The notes under the pieces: generated by a model
Told to the model about the DNA's origin: nothing
The model's input: only the letters and a program-made list of their open reading frames with translations
The model's database searches: none
Assembly: GCA_903821995.1 (NCBI GenBank)
Contig: CAIJNI010000085.1
Location: forward strand, 25,588 to 89,587
DNA: 64,000 nucleotides
DNA from: an uncultured beta proteobacterium
GTDB taxonomy: Bacteria > Pseudomonadota > Gammaproteobacteria > Burkholderiales > Burkholderiaceae
Direction: 5' to 3'
Part shown: positions 1-64,000 of the stretch, one piece after another
Layout: every line of letters starts with the position of its first letter
Position numbering within the stretch: position 1 is the stretch's first letter
Made by a program: the position numbers and the translations under genes

Positions 1-2
1 CT

Positions 3-1715
3 GTTATTTTCCCTGAAATTTTCCCCTTGAATTTCCAATCAATGGGGCGGGTATCGATCTATTTTGAAGCTGCTGTAGTCATTATTACTTTGACATTACT
101 AGGTCAAGTCATGGAGCTTCGCGCTAGATCGCAGACTTCATTAGCGATTAAATCCTTGCTTAATTTGGCGCCTAAAATGGCACGAAGAATTACACAAGAC
201 GGTATTGAAGAAGATGTCGAAATCGATCATATTCATGTTGGCGATCTTTTGAGAGTAAGACCGGGAGAGAAAGTATCAGTAGACGGCATAGTGGTTGAAG
301 GAGGGAGCTTAATTGATGAGTCAATGATTACTGGCGAACCAATACCAGTCAATAAAAAGATTGGAGATTTTGTAATAGGATCCACCTTAAATACAACTGG
401 ATCAATAGTGATTAAGGCTAAGCATGTTGGTTTACAAACAATGTTATCGCAAATTATTCAACTAGTTTCAAAGGCACAGAGATCTAAAGCGCCAATGCAA
501 AAAATGGCTGATATTGTGGCAAAGTACTTTGTGGTGACAGTTGTTGCAGTTGCCTTGACCACCCTACTAGTGTGGGGCTTCTTGGGACCACAACCGAGTT
601 GGGTTTATGGGCTAATCAATGCTGTAGCTGTTTTAATTGTTGCTTGCCCCTGCGCGCTAGGCTTGGCTACACCAATGTCTATTATGGTTGCGTCAGGAGT
701 AGCTGCAAAGAAAGGGATTTTATTTCAAGACGCCGTAGCGATTGAAAAGTTACAAACTATAACCACTCTTCTCGTCGACAAAACAGGAACTTTGACTGAA
801 GGGCGGCCTATCTTTCAGGAAGTTATATTTTTACCAGGCTTTGATGAGGGGACGATTTTAAAACTAGCTGCTAGCTTAGATCAGGGAAGTGAGCATCCAT
901 TAGCAAGAGCAATTATTTCGGCGGCACAGGAGCGACATTTAGTGATGAGTCATGTGACTCAATTTAATTCTCATACTGGAATGGGAGTTAGTGGATATGT
1001 GGATAATCAATTTGTAACTTTAGGTAATGCCGCATTGATGTTTGAATTAAATGTTGATATACAAAATTTAGATCGACAAGCTGAAGAATTACGAAAAAAA
1101 GGTGCAAGTGTTATGTTTTTAGTGGTTGAGAAAAATCTTGCAGGCTTTATTGCTGTATCAGATCCAATTAAGAAATCAACATTTCAAGCAATTCAAGATT
1201 TACAACAGAGTGGACTTAATATTGTTGTTGTTTCAGGAGATGGGGTATCTACTGTAAAAGCAGTAGCAGATATTTTAGGGATTAGTGAATTTTATGGGGA
1301 GGTTAAACCAGAAGATAAACTTTCCTTAGTAGCGGAGTTTCAAGCAAAAGGACACATAGTCGCAATGGTGGGAGACGGGATCAATGATGCTCCGGCTTTA
1401 GCTAAAGCAGATATCGGCGTTGCTATGGGCACTGGCACTGATGTGGCTATGAATAGCGCTCAACTGACTTTGGTGAAAGGTGATTTGCGTGCGATTGCTG
1501 AGGCAATAAAAATATCTGTAAATACAGTTCGAAATATGAAACAAAACTTAGCTTTTGCTTTTTTATATAACGTAATTGGTATTCCTATTGCAGCAGGCGT
1601 TCTCTACCCAATGACTGGAACTTTACTTTCTCCAATGATTGCAGCTGTTGCAATGAGCTTTAGTTCAGCCTCTGTCATTATTAATGCTTTAAGACTGCAA
1701 AAGCAGGTGATATAA
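3..1715 (+). CDS. copA: Cu(I)-translocating P1B-type ATPase, 5'-truncated by the window edge
   Basis: Frame open from base 3 ([11 protein letters not shown]...YFEAAVV). Has TGEP, CPC in TM6, DKTGT phosphorylation site, SEHP, GDGIND, and YN plus MSFSS metal ligands typical of P1B-1 pumps. Confidence 0.92.
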
Positions 1716-2011
1716 GTCATACCTTTTTAGTGAGGCTTTAATTAAAAATAATCAGTAAGTATTCCATCGCACAGAGTTGCTTATGAGTGGTAAGTTAATG
1801 TGTTTTTAAATTCCACGATTCTCCTTTTGTTAGGGGAATGGTCGATCCTCACGAAATCAGAGATTATCTTGATTAAGATAGGCTGTAGGGCATATATTGC
1901 GAGTGGTAACAGTTTAAATTTTTTATATAAAAGAATACCGCCTATAAAAAACCGAATTAATAACTATGTGTGTAAGATTAACATTAAAAATTAAATAAAC
2001 AAGGAGGCAAT

Positions 2012-2956
2012 ATGTCACGTACCAAGAAAATTAAGTTAAAGGGTCTATATCCTGCCCCATCAGTACCTTTTGATAAAAACCTTAAAATTATTAAGAAGGA
2101 TTTTTCTCAACACATCTCCTCTATGGGGAAAATTAAAGGAGTGGGTGGTATTGCTGTTAATGGGCACCAAGGTGAGATGCTTTCATTAAGCCCTGCGGAG
2201 AGGCAAAAAGTTATCGAAATTGCTAGAGACAACTTCCCAGCCAAGAAACTTGTTATTTCGGGTGTTGCTGCGCCATCTATTCCAGAGATGGTTCAACAAA
2301 TAAAGGAAGCTAAGAGTGCTGGCGCTGACGGTGTTTTAGTTATTCCCCCATTTGATTACATGCCTAGGAGAATCTTGGCCAGATCGTGGCATGCGCCAGT
2401 GTCTTTTTTCTCAGAGATAGCAGAAAAAGTGGATTTGCCATTAGTTATATTTCAATATCCGTATGCTTCAGGTAATTGGTACGATACCGAAACCATGGTG
2501 AGGTTAGCCGAGATTGATCAGGTTGTTGGCGTTAAACATGCAATACGGCATTTAGAGTTATATGCTGAGCAATATGAAGCTTTAAAAGGCAAAATATCGG
2601 TATTAGCGGCAAGAGATGCACCAGGACTACTTTCAAAAATGATGATTGGGGCAGATGGAGTTTGTATTGGCATTAGTAATATAGCGACTGAGCATTGGTC
2701 AAAATTTGTAGAACTTTGTTTAAATCATCAGTTTAATGAAGCACGTGAAGTGTTTATGTATCGATTAATGCCATTGATAACTCATGTATGGAGTGAGCGG
2801 GTTCCAAGGCGAGTTACTTATAGTGCCTCTACTAAAGAAGCTTTGGTTCAACTGGGCGTATTTAGTAGTGGTTTAGTAAAACCACCAGAGTTAAATGTAA
2901 ATGACAAAGAACGTCAAGAGATTCGACTTGGGTTGACCAAAGCAGGACTTTTATAA
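2012..2956 (+). CDS. Dihydrodipicolinate synthase (DapA/NanA)-family class I aldolase/lyase, non-canonical
   Basis: TIM-barrel family motifs GxxGE (here GHQGE), FQYP Tyr and VGVKH Schiff-base Lys; RBS GGAGG upstream. Confidence 0.8.
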   Translation: MSRTKKIKLKGLYPAPSVPFDKNLKIIKKDFSQHISSMGKIKGVGGIAVNGHQGEMLSLSPAERQKVIEIARDNFPAKKLVISGVAAPSIPEMVQQIKEAKSAGADGVLVIPPFDYMPRRILARSWHAPVSFFSEIAEKVDLPLVIFQYPYASGNWYDTETMVRLAEIDQVVGVKHAIRHLELYAEQYEALKGKISVLAARDAPGLLSKMMIGADGVCIGISNIATEHWSKFVELCLNHQFNEAREVFMYRLMPLITHVWSERVPRRVTYSASTKEALVQLGVFSSGLVKPPELNVNDKERQEIRLGLTKAGLL

Positions 2957-2983
2957 CCTAAAAATTAATGTGAAGGTTTAATC

Positions 2984-3943
2984 ATGAAGGAAATACGCCT
3001 AGTTTTATGTATGCTTGGTTTAATAATAGGATTTCAAAGTCAGGCCGAAAACAATTGGCCCAGCAAGCCTATAAAAATAATTGTGCCAATTGCTGCAGGT
3101 GGTGTGACGGATGCTATTGTTCGTAAAGCCTCTTTGGCTTTGTCGCAAAAATTAGGACAAGCTATAGTCGTTGAAAACCTTACTGGAGCAAATGGAATGA
3201 TAGGTGGAGAAGCTTGTGCAAGAGCTAATCCTGATGGGTATACTTTTTGTGTATTAAATACAGGTATAACTTCAATTAATCCATTGCTATATGAAAAGCA
3301 CCCATTTGATCCAATGAAAGCATTTGTACCCGTAGCAAATTTCTATTCATTAACTGGTGCAGTTGTGGTGTCGAAAAACTCTAAAATTAAAACCGTACGA
3401 GATTTTCAACTATTAGCAAAAAATAATCCTAATGATATTAATTTTGGCACTATTGGCCCTGGTTCATATCCTGAAATTTTTCTTTCTTGGTTAAATAGTT
3501 TTTGGAATGCCAAAATTATTGGTATTCCATATAAAGGTGGTGGGCCAGTATCTTTAGCTTTGCAAGCGGGAGAGGTTCAAATATCAGCTGCAGCTTTGGG
3601 TAATTTTTTAGGCCAAATCAAAAGTGGTCAATTAGATGTGATTGCGGTATCAAGCCAAAATAGATTAAAAATATTACCTCAAGTTCCTACTTATAAAGAG
3701 GTTGGCTTAGATGAATTTAAAGGCAAATTGTGGTGGGGGGTATTTGCTCCTATAGGCACTTCAGTTAGCGTGGTCAATCAATTGAATATGGAGATTAATC
3801 AACTGTTAAATACACCTCAATTTATAGAGTATCTTGAAAGTCAGGCTGCCGAGCCAGCTTTAGGAAATCCGGAAGAATTTTCGAAATATGTAAAATTAGA
3901 CAAAGAATGGACTGTTAACTTGATAGGCAGTATGAAAAAGTAA
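2984..3943 (+). CDS. Bug/TctC tripartite tricarboxylate transporter substrate-binding protein
   Basis: Signal peptide, WPSKPIKIIVPIAAGGVTD, VVEN..GA.G, PDGYT, PYKGG, W.G..AP.GT. Confidence 0.92.
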   Translation: MKEIRLVLCMLGLIIGFQSQAENNWPSKPIKIIVPIAAGGVTDAIVRKASLALSQKLGQAIVVENLTGANGMIGGEACARANPDGYTFCVLNTGITSINPLLYEKHPFDPMKAFVPVANFYSLTGAVVVSKNSKIKTVRDFQLLAKNNPNDINFGTIGPGSYPEIFLSWLNSFWNAKIIGIPYKGGGPVSLALQAGEVQISAAALGNFLGQIKSGQLDVIAVSSQNRLKILPQVPTYKEVGLDEFKGKLWWGVFAPIGTSVSVVNQLNMEINQLLNTPQFIEYLESQAAEPALGNPEEFSKYVKLDKEWTVNLIGSMKK

Positions 3944-4005
3944 GTTTCATTTCAATATGATGTGTAAATTAGTAGTAATGCGTTCATTTAAATAAGAAGA
4001 TAAAC

Positions 4006-5016
4006 ATGATTAGAGCTGCAATAATAGGGATGGGCCATTGGGGGCATAATTTAGTTCAACATATCCAGGGAAAGAGTGAATTAATTCAATTTGTTGCCGG
4101 AGCGACGCGGACTCCTTCTAAGGCGCAAGAGTTTGCTAAGGAGTTTAATTTAAGGCTGTTTGACAGTTTTGAAGCTGCTTTAGACAGTCCTGACATTGAT
4201 GCAGTTGTTTTAGCTACCCCCCACAGTGTTCATGCCGAACAAATTATTGCCGCAGCAAAAAAGGGCAAGCATATTTTTACTGAGAAGCCTTTGGGGTTAG
4301 ATACAAACAGTGCCCAAGAGGCGGCAAACATATGTATAAATTCTGGGGTAATTCTATCTGTAGGATACAACTGGCGTTTTCAACCAGCACTTCAAGAAAT
4401 TCATCGACTAGTTAATACTGGTGTTCTTGGGAAAATATTGCATATAGAAGGTAATTTTTGTGGACCAAGTGCCTATCGTTTTGGTGAAAACCATTGGCGA
4501 CAAAATAATTCTGAAGGTCCTGCAGGTGGAATGACGGGCCGCGGTGTTCATGTTTTGGATGCAATGATTTATTTATCAGGGCATATAGAGCAGGTCAGTG
4601 CGCAAAGTTTTCGTTTAGCGCAAAACTTTGGTAATGATGACACAACCTCAATGCTAATGCGTTTTAAAAACGGGTCTACTGCGTACTTGGGCACCGTTAT
4701 AGCGACTGCTGAAACTTGGCGGATGCAGATTCTTTGCGAGCATGGATGGGCTGAAGTGGGCGGTATAGAACACCTTAATACGTGGGATCTCAAAGTATGT
4801 CTTATTGACCGCACAAATGTAACCAATAAACAAAAGCCGTCTATTTATCAGTATCCACAAAGTAGTACAGAATTAGCAGAACTCAATAATTTTGCAAAAG
4901 CAATAGTAGATAAGATGATTCTGGTGCAACCTGATGGTGATGCTGTGCATAATGTGGCGGTTTTAGATGCAATTTTAAATTCTGCAAAATACAACACTGT
5001 TGTTAAGGTTCTTTAA
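4006..5016 (+). CDS. Gfo/Idh/MocA family oxidoreductase
   Basis: GMGHWG Rossmann motif, ATPHSVH, EKP motif, VGYNWRF, GVHVLD. Confidence 0.9.
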   Translation: MIRAAIIGMGHWGHNLVQHIQGKSELIQFVAGATRTPSKAQEFAKEFNLRLFDSFEAALDSPDIDAVVLATPHSVHAEQIIAAAKKGKHIFTEKPLGLDTNSAQEAANICINSGVILSVGYNWRFQPALQEIHRLVNTGVLGKILHIEGNFCGPSAYRFGENHWRQNNSEGPAGGMTGRGVHVLDAMIYLSGHIEQVSAQSFRLAQNFGNDDTTSMLMRFKNGSTAYLGTVIATAETWRMQILCEHGWAEVGGIEHLNTWDLKVCLIDRTNVTNKQKPSIYQYPQSSTELAELNNFAKAIVDKMILVQPDGDAVHNVAVLDAILNSAKYNTVVKVL

Positions 5017-5048
5017 TGAACTTGCACATTTCAAATCATTGAGGAGCT

Positions 5049-6029
5049 ATGATGAAATTTAAAACACCGAAGGGTGGATTACTGGCCGTATTAATTGGCA
5101 CCACTATTCTTATGTGTAATGTTGTTTTTGCTTCTGATTATCCAAATAAACCAATCAAGGTGATTGTGCCCTCTCCACCTGCAGGGCCTCCTGATCTTAT
5201 TTTGAGAATATTAGGGCCTAAGCTTTCCGCAAGTCTGGGGCAACCGATTGTGATTGAAAACAAACCTGGAGCTGGAGGCATGGTAGGAACTGCTTATCTT
5301 TCTCAACAATCACCAGATGGTTATTCCTGGCTATTTACAACAGCTTCTCATGTCAACATCCCGCCATTTAATGAAAATGTAAATTACGACCCAGTTAAAG
5401 ATTTCACTCATGTTACCCTTGTGGCGCAGAATTTTGGACAAGTATTAGTCGTTCGACCAGATTTAGGAGTTAATAACTTAGAGCAATTAATACAGTTTGC
5501 AAAAAAGAATCCAGGAAAGTTAACCTATGGGCATGCGGGGTTAGGTACAGCAAGTCACATACCCGCTGAATTATTAAAGTCGATGACAGGAACTGATATT
5601 TTAGCGGTGCCATTTAAAGGTGTCGCAGAGGCAACCAATGATGTCATCGCAGGCAGAGTAGATATCTTCTTTGTTGGTACTCAAATTGCTTTACAGCATG
5701 TTCAAGCTGGAAAATTAAAAGCTATCGCTATTACGGGTGGCAAACGATGGGATGGGATGCCAACAGTTCCGACGATGAATGAAGCTGGATTAAAAGGATT
5801 TGAAGTGGTTAACTGGTTTGGACTGTGGTTGCCAATCAAAGCCTCACCTGAGATCGTTAATAAAATATATAGTGAAGTAAAAGTGGCGTTACAAAGCCCT
5901 GATATCAAGCAACAGTTTGCGCAGTTAGGTCTAGAAGGGGTAGGTATGAAACCTGAAGATTTTGTCAAATATGTCACTAAAGAAGCCCTATCAGCTAAAG
6001 AAATAGCTCATAAAATCCCAAAGGAATAA
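5049..6029 (+). CDS. Bug/TctC substrate-binding protein
   Basis: [38 protein letters not shown]. Confidence 0.93.
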   Translation: MMKFKTPKGGLLAVLIGTTILMCNVVFASDYPNKPIKVIVPSPPAGPPDLILRILGPKLSASLGQPIVIENKPGAGGMVGTAYLSQQSPDGYSWLFTTASHVNIPPFNENVNYDPVKDFTHVTLVAQNFGQVLVVRPDLGVNNLEQLIQFAKKNPGKLTYGHAGLGTASHIPAELLKSMTGTDILAVPFKGVAEATNDVIAGRVDIFFVGTQIALQHVQAGKLKAIAITGGKRWDGMPTVPTMNEAGLKGFEVVNWFGLWLPIKASPEIVNKIYSEVKVALQSPDIKQQFAQLGLEGVGMKPEDFVKYVTKEALSAKEIAHKIPKE

Positions 6030-6031
6030 AA

Positions 6032-6928
6032 ATGAATAATCCACCTTTAGAGCCGTGGCAATGGCCAGAAGAAAAATGGCGCGAAGTTACTAATCATGTG
6101 CGTGCTGGTAAAAGATTAGCACCAAAAATTTGGCCCAATCAAGCAAGGTGTGCTGTGGCATTATCTTTTGACTCTGATCATGAAACCAATGATTTGAGAG
6201 ATGGTGGCGAATCAACAAGTAAGTTATCACAAGGGCAGTACGGAAATCTTCAAGGAGTACCTAGGATATTAAATATCCTCTCGAAATATGGTGTGCCAGC
6301 TAGTTTTTATGTGCCAGCTGTAACTGCTTTATTGCATCCTCAAGAGCAAGAGAGGATTATTTCTTTGGGGCATGAAATTGCATTGCATGGGTGGATTCAT
6401 GAAAGAAATTCTGTCCTGCCCTATGAGGCTGAGAGAGATTTAATGTTAAGAGCTTCCGACGTATTAACTAAGGTGACAGGAAAGCGACCTGTCGGTATTA
6501 GAACAGCCTCTTGGGACTTTAGTCCCAATACACTCACCTTTATTAAAGAGATGAATTTGCAATATGATTCATCCTTGATGGCTGATGTAGATTGTTATGA
6601 ACTCTTATTAGATGGAGTCGCTACTGGAATTGTAGAGTTGCCAGTTGAATGGATACGGGATGATGCGGTGTATTTTAATATGAACCGATTCTCAAGCCTA
6701 CGTCCACAAATTTCACCACAAGATGTGTTTGAAATTTTTTGGCGAGAATTTGAAGGTGCTTATGAAGAAGGCGGACTTTTTCAATTGACTATGCATCCTC
6801 ATATCATTGGGCATCGATCTAGAGCTTGGATCATTGACTCTTTGATTAAAAAAATTCAAGAGAAAGGTAATGTGTGGTTTGCCACGCATGCTGATATTGT
6901 TCAATATGTTAAAAGTAATTCGAACTAA
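6032..6928 (+). CDS. Polysaccharide deacetylase (NodB/CE4, PuuE-like) family hydrolase
   Basis: LSFDSD, ASFYVP, HEIALHGWIH metal motif, YDSSLM, LTMHPHIIG. Confidence 0.88.
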   Translation: MNNPPLEPWQWPEEKWREVTNHVRAGKRLAPKIWPNQARCAVALSFDSDHETNDLRDGGESTSKLSQGQYGNLQGVPRILNILSKYGVPASFYVPAVTALLHPQEQERIISLGHEIALHGWIHERNSVLPYEAERDLMLRASDVLTKVTGKRPVGIRTASWDFSPNTLTFIKEMNLQYDSSLMADVDCYELLLDGVATGIVELPVEWIRDDAVYFNMNRFSSLRPQISPQDVFEIFWREFEGAYEEGGLFQLTMHPHIIGHRSRAWIIDSLIKKIQEKGNVWFATHADIVQYVKSNSN

Positions 6929-8502
6929 TGGATAATTTTTCAAATTCACAAAGAGTGAGTAAGGTTGTTGTCCAGTCTAATAAAGGAGTTGTTGCTGCTC
7001 AGCATCGAAGAGCAGCTGAAGTAGGTGCTGCTATCCTGGAAAAAGGTGGTGATGCAGTTGATGCCGCCATTGCAACATCTTTTGCGTTGGGGGTGCTAGA
7101 ACCATGGATGAGTGGGATGGCAGCAGGGGGCTGTATGGTTTTATGGCGGAATGACCAAAAACAGGCGACAACAATTAATTTTGGGATGCGTTCACCAAAA
7201 GAAATAGATATAAAAAATTTTCCATTATCGGGAAAAGGAAAATCTTCTGATTTGTTTCCATGGCCCCATGTGATTGACGATCGAAACGTTCAAGGCGCAA
7301 CAGCAGTTGCTATACCAGGAGTTATAGCTGGAATGGACTTAGCTCATCAGAAATTTGGAAAACTGGCTTGGGCTGAACTTATAAATCCTGCCGCTAAGTT
7401 GGCAAATGATGGACTCTTAGTAGATTGGTACTCAACCCTATTAACAGCTTCTAACGCATCTGCTCTGGCAAAAGACCCGGATGCAGCTAGCTTATTTTTG
7501 GATGACGGTAAGTGGCCTATTTCTGGAGCATGGACGGCTTTATCAGAGAGGCATTTAGATCAAAAAATGCTTTCTAGAACTCTTGAGAAAATTGCTGCAG
7601 GTGGCGCACAAGTCTTTTATAAAGGAGATGTTGGGAGAGACTTAGTCAATGATATTAGAGCAAAGGGAGGTTATTTAAGTACAGATGACCTTGCAAGCTA
7701 TCAAGCAGAATTTGTCGACCCTATAGTTATCCCTTACCGTGGGGGTGAGATATTCGCAGTCGCAGGGTTAACGGGCGGTCCTACTTTTGAGAAAGCCCTT
7801 AGAGATCTAGGTCAAAATTTTAAAATGAGAGGACTGCGACCTGATTCCGAAGCCTATAAACACTATGCCTTAGCTTTACAAAGCGCATTTTCACAGCGAC
7901 TTGAAAGTATGGGGGATCATGAAGCTCCACATGCGCCCGGTTGTACCACTCATTTTAGTGTTGTTGACCGCCATGGCAATATGTGTTCTGTGACTCAAAC
8001 TTTGCTATCAATTTTTGGATCAAGGGTTGTCTCTCCAAGTACTGGAATATTGCTAAATAATGGGATGATGTGGTTTGACCCAGAGCCTGGTAAGCCTAAC
8101 TCTCTTGGCTCCAATAAACGCTGCCTTGCTAATTATTGCCCTGTTATTGGAAAGACTGCGAAGAATAAATACTTTGCTATTGGGGCGTCTGGCGGTAGGA
8201 AAATATTAGGATCTGTGATGCAACTCAGCTCATTCATGATGGATTATGACTTTAATTTAGAGCAAGCCTTTCATCAACCAAGGATTGATGTTAGTGGCGG
8301 AGATCAAGTTGTACTTGACAGCAACTTAGAACAAGATATTCTAGATGAGATGCAAAGCACAATGTCTACAACGCTTGCAAGAAGAAACGTCTTCCCATAT
8401 TCATTTGCCTGTCCTGCAGGAGTAATGAGGGATACTACGGGGATGAATTCAGGATGTACTGAGATTATGTCTCCATGGGGAGATGCAGTCCTAGAAAGAT
8501 AA
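6928..8502 (+). CDS. ggt: Gamma-glutamyltransferase (Ntn-hydrolase) family protein, no signal peptide
   Basis: GGDAVDAAIA, VAIPG, CTTHFSVVD autoprocessing Thr, LLNNGM, GASGG; 1-bp overlap with the upstream gene. Confidence 0.9.
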   Translation: MDNFSNSQRVSKVVVQSNKGVVAAQHRRAAEVGAAILEKGGDAVDAAIATSFALGVLEPWMSGMAAGGCMVLWRNDQKQATTINFGMRSPKEIDIKNFPLSGKGKSSDLFPWPHVIDDRNVQGATAVAIPGVIAGMDLAHQKFGKLAWAELINPAAKLANDGLLVDWYSTLLTASNASALAKDPDAASLFLDDGKWPISGAWTALSERHLDQKMLSRTLEKIAAGGAQVFYKGDVGRDLVNDIRAKGGYLSTDDLASYQAEFVDPIVIPYRGGEIFAVAGLTGGPTFEKALRDLGQNFKMRGLRPDSEAYKHYALALQSAFSQRLESMGDHEAPHAPGCTTHFSVVDRHGNMCSVTQTLLSIFGSRVVSPSTGILLNNGMMWFDPEPGKPNSLGSNKRCLANYCPVIGKTAKNKYFAIGASGGRKILGSVMQLSSFMMDYDFNLEQAFHQPRIDVSGGDQVVLDSNLEQDILDEMQSTMSTTLARRNVFPYSFACPAGVMRDTTGMNSGCTEIMSPWGDAVLER

Positions 8503-8567
8503 ACACATTAGATTGATTTAAAAAAAGATGGATTAATCCACAGGTAAATTTTAACGGAGATATTAGA

Positions 8568-9599
8568 ATGGCAAATTTCACTTCTCAAAGGCAAGTAAGA
8601 GATAGTTTTAGTAGTAAATTAACGATGATTATCGTCCTAAGTATATTAAGCTTTATTGGGTTCATCCCCTCGTCGCATTCTCAGGAGGTCTTTCCCAATA
8701 GGGCAGTTAATCTCATTGTGCCATTTGCCCCAGGCGGAATAAATGATTTGGTTGCGAGATTAATCGTTGAGTCCTTAACTGAGCAAATGAAACAACCCGT
8801 TGTTATCCTTAATAAGCCTGGTGCTGGGGGTGCAATAGGTACTGCCTTTGTTGCGAAAGGCGCTACCGATGGGTACAACATTGTTATTGTTAACAGTGGC
8901 AATGTGACATATCCAGAAGCTGAGCGTTTAGCAGGTCATAAGCCTTTGTATGAAATGTCTCAACTTGAACCTATAGCGCTTTTAACGAATGATCCGGGAT
9001 ACGTTGTTGTTAGATCGGATTCCCCTTATAAAAGTTTTGCAGATTTAATGAAGACTGCAAAATTAAAGCCTAGCTCTATTGATTACTCATCTGCTGGAAA
9101 TTTAACTCCAGTTAACCTTTTCTTTGAAATGCTTGGTGATGAAATACATTCCTCGTTTACTCAAATTCAGTATAAAAGTGCGGGTTTAGCAGCAATGGCT
9201 TTATTGAGCGCTGAAGTCCAAGCATCATTTTTAAATCCTGGGACATTAAGTGGACAGTTAAGCTCAGGAAAGTTGCGTGTTTTGGCTGTCAGTTCCGATA
9301 AAAGGAGTGAGTTAGTGCCTGATGCACCAACTTTGCGAGAGCTCGGGTATGATATTAATTACACAATATACACAGGTCTATATGTCGCTGCTGGTACGCC
9401 AGAAGGTATTGTTAAAAAAATAAGATTAGCAGTTCAAAATGCAGCAAAGTCTGAAAAATTAATAACAGCAATGAAGCTTGGAAATTTTCAATTAGATTAT
9501 CGTGATGGCCTAGAATTTAAAAAATATGTGGATGAAAGTTCCGTAAGTGTTGTAAAAATTCTTAAAAAGATTGTAAAAGTTGATACTGAAAAGAAGTAA
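8568..9599 (+). CDS. Bug/TctC substrate-binding protein
   Basis: FPNRAVNLIVPFAPGG..D, NKPGAGG, DGY, PDAPTL.ELG. Confidence 0.9.
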   Translation: MANFTSQRQVRDSFSSKLTMIIVLSILSFIGFIPSSHSQEVFPNRAVNLIVPFAPGGINDLVARLIVESLTEQMKQPVVILNKPGAGGAIGTAFVAKGATDGYNIVIVNSGNVTYPEAERLAGHKPLYEMSQLEPIALLTNDPGYVVVRSDSPYKSFADLMKTAKLKPSSIDYSSAGNLTPVNLFFEMLGDEIHSSFTQIQYKSAGLAAMALLSAEVQASFLNPGTLSGQLSSGKLRVLAVSSDKRSELVPDAPTLRELGYDINYTIYTGLYVAAGTPEGIVKKIRLAVQNAAKSEKLITAMKLGNFQLDYRDGLEFKKYVDESSVSVVKILKKIVKVDTEKK

Positions 9600-9684
9600 A
9601 AATTACAGAGCAAAGAATTTCTTATTAAGAAATTAACACTCTATAGTTGTCAGTATATTTTTAAGTTAAAAAAGGAGGACTGGT

Positions 9685-10728
9685 ATGGGATACAAACGAT
9701 TAAAAAGATTGATTTTGACTTCATTGATCGGTGTTATAAGTATTTTTATCACCCCTTTAGCATTTTCTCAAAACGCTAATCTAGAAAAAACAAAAATAAG
9801 TATTGCAGTAGGAGGTAAAAATTTATTTTATTATTTACCTCTAACAATTGCTGAGCGTTTGGGATACTTTAAGGACGAGGGACTGGATGTTGAAATTTCA
9901 GACTTTCCTGGTGGAGCAAAAGCCCTACAGGCTTTGGTTGGGGGAAGTGCTGATGTGGTATCGGGCGCCTACGAGCATACGATTAATATGCAAGTAAAGG
10001 GACAGCACATTGTTGCATTTGTTCTCCAAGGCAGAGCGCCTCAAATAGCATTTGGTGTGTCTAATACAACAATGCCAAACTACAAATCAATCGCTGATCT
10101 AAAGGGTAAAAAAATTGGAGTAACAGCACCTGGCTCCTCCACTAATATGATGGCTAATTTTGTTTTAGCAAAGGGTGGGCTTAAACCTAGCGATGTATCC
10201 TTTGTAGGCGTAGGAACAAGCTCTGGAGCAATTGCTGCGATGCGTTTGGGGCAAATCGATGCGATGGCTAATTTAGATCCCGTGATTACAATGCTGAGTC
10301 AGAAGAATGATATAAAAATTTTAGTAGATACGAGGACGATGAAAGATACAAAGGCTTTGTATGGCGGAAATATGCCGGCAGCAGTCTTGTATACTCAGTC
10401 TGCATTTATTGAGAATAACCCAAATACAACCCAAGCTTTAGCAAATGCAATGGTAAGAGCGCTAAAGTGGCTTCAAATAGCAACGCCTTCAGATCTGATT
10501 AAGACAGTTCCAGAAAATTATCTCTTGGGTGATCGAGCTTTATATCTTGCTGCATGGATGGGGGTTCGTGAAGCAATCTCTCCAGACGGAATTATTCCTA
10601 AAGATGGACCAGTTACTGCGCTGAATATGCTATCTCAATTTGAAAAAGATTTGGCTGGGAAAAAAGTAGATTTGACACAAACCTATACAAATAATTTTGC
10701 ACAAAAGGCAAATATTAAATATAAATAA
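9685..10728 (+). CDS. ABC transporter substrate-binding protein, NMT1/SsuA/TauA family
   Basis: YLPLTIAE.LGYFKDEGLDVE, GG.AL.AL.GG, LKGKKIGVTAPGSST; operon with a NitT/TauT ATPase and permease. Confidence 0.9.
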   Translation: MGYKRLKRLILTSLIGVISIFITPLAFSQNANLEKTKISIAVGGKNLFYYLPLTIAERLGYFKDEGLDVEISDFPGGAKALQALVGGSADVVSGAYEHTINMQVKGQHIVAFVLQGRAPQIAFGVSNTTMPNYKSIADLKGKKIGVTAPGSSTNMMANFVLAKGGLKPSDVSFVGVGTSSGAIAAMRLGQIDAMANLDPVITMLSQKNDIKILVDTRTMKDTKALYGGNMPAAVLYTQSAFIENNPNTTQALANAMVRALKWLQIATPSDLIKTVPENYLLGDRALYLAAWMGVREAISPDGIIPKDGPVTALNMLSQFEKDLAGKKVDLTQTYTNNFAQKANIKYK

Positions 10729-11582
10729 TGTTGAATCAAGTCAATCAATATTCCTTAGAGTTAAAAGATGTATCGTGTGCATTTGCTACACATGGAATAG
10801 AAGATTCATACATTGCGGTTAAAGATATTTCACTTCAAATCAAAGAAGGTGAATTTGTATCTATTGTAGGACCAACAGGCTGTGGGAAGTCAACACTTCT
10901 CAATGTTGCAGCTGGATTGCTAGAGCCCTCAAAAGGGCAAATTCTTAGCTTTGATAAGCCTCTAAAAGGGATTAATTCTCGGGCAGGTTATATGTTCCAA
11001 TCGGATGCCCTGATGCCTTGGTGCAATGCGAGGGATAACGTCGCTATGGGGCTTAAATTTAGAAAATTCTCTGCAAAAGAATTAAATGAAATGACGGAAG
11101 AATGGTTACGCCGAGTAGGGATGAATGGCTTTGGAGATCGTTATCCCCACCAATTGTCTGGTGGAATGAGAAAGAGAATTGCTCTTGCACAAACCTTAGC
11201 ATTAGATCCAGATATTATTTTGATGGATGAGCCATTTTCAGCTTTAGATATTCAGACAAGACAATTGATGGAAAATGAAGTTCTTGCTCTTTGTTCTGGA
11301 AATGCCACAAAACCTGGTAAATCGATATTGTTTATTACCCATGATTTAGATGAGGCTATTGCAATGAGTGATCGGGTCCTCATTTTATCTGCTGGGCCAG
11401 GTTCAAAAATTATAGGTGAGTTCAATATTGATTTACCAAAACCAAGGGATGTTGCTGAGATAAGAAATCAGCCGCGCTTTTACGAGTTGTATCAAGCGAT
11501 TTGGACGTTGTTACGCAATGAAGTTTTAAAGAGCTATGAGTTACAAAAACAAGCTAATAAATACAATGGGCCGGGCGTATGA
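10728..11582 (+). CDS. ABC transporter ATP-binding protein, NitT/TauT family
   Basis: Walker A GPTGCGKST, signature LSGGMRKR, Walker B ILMDEPF, ITHD. Confidence 0.95.
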   Translation: MLNQVNQYSLELKDVSCAFATHGIEDSYIAVKDISLQIKEGEFVSIVGPTGCGKSTLLNVAAGLLEPSKGQILSFDKPLKGINSRAGYMFQSDALMPWCNARDNVAMGLKFRKFSAKELNEMTEEWLRRVGMNGFGDRYPHQLSGGMRKRIALAQTLALDPDIILMDEPFSALDIQTRQLMENEVLALCSGNATKPGKSILFITHDLDEAIAMSDRVLILSAGPGSKIIGEFNIDLPKPRDVAEIRNQPRFYELYQAIWTLLRNEVLKSYELQKQANKYNGPGV

Positions 11583-12367
11583 AATTATCTCGTTTAAATA
11601 TTTATTTGCGTTTATTCCAGTTATTACTACTTCTCGCTCTAATTGCTATATGGCATATTGCAAGTCGCTCTATTCAGGCAGCCTTTTTCATTGGGGAGCC
11701 TTTAATTGTTTTTAGCCGCTTGGTAGATTGGTTATATATTGAGTGTGACGTTTATATTCATCTTGGCGTTACCTTATTAGAAACCTTATTAGCCTTTGTG
11801 ATTGGAACAACAAGTGGTCTTCTTTTTGGGCTGTGGTTAGGGTTATCGCCGCGTACTGCTCTAGTTCTTGATCCTTTTATTAAGGCCATCAACTCTATGC
11901 CAAGAGTAATATTAGCTCCAATTTTTTGCGTATGGTTTGGTTTAGGAATTTGGTCAAAAGTTGCATTAGCGATCACATTGGTCTTCTTTATTGTCTTTTT
12001 TAATGTTTATCAAGGTGTCAAAGAAGTGAGTCCAGTTATTTTGGCGAATGCCAAAATGTTAGGAGCAAATTCTAGGCAACTCTTAAGATATGTTTATTTG
12101 CCTTCTGCAACCAGTTGGGTATTTTCGAGTTTGCATACTGCTGTAGGATTAGCATTTGTAGGAGCTGTTGTTGGAGAGTATCTCGGATCAGCACGTGGCG
12201 TAGGTTATCTTATATTGCAGGCCGAGGGTACTTTTGATATTAATAGTGTAATCGCGGGCATTATCTTATTAACAATTTGTGCCCTCATTCTTGATGGTTT
12301 GGTTGGGGTAGTTGAGAAAAAATTATTAATCTGGCAACCAAAGTTAAGTCAAACCGAAAAAATATAA
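11579..12367 (+). CDS. ABC transporter permease, NitT/TauT family
   Basis: Hydrophobic helices, NSMPRVILAP, EAA-like loop AKMLGA, GAVVGEYLGS..GVG. Confidence 0.93.
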   Translation: MKLSRLNIYLRLFQLLLLLALIAIWHIASRSIQAAFFIGEPLIVFSRLVDWLYIECDVYIHLGVTLLETLLAFVIGTTSGLLFGLWLGLSPRTALVLDPFIKAINSMPRVILAPIFCVWFGLGIWSKVALAITLVFFIVFFNVYQGVKEVSPVILANAKMLGANSRQLLRYVYLPSATSWVFSSLHTAVGLAFVGAVVGEYLGSARGVGYLILQAEGTFDINSVIAGIILLTICALILDGLVGVVEKKLLIWQPKLSQTEKI

Positions 12368-13299
12368 TGAATGCTAGTACTGCAGACGTTCAAATTTGCG
12401 AGGTAGGTCCAAGAGATGGGCTGCAATCCGTTAAATCTATTATGTCTACTGAGCATAAAAATCTTTGGATTAATGCAATGTATGAAGCAGGACTTCGAGA
12501 AATAGAAGTTGGGTCCTTTGTTTCGCCTAAGCTTTTGCCACAAATGGCTGATACTGATCAAGTGGTGAAATTTTCTAAAAACCTTTTAGGATTAACAGTT
12601 GTTGCTTTAGTTCCTAATTTAAAAGGCGCACAAAAAGCGATTGAGTCTGGTGCTCACCAAATTACAATCCCAGTTTCAGCGAGTGCGGCGCATTCTTGGG
12701 CCAATGTAAGGAAGACTCCAGCTGAGATGGTAGAAGAAGTAAAGAGAATTATTGAGTACCGAAATGCTTATGCCCCAAAAGTAAAAATTGAAGCCAGTAT
12801 TTCCACTGCGTTTGGGTGCACGATAGAGGGACTAGTTCCTGAAGACGATGTTATCCAATTAGCATTGCAGGTGATACAAGCTGGTGCTGACCTATCCGGC
12901 TTGTCCGATACGACTGGCTATGCGAACCCTTCACAGGTGAAGAGATTATTTAGGAGACTGAAGTTGGAATTAGGCACCCATGCTGGAGCTGCTCATTTTC
13001 ACAATACACGAGGTTTAGGTATTGCGAACTGTTTGGCGGCATTTGAAGAGGGCGTCTTGTCATTTGATTCATCTATGGGAGGATTAGGAGGTTGCCCATA
13101 CGCCCCTGGCGCATCCGGAAATGTCGTAACTGAGGATTTGATTTTTATGTTTGAAGCTATGGGGGTGAGCACTGGCATTAATCTAGAACGATTATTTCAG
13201 TCTCGTCATTTCTTAAGTCGTGGAATTCCGACGGAGGCTATTTATGGGATGGTACCAGAGGCAGGTTTGCCAAAAGGATTTATGCAATTCAATCAATAA
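12367..13299 (+). CDS. hmgL: Hydroxymethylglutaryl-CoA lyase family (DRE-TIM metallolyase)
   Basis: EVGPRDGLQ, HFHNTRG, GGLGGCPYAPGASGN. Confidence 0.85.
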   Translation: MNASTADVQICEVGPRDGLQSVKSIMSTEHKNLWINAMYEAGLREIEVGSFVSPKLLPQMADTDQVVKFSKNLLGLTVVALVPNLKGAQKAIESGAHQITIPVSASAAHSWANVRKTPAEMVEEVKRIIEYRNAYAPKVKIEASISTAFGCTIEGLVPEDDVIQLALQVIQAGADLSGLSDTTGYANPSQVKRLFRRLKLELGTHAGAAHFHNTRGLGIANCLAAFEEGVLSFDSSMGGLGGCPYAPGASGNVVTEDLIFMFEAMGVSTGINLERLFQSRHFLSRGIPTEAIYGMVPEAGLPKGFMQFNQ

Positions 13300-13392
13300 T
13301 TCCCTATGAGGAGAGTTTAAGAATAGGGAATTATTGATCTAGAATAAGAATGATGCGTGACTTTTTGAAAATACCTTATAAATAATATTTCG

Positions 13393-13866
13393 ATGAACTA
13401 CTTTAAATATCTGATTTTGATAGTATGTCTTACTGGTTGCAGTAAGACTGAACCTATAGTTCAGCCACCATACAATTCGCCCTTAACACTATCGCAGTTA
13501 ATGAATTGGGTATTAGATCCTGCTGCTGACGGTATTTGGGATGCTGTAGGTTGGGTAAGCACTGCAAAAGGTGAACTTGCTATTGCGCCAAAAAACGAAG
13601 CACAATGGGATGATCTTCGCAATCATGCTGCCACGCTGATGGAAGCAAGTAATCTTCTGATGTTAGATAAATATGCGAAAGATAAAAATGATTGGATGCT
13701 TTATGCAAATCGCTTGAGTAAATCGGCTGAGGCAACCTTAGAGGCTATCAATAAAAGGGATATAGACGCAATTTTTTTAACTGGATCGGAAATTGATACT
13801 GCATGTGAGGCGTGCCATATTAAATATGGAAACTTTACAGAAAAATCTATAGCGCAAAACAAATGA
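13393..13866 (+). CDS. Lipoprotein with C-terminal CxxCH; probable class II (four-helix-bundle) c-type cytochrome
   Basis: Lipobox LTGC, helical-looking sequence, heme motif CEACH near the C-terminus. Confidence 0.7.
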   Translation: MNYFKYLILIVCLTGCSKTEPIVQPPYNSPLTLSQLMNWVLDPAADGIWDAVGWVSTAKGELAIAPKNEAQWDDLRNHAATLMEASNLLMLDKYAKDKNDWMLYANRLSKSAEATLEAINKRDIDAIFLTGSEIDTACEACHIKYGNFTEKSIAQNK

Positions 13867-14090
13867 TCTCACTCGAAAATTTAAAATAAATCATAGGAAA
13901 GAAAATCACGCTATATTTTATTTTGTATCGACCTGACGCATAGGACATAATTTCTAATTCTTATTGCTGATAAAAACATAGTGCTTCTCATAAAATAAAA
14001 AAGTTTATTGAGCATGTATAAATAGAATTTATACATGGTTATGCGGTAAAATAAACTCCATCGACTGCAAATAATAGTTAAGGTTAAACC

Positions 14091-15197
14091 ATGGTATTCA
14101 ATCGTCGTTCATTTATTAAATCGGCTTTAGGTGGCATAGCCATTCCAACTTTTTATCCTCTGAGTTCGAGCTTTGCACAAAGCTTAGATGAAGAGTGGAA
14201 AACTTACCAAATTAAAACCGAAATCAATATTGAAGGTAAAGAGCATTCGATTCAAGGTTGGTTGCCATTAACACTGACTCAAAATACTGATTATTTTAGA
14301 ACTTTAGCGATTAACTATTCGGGTAATACAGACAAAATTGCCATTATTCAAACACCTCATAACGATTTGAGAATGATTTCTGCTAACTGGGATAAGAATT
14401 CAGGTGTGGGACACTTCGAGGTGATTACAACGGTAGCAACACGAGATAGAAAAAATACATTTGAGAAATTTAATCCAGAAATAAAGTTAGCTAAAGCTGA
14501 ATCTAATTATTGGACTAGGGGTACTCAGATGTTGCCAACTGATGGCATTGTTCGTCAAAAGGTCAAGGAAATTCTGAGCACCATTCCAGCCTCGTCTAAT
14601 GATCTTGAGAAAGCTAAAGCAATATATAACTGGGTTGTAGACAATACTCGCAGAGAAGCAAGTACAAGAGGTTGCGGTGTTGGGGATGTTAAATATATGT
14701 TAGAGACTAACAACATGGGTGGCAAATGCGCTGATATTAATGCGATATTTGTTGCACTTGCTAGAACTGCCAAGATACCTTCCAGAGATGTCTACGGCAT
14801 TCGAATTGATAACTCTGCTAGAGGCTACAAAAGTTTAGGTAAGTCAGATGATATTACTAAAGCTCAGCATTGCCGTGCTGAATTTTTCGCAAATGGCTAT
14901 GGATGGATTGCTGTAGATCCTGCAGATGTTCGCAAGGTCATACTTGAAGAGCCGGGTAATCTAACGATCAATGACCCTAAAGTGACTTCAATCAGAGATT
15001 ATTTATTTGGTAACTGGGAAATGAATTGGATGGCCTATAACTATGGGCATGATGTTAATCTTCGCGGTTCCAGTTTGGGAGCTGTCGGAAATATTCCATT
15101 TTTGATGTACCCCCAAGCTGAATCTAATAGCGGCCGTTTTGATTCTTTAGATCCAGCTAATTTTAAATATCAGATTACAAGTAAGAGATTGTCTTAA
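14091..15197 (+). CDS. Tat-exported transglutaminase-like superfamily protein
   Basis: RRSFIK twin-arginine signal; putative triad GKCADIN (Cys), QHCRAEF (His), VDPAD (Asp). Confidence 0.85.
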   Translation: MVFNRRSFIKSALGGIAIPTFYPLSSSFAQSLDEEWKTYQIKTEINIEGKEHSIQGWLPLTLTQNTDYFRTLAINYSGNTDKIAIIQTPHNDLRMISANWDKNSGVGHFEVITTVATRDRKNTFEKFNPEIKLAKAESNYWTRGTQMLPTDGIVRQKVKEILSTIPASSNDLEKAKAIYNWVVDNTRREASTRGCGVGDVKYMLETNNMGGKCADINAIFVALARTAKIPSRDVYGIRIDNSARGYKSLGKSDDITKAQHCRAEFFANGYGWIAVDPADVRKVILEEPGNLTINDPKVTSIRDYLFGNWEMNWMAYNYGHDVNLRGSSLGAVGNIPFLMYPQAESNSGRFDSLDPANFKYQITSKRLS

Positions 15198-15202
15198 TTT
15201 AG

Positions 15203-15736
15203 ATGGGAAGTTTTTATCGGTTAACTAAGGTAATAATGGGAGTTATTTTATGTTCTCATTTGAGCTTAGCCAATGCCCAGTGGCTGCCAGCTTCGAAATT
15301 AGGGTTAACTAAAACACCTGTTACGAATTTAGTAGACCTTCAAGGGAAAATCTTTAGACTCGAACAATATCGAGGTCAGGTTCTCTTCGTTAATTTTTGG
15401 GCAACTTGGTGTGAGCCTTGTCGAGATGAATTTAAAGAAGTGATTGAGCTACAAAAAAAATATCAACATCAGAATTTTGTGGTGATTGCTATTAACTTGG
15501 CTGAATCGCCCAATAAAATTAATGAATTTTTTCAAATTAACCAAATTGACCCAAAAAGTTTAATTGTTGTTTCTGATCGGAATGGCATTACCTATAAGAC
15601 TTGGAAAGGAAGAGGCATACCGATTAGTTTTCTGATTAACAAAAAAGGAATAGTAGATTCATATTGGCTAGGTGAAATAACAGCCAGCAGATCAGAAATA
15701 CTTCCGCATATTGATGACCTACTACATTCGCCATAA
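15203..15736 (+). CDS. TlpA/ResA-like thiol-disulfide reductase
   Basis: VNFWATWCEPC, cis-Pro GIPISFLI, N-terminal signal; 5 bp after the transglutaminase gene. Confidence 0.9.
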   Translation: MGSFYRLTKVIMGVILCSHLSLANAQWLPASKLGLTKTPVTNLVDLQGKIFRLEQYRGQVLFVNFWATWCEPCRDEFKEVIELQKKYQHQNFVVIAINLAESPNKINEFFQINQIDPKSLIVVSDRNGITYKTWKGRGIPISFLINKKGIVDSYWLGEITASRSEILPHIDDLLHSP

Positions 15737-15836
15737 CCGAGAACCTAGGTAGTAACCCTGCGATGCATTTAACTCTTATTTACATTAAACTGAGTGCTTA
15801 TGATCTGCCTCAAACCCTTTATATAAAGGAAATAAG

Positions 15837-16844
15837 ATGAAAACACTGGCCTTAAGAAAAATATTCATTTACCTTTTATTGGGGATACCTTTTATTGGAA
15901 ATGTTGTTGCACAGACTAATTTTCCTAATCGTCCAATCAGGTATATTGTTCCCTTCCCGCCAGCAGGTGCAACCGATAACGTCGCAAGACCGATAGCTGC
16001 CGAAATCGCGAAGCAAACAGGTTGGAACGTTGTTATTGAAAATAAACCAGGTGCTGGCGCAAATATTGGTGCTGACTATGTAGCGAAGTCCCCCCCTGAT
16101 GGTTATACATGGTTAATGGCATCTGTTGGAACTCACGGCATAAATCCACCTCTTTATAACCAAGGAAATAATCATTTACCCTTTGATCCCATAAAAGATT
16201 TTTTACCAGTAACCTTGGTTGCCAGATTGCCGAATGTTTTGGTGCTTAATAACGAATTTGCTTCGCGTAATAAGATTAATACGGTAAATGATTTGATCGC
16301 TTATGCAAAAGCCAATCCTGGAAAAGTTAACATGGCCTCTAGTGGAAATGGAACATCGATTCATATGTCTGGCGAATTATTTAAATCGATGACTCATACC
16401 TACATGCTCCACCTACCTTATAAAGGGAGTAATCAAGCGCTAACTGATTTGATTGCTGGCAATGTGGATATTATGTTTGATAATTTACCCTCTTCTATTA
16501 ATTTTATAAAAGCGGGAAGACTCAAAGCTATTGCAGTAACAACGGCAAAACGAGTCCCGGCTTTTCCTGATCTTCCTACAATCGCTGAGGCGGCTAATCT
16601 TCCTAGCTATGAAGCTTCATCGTGGTTCGGGATTGTATTGCCCATTAATACGCCGCCTGAGCTTTACAACAAAATTTCTACTGAAGTGATTAAAGCTGTA
16701 AAAAGCGCTTCTGTTAAAGAAGCATTTTTAGCAATGGGGGCAGAGCCTGTTGGTAATTCAAATGCTCAATTTGCTGAGTTTATTAAAGATGAAATCGCAA
16801 AGTGGACAAAGGTAGTTAAAGACTCCGGTGCGAAATTAGATTAA
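15837..16844 (+). CDS. Bug/TctC substrate-binding protein
   Basis: [33 protein letters not shown]. Confidence 0.95.
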
Positions 16845-18511
16845 TTCATTACTTTAGCTAAGTCAGAAAGTTTTTTGGATGGTGTAATTGCCTCAGGGTT
16901 AGTGACAAGTTCAATGATTGCACCATCTTTTGATGCTAAAGCTTTTTCTAGGGCTGGGAAAAAATCTTCAGTCTTAGAAATTCTGAATCCTAGCATATGG
17001 TAGCTTTCAGCCATTTTTAAGAAGTCAGGGTTTGTGAGATGTGTCCCTGAAATACGGTGGGCGTATTCTCGTTCTTGATGCATCCGAATAGTTCCGAGAA
17101 TACCGTTATTGAAGATAATAACAATAGGTTTCGCATCATATCTCATCGCAGTTGCAAGCTCTTGGGAGTTCATCATAAAATCCCCATCTCCAGCAACGCA
17201 AATAACACAACGATCAGGCTCGACAATTTTTGCTGCAACTGCAGCAGGAAGGCCGTATCCCATTGAACCATTGACAGGTGCTAATTGTGTTCTAAAACCA
17301 CCGTAAGGATAAAAGCGGTGGACCCAGGTAGCAAAATTGCCAGCACCATTTGTAAAAAGGGTATCGCGTGGAACATAGTTTTGGATATCAGAAAAAATAT
17401 TGGCAAGTTGCAAATCTCCCACGATGGGTAATGGTGTGGTAAAGGCTTGTTGATCTTGATGAGCACGTTCTAGGTGTCCATTCTCAATCGCAAAACAATG
17501 ATTGAGTTGGCTTAATGCATCTACAAATAATGAGGGAGAGCAATTAAGGGCAAAGTCAGGACGATAGACACTACCAAGCTCTTCGGCACCTGGGTGTACA
17601 TGAATTAAGGTCTGTTTTGGATTGGGGATATCTAGCAACGTATAGCCCCCAGTTGCTATTTCACTTAATCGATCTCCAATGACTAGAATCACATCTGCAG
17701 CTTGAACTCTTGAGATCAGTTGAGGGTTAGCGGCAATACCAATATAGCCAGCAAAAACAGGACTTAAATTGTCAATGAGATCCTGGTATCTAAACGAACA
17801 AGCAATGGGGATATTGTTTGTCGTAGCCCATTTTTCTAAAGCCAAGCAGCTACTTTTGTTCCATGAACTACCACCCACAATGACCATAGGGTGCTTACTT
17901 GCTTTAAGCGTTTGCATAGCAGCGTCAAATACTGGCCCATTCAAACCAGGTTCAATCAGATGAGCTTTTAATGTCGGTTTTTCATAGCCTTCATCAAATA
18001 AAACATCTTCAGGAAGCGCTAAAACAACTGGGCCTTGACGTCCTGCTTGAGCGATATGAAACGCTTTTGATATGAACTCATCGATACGGTCAACTCGATC
18101 GATACTACCTACCCATTTAGAGCATTCTGAAAACATCTTTCGATAGTCCATCTCTTGGAAAGACTCGCGACCAACCATCTCGCTGCTTACTTGTCCAATG
18201 AGTAAAACGAGTGGGGTGCTATCTTGAAATGCAGTATGAAGTCCAATAATTGCATTTGATGCTCCTGGTCCGCGAGTGACCATGACAACGCCTGGGTTGC
18301 CGGTCAATTTTGCATAGGCATCGCCCATGTAAGCCGCACCACCTTCTTGACGGCAGGTGATAAATTTTAATGTCTTTTGATGTTCATAAAGACCATCTAA
18401 TAAAGGCAAAAAACTTTCTCCAGGAACACCAAAAGCAAATTTAACACCTTGTCTTGCGAGTGCATTTGCTAAAATTTTTCCGCCGTGAATCTTGGGGGTA
18501 GCTTGTGTCAT
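16841..18511 (-). CDS. Thiamine-diphosphate-dependent enzyme, acetolactate synthase-like family
   Basis: Minus strand (track mislabels +): CAT at 18509-18511 reads [11 protein letters not shown]. Has FGVPGES, RQEGGA, TRGPG and GDGDF...NN ThDP motif. Confidence 0.9.
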
Positions 18512-18580
18512 AAGATTTTCTCGTTGTATTGAAATTGAGTATATAACAATGAAACTTGCGGAGCTCCATACCAAGAAATT

Positions 18581-19678
18581 CTATGAAAACGATTCTGGGA
18601 AGGGTATTTGAAATTTATTAGAGTAGGACTCTAATAAAGATTTAATGGTGGGGTGTAATCGAACACCATTTAACAACTGGAACTCGCGTTTTTTTAATCC
18701 TTGATGTCCAGGAAGTCTAACGCTCGAAACGCCAGACCTTGGGGGGTTCTCTATGCACTGTTTTGCGACCTCATCCATTTGCCTTAAGAAATCAATATTT
18801 GAACCAAATGCTTCTGGATCATAGAGGGTGATGTGAGCAGTTGCTCCCCACCCTTGTTTTGGATCGGCCCGACCAAAACCAGCAAGACCACCTGTTAGAG
18901 CTTCTACCATTAAGGCAAGACCATATCCTTTATGACCATAGGTCGTTCCACCAATTGGTAGGATTGTCCCGGGGGGATTTTGAGATAGCACACTAGGGTC
19001 GTTAGTGAGATCGCCGTTCGCATCAATTAACCAGTTTTCATCAAAAACTTCTTTAGCATTTGCTTTTCTTCCAGTCATACCGTTTGTAGTAATTGAGGCT
19101 GAGATATCAATAAGAACAGAGCCGCTACTGCAAGGAAAGCCCATAGCTATAGGATTAGGTGTAAATACAGCCTTTGTTCCGCCGTAAGGTGCAACGCTGG
19201 CTGATTGAGCGTCTGAACTTGCTAGCAGCATCAGGAAACCATTTTCAGCTGCATGCCTTAAATACACAGCAAGGCATGCAATATGGTGGCTTTTACGAAT
19301 TGATATAGAGGCAACGCCATAGGTCTTTGCCAACTGAAACAACTCATCCATTGCTGTAAATATTAACCAAGGCCCAGGTAAGCGTTTACCATCCCAAACT
19401 TGGGTAGCTGGCATTTTATTGATGATTTCATACGTACCCGATTTATTCATACTGCCAGACTCAAGCTCTTTCATATACGGAGCAAGTAAGGCTAAACCGT
19501 GAGTGTCATGTCCTAATAAGTCCCCTTCGATGAGAGTCTTAGCAACAACTCGGGCTTTTTCTTCCTCAAGACCCACCTGAGTAAGTAAATTAAACCCATA
19601 GGTTTCTAGTATTTTTGAATTGTACTTTGGCCTAGATAAAAAATCGGATTCAAAGATCATTTTATTGGGTGTAGTCAT
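18581..19678 (-). CDS. Ldh_2 family (type 2 malate/L-lactate/ureidoglycolate dehydrogenase-like) oxidoreductase
   Basis: Minus strand (track mislabels +). DLLGHDTHG, SHHIA, TPNPIA, GHKGYGL, RLPG. Confidence 0.9.
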   Translation of the reverse strand: MTTPNKMIFESDFLSRPKYNSKILETYGFNLLTQVGLEEEKARVVAKTLIEGDLLGHDTHGLALLAPYMKELESGSMNKSGTYEIINKMPATQVWDGKRLPGPWLIFTAMDELFQLAKTYGVASISIRKSHHIACLAVYLRHAAENGFLMLLASSDAQSASVAPYGGTKAVFTPNPIAMGFPCSSGSVLIDISASITTNGMTGRKANAKEVFDENWLIDANGDLTNDPSVLSQNPPGTILPIGGTTYGHKGYGLALMVEALTGGLAGFGRADPKQGWGATAHITLYDPEAFGSNIDFLRQMDEVAKQCIENPPRSGVSSVRLPGHQGLKKREFQLLNGVRLHPTIKSLLESYSNKFQIPFPESFS

Positions 19679-19755
19679 CGTTTAATCATACTAAGTTTAA
19701 GAAAAGAAAGTGTTAAGCTAATACTTAGCTATTTATTATCTATTAAAAGGATACT

Positions 19756-20199
19756 ATGCCCACATATACAGTAACTTATTCTGGAGTCATTTTGAGTTCA
19801 GATGTAAAGCAAATGATTGCGCAGGGAATTACGAGTACGCATAATAAAATTACCGGGGCAAACTCATATTTCGCACAGGTTATTTTTAAGGAAACACATG
19901 CTGGGGATCACTTTATGGGTGGTAAGCCAGTTCTAGAGCCTCAAATTTTCTTACATGGCCAAATTAGAGAAGGAAGACCTAACGCGCTCAAACAAAAATT
20001 GATATGTGGATTAAGAGACCAACTCATGATTGACTCTGAGTTTCAGAAAGATCAAGTTTGGGTCTATCTTGTTGATTTGATTCCAGCCCAAATGATTGAG
20101 TATGGAGAGGTATTACCTGAATCAGGTGGTGAAGTTGAATGGTTTAACAATTTACCAGAGCAATTAAAGGATAAATTATCTGCCATGGAAAATAGGTAA
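19756..20199 (+). CDS. Tautomerase superfamily, cis-3-chloroacrylate dehalogenase (cis-CaaD)/Cg10062-like
   Basis: After Met removal Pro1, His28, Arg70, Arg73, Tyr103 and Glu114 fall at the cis-CaaD catalytic positions; length 146 aa. Confidence 0.85.
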   Translation: MPTYTVTYSGVILSSDVKQMIAQGITSTHNKITGANSYFAQVIFKETHAGDHFMGGKPVLEPQIFLHGQIREGRPNALKQKLICGLRDQLMIDSEFQKDQVWVYLVDLIPAQMIEYGEVLPESGGEVEWFNNLPEQLKDKLSAMENR

Positions 20200-20235
20200 T
20201 TTATTGAAATTACCTATGAAATTTACTATATGAGT

Positions 20236-20270
20236 CCAGGAGTTTTAGTGCAAATTATCTAAACCCCTGG
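20236..20270. terminator. Imperfect hairpin between convergent tautomerase and ADH genes, probable terminator
   Basis: CCAGGAGTTTTAG...CTAAACCCCTGG inverted repeat in a 92-bp convergent gap. Confidence 0.45.
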
Positions 20271-20291
20271 TTATTTAATAGATCTTATTTT

Positions 20292-21341
20292 CTACTCAGG
20301 CAATGAAGCCATATCAATAACGAAGCGATATTTAACGTCGCTTTTTATCATTCGCTCGTAGGCCTGGTTGATGTCTTGTATCTTAATGAGCTCAATATCA
20401 GAAACAATATGATGCTTGGCGCAGAATTCAAGCATTTCTTGGGTTTCAGCAATACCGCCAACTAACGAGCCTGCAATTTTACGACGTCCAAAAACAAGAG
20501 CTTGGGTATTAAGGGCCGCATTAGGTCCTACAGCTCCGACAATACACATCGTCCCTTCAACTTTGAGTAACCACATATAGGGGTTGTAGTCATGGGGTAC
20601 TGGAATTGTGTTGATGATGAAATCAAATTGATTCAACATTTTCTTCATAGCAACAGGGTCAGTGGAGATGAGGACGTCATCTGCGCCAAGACGTTTTGCA
20701 TCATGTACTTTGCTTTCAGAGGTGGTGATCATGACAGTTTTAGCGCCCATGGCATGGGATAGCTTGATGGCCATGTGTCCAAGACCACCGAGCCCAATGA
20801 CGCCAACAGTCATACCAGCTTTAATTCCCCAATGTTTTAAGGGTGAATAAGTTGTGATTCCTGCGCATAAAAGAGGTGCCGCAGCAGCTGGATCGAGTCC
20901 ATCGGGCATGGTTAAAACAAAATGTTTATCTACGACGATACGTTTTGAATATCCGCCGTAAGTAAAGTTACCAGGATCTTGAGTGGGGCTATTGTAAGTT
21001 GTTGTAAATCCACTGAGGCAATATTGTTCCATGTCTGCTTCGCAAGAGCTACACACATGGCAAGAGTTCACAAAGCATCCAACAGCAACACGCTGACCTA
21101 TCTTTAAATGTGTAACCTCAGCACCTAAGGCACTGATTTTTCCTACGATTTCGTGGCCAGGGATTACGGGGTAATTGCTCATTCCCCAATCATTTTTTGA
21201 AAAATGCAGGTCCGTATGGCAAACCCCACAAAATTCAATTTCGATTTGAACATCTTTTGCGCCAACGCTTCTGCGGGTAATTTGGTGAGGTCCGAGTGGG
21301 GATGTGGCTGATTGTGCTGCGAAACTGGCTGTTAATGTCAT
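20292..21341 (-). CDS. Zn-dependent NAD(P)-alcohol dehydrogenase (cinnamyl-ADH/YahK-like)
   Basis: CGVCHTD, GHEIVG, structural Zn C..C..C...C, PLLCAGIT, GLGGLG; ATG at 21341 gives 349 aa. Confidence 0.92.
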   Translation of the reverse strand: MTLTASFAAQSATSPLGPHQITRRSVGAKDVQIEIEFCGVCHTDLHFSKNDWGMSNYPVIPGHEIVGKISALGAEVTHLKIGQRVAVGCFVNSCHVCSSCEADMEQYCLSGFTTTYNSPTQDPGNFTYGGYSKRIVVDKHFVLTMPDGLDPAAAAPLLCAGITTYSPLKHWGIKAGMTVGVIGLGGLGHMAIKLSHAMGAKTVMITTSESKVHDAKRLGADDVLISTDPVAMKKMLNQFDFIINTIPVPHDYNPYMWLLKVEGTMCIVGAVGPNAALNTQALVFGRRKIAGSLVGGIAETQEMLEFCAKHHIVSDIELIKIQDINQAYERMIKSDVKYRFVIDMASLPE

Positions 21342-21491
21342 GTTTAATCCCAAATAAATTAAGTATATATCGTTAAAGTAATTTACTGATTATGGACAAT
21401 GATTTTTAGGTTTAAATGGGGGTTGAGAAAAATTTCCCTTTTAAATGGCTTTTCTGAATTAAAATTGAGCGCATAAAATAATGAGGCAAAA

Positions 21492-22847
21492 ATGACAAAA
21501 ATATTAATTAAAGGCGGCACTATCGTATCCATGGATCCAGTGACTGGAGACCTTGAATGTGGCGATATTTTGATTAATAACGACCGTATTGAGGCTATTG
21601 CTTCCAGTATTTCAGATGAAAGTGCCCAAAAAATTGATGCCACTGGCTGTATTCTGTTTCCAGGATTAGTTAATGCTCACACGCATACTTGGCAGACGGC
21701 TCTGAGGGGAGTCACGAGTAATTGGACTTTGCTGGAATACTTTAAAAACATGCATGCTGGATTAGCTACGAACTTTGTTCCTGACGACATTTATATTGCA
21801 AATATGATGGGGGCGTTAAATCAAATCAATTGTGGTACGACTACATTAGGGGATTGGTGTCACAATAACCCGACCCCTGACCACACCAACCGTGGTATTG
21901 ATGGGATCATGGATTCAGGCATAAGGGCAGTCTTCTTTCATGGTTCTCCTAAACCAGATCCAAAACCAGGTCAGAAACATTTCAGCGAAATTCCCCATCC
22001 ACGGTCTGAGATTGAACGCTTACTGAAGACTCGTTTTCAAAACCCACAATCTTTGGTTACTTTGGGGATGGCTATTTTGGGGCCGCATTATTCAACATAT
22101 GATGTTGCTGTTCACGATTTCTTACTGGCTAGAGAATATGGTTTGATTGCAAGTATGCATTGTGCTGGTGCGGAAGCTAAAACTCCAGATGGTTGGGAAC
22201 GTTTAGCCAAAGATGGCCTATTAGGAAGTAACAATAATATTGTCCATGGGAATAATCTAACGGACCAACAATTACAAATGATGATTGATTTAGGGGTCAC
22301 ATTTAGCATCACTCCCGAAATGGAAATGACGCAAGGTCATGGCTATCCAATAACGGGTCGTTTATTAAAATTAGGTTCAGCACCTTCATTGGGAGTTGAC
22401 CTTGAATCTGGAATCTCTGGAGATATGTTTACAGTAGCTAGAATGGCAATGGGTATGCAGCGTGCATTTGATAATGCTGCCTCAAAAGAGCAGTTTGGAA
22501 AATTACCAGATACGTCAACGATTCATTGTCGTGAGGCGCTTGAATGGATCACGATTCGTGGAGCACAAGCCTTAAAAATGGAAGAAGAAATTGGGTCATT
22601 AAAAGTAGGTAAAAAAGCAGATATAGTGATGATTCGGGCAAGCGACTTAAATATGTGCCCTGTCCATGATCCTGTTACTTCAGTCTTAATGCAAACAAGC
22701 CTTAGTAATATCGATACGGTGATTATTAACGGTGAGATCAAAAAGCAAGGCGGTAAGCTTTTGCATCAAGGTATTGAAGAGGGTAAAGAAAAACTAAAAA
22801 CCTCGGGTAAACGCCTCTTGAAACAGTTAAATTCTGTGATACATTGA
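21492..22847 (+). CDS. Amidohydrolase superfamily metal-dependent hydrolase (TrzA/AtzA/MTA-deaminase-like)
   Basis: PGLVNAHTH HxH motif, MH and VH metal His, LGVD Asp, GSLKVGKKAD. Confidence 0.88.
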   Translation: MTKILIKGGTIVSMDPVTGDLECGDILINNDRIEAIASSISDESAQKIDATGCILFPGLVNAHTHTWQTALRGVTSNWTLLEYFKNMHAGLATNFVPDDIYIANMMGALNQINCGTTTLGDWCHNNPTPDHTNRGIDGIMDSGIRAVFFHGSPKPDPKPGQKHFSEIPHPRSEIERLLKTRFQNPQSLVTLGMAILGPHYSTYDVAVHDFLLAREYGLIASMHCAGAEAKTPDGWERLAKDGLLGSNNNIVHGNNLTDQQLQMMIDLGVTFSITPEMEMTQGHGYPITGRLLKLGSAPSLGVDLESGISGDMFTVARMAMGMQRAFDNAASKEQFGKLPDTSTIHCREALEWITIRGAQALKMEEEIGSLKVGKKADIVMIRASDLNMCPVHDPVTSVLMQTSLSNIDTVIINGEIKKQGGKLLHQGIEEGKEKLKTSGKRLLKQLNSVIH

Positions 22848-22938
22848 TTCGTTAGATTAAGAATATTTGTTAGATATGCCGTAACAATATGCAATCTTTC
22901 ACAGCCTTTCGCCAGTTCAATAATTCGCTATATTCTTT

Positions 22939-24432
22939 ATGACACAACCGATCTTAGAACTTCACTCGATCAGTAAATACTTTCCTGGGATCACTGCATT
23001 AGATCAAGTTTCCTTTTCAGTATTTCCTGGTGAGATACATATGCTTCTGGGAGAAAACGGCGCAGGAAAATCAACTTTAATGAAAGTATTATGCGGAGCT
23101 TATCAAGCTGACGCAGGAGAGATACATTACAAAGGTCAGCTCGTCAAGATCTCAAATCCTAATGATGCTAGAAAGCTAGGGATTGCGGTCATTTTTCAAG
23201 AGTTCTCGTTGGTACCCTACCTTAATATTGCTCAAAATATTTTTTTAGGCCGGGAATTTCCAGGAAAAATTCCAGGAACAATAGACCATCAAAGGATGCA
23301 TAAAGAAGCCAAACATTGGTTGAATTTATTATCTTTAAATTATGACACTCACACCTTAGTACACACACTTGGTGTCGCGCAACAACAGATGGTCGAAATT
23401 GCAAAAGCTTTATCTCAAAATGCACAAATTTTAGTGATGGATGAACCTACAGCGGCATTATCTGACCGAGAGACTATTTTGCTGTTTGAGATGATTCGTA
23501 AATTGCAATCTGAAGGGGTTGCTATCGTGTATATTTCTCACCGAATGGCTGAAGTCTTTAGTATGGGTGATCGAATTACAGTACTTCGAGATGGAAAACA
23601 GGTGGGATCTGCAGATCCAAAGTCAGCCACACCTGACGAACTTGTTCACATGATGGTGGGGCGCAGAGTTGACATGGCATATGCACGCACTGAAAAAAGT
23701 AAGCTTGGAGATGTGGCATTAAAAATCTCCAATGTTTTTTCTGATAATGGGATTAAAGATATTTCTTTAGAAGTCAAAGCTGGAGAAATTGTAGGTTTAG
23801 CAGGCCTAGTTGGAGCTGGAAGAACTGAGGTTGCTCGCGCGATTTTTGGTGCTGATAAGGTGACATCTGGAACTGTTGAGATTTGTGGAAAATTACGTCA
23901 TGGTGAGCCATATCATTCAGTAGATATGGGATTGGCTTTAATACCTGAAAGTCGAAAGACGCAAGGCCTTGCCTTGATTCGATCTGTTGAAGAAAATATT
24001 GTTCTAGCGAGCTTGAATAAGATCTTTCCAAGTAGTTGGATTCAAGCTAAAAAAGTGCAAGACATTGGTAAAACAATGATAGCGAAACTGAGAATTGCAA
24101 CGCCATCTGGAAAAAGATCTGCGCTTGTTTTGAGTGGTGGAAATCAACAAAAAATTGTGATTGGAAAATGGTTAACGACTGAGTCTAAAGTATTTATCTT
24201 TGATGAACCCACGCGGGGGATAGATATCGGCGCTAAGGCAGAAATATTTGCTTTAATTTATAAATTGGTTGAGGACGGGGCAGCTGTACTGATGATTAGC
24301 TCTGAATTATCCGAAATTGTTAATGTATGTGATAGAGCCTACGTAATGAGAGAAGGAAGAATTGCTGGTGCATTAGAGAAAGAGCAATTGACTGAAGAGA
24401 ATATTTTAAAGTTAGGAATGACAAATGAATAA
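22939..24432 (+). CDS. Monosaccharide ABC transporter ATP-binding protein (RbsA/MglA, two NBDs)
   Basis: GENGAGKST, MDEPT, ISHRM, LSGGNQQK, FDEPTRGID. Confidence 0.95.
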   Translation: MTQPILELHSISKYFPGITALDQVSFSVFPGEIHMLLGENGAGKSTLMKVLCGAYQADAGEIHYKGQLVKISNPNDARKLGIAVIFQEFSLVPYLNIAQNIFLGREFPGKIPGTIDHQRMHKEAKHWLNLLSLNYDTHTLVHTLGVAQQQMVEIAKALSQNAQILVMDEPTAALSDRETILLFEMIRKLQSEGVAIVYISHRMAEVFSMGDRITVLRDGKQVGSADPKSATPDELVHMMVGRRVDMAYARTEKSKLGDVALKISNVFSDNGIKDISLEVKAGEIVGLAGLVGAGRTEVARAIFGADKVTSGTVEICGKLRHGEPYHSVDMGLALIPESRKTQGLALIRSVEENIVLASLNKIFPSSWIQAKKVQDIGKTMIAKLRIATPSGKRSALVLSGGNQQKIVIGKWLTTESKVFIFDEPTRGIDIGAKAEIFALIYKLVEDGAAVLMISSELSEIVNVCDRAYVMREGRIAGALEKEQLTEENILKLGMTNE

Positions 24433-25387
24433 TGTCACCTTAAAGAGTCCCCGAATCCAGTTAGGTATTTTGTTTAATCGCATTCCCGGTGTGGCGTTAA
24501 TGCTTTTTGTGTGCATGATATCTTTCGCTATCTTAAGCCCAGACTTTTTATCACTTGGAAACTTAAAAAATGTAGGAGTGCAGTCGACGATACTGCTAAT
24601 GATCTCGTTACCCATGACCCTTGTCATCATGACAGAGGGGATTGATATGTCCATTGGGGCCTTGCTCACTTTTTGCGGCGTAGTTGTTGCATATGTTCTG
24701 GCAAACACGCATAGTTTACCCCTTGCGATTTTTGTAGCACTGATGACTGGATTGATTATTGGTGCAATGAATGGGGCAATTATTGTTTACTTTAGTATGC
24801 CGCCATTTGTTGTCACTCTAGGGATGCTTGGAATTTGTCAAAGTTTAGCTTTAGTCCTTACAGATGGTCAAAGTATTACCGATGTTGGAGAAACTATTGG
24901 ACTGAGCTATAACGGGATTTTCTTAGGTATTCCTATACCAATTTATATAGGTATCTTGTGTTATTTTGTGACCTATACATTGCTTTATCACACTCGTTTT
25001 GGAACTTATGTTAACGCGATTGGTGGGAATCGGGAAGCTCTCAAACTAGCTGGGGTTAAAACTAATTTTTATCATGTTGCTGTATATGCCTTTAGTGGAT
25101 TAATGGCTGGTTTGGCATCGATCCTACTTACGGCGAGGATGAGTGCAGGGCATCCTACAGCCGCTATTGGAATGGAATTTGATGCCATCGCAGCGGTCAT
25201 CGTCGGTGGTACATCCTTTGAAAAAGGTAACGGGTGGTTATTTGGAACCTTTTTAGGCGTCATTACGGTGGGGGTTCTACGAAATGGACTTAATTTAGTA
25301 GGTGTACCATCCTCCGTGCAAGTGGCTAGTATTGGCTTACTCGTTCTGGTTGCTCTATTACTTGACAGTTTTAAAAGTAAAACTTAG
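24425..25387 (+). CDS. Monosaccharide ABC permease (RbsC family)
   Basis: GIDMSIG, PPFVVTLG, AIGGN.EA..LAG, IAAVIVGGTS..G.G. Confidence 0.93.
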   Translation: MNNVTLKSPRIQLGILFNRIPGVALMLFVCMISFAILSPDFLSLGNLKNVGVQSTILLMISLPMTLVIMTEGIDMSIGALLTFCGVVVAYVLANTHSLPLAIFVALMTGLIIGAMNGAIIVYFSMPPFVVTLGMLGICQSLALVLTDGQSITDVGETIGLSYNGIFLGIPIPIYIGILCYFVTYTLLYHTRFGTYVNAIGGNREALKLAGVKTNFYHVAVYAFSGLMAGLASILLTARMSAGHPTAAIGMEFDAIAAVIVGGTSFEKGNGWLFGTFLGVITVGVLRNGLNLVGVPSSVQVASIGLLVLVALLLDSFKSKT

Positions 25388-25398
25388 GGGCTCTAAAA

Positions 25399-26364
25399 AT
25401 GACTAATTTACTTTCAGAAATCAAAGATTCAGCGCAACTTAAAAATTTATTTTTTCGCTTGTTAGTGGTATTTATTATTTGTTTCACTTTATCGTTTTTG
25501 ACAGAAGCATTTTTTACTGTAAACAATTTGCTCAATGTATTACGCCAAGCTAGCCTGTTATTTTTAATGGCTTCTGGTGTCACCTTAGTGATACTAACCG
25601 CAGGGATTGACTTATCCATTGGCGCCAATGTTGGGATGTCTGCCTGTTTAGCAGCCGTTGTCATGACAAATACTGGTTCGACCTTACTGGGATTTCTAAC
25701 AGGTATTGGAAGTGGCATGTTAATTGGTGTTGGGAATGGTTTGTTAGTGACTACCCTTAGGTTACCTTCATTCATAGCTACCTATGGCATGCTTTGGATT
25801 CTGCATGGAGTAACTTATTACTTTATGGGGGGGGCAACGATTAATGGCTTTGATAAATCTTTTCGCTTTATTGGGAGTGGTTACTTATATGGAGTCCCAG
25901 TTCCAATCTATATCATGTTGATTTTTTTGGTAGTTGGTACCTTATTTACAAAAGATACAGTCTATGGACAACAGGTATATGCCGTAGGTGCAAACCCTGT
26001 AGCAGCAAGATTATCTGGAGTGCCTGTTAATCGCCGATTAATGCTTGTTTATATATTAAGTGGGATGACTGCTGGTTTGGCGAGTTTGGTTTATTTGGCT
26101 AGGCTTAATTCTGCAGAGGGCGATATAGGTGAAGCTCTGACGCTTCCTGCAATTGCAGCGGTATTAATTGGTGGTACTTCTCTATTTGGAGGCATTGGGA
26201 CGATATTTGGGACACTCATTGGGGCTCTCATATTGACATTAGTCTTAAATGGCATGAATATCCTATCTATTGATGGAAACTGGCAGGCTTTAGTCACAGG
26301 CGTCATTATTATTTTGTCGGTTTTATTAGATTTAGTTTTTAGAAGAAAAAGTAGTACTGGATAG
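25399..26364 (+). CDS. Monosaccharide ABC permease (RbsC family), second subunit
   Basis: GIDLSIG, PSFIATYG, AVGANP.AA.LSG, IAAVLIGGTS..GG.G. Confidence 0.93.
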   Translation: MTNLLSEIKDSAQLKNLFFRLLVVFIICFTLSFLTEAFFTVNNLLNVLRQASLLFLMASGVTLVILTAGIDLSIGANVGMSACLAAVVMTNTGSTLLGFLTGIGSGMLIGVGNGLLVTTLRLPSFIATYGMLWILHGVTYYFMGGATINGFDKSFRFIGSGYLYGVPVPIYIMLIFLVVGTLFTKDTVYGQQVYAVGANPVAARLSGVPVNRRLMLVYILSGMTAGLASLVYLARLNSAEGDIGEALTLPAIAAVLIGGTSLFGGIGTIFGTLIGALILTLVLNGMNILSIDGNWQALVTGVIIILSVLLDLVFRRKSSTG

Positions 26365-26415
26365 TTTTATCTTTTGTCGTAGAAATTTATATAAATTTAA
26401 GGAGATCTTTTACAA

Positions 26416-27378
26416 ATGCAAAATAATAAATTAACTTTAGTGCTAGCAACAGCGATGACACTGATTGCTGGACATGCTTTTGCCGATGGTGAGAAAATTG
26501 CCGTCTTTACTAAAAATTCAACTAATCCTTTTTTTCAAGCGTTTCGATTAGGTGCGGATTCAGCTGCGAAACAGATGAACGCAGCAGCGGTCACTCACTA
26601 CGTTCCAACAAAACCAGATAGCATTCCAGAGCAATTGAGTGCAATTGATGATGTGGTTGTTAAAAAGCCAAATGCAATTGTCTTAATTCCAGTTGACTAC
26701 AAAGCGATTACTCCCGGAGTTAAAAAGATTAATGAAGCTGGAATTCCGGTTATAAATGCAACGGACCATTCTGAAGGAGGCAGCTTTGTCAACTTTGTTG
26801 GCGCTGATGATTACAGTACTGCCTTAGCTGCTGGAAAAGCCTTAGTTAAAGCGCTCAATGGTAAAGGAAATGTTGTCATTATTGAAGGCGTGAGAGGTGT
26901 TTTAGGAAATACTAATCGCGTCAATGGCTTCAAAAAAGCAATTGAAGAAGCTCCAGAAATGAAGATTCTCACATCTCAACCTGGAAATTATCAAAGGCTT
27001 CAAGCGCTTCAGGTGATGGAAAACTTGATTCAAACTTATCCGAAGATTGATGGCGTAATGACTGCCAATGATGCAATGGCAAGCGGTGCAATTGAGGCTT
27101 TAGAGGGTTCTAATCGTAAGGCTTTGGTGATTGGTATTAATGGGAGTAAAGAGGCTGTAGAATCGATCAAAGCCGGTAAGATGCTTGCTAGCGGTGATGC
27201 GGCGCCATTTTTGCAAGGGTGCTTTTCTACAATGTCAGCTATTCGGACATTGCGTAAATTACCTATTCCTAAGGAAATCATTTTTCCTCCGATGGTAGTT
27301 GAAAAAGCAAACCTTGCAAATTACGATACACCCCCAGAGAAACAAGTATGTCCAACTTGGGCATCTGTAGTTAAATAA
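26416..27378 (+). CDS. Sugar ABC transporter periplasmic binding protein (RbsB-like)
   Basis: Signal peptide, NPFFQ, GIPVI, R..GF, ANDAMA.GA, GINGS. Confidence 0.9.
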   Translation: MQNNKLTLVLATAMTLIAGHAFADGEKIAVFTKNSTNPFFQAFRLGADSAAKQMNAAAVTHYVPTKPDSIPEQLSAIDDVVVKKPNAIVLIPVDYKAITPGVKKINEAGIPVINATDHSEGGSFVNFVGADDYSTALAAGKALVKALNGKGNVVIIEGVRGVLGNTNRVNGFKKAIEEAPEMKILTSQPGNYQRLQALQVMENLIQTYPKIDGVMTANDAMASGAIEALEGSNRKALVIGINGSKEAVESIKAGKMLASGDAAPFLQGCFSTMSAIRTLRKLPIPKEIIFPPMVVEKANLANYDTPPEKQVCPTWASVVK

Positions 27379-27405
27379 ATGCATAAGTAGTTAATAGTTC
27401 AAGAT

Positions 27406-27437
27406 AAAGCTTACGTATCCCTACGTAAGCTTTTTTT
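27406..27437 (+). terminator. Rho-independent terminator after the sugar-binding protein gene
   Basis: AAAGCTTACGTA-TCCC-TACGTAAGCTTT perfect stem followed by a T run. Confidence 0.85.
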
Positions 27438-27454
27438 ATTTTTAAGGAAAAAAC

Positions 27455-28255
27455 ATGGATGTTCAGCATTTTGATCCACAACAGATGTTTTCTGTTGTCG
27501 GAAAATCAATTTTAATTAGTGGTGCGACGGGAACTTTAGGAACTGCGACAGCGCTTGGGTTAGCAAAAGGTGGGGCTCGTTTAACGCTAGCCGATAACAA
27601 TCCTGAGGGATTAAAAATACTTGAACAAAAGATTCGTGATTTGGGGGCTCAAGTCACGACGGTGCCTTATTGGCCAGATACTGAAGAGCATGCTTTGGCT
27701 ATGGTTGCTAAGGCGGTTGAAAGTTTCTCCGAGCTTAATGGTGTGTTGATCACAAACGGCACAAACTATGTAGCTGACATAGTTGATATGCCCGTTGATT
27801 CATGGCAAAAAGTAATGGATGCAAACTTACGTGCTCCATGGTTGGCATGTCAAGCTGCTGGTCGTCAAATGATTAAGCAGGGAAAAGGTGGAAGTGTTGT
27901 TGTTCTCTCATCCACACGAGGAAAGTTAGGGCACCCTGCAGGGTACACAGCTTATTGCACTTCTAAAGGTGCAATTGATTCTCTAGTTAAAACTTTAGGG
28001 TGTGAGTGGGGTAAACACGGAATTACGATTAATGCAGTTGGACCAACAGTTTTTCGCTCTCCCGTTTCAGCATGGATGTATGCAGAAGATGGGCCTGGAA
28101 AAGTAACACGTGAAGGAATGTTAAGCCGAATACCTTTGGGGCGTCTAGGTGAGCCTGAGGACATTGTGGGTAGTATTTATTTTTTATTAAGTCCAGCATC
28201 AAGTTTTTGTACAGGGCAGACCTTGTACGCGGATGGTGGCTATACGGCCGGCTAA
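27455..28255 (+). CDS. Short-chain dehydrogenase/reductase (gluconate 5-dehydrogenase-like)
   Basis: SGATGTLG, SSTRG catalytic Ser, YCTSK (YxxxK), IPLGRLGEPED, GQTLYADGG. Confidence 0.9.
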   Translation: MDVQHFDPQQMFSVVGKSILISGATGTLGTATALGLAKGGARLTLADNNPEGLKILEQKIRDLGAQVTTVPYWPDTEEHALAMVAKAVESFSELNGVLITNGTNYVADIVDMPVDSWQKVMDANLRAPWLACQAAGRQMIKQGKGGSVVVLSSTRGKLGHPAGYTAYCTSKGAIDSLVKTLGCEWGKHGITINAVGPTVFRSPVSAWMYAEDGPGKVTREGMLSRIPLGRLGEPEDIVGSIYFLLSPASSFCTGQTLYADGGYTAG

Positions 28256-28280
28256 ACAATAATAAAGATATGAGGGATTT

Positions 28281-29276
28281 ATGAAGGCAGCAGTTATTGG
28301 ATTGGGGTGGTGGGGTAAACAGATTATTTCTTATTTGAAAACGAGTCAGCATATTCAAGTGACACATGGTGTTGACCTGAATATTTCGCATTTAGAAGAA
28401 TTTGCAAAAGAACATCAAATTTCACTAGAAACCCAGATGGAAAATGTCCTGAAAAATCCAGCAATTGATGCTGTGATTTTAGCTACTCCGCATAGCATGC
28501 ACGAAGTTCAGGCTTTGGAAATCGTTGCGGCTGGTAAGCAATTATTTTGCGAAAAACCGCTGGCTCTTTCTAGTCTTGGAGCTAAGAGGATTATTGATGC
28601 TTGCCAAAACGCTGGCTTTATTTTAGGCATTGGTCATGAGAGACGCTTTGAGAGTGCTCTAGAAGAAGTTTTGCGTTCTGTAAAATCAGGAGAGCTAGGT
28701 CAAATACTACATTTAGAAGCTAATGTAAGTCACAATCTTTTTGCCACGATGGACGCAAGTAACTGGCGAGTACAAGACCAAGATGCACCTGCTGGAGCAT
28801 TGACAGCTTTGGGGGTTCATTTAACAGATTTCTTTATTTCTCTGGTAGGGTGTCCAACGCATGTCAGAGCGAAAACGGGTCGCGTATTAAAAAATGCGGT
28901 GGGTAAAGATCAAGTGATGGTGCAATTAGATTTTGATCAAGGAATTACAGGTTCAATCACTTGTTTATCGACAACACCTTTTCATGGGCGCATTACAGTT
29001 TTTGGAAGTTTGGGTTGGATTGAAGTTAAAGAGAACGGCAATGTTGATTGGGGATTACCTTCAGAAATGACGATTACCAATAGTCAAGCCAAGCGAACTT
29101 ATAAAACTTTTCCTGCTTCAAATGTTGTGCTGAAAAATTTTGACGCATGGGCTACTGCGATTGCAGGATCTTCTACCTACCGCTACACGCCCGAACAAAT
29201 TTTAAATAACGTCAAGGTTCTTGAGGCGATTGTTAAGTCCTCAAATAATCACTCAGAATTAGTGGTTATTAATTAA
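28281..29276 (+). CDS. Gfo/Idh/MocA family oxidoreductase
   Basis: GLGWWG, ATPHSMH, CEKPL, IGHERRF, GVHLTD; paralogue of 4006-5016. Confidence 0.9.
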   Translation: MKAAVIGLGWWGKQIISYLKTSQHIQVTHGVDLNISHLEEFAKEHQISLETQMENVLKNPAIDAVILATPHSMHEVQALEIVAAGKQLFCEKPLALSSLGAKRIIDACQNAGFILGIGHERRFESALEEVLRSVKSGELGQILHLEANVSHNLFATMDASNWRVQDQDAPAGALTALGVHLTDFFISLVGCPTHVRAKTGRVLKNAVGKDQVMVQLDFDQGITGSITCLSTTPFHGRITVFGSLGWIEVKENGNVDWGLPSEMTITNSQAKRTYKTFPASNVVLKNFDAWATAIAGSSTYRYTPEQILNNVKVLEAIVKSSNNHSELVVIN

Positions 29277-29281
29277 GTGAT

Positions 29282-30262
29282 TTATTGTGGTTGAAAATTA
29301 ATGTCTTTAACGATTTTTCCGTAGCGAATATAGTCATCTTTAATAATTTTATTAAAGTATTCGGGGGATTCGTTAACGACTGCCATGCTTAAACCGTTCA
29401 CACGCTCAGTCACATCAGGTGAGTTCATGGCTTTATTGATGGCGCTGTTTAAAATTTGAACGATCTCTGGTGGAGTTCCTGCTGGGGCTATATAGCCAAA
29501 CCATCCAACCGCACTAAATCCTGGAACTACTTCGCTGGTTGATTGTGTATTAGGCCAATCTTTAACGCGACTAGGAGTACTTATTCCAATCAGTTTGATT
29601 TTCCCAGCTTTGATGTTAGGGGTAAATGAAGCGATGCCCAGTATAGAGGCTTGGACTTGACCACCCACCAAATCAGTGACTACTTGTATGCTGCCTTTAT
29701 AGGGTACAGGAAGATATTTAAAGTCTGCACGCATTCTTAGATCTTCAAAAGTTAAGTGTGGATATCCACCATCACCGTTTGTAGCAACTGAAAGCATCCC
29801 AGGATTTGCTTTTGCATAGCTAATCATTTCTGTCAGATTATTAAAAGGCGCATTAATGTTGGCCGCGATCCCTTGATAGTTTGTCATGTGTAAAGACACC
29901 CCAGTAAAATCTTTGAGAACGTTATAGGGTACTTTTTTGAAAGTATGGGGCAAGACAGTCAAATTACCGCCTTGACCAGCGGCAATCGTATATCCATCGG
30001 CGGGGGCTTTTGCTAAGACACCAAGTCCAACTTGACCGCTGCCCCCAGAAATATTTTCAACGATCACTGGTTGTCCAAGCATTTCGGTTATTTTTGGACC
30101 TATCATTCGAGCCATGATGTCTATAGGGTCTCCGGCTGGGAACGGGATAATAATTTTGATGGGTTTACTCGGAAAATGATCTGCAAATGCGGGTAAGCTG
30201 AAAACACATAAAGTGATAGCAGAAATAAAGTTCATAAAGTGACGGTTAAAAATGAATGTCAT
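29282..30262 (-). CDS. Bug/TctC substrate-binding protein
   Basis: Minus strand (track mislabels +; CAT at 30260-30262). FPSKPIKIIIPFPAG, ADGYT, VPYKG. Confidence 0.92.
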   Translation of the reverse strand: MTFIFNRHFMNFISAITLCVFSLPAFADHFPSKPIKIIIPFPAGDPIDIMARMIGPKITEMLGQPVIVENISGGSGQVGLGVLAKAPADGYTIAAGQGGNLTVLPHTFKKVPYNVLKDFTGVSLHMTNYQGIAANINAPFNNLTEMISYAKANPGMLSVATNGDGGYPHLTFEDLRMRADFKYLPVPYKGSIQVVTDLVGGQVQASILGIASFTPNIKAGKIKLIGISTPSRVKDWPNTQSTSEVVPGFSAVGWFGYIAPAGTPPEIVQILNSAINKAMNSPDVTERVNGLSMAVVNESPEYFNKIIKDDYIRYGKIVKDINFQPQ

Positions 30263-30291
30263 GATGAATCCTTTTAAATGAGTAATACAGG

Positions 30292-31260
30292 TTATTCAGG
30301 TTTAATTTGACCATCTCGAATAATAATTTTAAGGCGAGCTAAATCTTGCTCTTGAAATTTTTCAAACTCTGAAGCGCTTAGACTATTTGGAGCAAATCCT
30401 GCCCTTTCTGCTTTCTCTTTAGCGTCTTCTGTATTCATGATTTCTGAAATCTTCGAACTTAATTGGTTGACGATAGTACTTGGTGTTTTTGCGGGGACAT
30501 GAATACCATTCCAAGCTACATAGGAAAAGCCAGGAAAGCCTTGTTCGCCAGCGGTGGGTAAATCGGGAAGCCCCTTGTATCTTTTAGTACCGGTAATTGC
30601 AATTGCTTTTAATTTTTTACCTTGAATCATGGGTAGTACTGCAGGTGCCGTGGCGAACATGATTTGAACTTGGCCACTCATGACATCAGTAATAGCAGGA
30701 TTAGTACCCTTATAAGGGACGTGTGTAATTTCCACATGGGCTTGTTGTTTAAACATTTCAGCAGCTAAATGAGGTGCTGTACCATTTCCTGCTGATGCAT
30801 AGTTCAATTGACCTGGCTTAGATTTTGCAAGGTTGACTAAGTCTTTTAAGTTATTAACAGGCAAATCTGGGTTAACTACGAGGATGATTGGAATTGTGGC
30901 GAGAAGGCTTACAGGTCGAAGGTCCAGCGATATGTCATAGGGCATTTTAGGTTGAAGGACATCATTGGCTGTGTAGGAACTTGAGGATAAAAGGAGTGTG
31001 TAGCCATCGGGCGGGGCTTTGGCAACTGCGTCTCCTGCGACTATTCCGCCAGCTGCGGGGCGAGGATCAATAATGACGGCTTGCCCCCAAGCCTGCGTTA
31101 ATTTCTCCCCGAGCATTCTTGCGAGTACGTCAGTACCGGGTCCGACAATTAATTTAATGGGTTTATTAGGATAGCTTGAAGTTTGAGTATCTGCAAGTAT
31201 TTGATTAGTATGGGTTAATTGCAATAAGCCTAGGGCTAAGATGATAATCTTAAGTCTCAT
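30292..31260 (-). CDS. Bug/TctC substrate-binding protein
   Basis: Minus strand (track mislabels +). YPNKPIKLIVG, PPDGYT, SAGNGTAPHL, VPYKG. Confidence 0.93.
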   Translation of the reverse strand: MRLKIIILALGLLQLTHTNQILADTQTSSYPNKPIKLIVGPGTDVLARMLGEKLTQAWGQAVIIDPRPAAGGIVAGDAVAKAPPDGYTLLLSSSSYTANDVLQPKMPYDISLDLRPVSLLATIPIILVVNPDLPVNNLKDLVNLAKSKPGQLNYASAGNGTAPHLAAEMFKQQAHVEITHVPYKGTNPAITDVMSGQVQIMFATAPAVLPMIQGKKLKAIAITGTKRYKGLPDLPTAGEQGFPGFSYVAWNGIHVPAKTPSTIVNQLSSKISEIMNTEDAKEKAERAGFAPNSLSASEFEKFQEQDLARLKIIIRDGQIKPE

Positions 31261-31391
31261 ATTTTTTAATTTAGTTATATTTATAGTTTAAGGATGAACC
31301 CTAAGGTCTTGAATTCGATCTATAAAAATTAGTTTATCATCAAGTAGTAAAAATTAAAATTAAAAATATAAGTTACACGTCAGGAGACATC

Positions 31392-32078
31392 ATGAAATCT
31401 GTTGCTGGTTTTAAGATAAGTTATCTAAAAGAAATTCCATGGGAAGATCGTATCAATGTGGACAACTGGCCAAGTAAAGCCGGAATGTATTTAGATGATG
31501 AAAATACAGGGCTGTGTTTGCGGCTCATTGACTATTATGTCGGTTCGATTGAACCTCGCCATATTCACGCTGGGATGCATGCGACAACCGTCCTAAAGGG
31601 TAAAGCGATTGTTGATGGCTTAACATTGGGACCTTTAGATGTTATTTTAGGCCCTAGTCATGAACCACATGGACCATTAAGTTACCCAGAAGGATGTATT
31701 TTGTTAAGTGCATTTCAAGGAAGCTATTACCATAGTGAAGTTCAGCAGCTCTCAGGAAAGAAAGAGTACAGACTAATTCATCAGTCAGCCTTAGAGTGGC
31801 ATGAAGTTGAAGAGGGTGTAAAAGTTAAGACCTTAGTTGATCATGGTTGTGGCAAGCTGATTGTGAATGTTGTCCATGTTGCTCCAGGTAAGGTATCTCC
31901 AGTGATGACTTCAAAAAACTTAAATGCTGCTCTCATTATTTCAGGTGGCGTTGAAATTGAAGATCAAAAATTAGGGGTATGGGATTTCTTTTCTGTGATG
32001 AATGATAAGCCGCATGGTCCTATTCATTTCCCGAGAGGTGCGCAGTTGCTGACTTTTAATTTACCAAGGTTTGGCTAA
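31392..32078 (+). CDS. Bicupin protein (ChrR-like/cupin_7 repeats)
   Basis: Two internal repeats (W...; P.HG. motifs); the N-domain has HIH...H and EPHG; RBS AGGAG. Confidence 0.7.
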   Translation: MKSVAGFKISYLKEIPWEDRINVDNWPSKAGMYLDDENTGLCLRLIDYYVGSIEPRHIHAGMHATTVLKGKAIVDGLTLGPLDVILGPSHEPHGPLSYPEGCILLSAFQGSYYHSEVQQLSGKKEYRLIHQSALEWHEVEEGVKVKTLVDHGCGKLIVNVVHVAPGKVSPVMTSKNLNAALIISGGVEIEDQKLGVWDFFSVMNDKPHGPIHFPRGAQLLTFNLPRFG

Positions 32079-32100
32079 CGGTATTGAGTTATATATTGAT

Positions 32101-32838
32101 ATGAGCCCGCAATTTCTCCAGCAAATCGCTCCCTATGGAAAGCTTCGCGCATCTATTAATTTAGGTAATCCTATTTTGGCGCGGCGTGACTCTGTTACTG
32201 GAGAAGTTTCTGGAGTTTCTATTGATTTGTCTAAAAATTTAGCGGCAACGTTAAAGATTGACCTAGAGATCTTAGTATTTGACTCTGCAGGAAAATCGGT
32301 TGATGCGGTGACGCAGGATAAAGCAGATTTTGGTTTTTTTGCTATCGATCCATTACGGGGTGAGGGGATTACTTTCACGTCAGCCTATGTATTGATTGAA
32401 GGCGCTTACCTTGTCAGAAATGAATCTAAACTCACTAAAAATGAAGAAGTGGATCAGATTGGACGGCGTATTGTTGTTGGAAAGGGGAGCGCATATGATT
32501 TGTACCTCAGTCGAGAGTTAAAAAATGCGCAGCTTGTTCGAGCGCCTACTTCACCCAAAGTAGTTGATTTTTTCTTAGAAGGAAACTTTGAAGTTGCCGC
32601 AGGAGTTAAGCAGCAGCTTGAGGCTGACCAGCTTCGTTTGCCAAATTTGAGATTATTGCCAGGTCGTTTTATGGTGATACAGCAAGCGATGGGTGTTCCT
32701 AAATCAAGATCTCAGGAAGTGTCCTCTTACTTATCGCTTTATGTGGAAGAAATGAAATCAACTGGGTTTGTAGCCAAAGCATTACAACGGCATCGCATTG
32801 AAGGTGCTTCAGTTGCTCCAATCATAGTCGGGCTTTAA
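32101..32838 (+). CDS. ABC-type substrate-binding protein, family 3 (PBP2)
   Basis: GKLRASINLGNP, GVSIDL, GSAYDL..L; ATG at 32101 preferred over the track's TTG 32071, which overlaps the cupin gene. Confidence 0.8.
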   Translation: MSPQFLQQIAPYGKLRASINLGNPILARRDSVTGEVSGVSIDLSKNLAATLKIDLEILVFDSAGKSVDAVTQDKADFGFFAIDPLRGEGITFTSAYVLIEGAYLVRNESKLTKNEEVDQIGRRIVVGKGSAYDLYLSRELKNAQLVRAPTSPKVVDFFLEGNFEVAAGVKQQLEADQLRLPNLRLLPGRFMVIQQAMGVPKSRSQEVSSYLSLYVEEMKSTGFVAKALQRHRIEGASVAPIIVGL

Positions 32839-32903
32839 TTGCTATCGCTTCAGTGATTAGTTTTTGGGGTGATATTGAATGCCTCAATTAAGCACCATTA
32901 AAA

Positions 32904-33893
32904 CTATTCTTTTTCAATACCTGCTTTTTTTAGAATCTCTCCGATGATAGGAGACTCTTTGCGGCCTTGTTCAAAGACTTTTTCAGGATTGCTATATGAA
33001 GTGCTTACCCCTAATTTTTCAAAAGAATCTTTCACGTCAGGCATCACCATAATACGGCTTAAATCTGAATTAATTTTATTGACAACCGATTGTGGTACTC
33101 CTTTAGGTGCAACAATAGCCCACCATACGGAGGCTTCAAAATTAGGAAAACCTGCTTCCATCATTGTTGGGATATCTGGAAGAACCCCAATGCGCTGAGG
33201 TGAAGTCACTGCTAAAGCGCGAATTTTTCCACTCTTAATAAAAGGCATGGCTGGCGCCATATCGGAAAATACGATTTGGATTTGTCCTGCAACTAAGTCT
33301 GTTACTGCAACACCTGTCCCCTTATATGGAATATGAACGAGATCGACCCCTGTAGCGTTTTTGTACATCTCGCCAGTGATATGAGATTGAATTCCCTTTC
33401 CACCAGAGCCAAAATTCAGTTCACCTGGCTTTGATTTGGCCAGAGCTGTGAGTTCAGCTATTGTTTTAGCAGGTACATTAGGATTGACAACAATGACTTG
33501 ACCAGCAATAGCGACCATAGAAATCGGGGTGAAGTCTTTGTAAAAGTCAAAAGGCATTTGCTTATACAAAAAAGGATTATTGACAACGGTACTGCTGTTC
33601 GTTAAAAGAATTGTGTAGCCATCGGGAGGACTTTTTGCTGCGAGGTCATGGCCAATATTGCCACTTGCTCCTGGCCGATTTTCTACTGTGACTGGTTGGC
33701 CTAATGATTCAGTGAGTTTTTGCCCTAAAATTCTAGCAAGGACATCGCTAGTCCCACCGGGGGGGAATGGCGCAATTAACTTTACTGGGCGGTTTGGATA
33801 ATTCGATTGGGCAAAAGTTGAAGTGAGGGAGACTAAAAACAAAGATCCAATGACGCTGGTTACTCGAAATAAATTGATTAAGATATTTATCAT
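32904..33893 (-). CDS. Bug/TctC substrate-binding protein
   Basis: Minus strand (track mislabels +). YPNRPVKLIAPFPPGGTSD, PPDGYT, SGGKGIQSHI, IPYKG. Confidence 0.94.
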   Translation of the reverse strand: MINILINLFRVTSVIGSLFLVSLTSTFAQSNYPNRPVKLIAPFPPGGTSDVLARILGQKLTESLGQPVTVENRPGASGNIGHDLAAKSPPDGYTILLTNSSTVVNNPFLYKQMPFDFYKDFTPISMVAIAGQVIVVNPNVPAKTIAELTALAKSKPGELNFGSGGKGIQSHITGEMYKNATGVDLVHIPYKGTGVAVTDLVAGQIQIVFSDMAPAMPFIKSGKIRALAVTSPQRIGVLPDIPTMMEAGFPNFEASVWWAIVAPKGVPQSVVNKINSDLSRIMVMPDVKDSFEKLGVSTSYSNPEKVFEQGRKESPIIGEILKKAGIEKE

Positions 33894-33900
33894 CTTTTGT

Positions 33901-33935
33901 CCCTCTAATATTTGTTAGAACTCAATATTAGAGGG
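33901..33935 (-). promoter_or_regulatory. Perfect 12-bp stem-loop whose 3' arm contains the RBS of the downstream Bug gene
   Basis: CCCTCTAATATT-N11-AATATTAGAGGG; on the minus strand GAGGG lies 7 nt before the ATG at 33893. Confidence 0.55.
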
Positions 33936-33958
33936 GTTTATCTTAAATGGTCAAGAAA

Positions 33959-35188
33959 TTAAAAATACGCTTGACCTCTACCTACCGTTGGTTCCCATTC
34001 GCAGTCTGACCAAGGACCATCACCATGCTCTTTGATATAAGAAATATTGCCTTTTAATGTTGGCTTTTGTTTGCCAGAGAAAAGACCTTCTAACCAATCA
34101 AAAACATAGTCATGACAATCCATTCCACCTAAATTAGAAATACCCCAGAGTGGGTGGTATTGATTTTCAAAAACCCACATTTCTTTAGGGGATTTTAAGT
34201 CTTCAAAGGCTTCGATAGCTTCTTCAAGTGGACAAAGTGGATCAAACTCTCCTGTCACCAGAAGTGTGGGGCACTTGATATTATCTAAATGGCCTCTGAC
34301 GGTCATATCTTTAGCGACCTCAACATCGAATTTTTCCTCATCATCGTATCCAGCCATATACATAAACATCTGTTTAAAGCGCGGAGAAGATTGAGTAAAG
34401 ATTGTGTTGTTAGGGTTAAAGCAGGCAACTGAAGACACAACCGCAGCAGCACGGTGATCGTAGTTTGATAAACGAAGTGACCAATAACTACCCATACTGA
34501 TCCCGTAGATCGCAATTTTATCGCCATCAATTTCTGGCCTTGTTTTTAGATAGCTAATGACAGCTGCGCCAGCGCGCTCATAATTGTCGCCAACGGAACG
34601 AATTTTTTGAATATTAGAATTCCCTTGTCCAGGACCGTCCATAGCTAGGATATGAAAGCCTCTTTCTTTACCAATATTGTGATAGGCTTTAGGAAACACC
34701 TCTTTCGTTTGATCCATTCCAGGTACATAAATCACGACTGGAGCTTTGCGACGATCAGGTAACAGATGCAGTAGGCATGAAATAGTCTTACCATCATCAA
34801 ATTCAACCTCAACGCGCTCAATGGGATAGTCTGCTGTTTGGCTTCTTAAATCAACCATTTCTGTGAGTTTGTCGCATAAACTTTTTTTCACGGGGTGATC
34901 GTCGTAATAAATTGGGTGCTGAGCCATACGATAGCCTTCAATCGCATGGTCATAATGATAAGTTGCTGTGGCATTAGACCCTTTAGCTTGAGCTAGCTTT
35001 GCTAAGCGCTCATTGCGTTCGGCAGCCTCCCTCCAAATTTTTGGGAACATCCGGTAGTTTCTAGCTCTTTTGCCAGCTGGAATTTCAGCATCATCGCGCT
35101 CAAAGTTTTGTACTCTTCCCCTCATATTCAGGGCAAGGTCAAGCATCCATTGTTGGTTGTCGCGTTCGGTTCTAAGTTTTTTAATCAC
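33959..35188 (-). CDS. Alpha/beta hydrolase, 2,6-dihydroxypseudooxynicotine hydrolase/FrsA-like
   Basis: PGMDQTKE, MDGPGQG, nucleophile GISMG, GEFD Asp, QYH His; GTG start with AGGAG. Confidence 0.82.
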   Translation of the reverse strand: MIKKLRTERDNQQWMLDLALNMRGRVQNFERDDAEIPAGKRARNYRMFPKIWREAAERNERLAKLAQAKGSNATATYHYDHAIEGYRMAQHPIYYDDHPVKKSLCDKLTEMVDLRSQTADYPIERVEVEFDDGKTISCLLHLLPDRRKAPVVIYVPGMDQTKEVFPKAYHNIGKERGFHILAMDGPGQGNSNIQKIRSVGDNYERAGAAVISYLKTRPEIDGDKIAIYGISMGSYWSLRLSNYDHRAAAVVSSVACFNPNNTIFTQSSPRFKQMFMYMAGYDDEEKFDVEVAKDMTVRGHLDNIKCPTLLVTGEFDPLCPLEEAIEAFEDLKSPKEMWVFENQYHPLWGISNLGGMDCHDYVFDWLEGLFSGKQKPTLKGNISYIKEHGDGPWSDCEWEPTVGRGQAYF

Positions 35189-35483
35189 TGCATCTCCTAT
35201 CGTAAAAAATTAAGTTAAAAATAAAGATCTGAATACTTTTGACAAAATCTAGCAAGTTATTTTGAGTTCGATCAGCATAAAATATACTAGATTTTTAAAC
35301 AAATGTTTAACCCTATTTTTATTAAAACTTAAAAATTAGGGTTTACCTTAGGGTGGAATCTTGCTGAGTCTAATATTCTGCACTTTACAGAGATATTTTT
35401 TTTAATGTGACCCTGATTATTGATAAACTAGTGGTTATAAAAATAAAGCAGTGCATCTATAAACATTACGAAACGGAGAGAAA

Positions 35484-36563
35484 ATGAAACAAATCAATAT
35501 TGCTGTGATTGGTACAGGTTGGTGTGGTGGTATTCGGACCGAAACCGCTAGACGAAATGCCCTTGTGAAAGATATTCATATTGCAGAGACAAATGAAATA
35601 CGTTTAAAAGAAATGGCATTATTGGTAGATGCAAAAACAGCGACTACTGATTACAAAGAGTTATTGAAAATTGCTGATATTGATGCTGTGATTATTTCTG
35701 CAACCCCTGAGACAACCCATTACCCAATTGCACGAGATGCACTTCTTGCAGGTAAGCATGTATTTTTAGAAAAGCCGATTGCTTTGGAATTACATGAGGC
35801 TGATGAGCTGATTGCCATCGCTAGAAAATCAAAACTAAAATTTACAATTGGTTATTCACAGAGATTTAACCCTAAATTTGCGTACGTTAAAAAATCAATT
35901 AAAGATGGCGCTATTGGCCAGCCTGTGAGTGTTTTGGTGAGTAGGCATATAACGCGTAGTTTGGGTAAAAAAATTGTTGGTCGGGTGAAGTTATCTCCTG
36001 CCGCCATGGAGTGTACGCATGATTTAGATTTTGTGTTCTGGTGTTTAGAGCCTGCCAAGCCAGTGAAGGTTTATTCGCAAGTGAACTATGGAGCTATGCG
36101 TGAATCTACTGGCGCTGATATTCCTGATACGCAGTGGATGACTGTGACCATGGACAATGGTTTATCGTTTGTAGTTGGTGGTGGCTGGAGCTTGCCTCCA
36201 GGATATCCAAACTTCTCCACCACATGGATTGAGTTTATAGGCCGTGATGGTGCATTATTAGTAGATGATAGTCATAAAGATGTCGTGCTAAATACGGTGA
36301 ACAAGGGAATGCAGCTCCCGATGTCGACTATGCCTGGTGAGCAGGTAGATCATGTTTTTGCTGGCCCAATGGCGAGTGAAACAATTCACTTTATCGAAGC
36401 CGTTGCACTCGATCGTGATGTCTTAGTTACAGCAGAACAAGCACGCCAGGTGATGGAAGTTTATATGGCAGCTGATATTTCTGCTGAAACTGGAAACCCT
36501 GTAACTTTACCGCTGGTTCCAGCCTTGGTTGAATTAAAAGCAGCCGCAGGAGGAAGTCGGTGA
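35484..36563 (+). CDS. Gfo/Idh/MocA family oxidoreductase
   Basis: GTGWCG, ATPETTH, LEKPI, IGYSQRF, THDLD. Confidence 0.9.
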   Translation: MKQINIAVIGTGWCGGIRTETARRNALVKDIHIAETNEIRLKEMALLVDAKTATTDYKELLKIADIDAVIISATPETTHYPIARDALLAGKHVFLEKPIALELHEADELIAIARKSKLKFTIGYSQRFNPKFAYVKKSIKDGAIGQPVSVLVSRHITRSLGKKIVGRVKLSPAAMECTHDLDFVFWCLEPAKPVKVYSQVNYGAMRESTGADIPDTQWMTVTMDNGLSFVVGGGWSLPPGYPNFSTTWIEFIGRDGALLVDDSHKDVVLNTVNKGMQLPMSTMPGEQVDHVFAGPMASETIHFIEAVALDRDVLVTAEQARQVMEVYMAADISAETGNPVTLPLVPALVELKAAAGGSR

Positions 36564-37672
36564 GAGATAGGCAAGCTAAAAATATTGGATTAGCAATTGT
36601 CGGTGCGGGGCGAGTTGGCTTATTTCGGGGTGAAGTTGCTGCAAGGCATGCCCAAGTCGGATGGATTGGTATTGCAGAGAAAAATCCTGAGCGTGCGAAA
36701 TTTGTAGCCGAAAAATTGCAAGCTGATTTTGTAACCTCAGATTACAAGGAGCTACTTAATCGGCCTGAAGTTAATGCAAGTATTATTGCAACTGATGAGC
36801 ACTTGCATGTGGACCCGGTATTGCTTGCCGTTGAAAATAAACATTCGATCTTGATTGAGAAACCTTTAGCAACAGACTTAGGTGATTCCGAACGTGTTCT
36901 AAAAGCGATTGAAGCTGCTGGCGTTGATGCCATTGTTGGATATACTCAGCGATTCAGACGCAGATGGCTAACTGCAAAAGAAAAAGTAAGGACTGGACAA
37001 CTAGGTGATGTGACTCTAGTCACTTCTAGAGCTTTTATGAATCGCCTAGTTGCAATTGACAACTATAAACGCACAAGTTTCCCTGAAAAAATATCACCTA
37101 TGGTGATTTCAGGGACTCACGCTTTAGATATCGTCATGTGGATGATGGAAGGTAAAACGCCTGTTGAGATTTACGCTACTTCTATTAATAAAGCTTTAGG
37201 TCCAGAGTGGAAAGGAATTGATGCTACTTCAGGAATTATTACTTTCTCTGATGGTACGATTTATCAAGCAACTATTTCTTGGGCGCTACCTGTGATCTGG
37301 CCGGGTGCTGTTTATAGCTTAGATGTAGGTATCGTTGGTACAGAAGGTGTACTTACCATAGATGATACGCACCGGGATATCGTTCTTGCAACTAGCCAAT
37401 TTCAAGGCGAAGGTTATGCGCCTGATTCAACAAGAAGAGTTGATTTCTTGGGTAGCTATCCTCCTGGAGACATGGCACTAGGTGAATTGCGTGGACCTAT
37501 GCGCGAAGAAACAGAATCCTGGTTAAATCGAGTTTCTCTTGGACTGCCAACACCAGCGGCAACTGCTCGAGAAGCGCACCGTAATTTAATGCTGACAAAA
37601 GCATTCGATCTATCGGCGAGATTGAAACGACCTATCAAGCTCCCAATTGATGCTACAGATGATATTTATTAA
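36560..37672 (+). CDS. Gfo/Idh/MocA family oxidoreductase
   Basis: GAGRVG, IEKPL, VGYTQRF, THALD; GTGA start/stop overlap with the upstream paralogue. Confidence 0.88.
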   Translation: MRDRQAKNIGLAIVGAGRVGLFRGEVAARHAQVGWIGIAEKNPERAKFVAEKLQADFVTSDYKELLNRPEVNASIIATDEHLHVDPVLLAVENKHSILIEKPLATDLGDSERVLKAIEAAGVDAIVGYTQRFRRRWLTAKEKVRTGQLGDVTLVTSRAFMNRLVAIDNYKRTSFPEKISPMVISGTHALDIVMWMMEGKTPVEIYATSINKALGPEWKGIDATSGIITFSDGTIYQATISWALPVIWPGAVYSLDVGIVGTEGVLTIDDTHRDIVLATSQFQGEGYAPDSTRRVDFLGSYPPGDMALGELRGPMREETESWLNRVSLGLPTPAATAREAHRNLMLTKAFDLSARLKRPIKLPIDATDDIY

Positions 37673-37682
37673 ACGTAGAATA

Positions 37683-38666
37683 TTAATTATTTTGTCTTGA
37701 CCAGTCGATCTCATGGTTGGATCTAATGTGAAAAACCATTTGATCCTCCCCTAAAACGAGGGGCCCCGAATAAGTGGTTCTTGTTTGTTCCTCAACTTCT
37801 TTTTCAGTGACTGCTGGAATGGATGGGGTGCTATTTAAAGAAAAATGATAATAGACTGCCAATTTGGGATTAACTTTTGTAAAGATCAGTCCCCCTTCTT
37901 TTGGTTTGGTATGGTGAGACATAATGACGCTAAAAATTGGAGATTTCATTAATTCATCTGGAACTGCGGCGACTTGATGAATCAGTAAATCGGTACCTTT
38001 AGCGAATTGAATTAAGTTTTCACTATATTTAGTATCTCCAGAAATCGTAACAGAACGACCTCGATAATCAATCCTGTAACCAAATGCTGGTTGAAGATAC
38101 TCGCCATGATCAACATTAAAGGCAGTTACTTTGACATCATTGTTGTTATAAATTTCACCTTGGGTGATTTCCTTAACAACCGGCGTTAGATTATTAGGGT
38201 TTAAATTTTGATCCTTAATTCTTGCGTTGATATCCCAGGCATAAGCATCTTGTAAACCCCTCATGAGTCCAGCAGTTCCAACTGGACCAAATACGTTGAA
38301 AGATCCATTCCTTCTTCCGTAAGGGGTTTCAAGCCACCCGGTGAGCCAAAGATCTGGAATTCCAACGATATGGTCCGAGTGAAGATGGGTTATGAAAAGT
38401 GCATTGATATGCCCTAAAGGTAATTTTTCTTGATGTATTCTTTGTGTGACACCGCGTCCAGCATCAATCAGTAAATTTTGTCCTGCGACTTGAATTAAAA
38501 CCCCTGGACCGAATCGATTAAGTACTGGATTGGGGCTGCCTGTGCCAAGAAGAATCACCTTAAAATCACTTGGTGCAGTAGTTTGAGAAAAGCACCAAGG
38601 AGTTAATGTGGCAATTACAAAACTGATTAATATTTTTTGTAAGATGGTAGATGTGAAGATTTTCAT
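37683..38666 (-). CDS. Exported MBL-fold metallo-hydrolase (RNase Z/arylsulfatase-like)
   Basis: Minus strand (track mislabels +). Signal peptide, LLGTGSP, IDAG, THLHSDH, VDHG, SGDT, DLLIHQ. Confidence 0.85.
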   Translation of the reverse strand: MKIFTSTILQKILISFVIATLTPWCFSQTTAPSDFKVILLGTGSPNPVLNRFGPGVLIQVAGQNLLIDAGRGVTQRIHQEKLPLGHINALFITHLHSDHIVGIPDLWLTGWLETPYGRRNGSFNVFGPVGTAGLMRGLQDAYAWDINARIKDQNLNPNNLTPVVKEITQGEIYNNNDVKVTAFNVDHGEYLQPAFGYRIDYRGRSVTISGDTKYSENLIQFAKGTDLLIHQVAAVPDELMKSPIFSVIMSHHTKPKEGGLIFTKVNPKLAVYYHFSLNSTPSIPAVTEKEVEEQTRTTYSGPLVLGEDQMVFHIRSNHEIDWSRQNN

Positions 38667-38853
38667 AGCGTAATGAAGAAACTTATCCTTTAAAGTGATA
38701 TTGTAAAAAAATATTATGGACTTGAACTGTTACTCATAAATCATAAATTAGTATAAATACTGACAAGTATGAATCTTAAATAGCTAAGTGATTAACAAAT
38801 AGAATGAGTGTGCTTAAAATGGGAGCGTCATTGATGTTTATGGATTATTCGAT

Positions 38854-39777
38854 ATGAAAAATAGTTTTCAAGCACCCCAGACTTGTGACCTTATTGGTAT
38901 TGATTTGGGAGGAACAAAGATAGAGGTCGTGGTTCTAGGTAAAGACCAAAAAATTACGTTTCGCGAACGAACTGATACCCAAGCCAGTTTGGGTCCTCAG
39001 CATATATTTAATCAAATCAACATGCTTTACCAAGCAGCAATACAAACGATTGGTCATCGAGATCATACCTTAGGTGTTGGTACTCCGGGCAGTATTTCAG
39101 GAAAAACCGGGATGTTAAAAAATTCTAATACCGTTTGTTTAAATGGCTTGCCATTAAAGTCCTTGTTAGAAGATCATTTAGCACATGCATTAGTTGTTGA
39201 AAATGATGCTAATTGTTTTGCGCTGGCTGAAGCAGTGTATGGAGCGGGTAAAAATTATGATCTGGTTTTTGGGGTCATTATGGGGACAGGTTGTGGTGGA
39301 GGTATAGTTACTAATAAAAAAATTAGACGAGGCCCTCAAAACTTATCTGGTGAATGGGGCCACATGAGCATTGATCCAAATGGCCCTAGATGCTTTTGTG
39401 GAAGAAGAGGATGCGTAGAGACCTACATATCAGGAAGTGGCTTAGAAAAAATATATGCTGAGCAATCTTTAAAACTTGGAAAAGCAAGTGATGCTCGCGA
39501 AATTTTTAATTTAGCTAAATTAGGTGATAGACACGCACGTAGTAGCTTAGAAATTTTTTACTTCAGTTTTGGTAGAGCATTTGCAAATTTAATTAATATT
39601 CTTGACCCTGATATCATCATATTAGGTGGTGGTTTATCTAATGAAACAACTCTTTATCAAGAGGGTATTGAGTCGATTAAAAATTATGTCTTTAATGATG
39701 AGTTGATAACGCCGATTGTTAAACATGAATTAGGCGACTCTGCTGGAGTTATTGGAGCTGCTTTAATTGGGGTTTAG
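38854..39777 (+). CDS. ROK family sugar kinase (Mak/fructokinase-like, no HTH domain)
   Basis: GIDLGGTKI, ENDANC, GTGCGGG, GEWGH, CFCGRRGC Zn motif. Confidence 0.9.
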   Translation: MKNSFQAPQTCDLIGIDLGGTKIEVVVLGKDQKITFRERTDTQASLGPQHIFNQINMLYQAAIQTIGHRDHTLGVGTPGSISGKTGMLKNSNTVCLNGLPLKSLLEDHLAHALVVENDANCFALAEAVYGAGKNYDLVFGVIMGTGCGGGIVTNKKIRRGPQNLSGEWGHMSIDPNGPRCFCGRRGCVETYISGSGLEKIYAEQSLKLGKASDAREIFNLAKLGDRHARSSLEIFYFSFGRAFANLINILDPDIIILGGGLSNETTLYQEGIESIKNYVFNDELITPIVKHELGDSAGVIGAALIGV

Positions 39778-39832
39778 TGATTTTTCAAATGAAATTTGAA
39801 GAAACACCAAGTTCAGTGTATCGTTTAGCCTT

Positions 39833-41446
39833 ATGATTCAAATCACAGAACTAAGACTTCCAATAAGTCATTCTATTGAGGATCTTCTGTCGGCTATTAT
39901 TCATAAGCTCAAGATTCCTGAAATAGACTTGATCAGACATGATATTTTCAAAAGAAGTCATGATGCTAGAAAAAATTCAGAATTATCTTTAATTTATACC
40001 ATTAATGCCTCAGTCAAAGATGAAGAAAAGGTCCTTCATTCTTTGGTCAATGATCCCTATATCCGCCTTGCACCCGATACTAGCTATCATTATGTTGCAA
40101 AGGCCCCAAGTCAAATGAAGTTAAGGCCAGTTGTCATTGGACTTGGACCTTGTGGTTTATTTAGCGCACTTATACTTGCACAAATGGGGTTTAATCCTAT
40201 TGTTTTAGAGCGAGGAAAGCAAGTCAGAGAAAGAACTCAGGACACATGGGGATTGTGGCGGAAAAACATACTCAATCCCGAATCTAATGTTCAGTATGGT
40301 GAGGGTGGAGCAGGGTTGTTTTCTGATGGTAAGTTATATAGCCAAATAAAAGACCCTAAATTTTATGGCCGAAAGGTTATTCAAGAATTTATCAAGGCTG
40401 GCGCACCTCCGGAAATTTTATATGTTTCTAAACCGCATATTGGTACCTTTCGTCTTGTAGGGATTGTCGAAAAAATGCGTGAGGAAATTATTCGTTTAGG
40501 GGGTGAGATCAGGTTTTCGCAGAGAGTTACAGATTTTTATATTAAAAACCAACAGATCACCGGATTGCAATTAGCAAGTGGCGAAGTATTAGAGGCCGAT
40601 CATGTGGTCTTGGCATTGGGGCATAGTTCTCGAGACACTCTGGTCGCGCTTGAGAAAGCAGGAGTGTATTTAGAGGCTAAGCCATTTTCTGTAGGCTTTC
40701 GAATTGAACATCCTCAATCCATTATTGATCAAGCACGCTTAGGACCTCATGCGGGTAATGAAATTATTGGTGCTGCAGATTACAAATTAGTCCACCACGC
40801 GAGTAATGGTCGTGCTGTTTATAGTTTTTGTATGTGCCCTGGAGGGACTGTAGTTGCTGCCGCATCTGAGCCCAACCATTTGGTGACAAATGGAATGAGT
40901 CAATATTCTCGGAACGAAAGAAATGCCAATGCAGCTATTGTCGTTAGCGTTACTCCTCAAGATTACCCAGGCGGACCACTTGCTGGGATAGAGTTTCAGA
41001 GGGAATTAGAATCCAAGGCTTTCGATCTTGGTGGCCAAAATTATGAAGCGCCAGGACAGCTTGTTGGAGATTTTTTAGTAGGAAGAGCTTCATCGGAATT
41101 TAAAACGGTTATACCTTCATATCAACCCGGTGTTCACTTAACGGATTTGTCCACGAGTCTACCTTCCTTTGCTATTGAAGCCATTCGTGAGGCCTTACCC
41201 ATGTTTGAAAAAAAGATTAAAGGGTTTTCGATGAATGATGCCATTCTCACTGGAGTTGAAACGAGGACTTCTTCACCCGTTCGAATTACGCGGGGGCTAG
41301 ATTACCAAAGTTTAAACATCAAAGGATTGTATCCAGCGGGAGAAGGTGCTGGCTATGCGGGTGGTATATTGTCAGCTGGTGTCGATGGGATTAGAGTTGC
41401 AGAAGCTGTTGCGCAAGATTACAGCAATTCATTTGCTTCAAAATAA
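39833..41446 (+). CDS. Uncharacterised NAD(P)/FAD-dependent oxidoreductase (COG2509-like)
   Basis: GLGPCG dinucleotide motif, GEGGAG.FSDGKL, FCMCPGG, ETRTSSP, GEGAGYAGGI.SA. Confidence 0.85.
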   Translation: MIQITELRLPISHSIEDLLSAIIHKLKIPEIDLIRHDIFKRSHDARKNSELSLIYTINASVKDEEKVLHSLVNDPYIRLAPDTSYHYVAKAPSQMKLRPVVIGLGPCGLFSALILAQMGFNPIVLERGKQVRERTQDTWGLWRKNILNPESNVQYGEGGAGLFSDGKLYSQIKDPKFYGRKVIQEFIKAGAPPEILYVSKPHIGTFRLVGIVEKMREEIIRLGGEIRFSQRVTDFYIKNQQITGLQLASGEVLEADHVVLALGHSSRDTLVALEKAGVYLEAKPFSVGFRIEHPQSIIDQARLGPHAGNEIIGAADYKLVHHASNGRAVYSFCMCPGGTVVAAASEPNHLVTNGMSQYSRNERNANAAIVVSVTPQDYPGGPLAGIEFQRELESKAFDLGGQNYEAPGQLVGDFLVGRASSEFKTVIPSYQPGVHLTDLSTSLPSFAIEAIREALPMFEKKIKGFSMNDAILTGVETRTSSPVRITRGLDYQSLNIKGLYPAGEGAGYAGGILSAGVDGIRVAEAVAQDYSNSFASK

Positions 41447-41465
41447 TTTAACTAGGAGAGTTCTA

Positions 41466-42446
41466 ATGTATCGTTTGGGCACTATTAAAGGCATTCTAAA
41501 AAATTGTATCTTCTTATCTTTATTTTTATTAATGGGATTTCAAGCGTTTGCAGATAATTGGCCGTCACGTACTATTAAAGTCGTAGTCCCATTTGGCCCA
41601 GGTGGAGCTAATGATTTAGTTGCCAGGGCCGTAGCTGAAGGAGTATCCAAAGAATTAGGTCAAGCGGTTATTGTTGAAAACAAACCTGGCGCAGGTTCTG
41701 TTTTAGGAGCTGATTTTGTTGCTAAGAGCGCACCAGATGGGTACACATTTCTGGCCCCTGCTGCAGGCATTGTGACAAATAGTCTCATTAAAACAAAGAT
41801 GCCTTATAAAGAAAGCGATTTATTACCTATAGTGATGATATCGGTTAGTCCTTCTATTATTGTGGTTGCGTCAGATTCTCCAGTCAATGACATTAAAGGT
41901 TTAGTTGAAGGATCGAAAAAAATAAAGCCCCTTAATTTTTCAACAGCAGGCACCGGGAGTACGCCGCATTTTGTAGCAGAAATGTTAAAAATTTCAACTG
42001 GAAGTGCCTTTGAAATTATTCCCTATAAAAGTGGTTCAGAGGGGGTATTTGCCGTGGTCGGGCATCAGGTTGATATTACATCTGAGGCTAGTGTAGTAGT
42101 AATACCTCAAATTAAAGGTGGGAAGCTAAAACCCTTGGCATCAACCTGGAGCACCCGAATTTCTGCATTGAATGATGTGCCAACGATGAAAGAGTTAGGT
42201 TATCCCAATGTGTTTATTGGCCACTGGACTGGACTCTTTGCACCTAAAGGCACTTCAGAGGAAATTATGGAAAAAATGAATTTAGCAGTGAATGCTGCTT
42301 TAAAGCGTCCAGAGATCAAAGATAGATTAATGTCGCAAGGGATTGAGCCAGTTGGGGGAGATCTGAAATCCTTTCAAAAATATTTGACTGAAGAGCGAGC
42401 ACGCTTATCTTTGGTTGTGAAATCATCGAATATGAAAGAAGATTAG
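41466..42446 (+). CDS. Bug/TctC substrate-binding protein
   Basis: WPSRTIKVVVPFGPGGAND, APDGYT, TAGTGSTPHF; ATG 41466 preferred because the track start overlaps the upstream gene by 100 bp. Confidence 0.92.
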   Translation: MYRLGTIKGILKNCIFLSLFLLMGFQAFADNWPSRTIKVVVPFGPGGANDLVARAVAEGVSKELGQAVIVENKPGAGSVLGADFVAKSAPDGYTFLAPAAGIVTNSLIKTKMPYKESDLLPIVMISVSPSIIVVASDSPVNDIKGLVEGSKKIKPLNFSTAGTGSTPHFVAEMLKISTGSAFEIIPYKSGSEGVFAVVGHQVDITSEASVVVIPQIKGGKLKPLASTWSTRISALNDVPTMKELGYPNVFIGHWTGLFAPKGTSEEIMEKMNLAVNAALKRPEIKDRLMSQGIEPVGGDLKSFQKYLTEERARLSLVVKSSNMKED

Positions 42447-42615
42447 CTTTTTTAGTCTGTTATTATTTTAGGATCAATTTACAGCTATAGACACTAAGGC
42501 CAGATATAGCAGGATTAGCCTCATCTTTTGGAAGTGAAATATGAGCAGAGTATTATTTTAATAAATATGTATTTGCTACTTTTAGCATTACATTTTCAAT
42601 TTTAGGAATTTTTAA

Positions 42616-43449
42616 ATGAAACAAAAATACGTTGCATCCCTTTTTTTAATGGCATTGTTGGCTGTTAGTGCTACTTCAGTTTATGCCCAAAAACAAAAGG
42701 GTCCTGATGCTCAGATTTTAGCAACTGTTAATGGCACAAAGATTATGGTTAAAGAGCTCGAACAAGCCTTAAAAGGTGCGGAAGCTCGTGGGGTTAAAGA
42801 TAGTCCTGAAGTGCGAAATGCGATTGCGAGTGAGTTGATCGTTGGTGAAGCTATTTTGCAAGATGTTAAAAAATCCGGCATAGAAAAGAAAGGTGATAAT
42901 CCTGAGCGAATTAAGTTGGCTCAGCAACAGATCTTGAAAGAATTATGGTTTCAGGAATATTTAAAGGAGCATCCCGTAACTGAGGCTGAGATTAAAGCAG
43001 AATACGACCGCCAAGTAGCCTTGACTAAGGATGGTCGGAACTCGAATGAATATAAATTATCTCAAATATTAGTAGCTGATGAGACTGAAGCCAATAGTAT
43101 TGCATCCCAAGTTAATGCTGGTGGAGACTTTGCTAAATTAGCGAAAGAAAAGTCTTTAGAAAAAGTGTCTGCAGCTCAAGGTGGTTCAATTGCGAATTGG
43201 GTTTTACCTGATCAATTAGTCCCACCACTTGGAGATACTGTCGTTGCATTGACTAAAGGTAAATCAACGGCTAAACCTATCAAAACGGCTTCAGGGTGGC
43301 ATATTATTCGTTTGGATGATATTCGAAAGGTCAAAATACCTCCATTTGAAGAAGCTAAAAATACAGTTGGCCAACAAATTCTTTCACGACGTCAGCAAGA
43401 GGCAGTCGCTGAACTTATGAAGAAGGTAACGGTTAAACAGGGGGGCTAA
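42616..43449 (+). CDS. Exported PpiC/parvulin-type peptidyl-prolyl isomerase (PrsA/SurA-like)
   Basis: Signal peptide, LATVNG, ILV.DE.EA, F.KLAKEKS, GG, PIKT..GWHII. Confidence 0.88.
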   Translation: MKQKYVASLFLMALLAVSATSVYAQKQKGPDAQILATVNGTKIMVKELEQALKGAEARGVKDSPEVRNAIASELIVGEAILQDVKKSGIEKKGDNPERIKLAQQQILKELWFQEYLKEHPVTEAEIKAEYDRQVALTKDGRNSNEYKLSQILVADETEANSIASQVNAGGDFAKLAKEKSLEKVSAAQGGSIANWVLPDQLVPPLGDTVVALTKGKSTAKPIKTASGWHIIRLDDIRKVKIPPFEEAKNTVGQQILSRRQQEAVAELMKKVTVKQGG

Positions 43450-43484
43450 TTTGACTCCAAAGGTTTTTTAAAGAGATCTGTTCG

Positions 43485-43517
43485 AAAAAAAGCTAGGTTA
43501 TTACCTAGCTTTTTTTA
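43485..43517. terminator. Bidirectional Rho-independent terminator
   Basis: A7-GCTAGGT-TATT-ACCTAGC-T7 between convergent genes. Confidence 0.9.
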
Positions 43518-43553
43518 TGGATACTTGTGGAAGTGTGCACAAATAGATAAATA

Positions 43554-43796
43554 TCAATTTGGTGGACAAGCGTCGTAGCATATGGGTAATCCCTCGTTGC
43601 AACTTTGAGTAGAGCGAGGTGAAAAAGCAATGCAACGAGAAGTTAAAAAATCACATTGCGAGAGACACAACTTATTTCTAGTTTTAGGATCCACATGTTT
43701 AGTTTGTTGCGGGGGAATACCTTTATCCAGAGGTAGATTAGAATTCTGGACGCAAGACGTTAATATAAAGATACATGCGATAAGAATTTTCTTCAT
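43554..43796 (-). CDS. Small Cys-rich lipoprotein of unknown function
   Basis: MKK, hydrophobic core, lipobox LTSC, six further Cys; ends just before the bidirectional terminator. Confidence 0.75.
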   Translation of the reverse strand: MKKILIACIFILTSCVQNSNLPLDKGIPPQQTKHVDPKTRNKLCLSQCDFLTSRCIAFSPRSTQSCNEGLPICYDACPPN

Positions 43797-43836
43797 ATCT
43801 TATTTTAACGATAAGCAGGGGGGTAATTACTTAAGT

Positions 43837-45147
43837 CTACTTTGGCAATTCTTTAACAGGAGGTTGCTGGGGCTTCTTTCTCTTTTTTACATCTTTAACG
43901 AGTAGAATTTCCGGATTGATTTTTACTATAACTTTTTCTGAATGTATCTCTACATCCTTTTCTAGTGCATTTTCAAAACCTGGTGGTTGGTGTCCCCAAG
44001 GGTATCCTGCCTTACCCCGCTCAAAGCCGTAATTAAATAGCGCAGACATGAATTCGGGTTCAAACTCCCCTAAATGAGGAACCGTAAAATCACTCCCAAT
44101 AAAAGCAAGGTTATAGCCCACTTTGTCGCGCTGTGTGGTTTCGTAGATCTTTAACAAATCTCCTTGGCCTTGGGTCTGAATTAAATTAGATATAGATCTT
44201 GTGACGATAGGGATAACTCTTCTTTCAGTATCGCTCCAATCGGTTTCGAGACGGGCATTGCGAATAATATAGGCTTGAGCGTTATTGATTGATTTATACC
44301 CTTGTTCTTGTGCAAGTTTCTTCAGAGAACTTGGGTAGAGAAAGACTTGAGCGGAAGTTCCGCCATCGACGTGCATTTCTTGATAGCGTTTTCCGTTAAG
44401 TTCCATATCAAGCATGATGGGTGGAAATGCGCCTGGAATAGATGCTGAGGCTAATAAGATCTTACGAAATAGTTCCAGAGCTTCAGAAGACTGAAAGGAA
44501 GCAATTTTACCCATATTCCAAATCACAGGAACCCCAGAATCGATATTTGTTGTACCAATTAAAAGCCAGCGACGCTTAGTTTGATATTCATACGCCACTT
44601 TTGATAAAAATTCAGGGGTAATATATTTAGAAATTAAGTTGTAAAGTGGCGTTGTATCAGCGTAACTATCTTTAAATAATGCGCTGTATACGCCACGTGC
44701 TACAAAAATGTCTTTTGGGCTAGACTCTGTGTAGACTTTTTTGAGTTCTTCGTCATAAGCACTTCCTAAAAATGCAAATGGAGCAATCAGAGCTCCTGTA
44801 CTCACACCTGTGACAAGGACAAAATTAGGTCGGTCTCCGTGTTCTGTCCAACCATTGAGTAGGCCAGCGCCAAAAGCACCTTTATCTCCTCCACCAGAAA
44901 TTGATAAGAAGCTAGGAATAGATTCACGGCGAGGTGATCCAACTGTTTTTTGAGCATCCAGCAAATCTAGGACCATTTGCTGTAAGCCCTCTTCAGAGGA
45001 TGTCAGATAACGTACGCTATTGAGATTAACGGGATGTGCTTTGGGCAGATCAGCTTTAGGAACTGCGGGTAGGCGTTGTAAGGTCGAGCATGCTCCAAGA
45101 GACAAAGCCAGCAGCAGAAAAACTAATGTATTAAAGGTTTTTTTCAT
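43837..45147 (-). CDS. Patatin-like phospholipase, lipoprotein
   Basis: Lipobox LGAC, GGGDKG glycine-rich loop, GVSTG (GxSxG), ASASIPGAFPP, DGG. Confidence 0.9.
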   Translation of the reverse strand: MKKTFNTLVFLLLALSLGACSTLQRLPAVPKADLPKAHPVNLNSVRYLTSSEEGLQQMVLDLLDAQKTVGSPRRESIPSFLSISGGGDKGAFGAGLLNGWTEHGDRPNFVLVTGVSTGALIAPFAFLGSAYDEELKKVYTESSPKDIFVARGVYSALFKDSYADTTPLYNLISKYITPEFLSKVAYEYQTKRRWLLIGTTNIDSGVPVIWNMGKIASFQSSEALELFRKILLASASIPGAFPPIMLDMELNGKRYQEMHVDGGTSAQVFLYPSSLKKLAQEQGYKSINNAQAYIIRNARLETDWSDTERRVIPIVTRSISNLIQTQGQGDLLKIYETTQRDKVGYNLAFIGSDFTVPHLGEFEPEFMSALFNYGFERGKAGYPWGHQPPGFENALEKDVEIHSEKVIVKINPEILLVKDVKKRKKPQQPPVKELPK

Positions 45148-45354
45148 GTCTCGATGAGGTTCTTACGAAATTTAAAATTTCATGCCTTTGATATTAAACG
45201 AAATACCATGACGACTTGATGGTTTTTTCACTTAGATGAACACTAAATTTGCCCATTAAAGCTTCTATATTCTAAGTGCGGGTAGCGGATTAAACCCATT
45301 TGCTTAAATTCTGATATCGTTATTCCTTTAATATCAAGCGCAAAACCAAGAATA

Positions 45355-47019
45355 ATGAATGAAAATAAGCCTATCTCTATGGCTAATTTAACTCGCCATG
45401 CCGATTTAATCGTCATTGGTGCTGGTTTAGCTGGATTAACAGTGGCACTTGAAGCTGCCAATGAACGAAAAGTAATTATTCTTGCAAAGAGACAATTAAC
45501 TGAGGCGGCAACAGCCTGGGCTCAAGGTGGAATTGTCGGTGTTTTAGATCAAAAAGACAGTTTTGATTCTCATGTCATTGATACACTTGAAGCGGGTGCA
45601 GGTCTCGTGCTCGAGTCTGCTGCACGTTTTATTACTGAAAATAGTTCACAAGCGATTCAGTGGTTGTTAGATCAAGGGGTGTCTTTTACTCTAGACCCAC
45701 AAGGCCCTCTTGGATTACATTTAACCAAAGAAGGTGGACATTCACATAGACGAATAGCACACGCTGCCGATGCTACTGGAAAAGCGATTCATGATGCACT
45801 TCTGATTAAGGCTAAAAATCATCCTAATATCGAAATATTAGAACACTGGATTGCATTGGATTTAATTACAAACAAGCACTTAGATGCGCCATTGACGTTG
45901 AGTTCAAAAAAACAAATCAAGAATGATTACTGCTACGGTATTTATGCTCTAGATATTCAATCTGGTGCTGTTGTAGCGTTGACGGCAACGGATGTGGTTT
46001 TAGCAACAGGGGGTGTTGGTAAAGTTTACAAATATACAACCAATCCAGAGACGGCCACTGGAGATGGTATTGCGATGGCATGGAGGGCTGGCTGTCGTGT
46101 TGGAAATATGGAATTTATTCAATTTCACCCAACCTGCTTATATCATCCTCAGGGCGGGAGTTTCTTGATTACCGAGGCTTTACGAGGTGAGGGTGGACAA
46201 CTTAAATTACCAGATGGCACTCGTTTTATGGCAAATCATGATGAGCGTATGGAACTAGCCCCTCGGGATATTGTGGCTAGAGCGATTGACTTTGAGCTCA
46301 AAAAACACGGGTTAGATTTTGTTTTACTCGATGCGACTCATCTTGGTGAAGAGTTTATTCATGAACATTTTCCAACCATATATGCTAAGTGTTTATCGCT
46401 TGGCATTGATATGACTAAAGAGGCGATTCCAGTAGTTCCTGCAGCGCATTACACTTGCGGTGGAATTGTAACGACCCTAGAAGGGCGAACAGATTTAAAA
46501 GGTCTTTATGCGGTAGGAGAAGCTACATGTACTGGGTTACATGGCGCTAATCGTCTTGCGAGTAATTCATTGCTTGAATGTGTCGTGATAGGCAAGGCAA
46601 CAGCAAAGGCAATCCTGAAAGATCTATCTAGAGATATTCCTCCCATTAAGATTTGGGATGACAGTAAAGTAGAGAATGCTGATGAGCAGGTTGTTATTTC
46701 TCATAATTGGGATGAGTTGAGAGCATTGATGTGGAATTATGTTGGTATTGTTCGAACGAATCGTCGTTTAGAGAGAGCGTTGCACCGAATTGAACTACTC
46801 AGTCAGGAGGTTCATGATTATTACGCTAATTTTAAAGTAACTAGAGACTTAATTGAACTTCGTAATTTACTGGTTTGCGCCGAACTCATTGTTCGGTCTG
46901 CATTAGCTCGCAAAGAAAGCCGAGGTCTTCATTACAGTCGGGATTATCCAGACACCTTTGCGGTGTCATATCCAACCATACTTGAACCAGCCCAATTAAA
47001 TAGAAAAATAGGGACTTGA
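45355..47019 (+). CDS. nadB: L-aspartate oxidase
   Basis: GAGLAGL, AQGGI, EGGHS.RRI.H, QFHPT, EA.RGEG, HYTCGG, GLHGANRLASNSL, ESRGLH. Confidence 0.97.
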   Translation: MNENKPISMANLTRHADLIVIGAGLAGLTVALEAANERKVIILAKRQLTEAATAWAQGGIVGVLDQKDSFDSHVIDTLEAGAGLVLESAARFITENSSQAIQWLLDQGVSFTLDPQGPLGLHLTKEGGHSHRRIAHAADATGKAIHDALLIKAKNHPNIEILEHWIALDLITNKHLDAPLTLSSKKQIKNDYCYGIYALDIQSGAVVALTATDVVLATGGVGKVYKYTTNPETATGDGIAMAWRAGCRVGNMEFIQFHPTCLYHPQGGSFLITEALRGEGGQLKLPDGTRFMANHDERMELAPRDIVARAIDFELKKHGLDFVLLDATHLGEEFIHEHFPTIYAKCLSLGIDMTKEAIPVVPAAHYTCGGIVTTLEGRTDLKGLYAVGEATCTGLHGANRLASNSLLECVVIGKATAKAILKDLSRDIPPIKIWDDSKVENADEQVVISHNWDELRALMWNYVGIVRTNRRLERALHRIELLSQEVHDYYANFKVTRDLIELRNLLVCAELIVRSALARKESRGLHYSRDYPDTFAVSYPTILEPAQLNRKIGT

Positions 47020-47021
47020 GC

Positions 47022-47897
47022 TTATAACTCAATGCGCTGAAGCACTCGCATCGAGTAATCTATAGCTAAGACATCCTTTGTTAATTTTCCGATAGAGATC
47101 CGGTCAACGCCTGTCATTGCGATAGCTCGTAACTGATTTAACTCTACACCGCCTGATACCTCGAGTAAAACCTCAAACTGTGCTATTTCTACAGCTAGTT
47201 TCATTTCATCTAAAGTGAAATCGTCTATGAGAATACTCTTAGCTCCCGCCGCGATTGCTTCTTTGAGTTCAGAAATAGATTCCACTTCAATTTGAATTTC
47301 TACGCTGGAATGAAGTTCTTGTGCAGATTTGAGTGCGGCAGAAATGCTGCCAGCAGCAACAATATGATTCTCTTTGATCAAAATCCCATCCCAAAGTGCT
47401 ATACGTTGATTTTTCCCACCGCCTACTCGGACAGCATATTTTTGAGCTTGCCTAAGACCAGGAATAGTTTTTCGAGTATCTAAAATAGAGCAGCCTTTAG
47501 GATTTGCATGAATATCGGCAATCGCATGAACGTGATGACTTGTTGTTGTTGCAGTCCACGAAAGTAATTGTAAAAAATTAAGGGCGGGGCGTTCCGCTGA
47601 GAGAAGTGCGCGGGCATTTGCATTGATTTCACAGATGGGGGATTGACTTAGCATTTCGTCCCCATCACGATATAGCCAGTTAATATTTGCACTCGGGTCG
47701 AGAAATTTAATGCAATCATTGAACCATTCTTGACCACAAAGGATTGCGTTAGCTTGCTTTACGACTACTTGAGCGATCACTCGTTGATTTGAAGGAATGA
47801 GTTGAGCTGTCCAATCTTGAGTGCCAATATCTTCAGTCAGAGCATTCTTAACATTACGCCGGCGCGCTTGTTCTAAGGATTCGTTAAATTCAAACAT
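47022..47897 (-). CDS. nadC: Nicotinate-nucleotide diphosphorylase (carboxylating), quinolinate PRTase
   Basis: Minus strand (track mislabels +; CAT at 47895-47897). ALTEDIG, ERPALN, DTRKTIPGLR, LIKENH, EVSGG. Confidence 0.96.
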   Translation of the reverse strand: MFEFNESLEQARRRNVKNALTEDIGTQDWTAQLIPSNQRVIAQVVVKQANAILCGQEWFNDCIKFLDPSANINWLYRDGDEMLSQSPICEINANARALLSAERPALNFLQLLSWTATTTSHHVHAIADIHANPKGCSILDTRKTIPGLRQAQKYAVRVGGGKNQRIALWDGILIKENHIVAAGSISAALKSAQELHSSVEIQIEVESISELKEAIAAGAKSILIDDFTLDEMKLAVEIAQFEVLLEVSGGVELNQLRAIAMTGVDRISIGKLTKDVLAIDYSMRVLQRIEL

Positions 47898-47932
47898 CTT
47901 AAGAGTTTATATCAAACAAATGAGTAGGAACA

Positions 47933-49054
47933 TTACGCAGCACCAAGATTTTTCACAAACCCATGTTGAGCTTTTGCCAAAAGATCGGGATGATCTTTTG
48001 TAAAGGTCAGCATTTTCTCAATGCAATTAGAAGCCTTGATACGGATAGACTCATCAACAACAATTTCGCCTTCCTGATGTTCAAGGCAATTCAAGATTCC
48101 ACGAAGGCCATTCATTGCCATCCAAGGACAATTTGCACAGCTTTTGCAGGTGGCACTCTGTCCTGCGGTAGGGGCTTCAATTAATTTTTTATGAGGTGCT
48201 AGTTGACGCATGCGGTGCAGTATGCCTTGATCGGTAGCTACAATAAACTCCAGAGCAAGATCTTCAACAACAGCCTTGATCATTGCGGAGGTTGAGCCAA
48301 CAACATCAGCAAGTTTGACGACTTCAGCAGGAGATTCCGGATGAACTAAAATTTTCGCATGAGGGTGAATCAGTTTAAGCGCCTTCAATTCAATCGCTTT
48401 AAACTCATCATGAACAATACATGCTCCGTCCCATAAGAGCATGTCAGCTCCGGTCTGGTCTTGAATGTATTGTCCCAAATGGCGATCAGGGGCCCATAAT
48501 ATTTTTTTACCCTCTTGATGCAGTCGATGCACGATGGCAAGGGCACATGAACTAGTCACCATCCAATCAGCTTTTGCTTTAACAGCAGCTGAAGTATTCG
48601 CGTACACAACAACCGTTCGATCGGGGTGGACTTCACAGAAGCGATTAAACTCTTCACTAGGGCATCCCAAGTCCAGAGAACATGTCGCATCAAGATCGGG
48701 CATCAATACTCTCTTCTCAGGGGAAAGTATTTTGGACGTTTCCCCCATAAAGCGAACTCCAGCTACAATTAATTCTTGGGCAGAATGGTTACGACCAAAG
48801 CGCGCCATTTCAAGAGAATCTGCGACAAATCCACCAGTTTCAATCGCCAAATCTTGAATTTCAGCATCAACATAATAATGAGCAACGATAACGGCGTTTC
48901 TTTCCAGAAGTAATTTTTTTATACGGTTTTTGATAATTACTTTTTCTTGAGGCTCAATTGTTTGAGGTGTTTTTGCCCAAGCATTAGCAAGGCATGTTGG
49001 CCCTTCTACGCTAGGTAGAGAAAATTCATAACTTTTAAGAATTGTCGAGCTCAT
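47933..49054 (-). CDS. nadA: Quinolinate synthase
   Basis: [40 protein letters not shown]. Confidence 0.96.
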
Positions 49055-49071
49055 GGTGTGGATATTAGGGA

Positions 49072-50466
49072 TTAAAAAGGCAGTTTCGCATCAGGCTTTG
49101 CTGCTAAAAGCACAGATCTAAAACTCTCTTGGATGCGTTGGATTGCTTCTTGAGTATCAGCCTCAAAACGTAGCACAACAATTGGTGTCGTATTTGAGGG
49201 TCGTGCTAAACCAAAGCCATCGGGATACTCAACACGAATACCGTCGATAGTATTGATGGAATCTGCACCTTCAAATATTGCGTGAGCCTTAACATGATCA
49301 AGAAGTGTGAAGGGTTCTCCTTCAGAGCATTCGAGTTGAAGCTCAGGCGTACAAATTGCATTTGGCAAGCTATGTAAGGTGTGATTGATATCAGGTTCTT
49401 TACTTAATATCTCGAGCAGTCTTGCTCCTGTATAAATGGCATCATCAAAGCCAAACCACCGGTCCTTAAAGAAAATATGACCACTCATTTCTCCACCAAG
49501 GGGCGCACCTGTTTCTCTTAATTTAGCCTTAACTAAAGAATGACCAGTTTTCCACATCGTTGGTTTGCCACCATGCTGGGTAACCCAAAGTCCGAGGTTA
49601 CGAGAACATTTGACATCGTAAATAATTTCGCCACCGGGGTTACGTGAAAGCACATCTTTTGCATAAAGCATCATTTGACGGTCAGGAAAAATAACTGATC
49701 CATCTTTGGTTACAACTCCTAAGCGATCTGCATCACCGTCAAAAGCTAACCCAATTTCACTTGAACTTGAGGCTAACTCAGTTATTAAATCCTCAAGATT
49801 TTCAAGGTGGGCTGGATCGGGGTGGTGATTAGGAAAATTACCATCAACTTCACAAAAGAGTTCAGTCACTTCACAACCTAGTGCTCTAAAAACCAGACCT
49901 GCAAATGCTCCGCCCACACCGTTGCCACAGTCTACTGTAATCTTCATGGGGCGCGCGAGTTTTATATCTGATGTAATGCGTTCAATATAACTTGGAAAGA
50001 TATCGTGTTCATAGCGTCTTGATTGGTGTTCTGGGATATGAAAGTTTTCCTCCGAAATACGGGTAAAAATCCCTTTGATTTGATCACCATAAATAGCTTG
50101 GCCGCCTAAAACCATTTTGAAACCGTTGTAATCGGGGGGATTGTGACTTCCGGTAATCATGATGCCAGACTTGGGCGAGACGCCGTTAATCATGTGATTT
50201 GTACCAAAGTACACCATGGGTGTTGATACCATGCCTAGATCAATCACATGAATTCCGACACTCATCAGACCTTGTGTTAAACCAGTCATCAAATCTGGAC
50301 CTGATAAACGACCATCTCTCCCTACTACGATATGTGTTTCGTTTTGCTCTGCCATCATAGAGCCAAAGGCTTGACCTATTCGGTATGCTACTGTGGGATC
50401 TAGAGTTTTATCAATAATTCCCCGTATGTCATACGCTTTAAAAATAGTAGGTGATAGATTAAGCAT
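49072..50466 (-). CDS. pgm: Phosphomannomutase/phosphoglucomutase (AlgC-type)
   Basis: [14 protein letters not shown] phosphoserine, FDGDADR, GEMSGH, RPSNT. Confidence 0.95.
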
Positions 50467-50474
50467 ATGAGTTT

Positions 50475-51944
50475 TTAAGTTTTCGAGTTAAACCACTCAA
50501 TTCGCTTTTTCGTAATGTCATCAAAGGAATTGAGTAAGGATAGCTTGCTTGGGTTAGATAAGGCCTCATCGATAGGTTTTGCTAACACTTTACCTAGTTC
50601 GACACCGGGTTGGTCAAAAGAATTTAAACCATATAAAACACCCAAACAAAAAGTACGGTGCTCATAAAGCGCCATTAAAGATCCTAAATTAAAAGCATCT
50701 AAACGAGGTAGCCAAATTAAATTACTTGGACGCATTCCCGGATATTTTTCATTCAGGTTGTTATCGGAGTTATTTGATGGTTTTCCTAAAGCAAGGGCTT
50801 GCGATTGAGCTAAACAATTCGCGATCAGCATACGGTGATGTATTTTGGCTTGCGGTAAATCACTCATAGGTTCTCGAATTGCAATAAAGTCTACAGGGAT
50901 AATTTCGGGGCCTTGATGGAGCATTTGAAAAAAAGAATGTTGGGCATTGGTACCTGGTGTGCCAAAAATGACTGGCGCACTTATAGTTGTAGAGTGATTA
51001 TCTAAAGTCGCCGTCTTTCCATTACTTTCCATTTCAAGCTGTTGAAGCCACTCAGTAAATAATTGTAGGCGGTGCGCGTAAGGAATAATTGCTTGTGACT
51101 TTGATCCGAAGCGAATTTGATTGTGGTAGGTAGTCAGAGCAAGTTTAAGAGGTTGATTATTGATGGGCTCGGCAGTCTTAAAATGATGGTCCATGGCATA
51201 GGCACCAGCTAAGAACTCCTGGAAAACTTTAAAGCCAAACTTAAGAGCAATGGACAGTCCTACTGCAGACCAGACAGAAAATCGTCCGCCAACCCAATCC
51301 CAAAAAGGCAAAATATTTTCTGGGGAAACCCCAAATGTAATCGCTTGCTGTGGATTAGCGGTTACAGCGAAGATGTTATTCTTTATCTCTTGAGCTAAGA
51401 CTCCTTGGTTACTTAGCCAATCTAAGACAGTAGTTGCATTTTGGATCGTTTCGAGAGTTGTGAACGCTTTAGAAACAATAATGATCCGAGTTGATTTGGC
51501 CTCTACTGTTTTGAGAATGGGCTCAAGTTGTGCGCTATCTAAATTGCTCAAAAAATGGATACGAATATTTCTATTTTCTTTGTGAGGTTTTTGTAGTAAT
51601 GCATCACACACAAGTTTTGGGCCAAAGTCTGAACCACCAATACCGATATGAATAATATCGGTAACTCCTCGGAGTTGATTATCGATCCTCTCAATCGAGT
51701 GCCATATCGCCTCGATTTGAGGCATGATATTAATGCCATTAACAAGGACTGGTGAATTGCTGATATTTCTTAGGGCAGTATGAAGAGCAGGGCGTTTTTC
51801 GCTGACATTAATTTCATTTCCTGAAAAAAGTTCGTGACGCTTTGTAAGAACTCCAGAGGAAATTGCTTTCTCAAAAAGTGCTTGCCAAGTTGTATCTGAA
51901 ATACCTTGATATTCAGTATCAATAGAAATTTGATTTAATTTCAA
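50475..51944 (-). CDS. pgi: Glucose-6-phosphate isomerase
   Basis: IGIGGS, SKAFTT.ET, VGGRFS, QQLEMESNGK, GTNAQH, FDQPGVELGK; TTG start, so the N-terminus is approximate. Confidence 0.93.
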   Translation of the reverse strand: MKLNQISIDTEYQGISDTTWQALFEKAISSGVLTKRHELFSGNEINVSEKRPALHTALRNISNSPVLVNGINIMPQIEAIWHSIERIDNQLRGVTDIIHIGIGGSDFGPKLVCDALLQKPHKENRNIRIHFLSNLDSAQLEPILKTVEAKSTRIIIVSKAFTTLETIQNATTVLDWLSNQGVLAQEIKNNIFAVTANPQQAITFGVSPENILPFWDWVGGRFSVWSAVGLSIALKFGFKVFQEFLAGAYAMDHHFKTAEPINNQPLKLALTTYHNQIRFGSKSQAIIPYAHRLQLFTEWLQQLEMESNGKTATLDNHSTTISAPVIFGTPGTNAQHSFFQMLHQGPEIIPVDFIAIREPMSDLPQAKIHHRMLIANCLAQSQALALGKPSNNSDNNLNEKYPGMRPSNLIWLPRLDAFNLGSLMALYEHRTFCLGVLYGLNSFDQPGVELGKVLAKPIDEALSNPSKLSLLNSFDDITKKRIEWFNSKT

Positions 51945-52266
51945 AAAATATCCCTTAAAGTATTTGATCTCAATTTTAGCAAGAAACCAGCAAGAAATCC
52001 CTTGCCTTAAGGAGGAGTCGAACCTTTACAAGATAAGTTTTAAAGCAAGGCAAGATGGTTGACAAATACGGATAGATGTTAGATGACGTCGATTTGTGAT
52101 TAAACATTAGATTACACACGAGATGTGCTCATTTTCTGATGAAGGTTAAAAGCCATGAAGAGTCAACTATTGATTTTTATTTTACACATAAATCATTGTT
52201 TTATATGTATTTTTAATTACTAATGGATGTTGTATTTGTCCGATATTTGTATATAAATTAAGGACT

Positions 52267-52503
52267 ATGAAAGCACTAGTCAAGACAAAAATCCCTCTCA
52301 ATGCGCTGATTGCTCTGCGCATTAGCCGTAGCCCAGCCGATAAGGTTTGGACAGCGAAGGATTGTCTCGATCTGGAGTCGCAACGTAGCCGAGACTTTGA
52401 GGCATCAATTGAGGATGAGGAACGTCATAGAAGAACCCCTGTCACCGCACCTGAAGCCAAGCTCAGGAACTTGCTGCTCACTAGGGAAAGGAACGAGGAA
52501 TAA
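52267..52503 (+). CDS. Orphan hypothetical protein (78 aa)
   Basis: ATG with AAGGA RBS, stop at 52503; no recognisable motif; visibly more GC-rich than its flanks. Confidence 0.4.
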   Translation: MKALVKTKIPLNALIALRISRSPADKVWTAKDCLDLESQRSRDFEASIEDEERHRRTPVTAPEAKLRNLLLTRERNEE

Positions 52504-52572
52504 CAGTTGTATGGTGAAATTGGGGGGAAATTAAGCGGATTTTGCAAAAACCCCACATCAGTTCATGACTAT

Positions 52573-52662
52573 TGGCGGAAGCTGTGAGATTCGAACTCAC
52601 GGAAGGCTTTCACCTTCACCAGTTTTCAAGACTGGTGCATTCAACCGCTCTGCCAAGCTTCC
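52573..52662 (-). tRNA. tRNA-Ser (anticodon TGA), 90 nt with long variable arm
   Basis: Reverse complement GGAAGCTTGGCAGAGCGGTTGAATGCA-CCAGT-CTTGAAA-ACTGG-TGAAGGTGAAAGCCTTCC-GTGAG-TTCGAAT-CTCAC-AGCTTCC-GCCA folds into a class II cloverleaf with encoded CCA. Confidence 0.97.
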
Positions 52663-52871
52663 TCAATTGAAAAAAGATTATATCCTTTAAATGAGTGAAT
52701 TGCCAATTTTGGAAATAAAGGGCATTTTGGCCTATAGTCAATATTTGATTCACCATAATTGGAGCATCTAGTAATTTTTTATGTTTACTGGGCTACTCTA
52801 GAAATAAAATTGACAGATGATAGATATTCAATATACTTTCTGAATTAAATAAAAATTCTAAAGGGGCATGT

Positions 52872-53231
52872 GTGCGAATAACACAAACCATCACAAAGGG
52901 AATGGGACTATGGACCCTTCTTCAATTTGCCTCATTCTCAGCCTTATCTACAGACTTCATCTCAGCGCAACTTGCTGCCTCATGCACTGGTTGCCATAGT
53001 CCATCCATAACTTCATTCTCATCTTCAAAAAATTCAATAATTCCAAATTTAACTGGCATGCCGAGTGCGTATATTGTTAAAGTAATGCAGGAGTATCAAA
53101 AAGGGGAGCGACAGGCGACGCTGATGCATCAAATTAGTAAAGGCTATACAGAAGAAGAAATATCCCAAATTGCACAGTATTTTTCAACATTGAACCCAGC
53201 TACTCCTTTCAAAAAAGGTATAGCGCCATGA
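52872..53231 (+). CDS. Monoheme class I cytochrome c, putative partner subunit of flavocytochrome c sulfide dehydrogenase
   Basis: CTGCH, P.LTG, R...LMHQIS; ATGA overlap with fccB. The start may be GTG 52872 or a slightly later ATG. Confidence 0.82.
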   Translation: MRITQTITKGMGLWTLLQFASFSALSTDFISAQLAASCTGCHSPSITSFSSSKNSIIPNLTGMPSAYIVKVMQEYQKGERQATLMHQISKGYTEEEISQIAQYFSTLNPATPFKKGIAP

Positions 53232-54505
53232 CGCCACGTCGCAATTTTCTTCATTTGATCTCTGGAATAGGTGTCTTAGCCTATGGTGGGCATCAAGTAT
53301 TCGGCCAATCGAGTCCATTCAAAGCAAAAGTCATCGTTGTTGGTGGTGGCTTTGGAGGGGCGACAGCTGCTAAATACTTAAAAATATTCTCTAACGGAAA
53401 AATAGACGTTACATTAATCGAACCTAATCAACATTTTATTTCGTGTCCAATGTCTAATTTGGTAATCTCTGGGGACAAAAGTATTACAGATATCACTTTT
53501 GGATATGAGCAGTTAGTTAAAAAATATGGTGTTCATTTGATTCATGCCAAAGTAGAACAAATTGATTCTCAGAAAAGAGTGGTTGCTCTCTCTAATGGTA
53601 AGAAACTGAACTATGATCGGCTGGTCTTATCACCGGGAGTTGATTTTCTATTTGAGAAAATTGCGGGATTGGATGAGGATGCTCAAAAAGTAGCCTTACA
53701 TGCATGGAAAGCCGGCCCTCAAACCCTCGCTTTAAAGGCTCAATTAGAGGCAATGCCTGATGGAGGGGTTTATGGAATTTCAATTCCGCTTGCGCCTTAT
53801 CGTTGCCCACCTGGGCCCTATGAGCGTGCTACTTTGATTGCAAACTATTTTAAGCAATTTAAGCCACGCAGCAAAGTGTTGATACTCGATGCCAATCAGG
53901 ATGTTACATCCAAAGGACCTTTATTTAAGAAGATTTGGGCAACGCGTTTTAAAGAGTTGATTGAATATCGAGGATTACATCAAATTGAATCAGTTGATAT
54001 TAAAAACAAGACAATACAATTTGAGGCGCAAGGAGAATTAAAATTAAATATTGTAAATATTTTACCCCCGATGCAGGCGGGTAAAATTGCCGTGGATACA
54101 GGATTGATAAAGCCAAATCAACGCTGGTGTGAAGTCGATTTTCTTACATTTGAGTCCAGGGTGGTTCCTAATATTCATGTGATAGGAGATGCGATTCAGA
54201 ATGCCCAACTGATGCCTAAGTCAGGGCATATGGCAAACCAGCATGGCAAAGTGTGTGCATCAGCAGTGGTTGCGTTATTAAGTGATCATGAGGTTAACCC
54301 GGCACCTATATACAACAATACTTGTTATAGTTTTGTTTCTAAAAATGAAGCAATTCATGTAGCGAGTGTGCATCGCTATGACGCCATTCAAAAAACAATG
54401 TTGCCTGTTCAAGGCGCTGGAGGATTATCTGTTGAAGCAAACGAGCTAGAAGGACTTTATGCGAACTCTTGGGCTAACAATATTTGGTCAGATTTCTTAG
54501 CCTAA
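53228..54505 (+). CDS. fccB: Flavocytochrome c sulfide dehydrogenase flavoprotein subunit (FccB/SoxF)
   Basis: Tat signal RRNFL, GGGFGG, FISCPMSN, YRCPPGPYER, MPKSG..AN, NTCYS. Confidence 0.9.
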   Translation: MTPRRNFLHLISGIGVLAYGGHQVFGQSSPFKAKVIVVGGGFGGATAAKYLKIFSNGKIDVTLIEPNQHFISCPMSNLVISGDKSITDITFGYEQLVKKYGVHLIHAKVEQIDSQKRVVALSNGKKLNYDRLVLSPGVDFLFEKIAGLDEDAQKVALHAWKAGPQTLALKAQLEAMPDGGVYGISIPLAPYRCPPGPYERATLIANYFKQFKPRSKVLILDANQDVTSKGPLFKKIWATRFKELIEYRGLHQIESVDIKNKTIQFEAQGELKLNIVNILPPMQAGKIAVDTGLIKPNQRWCEVDFLTFESRVVPNIHVIGDAIQNAQLMPKSGHMANQHGKVCASAVVALLSDHEVNPAPIYNNTCYSFVSKNEAIHVASVHRYDAIQKTMLPVQGAGGLSVEANELEGLYANSWANNIWSDFLA

Positions 54506-54506
54506 G

Positions 54507-54872
54507 ATGAAATTAAAATTTATATTTTTGGTATATCTATTACAAATATTGAGTATCAATGTTTTTGCACAAGAAAGTGATGTTAAAACTTTGATTAGAT
54601 CTCCGCTATTAGGTAACTGTATTACTTGCCACCAATTTCCTGGTGAAGCTGGTAAGCAGGGTAACTTTGCTCCTAGTTTGATTGGAGTTGGTAAAAAATA
54701 TAATTTAGATCAACTCAAACAATGGATTTCAGATGCTAGAGTTTTAAATCCTAATACATTGATGCCCCCTTTTGGCTCGATTAATGGGTTAAGTCAACCC
54801 ATGGTCAATCAACCCGTATTAACAATTGAACAAATTAATAAAATTGCCCTAGAATTGAAAACTTATAACTAA
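54507..54872 (+). CDS. soxX: SoxX-like cytochrome c
   Basis: GNCITCH, GNFAPSL, NPNTLMPPF (Met ligand); first gene of the soxXYZA order. Confidence 0.82.
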   Translation: MKLKFIFLVYLLQILSINVFAQESDVKTLIRSPLLGNCITCHQFPGEAGKQGNFAPSLIGVGKKYNLDQLKQWISDARVLNPNTLMPPFGSINGLSQPMVNQPVLTIEQINKIALELKTYN

Positions 54873-54877
54873 ACGCA

Positions 54878-55339
54878 ATGAATACAAATATTCTTTCACT
54901 TCGCCGTCTTCTATTAAAAGCTCCTTTAGTTAGTTTGGCATTGCCGCTATTTTCTGAGATTCGATTTGCACAAGCACAACCTAGCAGTGTTATTGACGCT
55001 AAAGCTGAAATCTTAGGTATATCAGTAACTCTTGCGGGCGTAAAAATTATTTTTCCAGAACTTTCTGACAATGGGAATTCTATACCCATTTCTTTTACAG
55101 TTAATCCGCCGCTGGGGAGATCAATTAATCAAATTGAAATTATTGCTCCCGGTAATCCATATCCTAAGCTTCTTAAGATCAATCCGGGGGTGCATTACTT
55201 GGCCTACCAATTTGCGACAAGAATTCGCCTTGCGACTGCACAAAATGTTTGGGTTATCGCCAAGCTAGATAATGATCAGGTCATTGGTGCATTTGCCCCT
55301 ACTGTACTTACCTCATCTTCATGTTGGGACGGCACATAA
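54878..55339 (+). CDS. soxY: SoxY paralogue (sulfur carrier) with non-canonical C-terminal arm SSSCWDGT
   Basis: Tat-like LRRLLLK, P.L.DNG..IP, NPYP, TRIRLA; lacks the GGCGG terminus. Confidence 0.78.
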   Translation: MNTNILSLRRLLLKAPLVSLALPLFSEIRFAQAQPSSVIDAKAEILGISVTLAGVKIIFPELSDNGNSIPISFTVNPPLGRSINQIEIIAPGNPYPKLLKINPGVHYLAYQFATRIRLATAQNVWVIAKLDNDQVIGAFAPTVLTSSSCWDGT

Positions 55340-55683
55340 TGGCAACTCTTGAGAATATGATTAATAGGACTCGGATCACTGTGTCTGAGTCAAAGCAAGA
55401 TGCAAGCCTGTTGGATGTGAAAATCCTTATTGCACACGTGATGGAGAATGGATATAGGTTAAACGACGATAGTCAGCGTATTCCCGCGCATATTATTACT
55501 GACTTGAGTGTCTCTCTTAATAGTGAGGTTGTTTTTTCATTAAGTATTAGTACAGGTATTGCTGCTAACCCAATTTTTATGTTCCCCATTAAAAAACCAG
55601 AAAGGCCAAGTAAGTTAGCGGTAGCTTGGATAGATGATTTGGGAGAAAAAGGATTTGCAACCAAAGAAATCTTTATTCAATGA
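55339..55683 (+). CDS. soxZ: SoxZ-like sulfur carrier partner
   Basis: VKILIAHVMENG.R, IPAHII, IAANP, WIDD.G; TAATG coupling to soxY gives the start at 55339. Confidence 0.82.
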   Translation: MATLENMINRTRITVSESKQDASLLDVKILIAHVMENGYRLNDDSQRIPAHIITDLSVSLNSEVVFSLSISTGIAANPIFMFPIKKPERPSKLAVAWIDDLGEKGFATKEIFIQ

Positions 55684-56432
55684 AGTGGTTAATCCCCTTT
55701 TTGATAGCTTGCTCTTTATGTTGCCAAGCAGAAGAAAGACAATCTGGTAATTTTTTCTTAAGTCCCGATCTAAGGCAGCTTGGATTTGAAAAAGGAGCAA
55801 ATCCAATTGAAATTTGGATTGATATTGGGCAAGTGCTATGGCGCGATAGCTCTAATGGAAAGAGTTGTGAATCATGTCATGGCGCCATGAGTAACCTTAA
55901 GGATGCTGTGAGATCCTTACCTCAAATCTCTCGAGATGGAACCCGGCTAGAAAATCTTGAGGATAAAATTCTTTTTTATCTCAACGCATCTCGTGAAAAA
56001 AAACTTACGCTAGATAGTGATGAAGTTGTGGCATTGAGTGTTGCTATACAGCAAAATGCCAAAGATTCTGTGATTCAAATGCAACCGCAACTCCAGTCCC
56101 AAAGGGTTTGGAATGAACAATTAAAAGCGGGTACTGATTTGTTTTATCAACGTATGGGGCGTATGAACTTATCCTGCTCCCAATGTCATGATCAAAATAT
56201 AGGAAAAAACTTAAGAGCGGATGTGATTAGTCCTGCTTATCCCACGGGATTTCCGGTCTATCGAATGGCTTGGCAAAAGCCAGGTACGATGGATCGACGC
56301 TTGAGGGCTTGTTATTTTGGAGTTCAAGCAAAGGTGCCAGATGTGGGGGATGCTGAGTTAAGACAATTAGAATTGTTTTTAAAAGTGAGGGCACAAGGGA
56401 TGGTCTTAGATGGCCCCTCTTTAAGAAGATAA
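55680..56432 (+). CDS. soxA: SoxA-like diheme cytochrome c (L-cysteine S-thiosulfotransferase family)
   Basis: CESCH and CSQCH heme motifs, GFPVYR, RLRAC active-site Cys; ATGA overlap with soxZ. Confidence 0.85.
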   Translation: MKWLIPFLIACSLCCQAEERQSGNFFLSPDLRQLGFEKGANPIEIWIDIGQVLWRDSSNGKSCESCHGAMSNLKDAVRSLPQISRDGTRLENLEDKILFYLNASREKKLTLDSDEVVALSVAIQQNAKDSVIQMQPQLQSQRVWNEQLKAGTDLFYQRMGRMNLSCSQCHDQNIGKNLRADVISPAYPTGFPVYRMAWQKPGTMDRRLRACYFGVQAKVPDVGDAELRQLELFLKVRAQGMVLDGPSLRR

Positions 56433-56461
56433 AAAAAGTCCGCTAGTTAAATAGCGGACTT
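56431..56461 (-). terminator. Rho-independent terminator for the iorAB-like transcript (possibly shared with the sox genes)
   Basis: AAGTCCGCTA-N6-TAGCGGACTT stem with a T run on the minus strand. Confidence 0.85.
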
Positions 56462-56490
56462 GATGGGAACTTACTTAAAAATGAATGTAA

Positions 56491-58689
56491 TTAAGCCAAC
56501 TTCAGGCCATGTTTGCGTAATGGCAAATCTCTTTGAGGTTTACCGGTTGCTGCAAAAATTGCATTAAGAATGGCCGGACCTACAACACAAATTGTAGGTT
56601 CTCCAACTCCACCCCAGAAATCATTAGTGGGGACTAAAACGGATTCAACTTTTGGCGTGTGTTTTAATCGCGTCAGTTGGTACTTATCAAAGTTTAACTC
56701 CTCTGCGCGGCCATCTTTAATCGTGATTTCGCCATTAAATATTGCAGACATAGCCATAGCCACAGAACCTTCAATTTGCGCCTTAACCTGAGAAGGATTT
56801 ACCACATGACCAGAATTCAGAGCGAAGTACATTTTATGAACTGTGACTTCACCAGCGGGCGTGACTGAGACCTCTGCAACTGCTGCGGAATAACTGGCAT
56901 AACCCATGAACTGAGCAATACCGCGGTGAACTCCGGGTGGCAATGGTTTTCCCCATTTGGCTTTCTTCGCTACTGCATTGAGCACTCCTAAATGTTTAGG
57001 ATGATTCTTCATTAAGGCCCGACGAAATTCTAAGGAATCTTTACCGGCAGCCTTAGCGCACTCTTCAATAAAGCACTCCATATATATGCCATTTTGATTC
57101 GTATTAACACCCCGCCAAGGTCCAACAGGAACATGCGTATTTTTCATCACATATTCAGTTAGTAAATGAGGGAATGTATAACCTAACTGTGCATCACCTG
57201 CCTCCTCATAAAAACCCTGTAATTGGCGCGTATCTTTATTGTTCTTAATTGCCATTGGACTTAATAAGGCATTAATTGATTGGCCACTGACACGAACATG
57301 AAAGCCGGTGATATTGCCTTGATCATCAAGGCCGGCAGACATTTTTGCAACAGAGATTGGTCGATAGAAATCGTGAGACATATCTTCTTCTCGGCTCCAC
57401 ACCAATTTCACAGCAACGCCTGGAAATTGTTTTGCAATTGCAGCAGCTTGGGTTACATAGTCTTGCGTGCCGCCTCTGCGACCTAAGCCACCTCCAAGAT
57501 CGACTTTATAGATTTCACATTTATCCAATGGCAATCCAGTTGCTTGAGCTAATGAGGCATGGGATGCTTCACCATTTTGGGTTGGGACCCAAGCCTCGGC
57601 CTTATCTGCTGTAACTCTGGCTGTGCAATTCATTGGTTCCATAGTGGCATGCGCTAAAAAGGGAGAGCTGTAGACAGCATCGACTCTTTTAGAAGAAGTT
57701 TTAATAGTATTTAACGCATCCCCTTCTTTACGTTGCCAATAGTCGCCTTCAGCCTCGAGTCCATCTCGTAAAACCTTATCAATTGATTGGCTTGAGACTT
57801 TGGCGTTTGGACCTTCGTCCCAAACAATGGGGAGTGCGTCCAGGGCAACCTTAGCGCGCCACCAAGTATCAGCGACGACTGCAACCGTATGACTATCAAC
57901 TTTAACTACTCCCTTGACTCCGCGCATGGCCATAATTTTGGAGTCGTCAAAGCTTTTGAGGGTTCCACCATAAACTGGACAATCTTTAATCGCAGCACAG
58001 AGCATTCCTGGTAATTGGAGATCAATAGCGAACACTTTTGATCCATCGACCTTGTTGGCAGTATCTAGGCGTTTTAGTCCTTTACCAGCAACTTTCCAAT
58101 TCTCAGGCTTCTTTAGGACAATACTTTTTAAATCAGGTGGTGACAAGAGGGCAGCATCGCTAGCCACTTTGCCATAATTGATCTTTCTACCAGTGTTAGC
58201 ATGAGAAATAATCCCTTTGCTCACAGTGAGTTCTTGGACGGGGACTTTCCATTGGTTTGCGGCTGCTTGTAAAAGCATCATACGTGCTGCGGCGCCACCG
58301 CGCCTCACATAATCCTCTGAAGTCCTTATACCGCGACTACCCCCGGTACCCATTTCTCCCCAAACACGCTTACGGGCATGATTTTGTCCAGGAGTTGGCA
58401 TTTCTGTAGTTACTTTTGACCAGTCGCATTCAAGTTCTTCTGCAACAAGTTGAGCAAGTCCAGTGAGGGTCCCTTGTCCCATTTCAGATCGAGCAATACG
58501 AATGACACAGGTGTCATCTGGTTTGATAACGACCCACGCATTAATTTCTTTGACTGTTCCAGTCATGGTCTGTGCACTGAGGTCAAAGGGAATTGCCATA
58601 CCAAGGACAAACCCACCACCTGCCATTGATGTTTGCACCAGGAAGTTTCGACGGGACGGGCTAGTTACTTTATTTAAAGTTGTTGTCAT
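56491..58689 (-). CDS. Xanthine dehydrogenase family molybdopterin-binding subunit (isoquinoline 1-oxidoreductase beta, IorB-like), Tat-exported
   Basis: Minus strand (track mislabels +). SRRNFL, RSEMGQG, TGGS, HATMEPMN, GGGLGRRG, GPWRGV, GGVGEP. Confidence 0.9.
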   Translation of the reverse strand: MTTTLNKVTSPSRRNFLVQTSMAGGGFVLGMAIPFDLSAQTMTGTVKEINAWVVIKPDDTCVIRIARSEMGQGTLTGLAQLVAEELECDWSKVTTEMPTPGQNHARKRVWGEMGTGGSRGIRTSEDYVRRGGAAARMMLLQAAANQWKVPVQELTVSKGIISHANTGRKINYGKVASDAALLSPPDLKSIVLKKPENWKVAGKGLKRLDTANKVDGSKVFAIDLQLPGMLCAAIKDCPVYGGTLKSFDDSKIMAMRGVKGVVKVDSHTVAVVADTWWRAKVALDALPIVWDEGPNAKVSSQSIDKVLRDGLEAEGDYWQRKEGDALNTIKTSSKRVDAVYSSPFLAHATMEPMNCTARVTADKAEAWVPTQNGEASHASLAQATGLPLDKCEIYKVDLGGGLGRRGGTQDYVTQAAAIAKQFPGVAVKLVWSREEDMSHDFYRPISVAKMSAGLDDQGNITGFHVRVSGQSINALLSPMAIKNNKDTRQLQGFYEEAGDAQLGYTFPHLLTEYVMKNTHVPVGPWRGVNTNQNGIYMECFIEECAKAAGKDSLEFRRALMKNHPKHLGVLNAVAKKAKWGKPLPPGVHRGIAQFMGYASYSAAVAEVSVTPAGEVTVHKMYFALNSGHVVNPSQVKAQIEGSVAMAMSAIFNGEITIKDGRAEELNFDKYQLTRLKHTPKVESVLVPTNDFWGGVGEPTICVVGPAILNAIFAATGKPQRDLPLRKHGLKLA

Positions 58690-58700
58690 AATGATTACCC

Positions 58701-59201
58701 TTAAGCTTTAGATGGAGCATCCATAGATGCGTAATTGGCAAGAACTTCAGTTAACTTCTTTTGCCCAGCTGCTACATGAATAGCATCGCGGATTCGTTGA
58801 TAAGTTCCGCAGCGACAAATATTTCCCATTGCAACATCAATATCGGCATCCGTAGGTTTAGGGATTTTCTTAAGTAATGCAGTGGCAACCATAATTTGCC
58901 CAGATTGGCAGTACCCACACTGTGGCACATCAAGATCGTTCCAAGCCTTTTGAACTGCGGTGGAGGCGTTTTTAGATAAGCCCTCGATCGTAGTGATTTT
59001 TTGCCCTTCGACTGCAGACGCAGGGATAGAGCAAGAACGAATGGGATCGCCATTTAAATAGACTGTGCAAGCTCCACATTGAGCTACTCCGCATCCATAT
59101 TTAGTTCCTGTGAGGCCAACAATTTCACGAATAGCCCACAATAAAGGCATTTCTGGTTCTACATCTATATTATGGTTAGTACCGTTTATATTTAGATTCA
59201 T
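58701..59201 (-). CDS. 2x[2Fe-2S] subunit (IorA/CoxS-like)
   Basis: TKYGCG..QCGAC, QCGYCQ, CRCGTY. Confidence 0.93.
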
Positions 59202-59740
59202 TTCAAACTTCCCTCTTTTTTATATAAATTCTAGCTATTGGATATGTTGGTTAAAAGACGCAACTAAAACGCGCATGAAATTTAGACATCATTCTAGCTT
59301 TCAGTCACACATTTAAAAAATTAATTTTTTATAAGTTATCAAGATTTTTTAAGTCTAACCACTATGTTATTAAGTTTAGACTAAGATTTGAAGCTGTTTG
59401 AGGGTTTTACCTAGCTCTAATTTACTATTTTATTGATACAAGACATCAGTATGGGTCTAAGCGGGGTAATTCGAAGCACAATTGATTTAATTTTGTTTTA
59501 AGAAAGAATTCTAAAATTCATATTATTAGTAGATAATGCTTTAGAAGTCTGCCCCGTTTAATTTGGTGATAATGGGGGAATAAGCTGAACTTGAAGCTGG
59601 TTAGGAATTTCCATCATAATTACTTCAAGGAATAATAAGTAATTAAAAGTCCGAAAATGAGTTTAGAAGCTTCCAAGTCATTTACTGAAGTTTTGTAAAT
59701 CGCTTGAAATTTCAGATTAAGGTTAAGGTTTTAAAACAAT

Positions 59741-60973
59741 ATGAGCAATTTCACAAATAAATTAGAAGCCGGTTTGAAAAGTTCACCTGTTGTGGTGTGG
59801 ATGAAAAATAATAAAAAACAATCCTTTGTTATTGCTGGATTTCTTCTGGTTTTAATCATTTGGCTTTTTAGCCTTTTAATATTACAGTTTCAAAAGAAAG
59901 TTGATATCCAACCACAATCTTTACCAACTAACTCTATTTCAGTAAGTGCGGATCAGGCTAAAGAAATCAAGGTGGGGAATATTTCTTATCTTGATTTTGA
60001 AGAAATCAGAGAAGCAGTTGGTTTAATTGATTTTGATAAAAACCATACTGCTGAAGTTTATTCACCCTATCAGGGAAGAGTGGCTAAGGTTTTTAAGGTT
60101 GCAGGTGATGACGTTAAAGAGGGGGATGCATTATTTACCGTGTTAGCTCCAGATGCTGCGCAGGCATCAGCCGCTCTTGTATCTTCAGCCGGTGTCTTAA
60201 AGCAAGCTAATGAAACATTAAAAAGAGCTCAAGAGCTATATGATTTTAAGAGCATATCTCTAAAAGAGTACCAGCAAAATCTTTCAGATCAGCAAACGGC
60301 TGAGGGTAATTATTTGGCCGCCAAAAAATCAATGGAATTATTTGGTTTTACGCAGACAGATATTGCAGAAGTCATTGCTGGTCGTAAAGTGGATATTGAA
60401 TTATCTATTCGAAGTCCTTACAGCGGCAGAGTGGTTTCTAGAGCGGTGGCTGTGGGTCAGTTGGTCCAACCTGGAAATGGCCCCGCGCCCTTTGTTGTGT
60501 CAGATACAACGCACTTATGGATGGTTGCAAACGTACCAGAATCCGAGATTCCTTTGTATCATGTGGGGCAAAGTGCGCACGTCAAAGTACAGGCTTACAT
60601 GGATAAGTTGTATTCTGCAAAGATTATATATGTCGCTGATTCTGTTGATCCGGTGACTCACCGGCTTATTCTGAGAGCTAAGATTGATGACCCAAGGCGT
60701 GAGTTAAGGGCAAACATGTTGGCAAGTTTTGTGATTGGACTCAATCCCCCTATAAATTCGATTGCCATACCAGAAACAGCTTTGGTACGAGACTCCGATG
60801 GAAGTGGGATTGTTTGGGTTACGAATGATGGTAAAAATTTCACACGGCGCATCGTCAAGGTTGGGATATTTCAAGCGGGTTATGTTCAAATTCTGGATGG
60901 ATTGAAAGAGGGGGATTCTATTGCACTGACCAAAGCGATCTACCTTAGCAATCTTTATAGCATTTCACGATAA
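59741..60973 (+). CDS. czcB: RND efflux periplasmic adaptor (CzcB/CusB-like)
   Basis: N-terminal TM anchor, SPYQGRV lipoyl motif, alpha-hairpin, IRSPYSG.V, VDP.T, IPETAL, GLKEGD. Confidence 0.85.
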   Translation: MSNFTNKLEAGLKSSPVVVWMKNNKKQSFVIAGFLLVLIIWLFSLLILQFQKKVDIQPQSLPTNSISVSADQAKEIKVGNISYLDFEEIREAVGLIDFDKNHTAEVYSPYQGRVAKVFKVAGDDVKEGDALFTVLAPDAAQASAALVSSAGVLKQANETLKRAQELYDFKSISLKEYQQNLSDQQTAEGNYLAAKKSMELFGFTQTDIAEVIAGRKVDIELSIRSPYSGRVVSRAVAVGQLVQPGNGPAPFVVSDTTHLWMVANVPESEIPLYHVGQSAHVKVQAYMDKLYSAKIIYVADSVDPVTHRLILRAKIDDPRRELRANMLASFVIGLNPPINSIAIPETALVRDSDGSGIVWVTNDGKNFTRRIVKVGIFQAGYVQILDGLKEGDSIALTKAIYLSNLYSISR

Positions 60974-61006
60974 CAGCTTAATTACTATTGGATGCTAGAT
61001 TAAATA

Positions 61007-64000
61007 ATGTTTAAGCCCTTACTGAAGTTTGTCTTAAGTCGTAGGCCAATAGTTTTATTGGGGCTAGTTGCTTTTATTGTTGCCGGAGTGTTAGCTTTTG
61101 TAAGATTAAACGTAGAAGCTTATCCCAATCCTGCGCCAGTGATTATCGAAATAACAGCTCAATCACCGGGGACTTCTGCTGAAGAAATGGAGCGTTATTA
61201 CACCCGTCCGATGGAGATTGGTTTGGCAACAACTCCCGGGGTTGATATCATTCGGTCTACTTCATTTGCTGGGTTGTCTTTTGTAAGAGTAACTTTTAAG
61301 TATGGCGTTGATTATTATTTTGCACTCACGCAAATTACGAATAATCTTTCTCAAAACGTCAATCTACCGAATGGTGTTTTGCCACAGATCCAAGCATCTA
61401 GTTTGGTGGGAGAAATATTACGATATCAATTAAAAGGGCCTTCAAGCTATAGCTTGACTGACCTGAGGACTCTCCAAAACTGGGTAGTGGTTAGAAGGCT
61501 TTTGACTACACCAGGGATCGTTCAAGTTGTTACTTGGGGTGGGACTACAAAAGAATACCATGTTGAAGTTGACCCTAAAAAATTAGAAAGTTATAGCATT
61601 ACATTGCAGCAGCTTCTGAGCTCAATAGGAAACGCAAATTCTAATGTAGGCGGAAGATCTGTCAGTGTTGGTGACCAATCCATTAATATTCGTGGCGTTG
61701 GACTCATTGCATCGCTCGCAGATATAGAAAAAATTGTGTTGACCCAGGTCAATGGGATACCAATTTCTGTGAGAGATGTGGCAAAAGTTTCTGAAGGTTA
61801 TGTTCCTAGGTTAGGAGAAGCGGGTCGAGATGATCAGAAAGATGTAGTTACTGGCATCATTATCATGAATCGCACTTTGCAAACAAAAGAGGTGATTAAA
61901 CTTGCTGAAGAGGCTGTTGAGCGAATTAATCATGATGGAAGTTTGCCTCAGGGGGTCAAAGTTGTTCCTTATTATGATCGGTCCGGTTTAATTGGGGTAA
62001 CCACTAAAACGGTGATACATAATCTTATTTTTGGTTGCTTATTAGTATTCTTTATTCAGTGGATTTTTTTAGGAGACTTGCGAAGTGCTGTCATTGTTAG
62101 TATTAACATACCGTTCGCACTTTTCTTTAGCATCATCATCCTAACGCTCACTGGCGAATCTGCGAATCTTTTATCTTTAGGCGCTGTCGATTTTGGGATT
62201 ATTGTCGATTCGGCAGTTATTCTTATTGAAAATGTATTTAAAAACTTCCAGCAACGCCCAGAGGATCGAATGCGTATGCTCAGAAAGATGGCCTTTACAT
62301 CTGACAGTGAGGTTGCTGATCCATCTTATGGATGGTCTGTTCGTTTGCGGTTAATTTACTACAGTGCAATTCAGGTGGATACTTCTGTTTTATTCTCTAC
62401 AGCTATTACTATTGCTGCCTTTATTCCATTATTTACAATGCAAGGGGTTGAGGGACAAATTTTTGGCCCTATGTCGCGGACCTATGGTTATGCTTTAGCA
62501 GGAGCATTATTAGCAACTTTCTCTATTACACCCGTGATTGCATCCTATTTCTTGCCGCGTAGAATAGAGGAAAAAGAGACAAAAATTGTTCAAGCCATTC
62601 GCGATTTTTATACTCCTAAATTGCATTGGGTAACAAGCCACACAAAGCCGATTTTGGCGATTGGAGCTGCTTCTCTATTGTTAGGTGGCTTCATGATGAG
62701 CCAACTTGGCAGTGAATTTTTGCCTGCTCTTGAAGAAGGCAATTTATGGATTAGAGCTTCCATGCCACCCACAATCTCGTTGGAGGCGGGTACTGAAAAC
62801 GTTCACCGGATGCGTCAAATCATTAAAGCGCATCCTGAAGTTATCACTATAGTTTCGCAGCATGGTCGACCCGATGACGGAAGTGATGCTTCTGGTTTTA
62901 ATAACGTAGAGCTATTCGCAGCCCTTAAGCCTTTTGAAGAATGGGATAAAGGGATGACAAAAGAAAAGCTTGTTGCAAATCTTCAAAAAGAATTCGAAGA
63001 TGCATTCCCAGGGGTAACTACAAATTTTTCACAATATATTCAAGATAACGTTCAAGAGGGCTTGTCTGGAGTTAAGGGAGCTAATTCAGTTAAGATTATC
63101 GGTCCTGACTTAGTGACATTAGAAGGAATAGCTACCCAAGTTAAAAAGATTATGGAGACTATTCCAGGGGTGACTGATTTAGGTATTTTTTACATCATGG
63201 GTCAGCCTAATTTAGATATTCGCATTGACCGTGATAAGGCGGCTCGGTTTGGGCTAAATACAGGCGATGTTAACGCTGCAATCCAAGCTGCTTTTGCTGG
63301 TACTGTAGCGACTACTGTTTTGCAAGGTGAGCGTCATTTTGATCTGACTGTTCGTTTAAAAGCGGAAAGTCGAATGAATATCCAAGATGTTAAGAATTTA
63401 AGGGTTGGGTATACAACTTCAAGTGGAAGTGTTGCTTATATCCCGTTGGATGATATCGCTAAAATCACTTTAGATACTGGAGCGAGCTATATTTATCATG
63501 AAAAAAATGAGAGGTATATCCCTATTAAGTTTAGTACTCGTGGAAGAGATCTTGGTAGCACGGTGCAAGATATTCAAGATCGAATTACTCAAGAAGTACC
63601 TCTGCCAGAAGGGTATCGCATTACTTATGCTGGAGAATTTGAAGAGATGCAAGCTGCGCAAAAACGCTTAGCAATTGTTGTGCCCATTGCTTTTGCCTTG
63701 ATCTTTGCGTTTTTGTATGCACTCTTTAATAATTTAACTTATTGCTTGTTAACGTTTTCAGGCGTACCGTTTGCCGCATTAGGTGGTGTAGTTGCTTTGT
63801 ATATCTCTGGTCAAGCGCTAAGTGTTTCAGCAATTATTGGTTTTATCTCATTACTTGGCGTTTCAGTCATGAACGGTATTTTGATTCAAACCTTTTTTGT
63901 GGATTTGCTGCATTCAGGTAAGTCGAAGTTGGATGCGGTCATTGAGGCTCATGAACATCGTATGAGACCTTTATTAATGACAGCTCTTTCTGCTGCGATT
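61007..64000 (+). CDS. czcA: Heavy-metal efflux RND permease, CzcA type; open at the 3' window edge
   Basis: Not in the track. ATG 61007 reads MFKPLLKFVLSRRP...VEAYPNP; TM4 AVDFGIIVDSAVILIEN; the window ends in frame at MRPLLMTALSAAI. Confidence 0.88.
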   Translation, partial: MFKPLLKFVLSRRPIVLLGLVAFIVAGVLAFVRLNVEAYPNPAPVIIEITAQSPGTSAEEMERYYTRPMEIGLATTPGVDIIRSTSFAGLSFVRVTFKYGVDYYFALTQITNNLSQNVNLPNGVLPQIQASSLVGEILRYQLKGPSSYSLTDLRTLQNWVVVRRLLTTPGIVQVVTWGGTTKEYHVEVDPKKLESYSITLQQLLSSIGNANSNVGGRSVSVGDQSINIRGVGLIASLADIEKIVLTQVNGIPISVRDVAKVSEGYVPRLGEAGRDDQKDVVTGIIIMNRTLQTKEVIKLAEEAVERINHDGSLPQGVKVVPYYDRSGLIGVTTKTVIHNLIFGCLLVFFIQWIFLGDLRSAVIVSINIPFALFFSIIILTLTGESANLLSLGAVDFGIIVDSAVILIENVFKNFQQRPEDRMRMLRKMAFTSDSEVADPSYGWSVRLRLIYYSAIQVDTSVLFSTAITIAAFIPLFTMQGVEGQIFGPMSRTYGYALAGALLATFSITPVIASYFLPRRIEEKETKIVQAIRDFYTPKLHWVTSHTKPILAIGAASLLLGGFMMSQLGSEFLPALEEGNLWIRASMPPTISLEAGTENVHRMRQIIKAHPEVITIVSQHGRPDDGSDASGFNNVELFAALKPFEEWDKGMTKEKLVANLQKEFEDAFPGVTTNFSQYIQDNVQEGLSGVKGANSVKIIGPDLVTLEGIATQVKKIMETIPGVTDLGIFYIMGQPNLDIRIDRDKAARFGLNTGDVNAAIQAAFAGTVATTVLQGERHFDLTVRLKAESRMNIQDVKNLRVGYTTSSGSVAYIPLDDIAKITLDTGASYIYHEKNERYIPIKFSTRGRDLGSTVQDIQDRITQEVPLPEGYRITYAGEFEEMQAAQKRLAIVVPIAFALIFAFLYALFNNLTYCLLTFSGVPFAALGGVVALYISGQALSVSAIIGFISLLGVSVMNGILIQTFFVDLLHSGKSKLDAVIEAHEHRMRPLLMTALSAAI

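Follow-up and report, generated by a model that had tools for sequence, protein, structure and literature searches.

The canonical Sox system of Paracoccus pantotrophus and its relatives comprises SoxXA, SoxYZ, SoxB and SoxCD. In Starkeya novella, a second cluster, soxX2Y2Z2A2F2 (Snov_1982-1977), forms one operon with a xanthine-oxidase-family molybdenum enzyme (Snov_1975/1976); it is expressed at a very low level, is not induced by thiosulfate and was assigned no function (Kappler et al. 2013, PMC3797975). In B. diazoefficiens, soxY2, comparable here as a second soxY gene only, is not required for thiosulfate oxidation (PMC5748708). The gene set of the S. novella cluster, described only that once (2013), is widespread yet functionally unexplained. 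The locus analysed here is one copy, carried by a freshwater relative of P. rarus in the genus Polynucleobacter, of an eight-gene periplasmic cluster that occurs widely, with the order iorA-iorB-fccA-fccB-soxX-soxY-soxZ-soxA, centred on the "AACIE-arm" class of SoxY paralogues.

The window, i.e. the whole analysed stretch of 64,000 nucleotides, contains at 52872-56432 of the plus strand six tightly packed genes, fccA, fccB, soxX, soxY, soxZ and soxA, according to the list of open reading frames (Table 1). The junctions are as follows: (i) a 4-bp overlap of fccA and fccB; (ii) a 1-bp gap between fccB and soxX; (iii) a 5-bp gap between soxX and soxY; (iv) a TAATG overlap of soxY and soxZ; (v) a 4-bp overlap of soxZ and soxA. 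The tight six-gene Sox/Fcc run reported by the first-pass annotation is thereby confirmed, as it also is by Pfam and NCBIfam matches. The iorB and iorA genes, situated on the opposite strand next to the soxA end, had been overlooked. In the window's lineage this pair has the reverse orientation and runs towards soxA, and the hairpin in the intervening gap, listed for the minus strand, where a run of T follows the stem, looks like a terminator. A promoter-like site about 35 bp 5' of fccA favours the long, 119-residue form of the first reading frame; metagenome gene callers give only 57 residues, a form without the haem motif. Tat signals are present in IorB, FccB and SoxY and Sec signals in FccA, SoxX and SoxA; all eight products are exported or capable of co-export. 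SoxA, FccB and IorAB have kept their catalytic residues.

Table 1. Coordinates of the genes and putative regulatory elements of the cluster in the window.
Feature	Position	Strand	Characteristics
Promoter-like site TTGACA-16-TATACT	52810..52837	+	11/12 consensus matches; consensus match only
fccA	52872..53231	+	monohaem cytochrome c subunit of flavocytochrome c; 119 aa, GTG start, signal peptide, CTGCH
fccB/soxF-like flavoprotein	53228..54505	+	425 aa; Tat signal RRNFL; FAD-linking Cys; redox Cys pair
soxX	54507..54872	+	monohaem cytochrome, 121 aa; CITCH; LMPPFG
soxY paralogue	54878..55339	+	153 aa; Tat-like RR signal; Pfam SoxY 7e-14
soxZ	55339..55683	+	114 aa, ATG overlapping soxY stop codon; Pfam SoxZ 3e-21
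soxA	55680..56432	+	dihaem cytochrome, 250 aa; CESCH, CSQCH
Ten-pair hairpin	56436..56461	.	within 58-bp gap between convergent stop codons of soxA and iorB
iorB-like molybdopterin-binding subunit, xanthine-oxidase family	56491..58689	-	732 aa; Tat signal SRRNFL; GVGEP motif
iorA-like subunit	58701..59201	-	166 aa; two [2Fe-2S] clusters; no signal peptide

The C-terminus of SoxY reads ...TVLTSSSCWDGT, and its arm is VLTSSSCWDGT (T145-S-S-S-C149-W-D-G-T153, the Cys149 codon lying at 55322-55324), while the core ATRIRLA is retained; the TRIRLA core and the arm noticed in the first pass are thus both seen in the translation. A sequencing artefact at this terminus was considered and rejected, as the independent assembly L009 (99.88% identity over 18.3 kb) shows no differences within 52872-56432 and at least 16 metagenome contigs carry a gene for this same SoxA protein. 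The protein scores 57.8 bits against the NCBIfam AACIE model TIGR04487 (cut-off 172) and 50.1 bits against the GGCGG model (cut-off 125), i.e. far below both cut-offs, with the AACIE score always the higher. The arm is not of the GGCGG type, as had been proposed together with a paralogous relationship of the operon to the thiosulfate Sox genes, which is also borne out.

The arm T-x-[AS]-A-C-[LFIVYMW]-[DE]-x-x was found in 124 of 174 SoxY relatives, DGT being the commonest tail, and T-S-[ST]-A-C-[FL]-D-x-[TS] in all 112 members of the nearest subclade. The arm Cys is invariant among the relatives; position -1 is Ser in the window as against Ala in 118/124, and the Trp at +1 is unique among the roughly 290 relatives inspected. 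TSSSCWDGT departs only conservatively (A->S at -1, F->W at +1) from the subclade consensus TSSAC[FL]DG[TS], and this consensus is itself a form of the "AACIE" pattern, small-small-Cys-hydrophobic-acidic. The suggestion that SSSCWDGT stands apart from "AACIE" did not hold, given the shared pattern, the higher AACIE score and the same neighbours; a third arm class was likewise rejected, since proteins passing the AACIE cut-off share the soxXYZA module and its neighbours. The AF2 model predicts a SoxY fold bearing a flexible arm: the core has pLDDT >90, the arm is of low confidence, and the fold agrees best with that of P. pantotrophus SoxY (2oxg_Y, TM 0.79).

SoxX, whose gene is conserved 5' of soxY in almost every related locus, scores 65.9 bits with NCBIfam TIGR04485 (cut-off 61). 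SoxZ reaches 73.1 bits with SoxZ_true, under the cut-off of 76, and an alternative start at 55321 would give 120 residues. SoxA scores 163.9 bits with TIGR04484 (cut-off 110), and matches Pfam SoxA/TsdA (2e-16). Its whole length can be aligned with the solved 2c1d_A and 1h31_A, and the two haem motifs as well as the ligand Cys (RLRAC211Y) are conserved. The position of SoxA and SoxX above the thiosulfate-type equivalog cut-offs, together with the canonical SoxA active site, counts against a separate system; it favours a spare or condition-specific SoxAX-SoxYZ that would load thiosulfate or sulfide and feed canonical SoxB and SoxCD encoded elsewhere in the genome, an objection that the first-pass annotation had raised to its own reading. 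Additional sox genes beside a full set are known: for P. asymbioticus three sox clusters are reported, one of them large and another of four genes (PMC3308952), S. novella carries a complete sox cluster in addition to the second one (PMC3797975), and B. diazoefficiens has a full sox set plus soxY2, comparable here as a second soxY and not by its arm (PMC5748708). One subclade member is named "thiosulfate oxidation carrier protein SoxY" by NCBI. Nevertheless, such an isoenzyme role is unlikely. The SoxB channel is narrow, which speaks against it. In the window, Ser, Trp and Asp replace the four arm glycines, and it is the arm that threads into the SoxB active site in the solved SoxB-SoxYZ complex 4uwq. 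The missing thiosulfate induction in S. novella (PMC3797975) and, should soxY2 be of this arm class, its dispensability for thiosulfate oxidation (PMC5748708) point the same way, and the constant iorAB and fccAB linkage and the SoxB absence at 113 loci would be left unexplained.

Tabulating arm against neighbourhood, as had been proposed, gave SoxB adjoining 3/3 GGCGG loci and 0/113 non-GGCGG loci. The lack of soxB and soxCD nearby was noted correctly: tblastn and phmmer searches, and Pfam on the large reading frames, revealed no SoxB within the 64-kb window. The neighbourhood counts are based on 57 AACIE loci with enough flank, from several phyla, and are biased, 80 AACIE loci having been picked as nearest to one fccAB-linked SoxY; they are 56 for the molybdenum subunit (45-58% identical), 53 for the FeS subunit, 54 for fccB and 56 for soxXYZA, all on one strand. 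The eight-gene order occurs in 53/57 related loci, an fccA orthologue lies 5' of fccB in 45/57, and no other conserved neighbour was found in the AACIE loci. Reduced forms passing the AACIE cut-off are iorAB-soxXYZA (L021, L036) and fccAB-soxXYZA (L034). In the loci of the Polynucleobacter clade, iorB is convergent and directly 3' of soxA.

FccA is most similar among solved proteins to 5n1t_B (E 2e-11, residues 22-104), the monohaem partner of a sulfide dehydrogenase flavoprotein, and matches Pfam Cytochrom_C. FccB is related to 5n1t_A (E 7.5e-100) and 1fcd_A (E 1e-92), retains the motifs SCPMSN, YRCPPGPYERA and NTCYS in the alignment, and matches FCSD_central (2.5e-38) and FCSD-flav_bind (2e-21). 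Fcc, named as a partner in the first pass, is indeed a real and recurrent one, although the set was incomplete without the opposite-strand IorAB, the most constant neighbour. The relay suggested there, in which FccAB oxidises sulfide and SoxAX helps to store or move sulfane sulfur on SoxY Cys149 with the molybdoenzyme unrelated, is in keeping with the tight fccAB-soxXYZA operon, with fccB lying 5' of soxX in 54 of the 57 AACIE loci and with the presence of all catalytic cysteines in FccB. Two of the eight conserved genes are, however, left out of it, iorAB is no less constant a neighbour than fccAB, and the Polynucleobacter clade keeps iorAB alone throughout, fccB usually being missing; IorAB also shows much stronger conservation than the Sox proteins. 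Sulfide may be loaded onto the carrier in this way, but a relay by Fcc alone is quite improbable.

The best solved relative of IorB (Pfam MoCoBD_1 and MoCoBD_2), alignable from end to end, is 8gy3_C (E 1e-63), which forms the large subunit of a membrane-bound aldehyde dehydrogenase. IorA matches NCBIfam 2Fe-2S subunits of xanthine-oxidase-family enzymes, both Cys motifs being readable in the translation, and is 59-76% identical to cluster-linked homologues. IorB homologues of 47-71% identity adjoin soxXYZA in about 20 of 33 SoxA-selected loci, and IorAB is the best conserved component, with 56-63% identity across phyla versus 29% for SoxY. The most conserved partner is thus an IorAB/AldGH-type molybdenum hydroxylase with a 2Fe-2S subunit, rather than Fcc alone.

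With an aldehyde dehydrogenase subunit as the closest solved relative, IorAB could be an ordinary periplasmic aldehyde or N-heterocycle dehydrogenase (IorAB/AldGH type), for which the haems of FccA, SoxX and SoxA would serve as electron outlet and SoxYZ and FccB only as a redox-active thiol accessory or regulator. Enzymes of this type normally require a c-type cytochrome subunit, and the 8gy3 complex includes a trihaem cytochrome subunit. No dedicated multihaem cytochrome gene was found beside iorAB in the window or related loci, SoxA and SoxX together carry three haems, and in several loci a single Fcc/Sox set is common to tandem iorAB duplicates. This explanation is nonetheless doubtful: the conservation across phyla of the invariant arm Cys and of the Cys-ligated catalytic haem of SoxA is left unexplained, such a haem has a very low potential and is a poor acceptor, and soxXYZA is also found without iorAB.

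A very improbable explanation is cofactor repair, in which a SoxYZ persulfide, formed from sulfide via FccAB or from thiosulfate via SoxAX, would restore the terminal Mo=S ligand of exported IorAB in the oxidising periplasm. The support is indirect: loss of the sulfido ligand inactivates xanthine-oxidase-family enzymes, a sulfur carrier is strictly paired with one here, and no XdhC-like sulfuration chaperone gene is conserved beside iorAB. We know of no precedent, however; six genes are a large outlay for the upkeep of one enzyme, and the occurrence of soxXYZA without iorAB also argues against repair.

The most likely reading, with a probability of roughly 45%, is a separate carrier-based periplasmic oxidation system, distinct from the thiosulfate-to-sulfate pathway. 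SoxAX would oxidatively join a sulfur nucleophile to Cys149 in the flexible arm at the C-terminus of SoxY(Z); the most plausible nucleophile is sulfide or polysulfide that FccAB produces or handles, or else an organic thiol. The IorAB-type hydroxylase would hold the place of SoxCD and SoxB in the standard system and oxidise the tethered group with water as oxygen donor, while its pair of [2Fe-2S] clusters would pass the electrons on to the c-type cytochromes that the gene cluster itself encodes. The bulky hydrophobic residue and the acidic one after the Cys may adapt the arm to these partners instead of SoxB. Several points weigh against this proposal. To our knowledge, xanthine-oxidase-family enzymes act neither on substrates tethered to a protein nor on sulfur atoms. 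There is no co-transcription of iorAB with the sox genes in the window or in its closest relatives, and in L003 (SoxY 46% identical) and in Limnohabitans-type loci both iorAB and fccAB are missing from the vicinity of soxXYZA. The two or three tandem iorAB pairs per single Sox set in some loci fit ordinary dehydrogenases sharing an electron acceptor. The proteins of the second S. novella cluster were barely expressed under every condition tested (PMC3797975).

Compared to the canonical Sox system, the window shares the SoxY fold, TRIRLA core and C-terminal Cys arm, the SoxZ partner, SoxX and the Cys-ligated haem of SoxA. In contrast, its arm lacks GGCGG, neither SoxB nor SoxCD is encoded in the window or in any of the 113 related loci, and a xanthine-oxidase-family enzyme is found where the sulfite-oxidase-family SoxCD would stand. 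With the TIGR04487 "SoxY-related AACIE arm protein" it has in common the small-small-Cys-hydrophobic-acidic arm with about four residues after the Cys, the soxX-Y-Z-A module and the neighbours, whereas its score lies below the cut-off and its identity to true members is about 29%. IorAB/AldFGH-type hydroxylases (isoquinoline 1-oxidoreductase; 8gy3) likewise have a separate small subunit with two [2Fe-2S] clusters, a Tat signal and no FAD subunit; the window IorAB, which reaches no NCBIfam equivalog cut-off, differs in being linked constantly to fccAB and soxXYZA instead of a dedicated cytochrome c subunit gene. Relative to flavocytochrome c sulfide dehydrogenase (FccAB; 5n1t, 1fcd) and SoxEF/SoxF, no differing sequence features were seen, the only unusual point being the union with a paralogue Sox module in one operon. 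The quinoprotein-dehydrogenase-associated carrier TIGR04557 also ties a SoxYZ-type protein to a periplasmic dehydrogenase and not to SoxB; SoxY and SoxZ of the window match it weakly (34.5 and 43.3 bits, cut-off 140), and it is a SoxY-SoxZ fusion, linked to PQQ enzymes and without SoxAX (PMC11237559). The second S. novella cluster, compared by gene set alone, has SoxAX, SoxYZ, a SoxF/Fcc flavocytochrome and a molybdenum enzyme without SoxB or SoxCD (PMC3797975). It differs from the window, where iorAB runs opposite to the sox genes, and its gene set agrees with the eight-gene order of the 53 loci.

Through in silico analysis of the window and its related loci, a unit of eight genes has been delimited. 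Six of them (fccA, fccB, soxX, soxY, soxZ and soxA) form a packed run on the forward strand, in which, from the first junction to the last, neighbouring genes overlap by 4 bp, are separated by 1 bp and then by 5 bp, overlap at TAATG and overlap again by 4 bp; the other two, iorB and iorA, lie opposite. In Pfam and NCBIfam searches the first two ORFs were called as a c-type cytochrome and an FCSD-type flavoprotein, SoxX scored 65.9 bits (cut-off 61, TIGR04485), SoxA 163.9 bits (cut-off 110, TIGR04484) and SoxZ 73.1 bits against an NCBIfam cut-off of 76. The alignment of SoxA to 2c1d_A and 1h31_A revealed both CxxCH motifs and the ligand cysteine (RLRACY). These features point to a SoxAX pair composed of a SoxA with a Cys-ligated catalytic haem and a SoxX with one His/Met haem. 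The flavoprotein FccB, with 5n1t_A as best match (E 7.5e-100), keeps its Cys motifs, three cysteines in all, and the predicted FccAB is characterized by (i) the Pfam domains FCSD_central and FCSD-flav_bind; (ii) the FAD-linking cysteine; (iii) the redox Cys pair; (iv) a Tat signal; (v) an adjacent cytochrome.

Coordinates of the operon and of the other features of the window
Feature	Position	Strand	Description
TctC/Bug paralogue	2984-3943		PF03401
TctC/Bug paralogue	5049-6029		PF03401
TctC/Bug paralogue	8568-9599		PF03401
TctC/Bug paralogue	15837-16844		PF03401
TctC/Bug paralogue	29282-30262		PF03401
TctC/Bug paralogue	30292-31260		PF03401
TctC/Bug paralogue	32904-33893		PF03401
TctC/Bug paralogue	41346-42446		PF03401
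Stretch between pgi and operon	51945-52870		0.9 kb
78-aa ORF	52267-52503		
tRNA-Ser(TGA)	52573-52662	-	
Promoter-like site	52810-52837		upstream of operon
Operon	52872-56432	+	six ORFs
First cytochrome (fccA)	52872-53231	+	
soxX	54507-54872	+	
21-bp junction core	55005-55025		within soxY, encodes EILGIS
Hairpin	56436-56461		closes operon
iorB-like Mo subunit	56491-58689	-	732 aa; Tat (SRRNFL); MoCoBD_1 + MoCoBD_2 (Pfam); xanthine-oxidase family
iorA-like subunit	58701-59201	-	166 aa; two [2Fe-2S] clusters; matches 2Fe-2S subunits
RND efflux operon	59741-64000		beside iorA

Public gene calls truncate both cytochromes: SoxX is given 114 aa and the first cytochrome 57 aa, which leaves out the CxxCH motif of the latter. 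The long forms of both proteins carry signal peptides, and the long FccA aligns with its best solved relative, 5n1t_B, the monohaem partner of the flavoprotein 5n1t_A. Since 5n1t_A is also the best match of FccB, the 57-aa call is too short, and the first ORF is, by homology, a genuine FccA. The operon sequence itself is reliable. An independent assembly of the locus (L009) is 99.88% identical to the window over 18.3 kb, with zero differences within the operon and hence none to score for dN/dS, and the SoxA protein of the window is common to at least 16 metagenome contigs. A sequencing artefact or pseudogene was rejected on the grounds of this identity and of the arm pattern kept in 46%-identical relatives. 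The six-gene sox/fcc run of the first-pass annotation is thus real, as judged from its ORFs, family matches and identical independent assembly.

Two short metagenome contigs, L002 and L205, have soxY joined to foreign AT-rich DNA at a common 21-bp core, L205 matching the window up to 55025 and L002 from 55005 onward. Combined, their foreign halves form an intact AlpA/Xis-like helix-turn-helix ORF. The junctions reflect either the insertion of a mobile element into soxY in some members of the population or an assembler chimera at the 21-mer; 21 is a usual smallest k in metagenome assemblers. Because these contigs join soxY to foreign DNA, P0001 (a "97% identical variant") and the fragment P0003 were rejected as natural SoxY variants and excluded from comparisons.

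The window SoxY keeps the ATRIRLA motif and ends in APTVLTSSSCWDGT, with the arm TSSSCWDGT; the GGCGG arm is absent, canonical representatives terminating in VTIGGCGG. Among three SoxY-type models the highest score was obtained with that of the AACIE arm class (TIGR04487; 57.8 bits, cut-off 172), the GGCGG model (TIGR04488) giving 50.1 bits at a cut-off of 125. True AACIE members score 172-220 bits on TIGR04487; its cut-off is passed by the proteins of the related loci L005 (219.9 bits), L034 (186.2), L021 (179.8) and L036 (172.5), which occupy the same soxX-Y-Z-A module. An exhaustive HMMER search yielded 291 representatives with 174 usable SoxY relatives, in which the arm cysteine is invariant. 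The arm T-x-[AS]-A-C-[LFIVYMW]-[DE]-x-x is present in 124 of the 174, most commonly with four residues past the cysteine and the tail DGT, and a GGC-type arm in 33. The S-S-C-W-D of the window fits the small-small-Cys-hydrophobic-acidic pattern of the 124 relatives and is followed by their commonest tail, while all 33-36 sequences of its own clade possess the T-x-[AS]-A-C-[LFIVYMW]-[DE]-x-x arm. A profile search of its subclade gave 307 clusters, and the 112 new representatives examined share T-S-[ST]-A-C-[FL]-D-x-[TS]; position -1 is Ala in 108 of them, and +1 is Phe or Leu in every one. The window arm TSSSCWDGT thus differs from TSSACFDGT by the substitutions A->S and F->W. The Trp at +1 is unique to the window SoxY within the sets inspected. 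This arm is one variant within a large class and does not constitute a new one. The first-pass annotation had correctly read it as other than GGCGG; its placing of SSSCWDGT in a class apart from AACIE, and with it the candidate third, new arm class, was rejected in view of the pattern in 124 of 174 relatives, the subclade consensus and the module shared with the AACIE-passing proteins.

The AF2 model of SoxY has a core with pLDDT above 90 and a TM score of 0.79 to the P. pantotrophus protein (2oxg_Y); the arm comes after the last strand at low confidence. The model, with soxZ directly 3' of soxY, is consistent with an immunoglobulin-like fold carrying a flexible C-terminal Cys arm and pairing with SoxZ.

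IorB aligns over its full length with its best solved relative (8gy3_C, E 1e-63), which serves as large subunit in a membrane-bound aldehyde dehydrogenase. The cofactor motifs of IorAB are kept, and a Mo large subunit, a separate small subunit with two [2Fe-2S] clusters, a Tat export signal and the lack of a FAD subunit are as expected of an IorAB/AldGH-type enzyme. Between the window and AACIE loci of distant phyla, IorB is 56% identical, the FeS subunit 63% and the Sox proteins 29-36%, which makes the Mo enzyme, on sequence identity, the most strongly conserved part of the cluster.

The linkage of this enzyme to the sox genes has been followed in two surveys. A SoxA-based scan of species genomes returned 36 loci, 33 of them non-GGCGG, and in about 20 of these 33 IorA/IorB homologues (47-76% identity) adjoin soxXYZA. 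Throughout the Polynucleobacter/Comamonadaceae clade iorAB is convergent and directly after soxA; in Bacteroidota and other Burkholderiales it is immediately upstream of soxXYZA on the same strand. A second scan, with true AACIE SoxYs, covered 185,579 species genomes and gave 596 matching sites. Within the best 80 of the 596, the 57 loci with enough flank contain the Mo subunit in 56 cases, the FeS subunit in 53, fccB in 54 and soxXYZA in 56, fractions skewed to the fccAB layout because the best 80 are those nearest to one fccAB-linked SoxY. The genes of AACIE loci are arranged on a single strand, successively iorA-iorB-fccA-fccB-soxX-soxY-soxZ-soxA. All eight are present in the window, and the matching context, as defined in the present analysis and not by TIGR04487, in 53-56 of the 57 loci. 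The real unit has eight genes.

In six loci (L150, L158, L163, L173, L175 and L177) two or three tandem iorA-iorB pairs precede a single fccAB-soxXYZA set; the tandem IorBs, found upstream of fccA in some alphaproteobacterial loci, are all 47-58% identical to the window IorB. This arrangement suggests that the molybdoenzyme diversified while the remaining cluster stayed shared.

The SoxB query, confirmed as TIGR04486 (859 bits), detected SoxB beside all three GGCGG loci, at 0 of 113 non-GGCGG related loci and nowhere in the 64-kb window. Among the related loci there is no other conserved neighbour, and thereby no conserved hydrolase, regulator or XdhC-like chaperone to substitute for SoxB. In the related locus L025 (4309-6783), the second gene beyond soxA, following aroE, encodes a protein of 824 aa with four rhodanese domains, and homologues recur in L026, L029, L031, L038, L039 and L041, all Limnohabitans-type loci; this protein may provide another link in sulfur transfer, or its position may be chance synteny. 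As a SoxB substitute it was rejected, since aroE intervenes and the protein is absent elsewhere. In the clade to which the window locus belongs, most loci lack fccB yet retain iorB, which led to the rejection of Fcc as the defining partner. The first interpretation was partly right: besides the non-GGCGG arm, the absence of a nearby SoxB stood, whereas the separate arm class did not. There is only a slim chance that the module is an Fcc-only relay.

All eight proteins of the cluster are predicted to be periplasmic or co-exportable. By analogy with the standard Sox system, SoxAX would conjugate a sulfur nucleophile to Cys149 of the SoxY arm, FccAB would make or handle sulfane sulfur derived from sulfide, and IorAB would occupy the SoxCD/SoxB slot, oxidising the group tethered to the arm and passing its electrons to the cytochromes of the cluster. 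The whole scheme is given a probability of about 0.45. A new periplasmic carrier-protein pathway, in which a Mo hydroxylase would act on a group held by the cysteine arm of the paralogous SoxYZ, is put forward as a doubtful proposal; if true, the hydroxylase would be the first xanthine-oxidase-family enzyme working on a protein-bound substrate, and hundreds of species from soil and freshwater would be able to oxidise sulfur or organosulfur by a route that needs neither SoxB nor SoxCD. The only cytochromes in the cluster are FccA, SoxX and SoxA; a dedicated cytochrome c subunit gene for IorAB neither adjoins iorAB in the window nor is conserved in the related loci. The main rival explanation, which is judged unlikely, takes IorAB for an ordinary AldGH-type dehydrogenase in which the haem proteins of the cluster replace the missing subunit; tandem iorAB duplicates sharing one Sox set agree with it, but conservation of the carrier cysteine and of the SoxA catalytic haem speaks against it. 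Repair of the Mo=S ligand in the periplasm is a highly improbable role.

The phosphomannomutase of the window, a housekeeping protein, is 79% identical to its Polynucleobacter rarus counterpart, with other Polynucleobacter genomes next, the G+C content is about 40%, and the contigs of the locus originate from stratified-lake metagenomes. In the stretch between pgi and the operon, the 78-aa ORF had no family match and the Rfam scan found no RNA besides the tRNA. The window also contains eight paralogues of TctC/Bug periplasmic solute receptors, an expansion typical of Burkholderiales. The RND efflux operon is 60-79% identical to one located upstream of soxX in the related Polynucleobacter/Burkholderiaceae loci L015, L018 and L020; the genes around the cluster have thus undergone rearrangement, and this neighbourhood is no new acquisition.

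Outside the main cluster, paralogues of the sox genes are very common, and a single narrow arm pattern is already matched by at least 580 species genomes. The non-GGCGG class is annotated as thiosulfate-oxidation genes and is included in metagenome surveys that count sox genes: despite their non-GGCGG arms, the subclade member P0204 is a "thiosulfate oxidation carrier protein SoxY" at NCBI and the subclade SoxYs are labelled "sulfur-oxidizing protein SoxY" at JGI. The fixed eight-gene unit, with SoxB at none of 113 loci, thus calls for caution in inferring sulfur-oxidation potential from soxA/X/Y/Z hits alone. What makes the locus interesting is this unit more than the arm with its Trp, since the unit turns a vague question of "duplicate sox genes" into a defined, testable system with culturable hosts: Starkeya novella, Methylobacterium planeticum, M. 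soli, Enterovirga, Roseiterribacter gracilis and Polynucleobacter. For Polynucleobacter, which abounds in lakes, the cluster may signal that an unrecognised energy source is used in the periplasm where waters are humic or stratified.

Clusters of this kind have been described previously. The second cluster of S. novella, soxX2Y2Z2A2F2, lacks soxB and soxCD and is barely expressed on thiosulfate, methanol or glucose (Kappler et al. 2013, PMC3797975), and soxY2 of B. diazoefficiens, a possible member of the arm class, is dispensable for thiosulfate oxidation (PMC5748708). These data, the arm chemistry and the fixed iorAB and fccAB linkage weaken the reading of the module as an isoenzyme set served by SoxB in trans, which appears quite unlikely. 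P. asymbioticus has three sox clusters, one of four genes (Pnuc_1154-1157) (Hahn et al. 2012, PMC3308952), the latter probably the same module. In a SAR324 study, divergent SoxY and SoxZ were recorded on the flanks of Fcc, and an isoquinoline oxidoreductase was recorded separately. A 2024 SoxY phylogeny dropped sequences without GGC, and a 2026 survey left about a thousand each of "insulated" soxA, soxX, soxY and soxZ paralogues uncharacterised (PMC13500833). The NCBI family name "SoxY-related AACIE arm protein" (TIGR04487) states no function, and no paper tying this arm class to one was found in the literature searched (SoxY with AACIE; isoquinoline 1-oxidoreductase). The window locus is one copy, both divergent and rearranged, of a cluster type already known but unexplained.

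Follow-up and report, generated by a model that had tools for sequence, protein, structure and literature searches.

The iorAB genes

The window, a 64,000-nucleotide stretch of DNA from an uncultured beta proteobacterium, contains on its minus strand a two-gene unit related to iorAB. The iorA-like gene (58701..59201, minus strand; ORF list, Pfam and NCBIfam) encodes a small subunit of 166 aa with the Pfam domains Fer2_2 (94 bits) and Fer2 (37 bits), and its NCBIfam matches are solely small subunits of Mo hydroxylases, each under its equivalog cut-off. Two four-cysteine motifs were read from the translation (C37/42/45/57 and C95/98/129/131), and IorA is predicted to bind two [2Fe-2S] clusters. 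No signal peptide was found in the IorA translation; the protein is probably exported as a passenger bound to IorB.

The iorB-like gene (56491..58689, minus strand; ORF list, Pfam, PDB and AlphaFold) encodes a molybdopterin-binding large subunit of 732 aa with MoCoBD_1 and MoCoBD_2 domains in Pfam and a Tat motif at residues 12-17 (S12-R-R-N-F-L17). Its best match among solved structures is chain C of PDB 8GY3 (E 9.5e-64, residues 8-726). The AlphaFold model (pLDDT 77.5, pTM 0.79) aligns to the same chain with a TM score of 0.82, the remaining chains of the xanthine-oxidase (XO) family reaching 0.61 at most, and the modelled fold is that of the IorB / aldehyde dehydrogenase large-subunit subclass. 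The catalytic Glu697 lies within GGVGEP and aligns with GLGEP of 8GY3_C, and the whole stretch from W692 to I700 is invariant across 26 relatives.

The unit consists of iorA and iorB alone, bounded by a terminator on one side and a gap of 539 bp on the other, with no gene for an FAD subunit next to them. ORFs, Pfam domains and translations thus agree with the preliminary description of a 2Fe-2S subunit and a Tat-signal (SRRNFL) Mo subunit lacking a flavoprotein. There is also no ORF for a dedicated multi-haem cytochrome c subunit beside iorAB in the window, nor does one recur as a neighbour among 80 IorB loci; the haem proteins near iorAB are a mono-haem cytochrome c, SoxX and the dihaem SoxA, all encoded in the other unit. 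The iorAB product is a predicted periplasmic, Tat-exported, two-subunit Mo hydroxylase, and it belongs by structure to the subclass of IorAB and the membrane aldehyde dehydrogenases.

The Sox-like unit

The other unit is encoded on the plus strand and begins with a small mono-haem cytochrome c (CTGCH; 52872..53231) with a weak match to Pfam Cytochrom_C. It is probably the FccA-type partner of the next gene product, and the same small cytochrome is also found 5' of fccB in four other loci (L056, L074, L075 and L077). The fccB/soxF-like gene (53228..54505) encodes the flavoprotein of a flavocytochrome c sulfide dehydrogenase, with a Tat signal (RRNFL) and the Pfam domains FCSD_central (131 bits) and FCSD-flav_bind (77 bits). 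It is followed by a soxX paralogue (54507..54872), mono-haem (CITCH) and with a Sec signal, which exceeds the cut-off of TIGR04485 (65.9 bits, cut-off 61). At the end of the unit, a soxA paralogue (55680..56432) encodes a dihaem protein with a Sec signal, well above the TIGR04484 cut-off (163.9 bits, cut-off 110) and matching Pfam SoxA-TsdA_cyt-c; both haem motifs (C63xxCH and C166xxCH) and the distal Cys211 are conserved, as invariant columns in 17 partners.

Between soxX and soxA lie the genes of the carrier. The variant SoxY (54878..55339), with a Tat-like LRRLLL, matches Pfam SoxY with 52 bits and falls under the cut-offs of both TIGR04487 (57.8, cut-off 172) and TIGR04488 (50.1, cut-off 125). 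Its carrier arm reads LTSSSC(149)WDGT in place of GGCGG, and Cys149 aligns with the carrier cysteine of Paracoccus SoxY (PDB 2OX5). The soxZ paralogue (55321..55683) encodes a protein without signal peptide that matches Pfam SoxZ with 75 bits and lies barely below the cut-off of TIGR04490 (73.1 bits, cut-off 76). SoxB and SoxC (SoxCD) were found neither in the cluster itself nor among those large ORFs of the window that were scanned.

Both SoxY and SoxZ of the window also weakly match TIGR04557, a family of SoxYZ-like carriers that accompany periplasmic quinoprotein dehydrogenases. This match is consistent with a carrier of carbon rather than sulfur: by analogy with glutathione-dependent formaldehyde oxidation, the cysteine of the variant SoxY could trap a periplasmic aldehyde as a thiohemiacetal, which IorAB would convert to a thioester. 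Such a reaction would be ordinary chemistry for the XO family, and the nearest structural relative of IorB is an aldehyde dehydrogenase. We nevertheless regard it as quite improbable, as it leaves unexplained the FCSD-type sulfide dehydrogenase and a SoxXA pair that is usually there and passes the curated SoxA and SoxX cut-offs.

The junction and the upstream regions

The two units face each other stop to stop, soxA ending at 56432 and the stop of iorB lying at 56491, with a gap of 58 bp. This gap contains an intrinsic terminator hairpin (56436..56461, minus strand), found by the terminator scan and RNA folding, with a 10-bp stem (GTCCGCTA.../...TAGCGGAC) and a fold energy of -15.4 kcal/mol (z -5.98; none of 200 shuffles folds as well). 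A run of seven U follows the hairpin on the iorAB transcript, while the soxA side has no U-run. The iorAB and sox-like genes are therefore two convergent transcription units meeting at one terminator, and the earlier reading of a head-on arrangement with a single hairpin in 58 bp was accurate on the coordinates, the scan and the fold.

Upstream of iorA, an AT-rich region of 539 bp (59202..59740) is shared with a divergently transcribed RND adaptor gene, which is followed by its pump. The consensus scan of this region found no sigma-70-like site on the minus strand, and neither a Moco riboswitch nor any further Rfam element was found near iorA. Just upstream of the sox-like unit, the consensus scan alone gave a promoter-like TTGACA-16-TATACT (11/12; 52810..52837, plus strand). 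The upstream regions share 8 matches at 12 nt and 1 mismatch, compared with a mean of 3 in shuffles, and the sole candidate for a shared operator is TTTAAATG(A/T)GTGA, at 52686 and 59304; nothing common to both regions rises above the AT-rich background.

Recurrence of the pairing

SoxYZ genes were found within 10 kb of iorB in 39 of 80 IorB-centred genome loci, and the same set has soxA in 36, soxX in 31 and fccB in 20. Among 98 full-length IorB rows, the sox genes are co-directional with fccB in 25, co-directional in 24, convergent in 9 and divergent in 1, while 22 have none and 17 are cut. At least four iorAB-sox gene arrangements occur across Alpha- and Betaproteobacteria, including single operons into which both gene sets are fused in other lineages. 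The synteny on which the preliminary description had made its proposed link depend is thus conserved. Many bacteria of soils and lakes have the pairing, among them Bradyrhizobium, Limnohabitans-type Comamonadaceae and Thiobacillus. Apart from the sox genes, single-linkage clustering of the raw ORFs revealed no conserved neighbours; recurrence of an MFS transporter is confined to the Bradyrhizobium lineage.

Metagenomes were scanned with the SoxA alignment as seed, the SoxY alignment being too divergent for this use. SoxY was visible at 57 loci, 30 of them with iorAB; counting an absence only where at least 600 bp were available on both sides (3 loci), iorAB is present in 30 of 33 decidable loci, all from variant-type clusters, the only type that this seed returned and hence without a canonical SoxY comparison set. 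To our knowledge, canonical sox clusters lack iorAB. A word-based search with the window SoxY matched only 3 proteins; in one 7.7-kb context from this search, soxY-soxZ-soxA is met by a truncated ORF in convergent orientation, a layout compatible with that of the window. The DNA runs that contain the locus are lake and freshwater metagenomes, and no RNA-seq runs containing it were found.

Convergence is a feature of the clade to which the window IorB belongs (13 rows, SH-aLRT 98, 8 convergent members). In its convergent loci the stop codons are 1-58 bp apart, and in a low-GC sister locus (L013) fccB belongs to the iorAB unit and not to the sox unit. The window represents a low-GC freshwater betaproteobacterial subtype, the host type being taken from its relatives, and in this subtype the units converge without exception. 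This split, convergent subtype indicates that the linkage is kept without co-transcription.

One could argue that the units of the window are, in this genome, mere neighbours with a common terminator and no functional link, since they are convergent and separately transcribed, their upstream regions share no motif above background, and the closest SoxA* locus of the metagenome scan (L081) contains soxXYZA while its flanks of 1.4-1.6 kb are free of iorAB. We find this very improbable: the convergent adjacency is kept across the clade at only 65-73% IorB identity to the window protein, and the gene sets are fused as single operons elsewhere.

The carrier arm

GGCGG was found in none of the 98 neighbouring SoxY proteins (IorB- or SoxA*-linked). 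Their arms extend 3-8 residues past the carrier cysteine, and 93 of the 98 have Asp or Glu at Cys+2; T145 and C149 of the window SoxY are invariant among 21 IorB-linked sequences. The arm type tracks the IorB clade, being mostly AAC-x-E on one side of the root and mostly (S/T)AC-x-D on the other. In one locus with two tandem iorB paralogues (L003), these are followed by a SoxY with the arm type of the clade of the second paralogue. Linkage of this IorB clade to non-GGCGG SoxYZ in at least four arrangements gives good support to a functional link, and the Mo hydroxylase and the Sox-like carrier are very probably connected in function.

The iorAB genes are one half of a conserved module, the other half being the variant SoxYZ, usually SoxXA and often an FccB-type sulfide dehydrogenase. 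SoxYZ is the sole constant partner, and two loci with iorAB and soxYZ (L046 and L064) contain no CxxCH-bearing ORF within -2.5/+7 kb. The suggestion that the neighbouring cytochromes serve as acceptors of the enzyme is incomplete for these two reasons and cannot be the whole story; a link between carrier and enzyme is favoured over one of simple electron acceptance. In its pure form, that suggestion has IorAB oxidising a soluble aldehyde or N-heterocycle, with SoxXA and the small FccA-like cytochrome replacing, as acceptors, the tri-haem subunit that the aldehyde dehydrogenase of acetic acid bacteria has. It fits the aldehyde dehydrogenase 8GY3 as closest structure, a complex with a cytochrome subunit, the lack of a cytochrome subunit gene belonging to iorAB, and the soxXA genes of most partner loci. 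It nonetheless accounts neither for an invariant partner that is SoxYZ and not the cytochromes nor for the non-canonical arm and its co-variation with the IorB clade, and we consider it improbable.

Related IorB loci without sox genes number 22, clear for at least 3 kb on both sides. No column of the IorB alignment splits them from the sox-linked loci, and there is no family-specific cysteine; either their sox genes lie elsewhere in the genome or the enzyme is independent of sox there. These loci also bear on the idea that the Fcc/SoxXA/SoxYZ relay supplies or recycles sulfur, its persulfide installing or restoring the terminal Mo=S of IorAB while the substrate of the enzyme is soluble. XO-family enzymes require this sulfido ligand, for which a protein persulfide is the cytoplasmic donor. 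The pairing of carrier and enzyme and the sulfide-oxidising FccB are compatible with such a role, and no XdhC/PaoD-like maturation gene recurs among the conserved neighbours. Up to six genes would be a costly repair, however, the enzymes of the 22 sox-less loci are set apart from the sox-linked ones at no alignment column, and Tat export normally comes after cofactor insertion and sulfuration. Our results contain no specific support for this supply or recycling, to which we assign little likelihood.

A possible role in sulfur oxidation

Oxidation of a substrate bound to a carrier protein is classically exemplified by the Sox pathway, whose enzymes (SoxXA, SoxB and SoxCD) are regarded as known. 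In the module described here, a Mo enzyme of another class is consistently paired with a variant carrier whose arm is altered in a patterned way. The best explanation overall, to which we give a little less than an even chance on the basis of gene content and protein sequence, is a conserved module in which IorAB would act on SoxY-bound sulfur. FccAB and/or SoxXA would charge Cys149 of the variant SoxY with sulfur derived from sulfide. IorAB, in the role of the absent SoxCD/SoxB, would then act on the carrier-bound adduct and oxidise it with oxygen derived from water, and the electrons would pass through the two predicted [2Fe-2S] clusters to periplasmic c-type cytochromes.

The particular chemistry, with IorAB oxidising a sulfur adduct of the SoxY cysteine and so replacing SoxB/SoxCD, is proposed more tentatively. 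The chemistry of the XO family comprises hydroxylation of sp2 carbon and oxidation of CO, and we know of no case of sulfane sulfur oxidation in it; release of the product without SoxB is also left unaccounted for by this mechanism. The 22 sox-less related loci, and the two window units that are not co-transcribed and have no common operator, speak against it as well. More doubtful still is the broadest form of the proposal, in which IorAB would be the first XO-family molybdoenzyme with a protein-tethered substrate, a persulfide or polysulfide on the variant SoxY, and would form with FccAB and SoxXA a carrier-based route that oxidises sulfide independently of SoxB and SoxCD and is common among the Proteobacteria of fresh water and soil.

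Should IorAB act on the carrier, the XO family would gain a new reaction type and bacterial sulfur oxidation a new branch, with a bearing on how sulfide is turned over in oxic fresh water and soil. Otherwise, a conserved module noticed in 2013 still needs an explanation.

Comparison with known systems

The Sox system of Paracoccus pantotrophus (Kelly-Friedrich) resembles the window in SoxA and SoxX, which exceed the NCBIfam cut-offs, in the SoxY and SoxZ folds and in the aligned carrier cysteine. It differs in its GGCGG arm, and the window has no SoxB/SoxCD nearby.

The enzyme shares with the membrane-bound aldehyde dehydrogenase of Gluconobacter oxydans (8GY3) and with the IorAB isoquinoline 1-oxidoreductase a small subunit of the two-[2Fe-2S] type, the catalytic Glu, the Tat signal of the large subunit and the lack of an FAD subunit. 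IorB and 8GY3 align over their full length, yet with only about 25-30% identity. The three-subunit AldFGH enzymes of the 8GY3 type have a tri-haem cytochrome subunit, whereas the window has no such gene and iorAB is instead partnered, in a conserved way, by a carrier of the SoxYZ type.

Among carriers, the IorAB-partner SoxY proteins of Bradyrhizobium and Microvirga are members of TIGR04487, the 'SoxY-related AACIE arm protein' (206-227 bits, cut-off 172). The window arm shares with this family the invariant Thr at -4, the Cys and, after it, a hydrophobic residue followed by an acidic one, while the window SoxY and a Comamonadaceae-type relative (L001), at about 58-61 bits, form a divergent subtype outside it. 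The counterpart of the variant soxY in Bradyrhizobium is soxY2, which is dispensable for thiosulfate oxidation (PMC5748708).

A close known system occurs in Starkeya novella, whose second sox cluster, soxX2Y2Z2A2F2 (Snov_1982-1977), lacks soxB and is accompanied by an XO-family Mo enzyme (Snov_1975/1976; Kappler et al. 2013, PMC3797975). In gene content, both loci have SoxXA, SoxYZ, a SoxF/FccB-type flavoprotein and a two-gene XO-family molybdoenzyme, with no SoxB/SoxCD. No function was given there for the Mo enzyme, and the cluster was barely expressed in the conditions tested (PMC3797975). This was the only paper that we found on the pairing of iorAB with Sox genes, which has thus been known since 2013; the link proposed in the preliminary description is upheld by synteny, while its newness was overstated. 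The Mo enzyme of Starkeya is described within the sox operon, whereas the window has two convergent units with a terminator between them, and the window SoxY is much more divergent (SSSCWDGT; 57.8 against the TIGR04487 cut-off of 172). What the window contributes is this split, convergent subtype of the module.

The iorAB genes and the sox-like unit

On the plus strand, directly behind a promoter-like TTGACA-16-TATACT (52810-52837), the sox-like unit comprises genes for a small mono-haem cytochrome c, an FCSD-type flavoprotein (fccB) with a Tat signal, SoxX, SoxY, SoxZ and SoxA. SoxX and SoxA both exceed the NCBIfam curated cut-offs, and SoxZ falls slightly under its own. SoxY has the arm SSSCWDGT in place of GGCGG, but its carrier cysteine (C149) aligns with the one in the Paracoccus SoxY structure. 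No SoxB- or SoxC-like protein was found among the large ORFs scanned in the 64-kb window.

The minus strand encodes IorA (58701-59201, 166 aa), with the Fer2 and Fer2_2 domains of xanthine-oxidase-family small subunits, and IorB (56491-58689, 732 aa), with the molybdopterin-binding domains MoCoBD_1 and MoCoBD_2. Neither a FAD-subunit gene nor a multi-haem cytochrome gene was found in this unit. A twin-arginine motif (S12-R-R-N-F-L17) lies near the IorB N-terminus, and since the IorA sequence has no signal peptide, we infer that IorA is exported as a passenger bound to IorB. All eight proteins of the module are predicted to be periplasmic, by their own signals or through hitch-hiking partners. 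The carrier cysteine of SoxY is conserved, as are the haem sites and distal cysteine (C211) of SoxA, and the Mo enzyme is intact.

The soxA gene ends at 56432 and iorB at 56491, leaving 58 bp between the stops, where a hairpin (56436-56461) has a 10-bp stem followed by U7 on the iorAB transcript. Its stability is -15.4 kcal/mol (z -6.0), which none of the shuffles equalled. The preliminary description of iorAB as facing soxA was accurate in every detail (ORFs, Tat motif, 58-bp gap and one hairpin), its "head-on" meaning convergent.

At the outer borders, tRNA-Ser(TGA) is located at 52573-52662 (minus strand), some 150 bp before the promoter-like site, and the G+C content is 0.45 in iorAB vs 0.37-0.40 in the sox genes. 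Taken together, these two features raise the possibility that the entire block was acquired as an island. An AT-rich gap of 539 bp lies 5' of iorA. Beyond it, at 59741-64000, divergent genes specify an RND adaptor of the CzcB/CusB type and a large RND pump whose ORF runs off the end of the window; no outer-membrane factor gene precedes them. A 13-mer occurs with one mismatch upstream of the cytochrome gene (TTTAAATGAGTGA, 52686-52698) and upstream of iorA (TTTAAATGTGTGA, 59304-59316, minus strand); given the AT-rich composition, the pair does not stand out significantly from shuffled sequence.

Classification of the Mo-hydroxylase

NCBIfam assigned IorA and IorB at the family level only, with all scores for XdhA, PaoC, CoxL, 4-hydroxybenzoyl-CoA reductase and other equivalogs far under the cut-offs. 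The nearest solved structure to IorB by sequence is 8GY3 chain C (E 9.5e-64, residues 8-726), the large subunit of the Gluconobacter oxydans membrane-bound aldehyde dehydrogenase. An AlphaFold model of IorB built from 26 relatives (pLDDT 77.5, pTM 0.79) matches this chain with a TM of 0.82, against just 0.54-0.61 for PaoC, 4-hydroxybenzoyl-CoA reductase, quinoline oxidoreductase, xanthine oxidase and CO dehydrogenase. The catalytic glutamate E697 (GGVGEP), invariant across the family, is retained. Given this nearest structure, an aldehyde bound to the carrier can be considered as the substrate, an alternative that we find quite improbable.

Recurrence of the pairing

The flanks of the best 80 genomic loci encoding IorB relatives (56-73% identity) contain soxY and soxZ in 39 cases, soxA in 36, soxX in 31 and fccB in 20. 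Besides the sox genes, no gene family is recurrent beside iorAB across taxa in these loci. The arrangement is convergent, as in the window, in Comamonadaceae, Limnohabitans and Burkholderiaceae, while iorAB-soxXYZA in one direction is found in Thiobacillus and other Betaproteobacteria, soxXYZA-iorAB in locus L076, iorAB-(cyt c)-fccB-soxXYZA in Bradyrhizobium and Microvirga, and a divergent arrangement in L151 and L098.

In the reverse direction, a metagenome scan seeded by an alignment of linked SoxA proteins returned 80 loci, with SoxY visible in 57: iorAB is present in 30, another 24 end too near the cluster for a decision, and just 3 (L081, L097 and L114) are without it, a call made where 600 bp or more was available on both sides. 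The synteny between this IorB clade and non-GGCGG soxY, which the preliminary description proposed as the check, thus favours a link (39/80 forward; 30/57 reverse, with 3 lacking). This comparison covers variant-type clusters, as the scan returned no canonical sox clusters, which to our knowledge are without iorAB. Mere adjacency of the two units is very unlikely in our assessment, and a functional link of some kind between IorAB and a Sox-like carrier is highly probable.

The exception L081 (1420-3487) is the metagenome locus nearest to the window's SoxA (48% identity), with the SoxY arm SSACFDAS. Its soxX-soxY-soxZ-soxA lies between an alpha/beta hydrolase gene and prmC/prfA-like genes, and iorAB is absent from the flanking 1.5 kb or so on each side. 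Another locus (L082:9497-10702) has a single 401-aa ORF covering SoxX-like and SoxA-like parts (49% identity to the window's SoxA). This ORF is isolated on a metagenome contig of high G+C, where neither the 9 kb upstream nor the 3 kb downstream encodes SoxYZ. In L047 (1-7558), iorAB is flanked by two SoxY-SoxZ pairs on one strand, which suggests that the carrier was duplicated inside the module.

Position in the IorB tree

A maximum-likelihood tree of 98 full-length IorB sequences places the window in a clade of 13 (SH-aLRT 98) with 8 convergent loci, 1 co-directional and 4 cut contigs; the distance between the stop codons is 1-58 bp in every one of the 8 convergent loci. Low G+C is shared by the sister locus L013 (0.37-0.41 vs 0.37-0.46 in the window). 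There (1043-7470), the FCSD flavoprotein gene is immediately upstream of iorA, outside the sox unit, with no small cytochrome gene beside it. Genes therefore shift between units while the neighbourhood is retained, an argument in favour of a single functional module. The same locus has a CHAD-domain protein gene 5' of soxX.

Clades without sox are nested among sox-linked ones, and no column of the IorB alignment separates them. Their sox genes may be elsewhere in the genome, or the enzyme may act alone.

The SoxY arm and the constant partner

None of the 98 neighbouring SoxY proteins (forward and reverse sets) ends in GGCGG. Asp or Glu is found at Cys+2 in 93 of them, and 3-8 residues lie beyond the cysteine; an alignment of 21 shows invariant Thr at -4 and Cys. 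SoxYZ is the constant partner of iorAB, L046 and L064 having iorAB-soxYZ without any CxxCH-bearing ORF within -2.5/+7 kb. A link restricted to neighbouring cytochromes serving as electron acceptors is, in our view, unlikely.

The arm type tracks the IorB clade: AAC-x-E arms, the type passing TIGR04487 (SoxY-related AACIE arm protein), predominate on one side of the midpoint root, and (S/T)AC-x-D arms on the other. In L003 (9489-16133), one iorA precedes two tandem iorB paralogues and soxX-soxY-soxZ. The first iorB is of the window's type (72% identical to it) and the second belongs to the Bradyrhizobium-side clade (75% identical to L157), while the SoxY arm, TLAACTEV, is the type associated with the clade of the second. 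This match, including L003, is consistent with a direct relationship between enzyme and carrier, but a gene block inherited together would give the same result.

Possible function

We tentatively propose that IorAB acts on a sulfur adduct of SoxY Cys149, a reading that is possible though still rather doubtful. Sulfide-derived sulfur would be loaded onto Cys149 by FccAB and/or SoxXA, IorAB would take over from the missing SoxCD/SoxB and act on the adduct, and electrons would exit via the [2Fe-2S] clusters into c-type cytochromes. Against this chemistry, we know of no xanthine-oxidase-family enzyme that oxidises sulfane sulfur, and the model leaves product release without SoxB unexplained. Periplasmic re-sulfuration of Mo=S, an idea of the preliminary description, seems improbable.

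Comparison with known systems

The preliminary description considered the connection between Sox-like carriers and Mo-hydroxylases to be new. The link itself is supported by conserved yet rearranged synteny, but it was already in the literature, our full-text search finding the pairing mentioned by Kappler et al. 2013 alone (PMC3797975). These authors described a second sox cluster in Starkeya novella, soxX2Y2Z2A2F2, with very low expression on glucose, methanol or thiosulfate (PMC3797975). In Bradyrhizobium diazoefficiens, thiosulfate oxidation needs soxY1 only and not soxY2 (PMC5748708). The soxY2 gene presumably belongs to a module of this kind. The window adds a divergent, low-GC freshwater subtype, in which the module is organized as two convergent units with a common terminator, and its SoxY falls outside the curated AACIE-arm family (TIGR04487).
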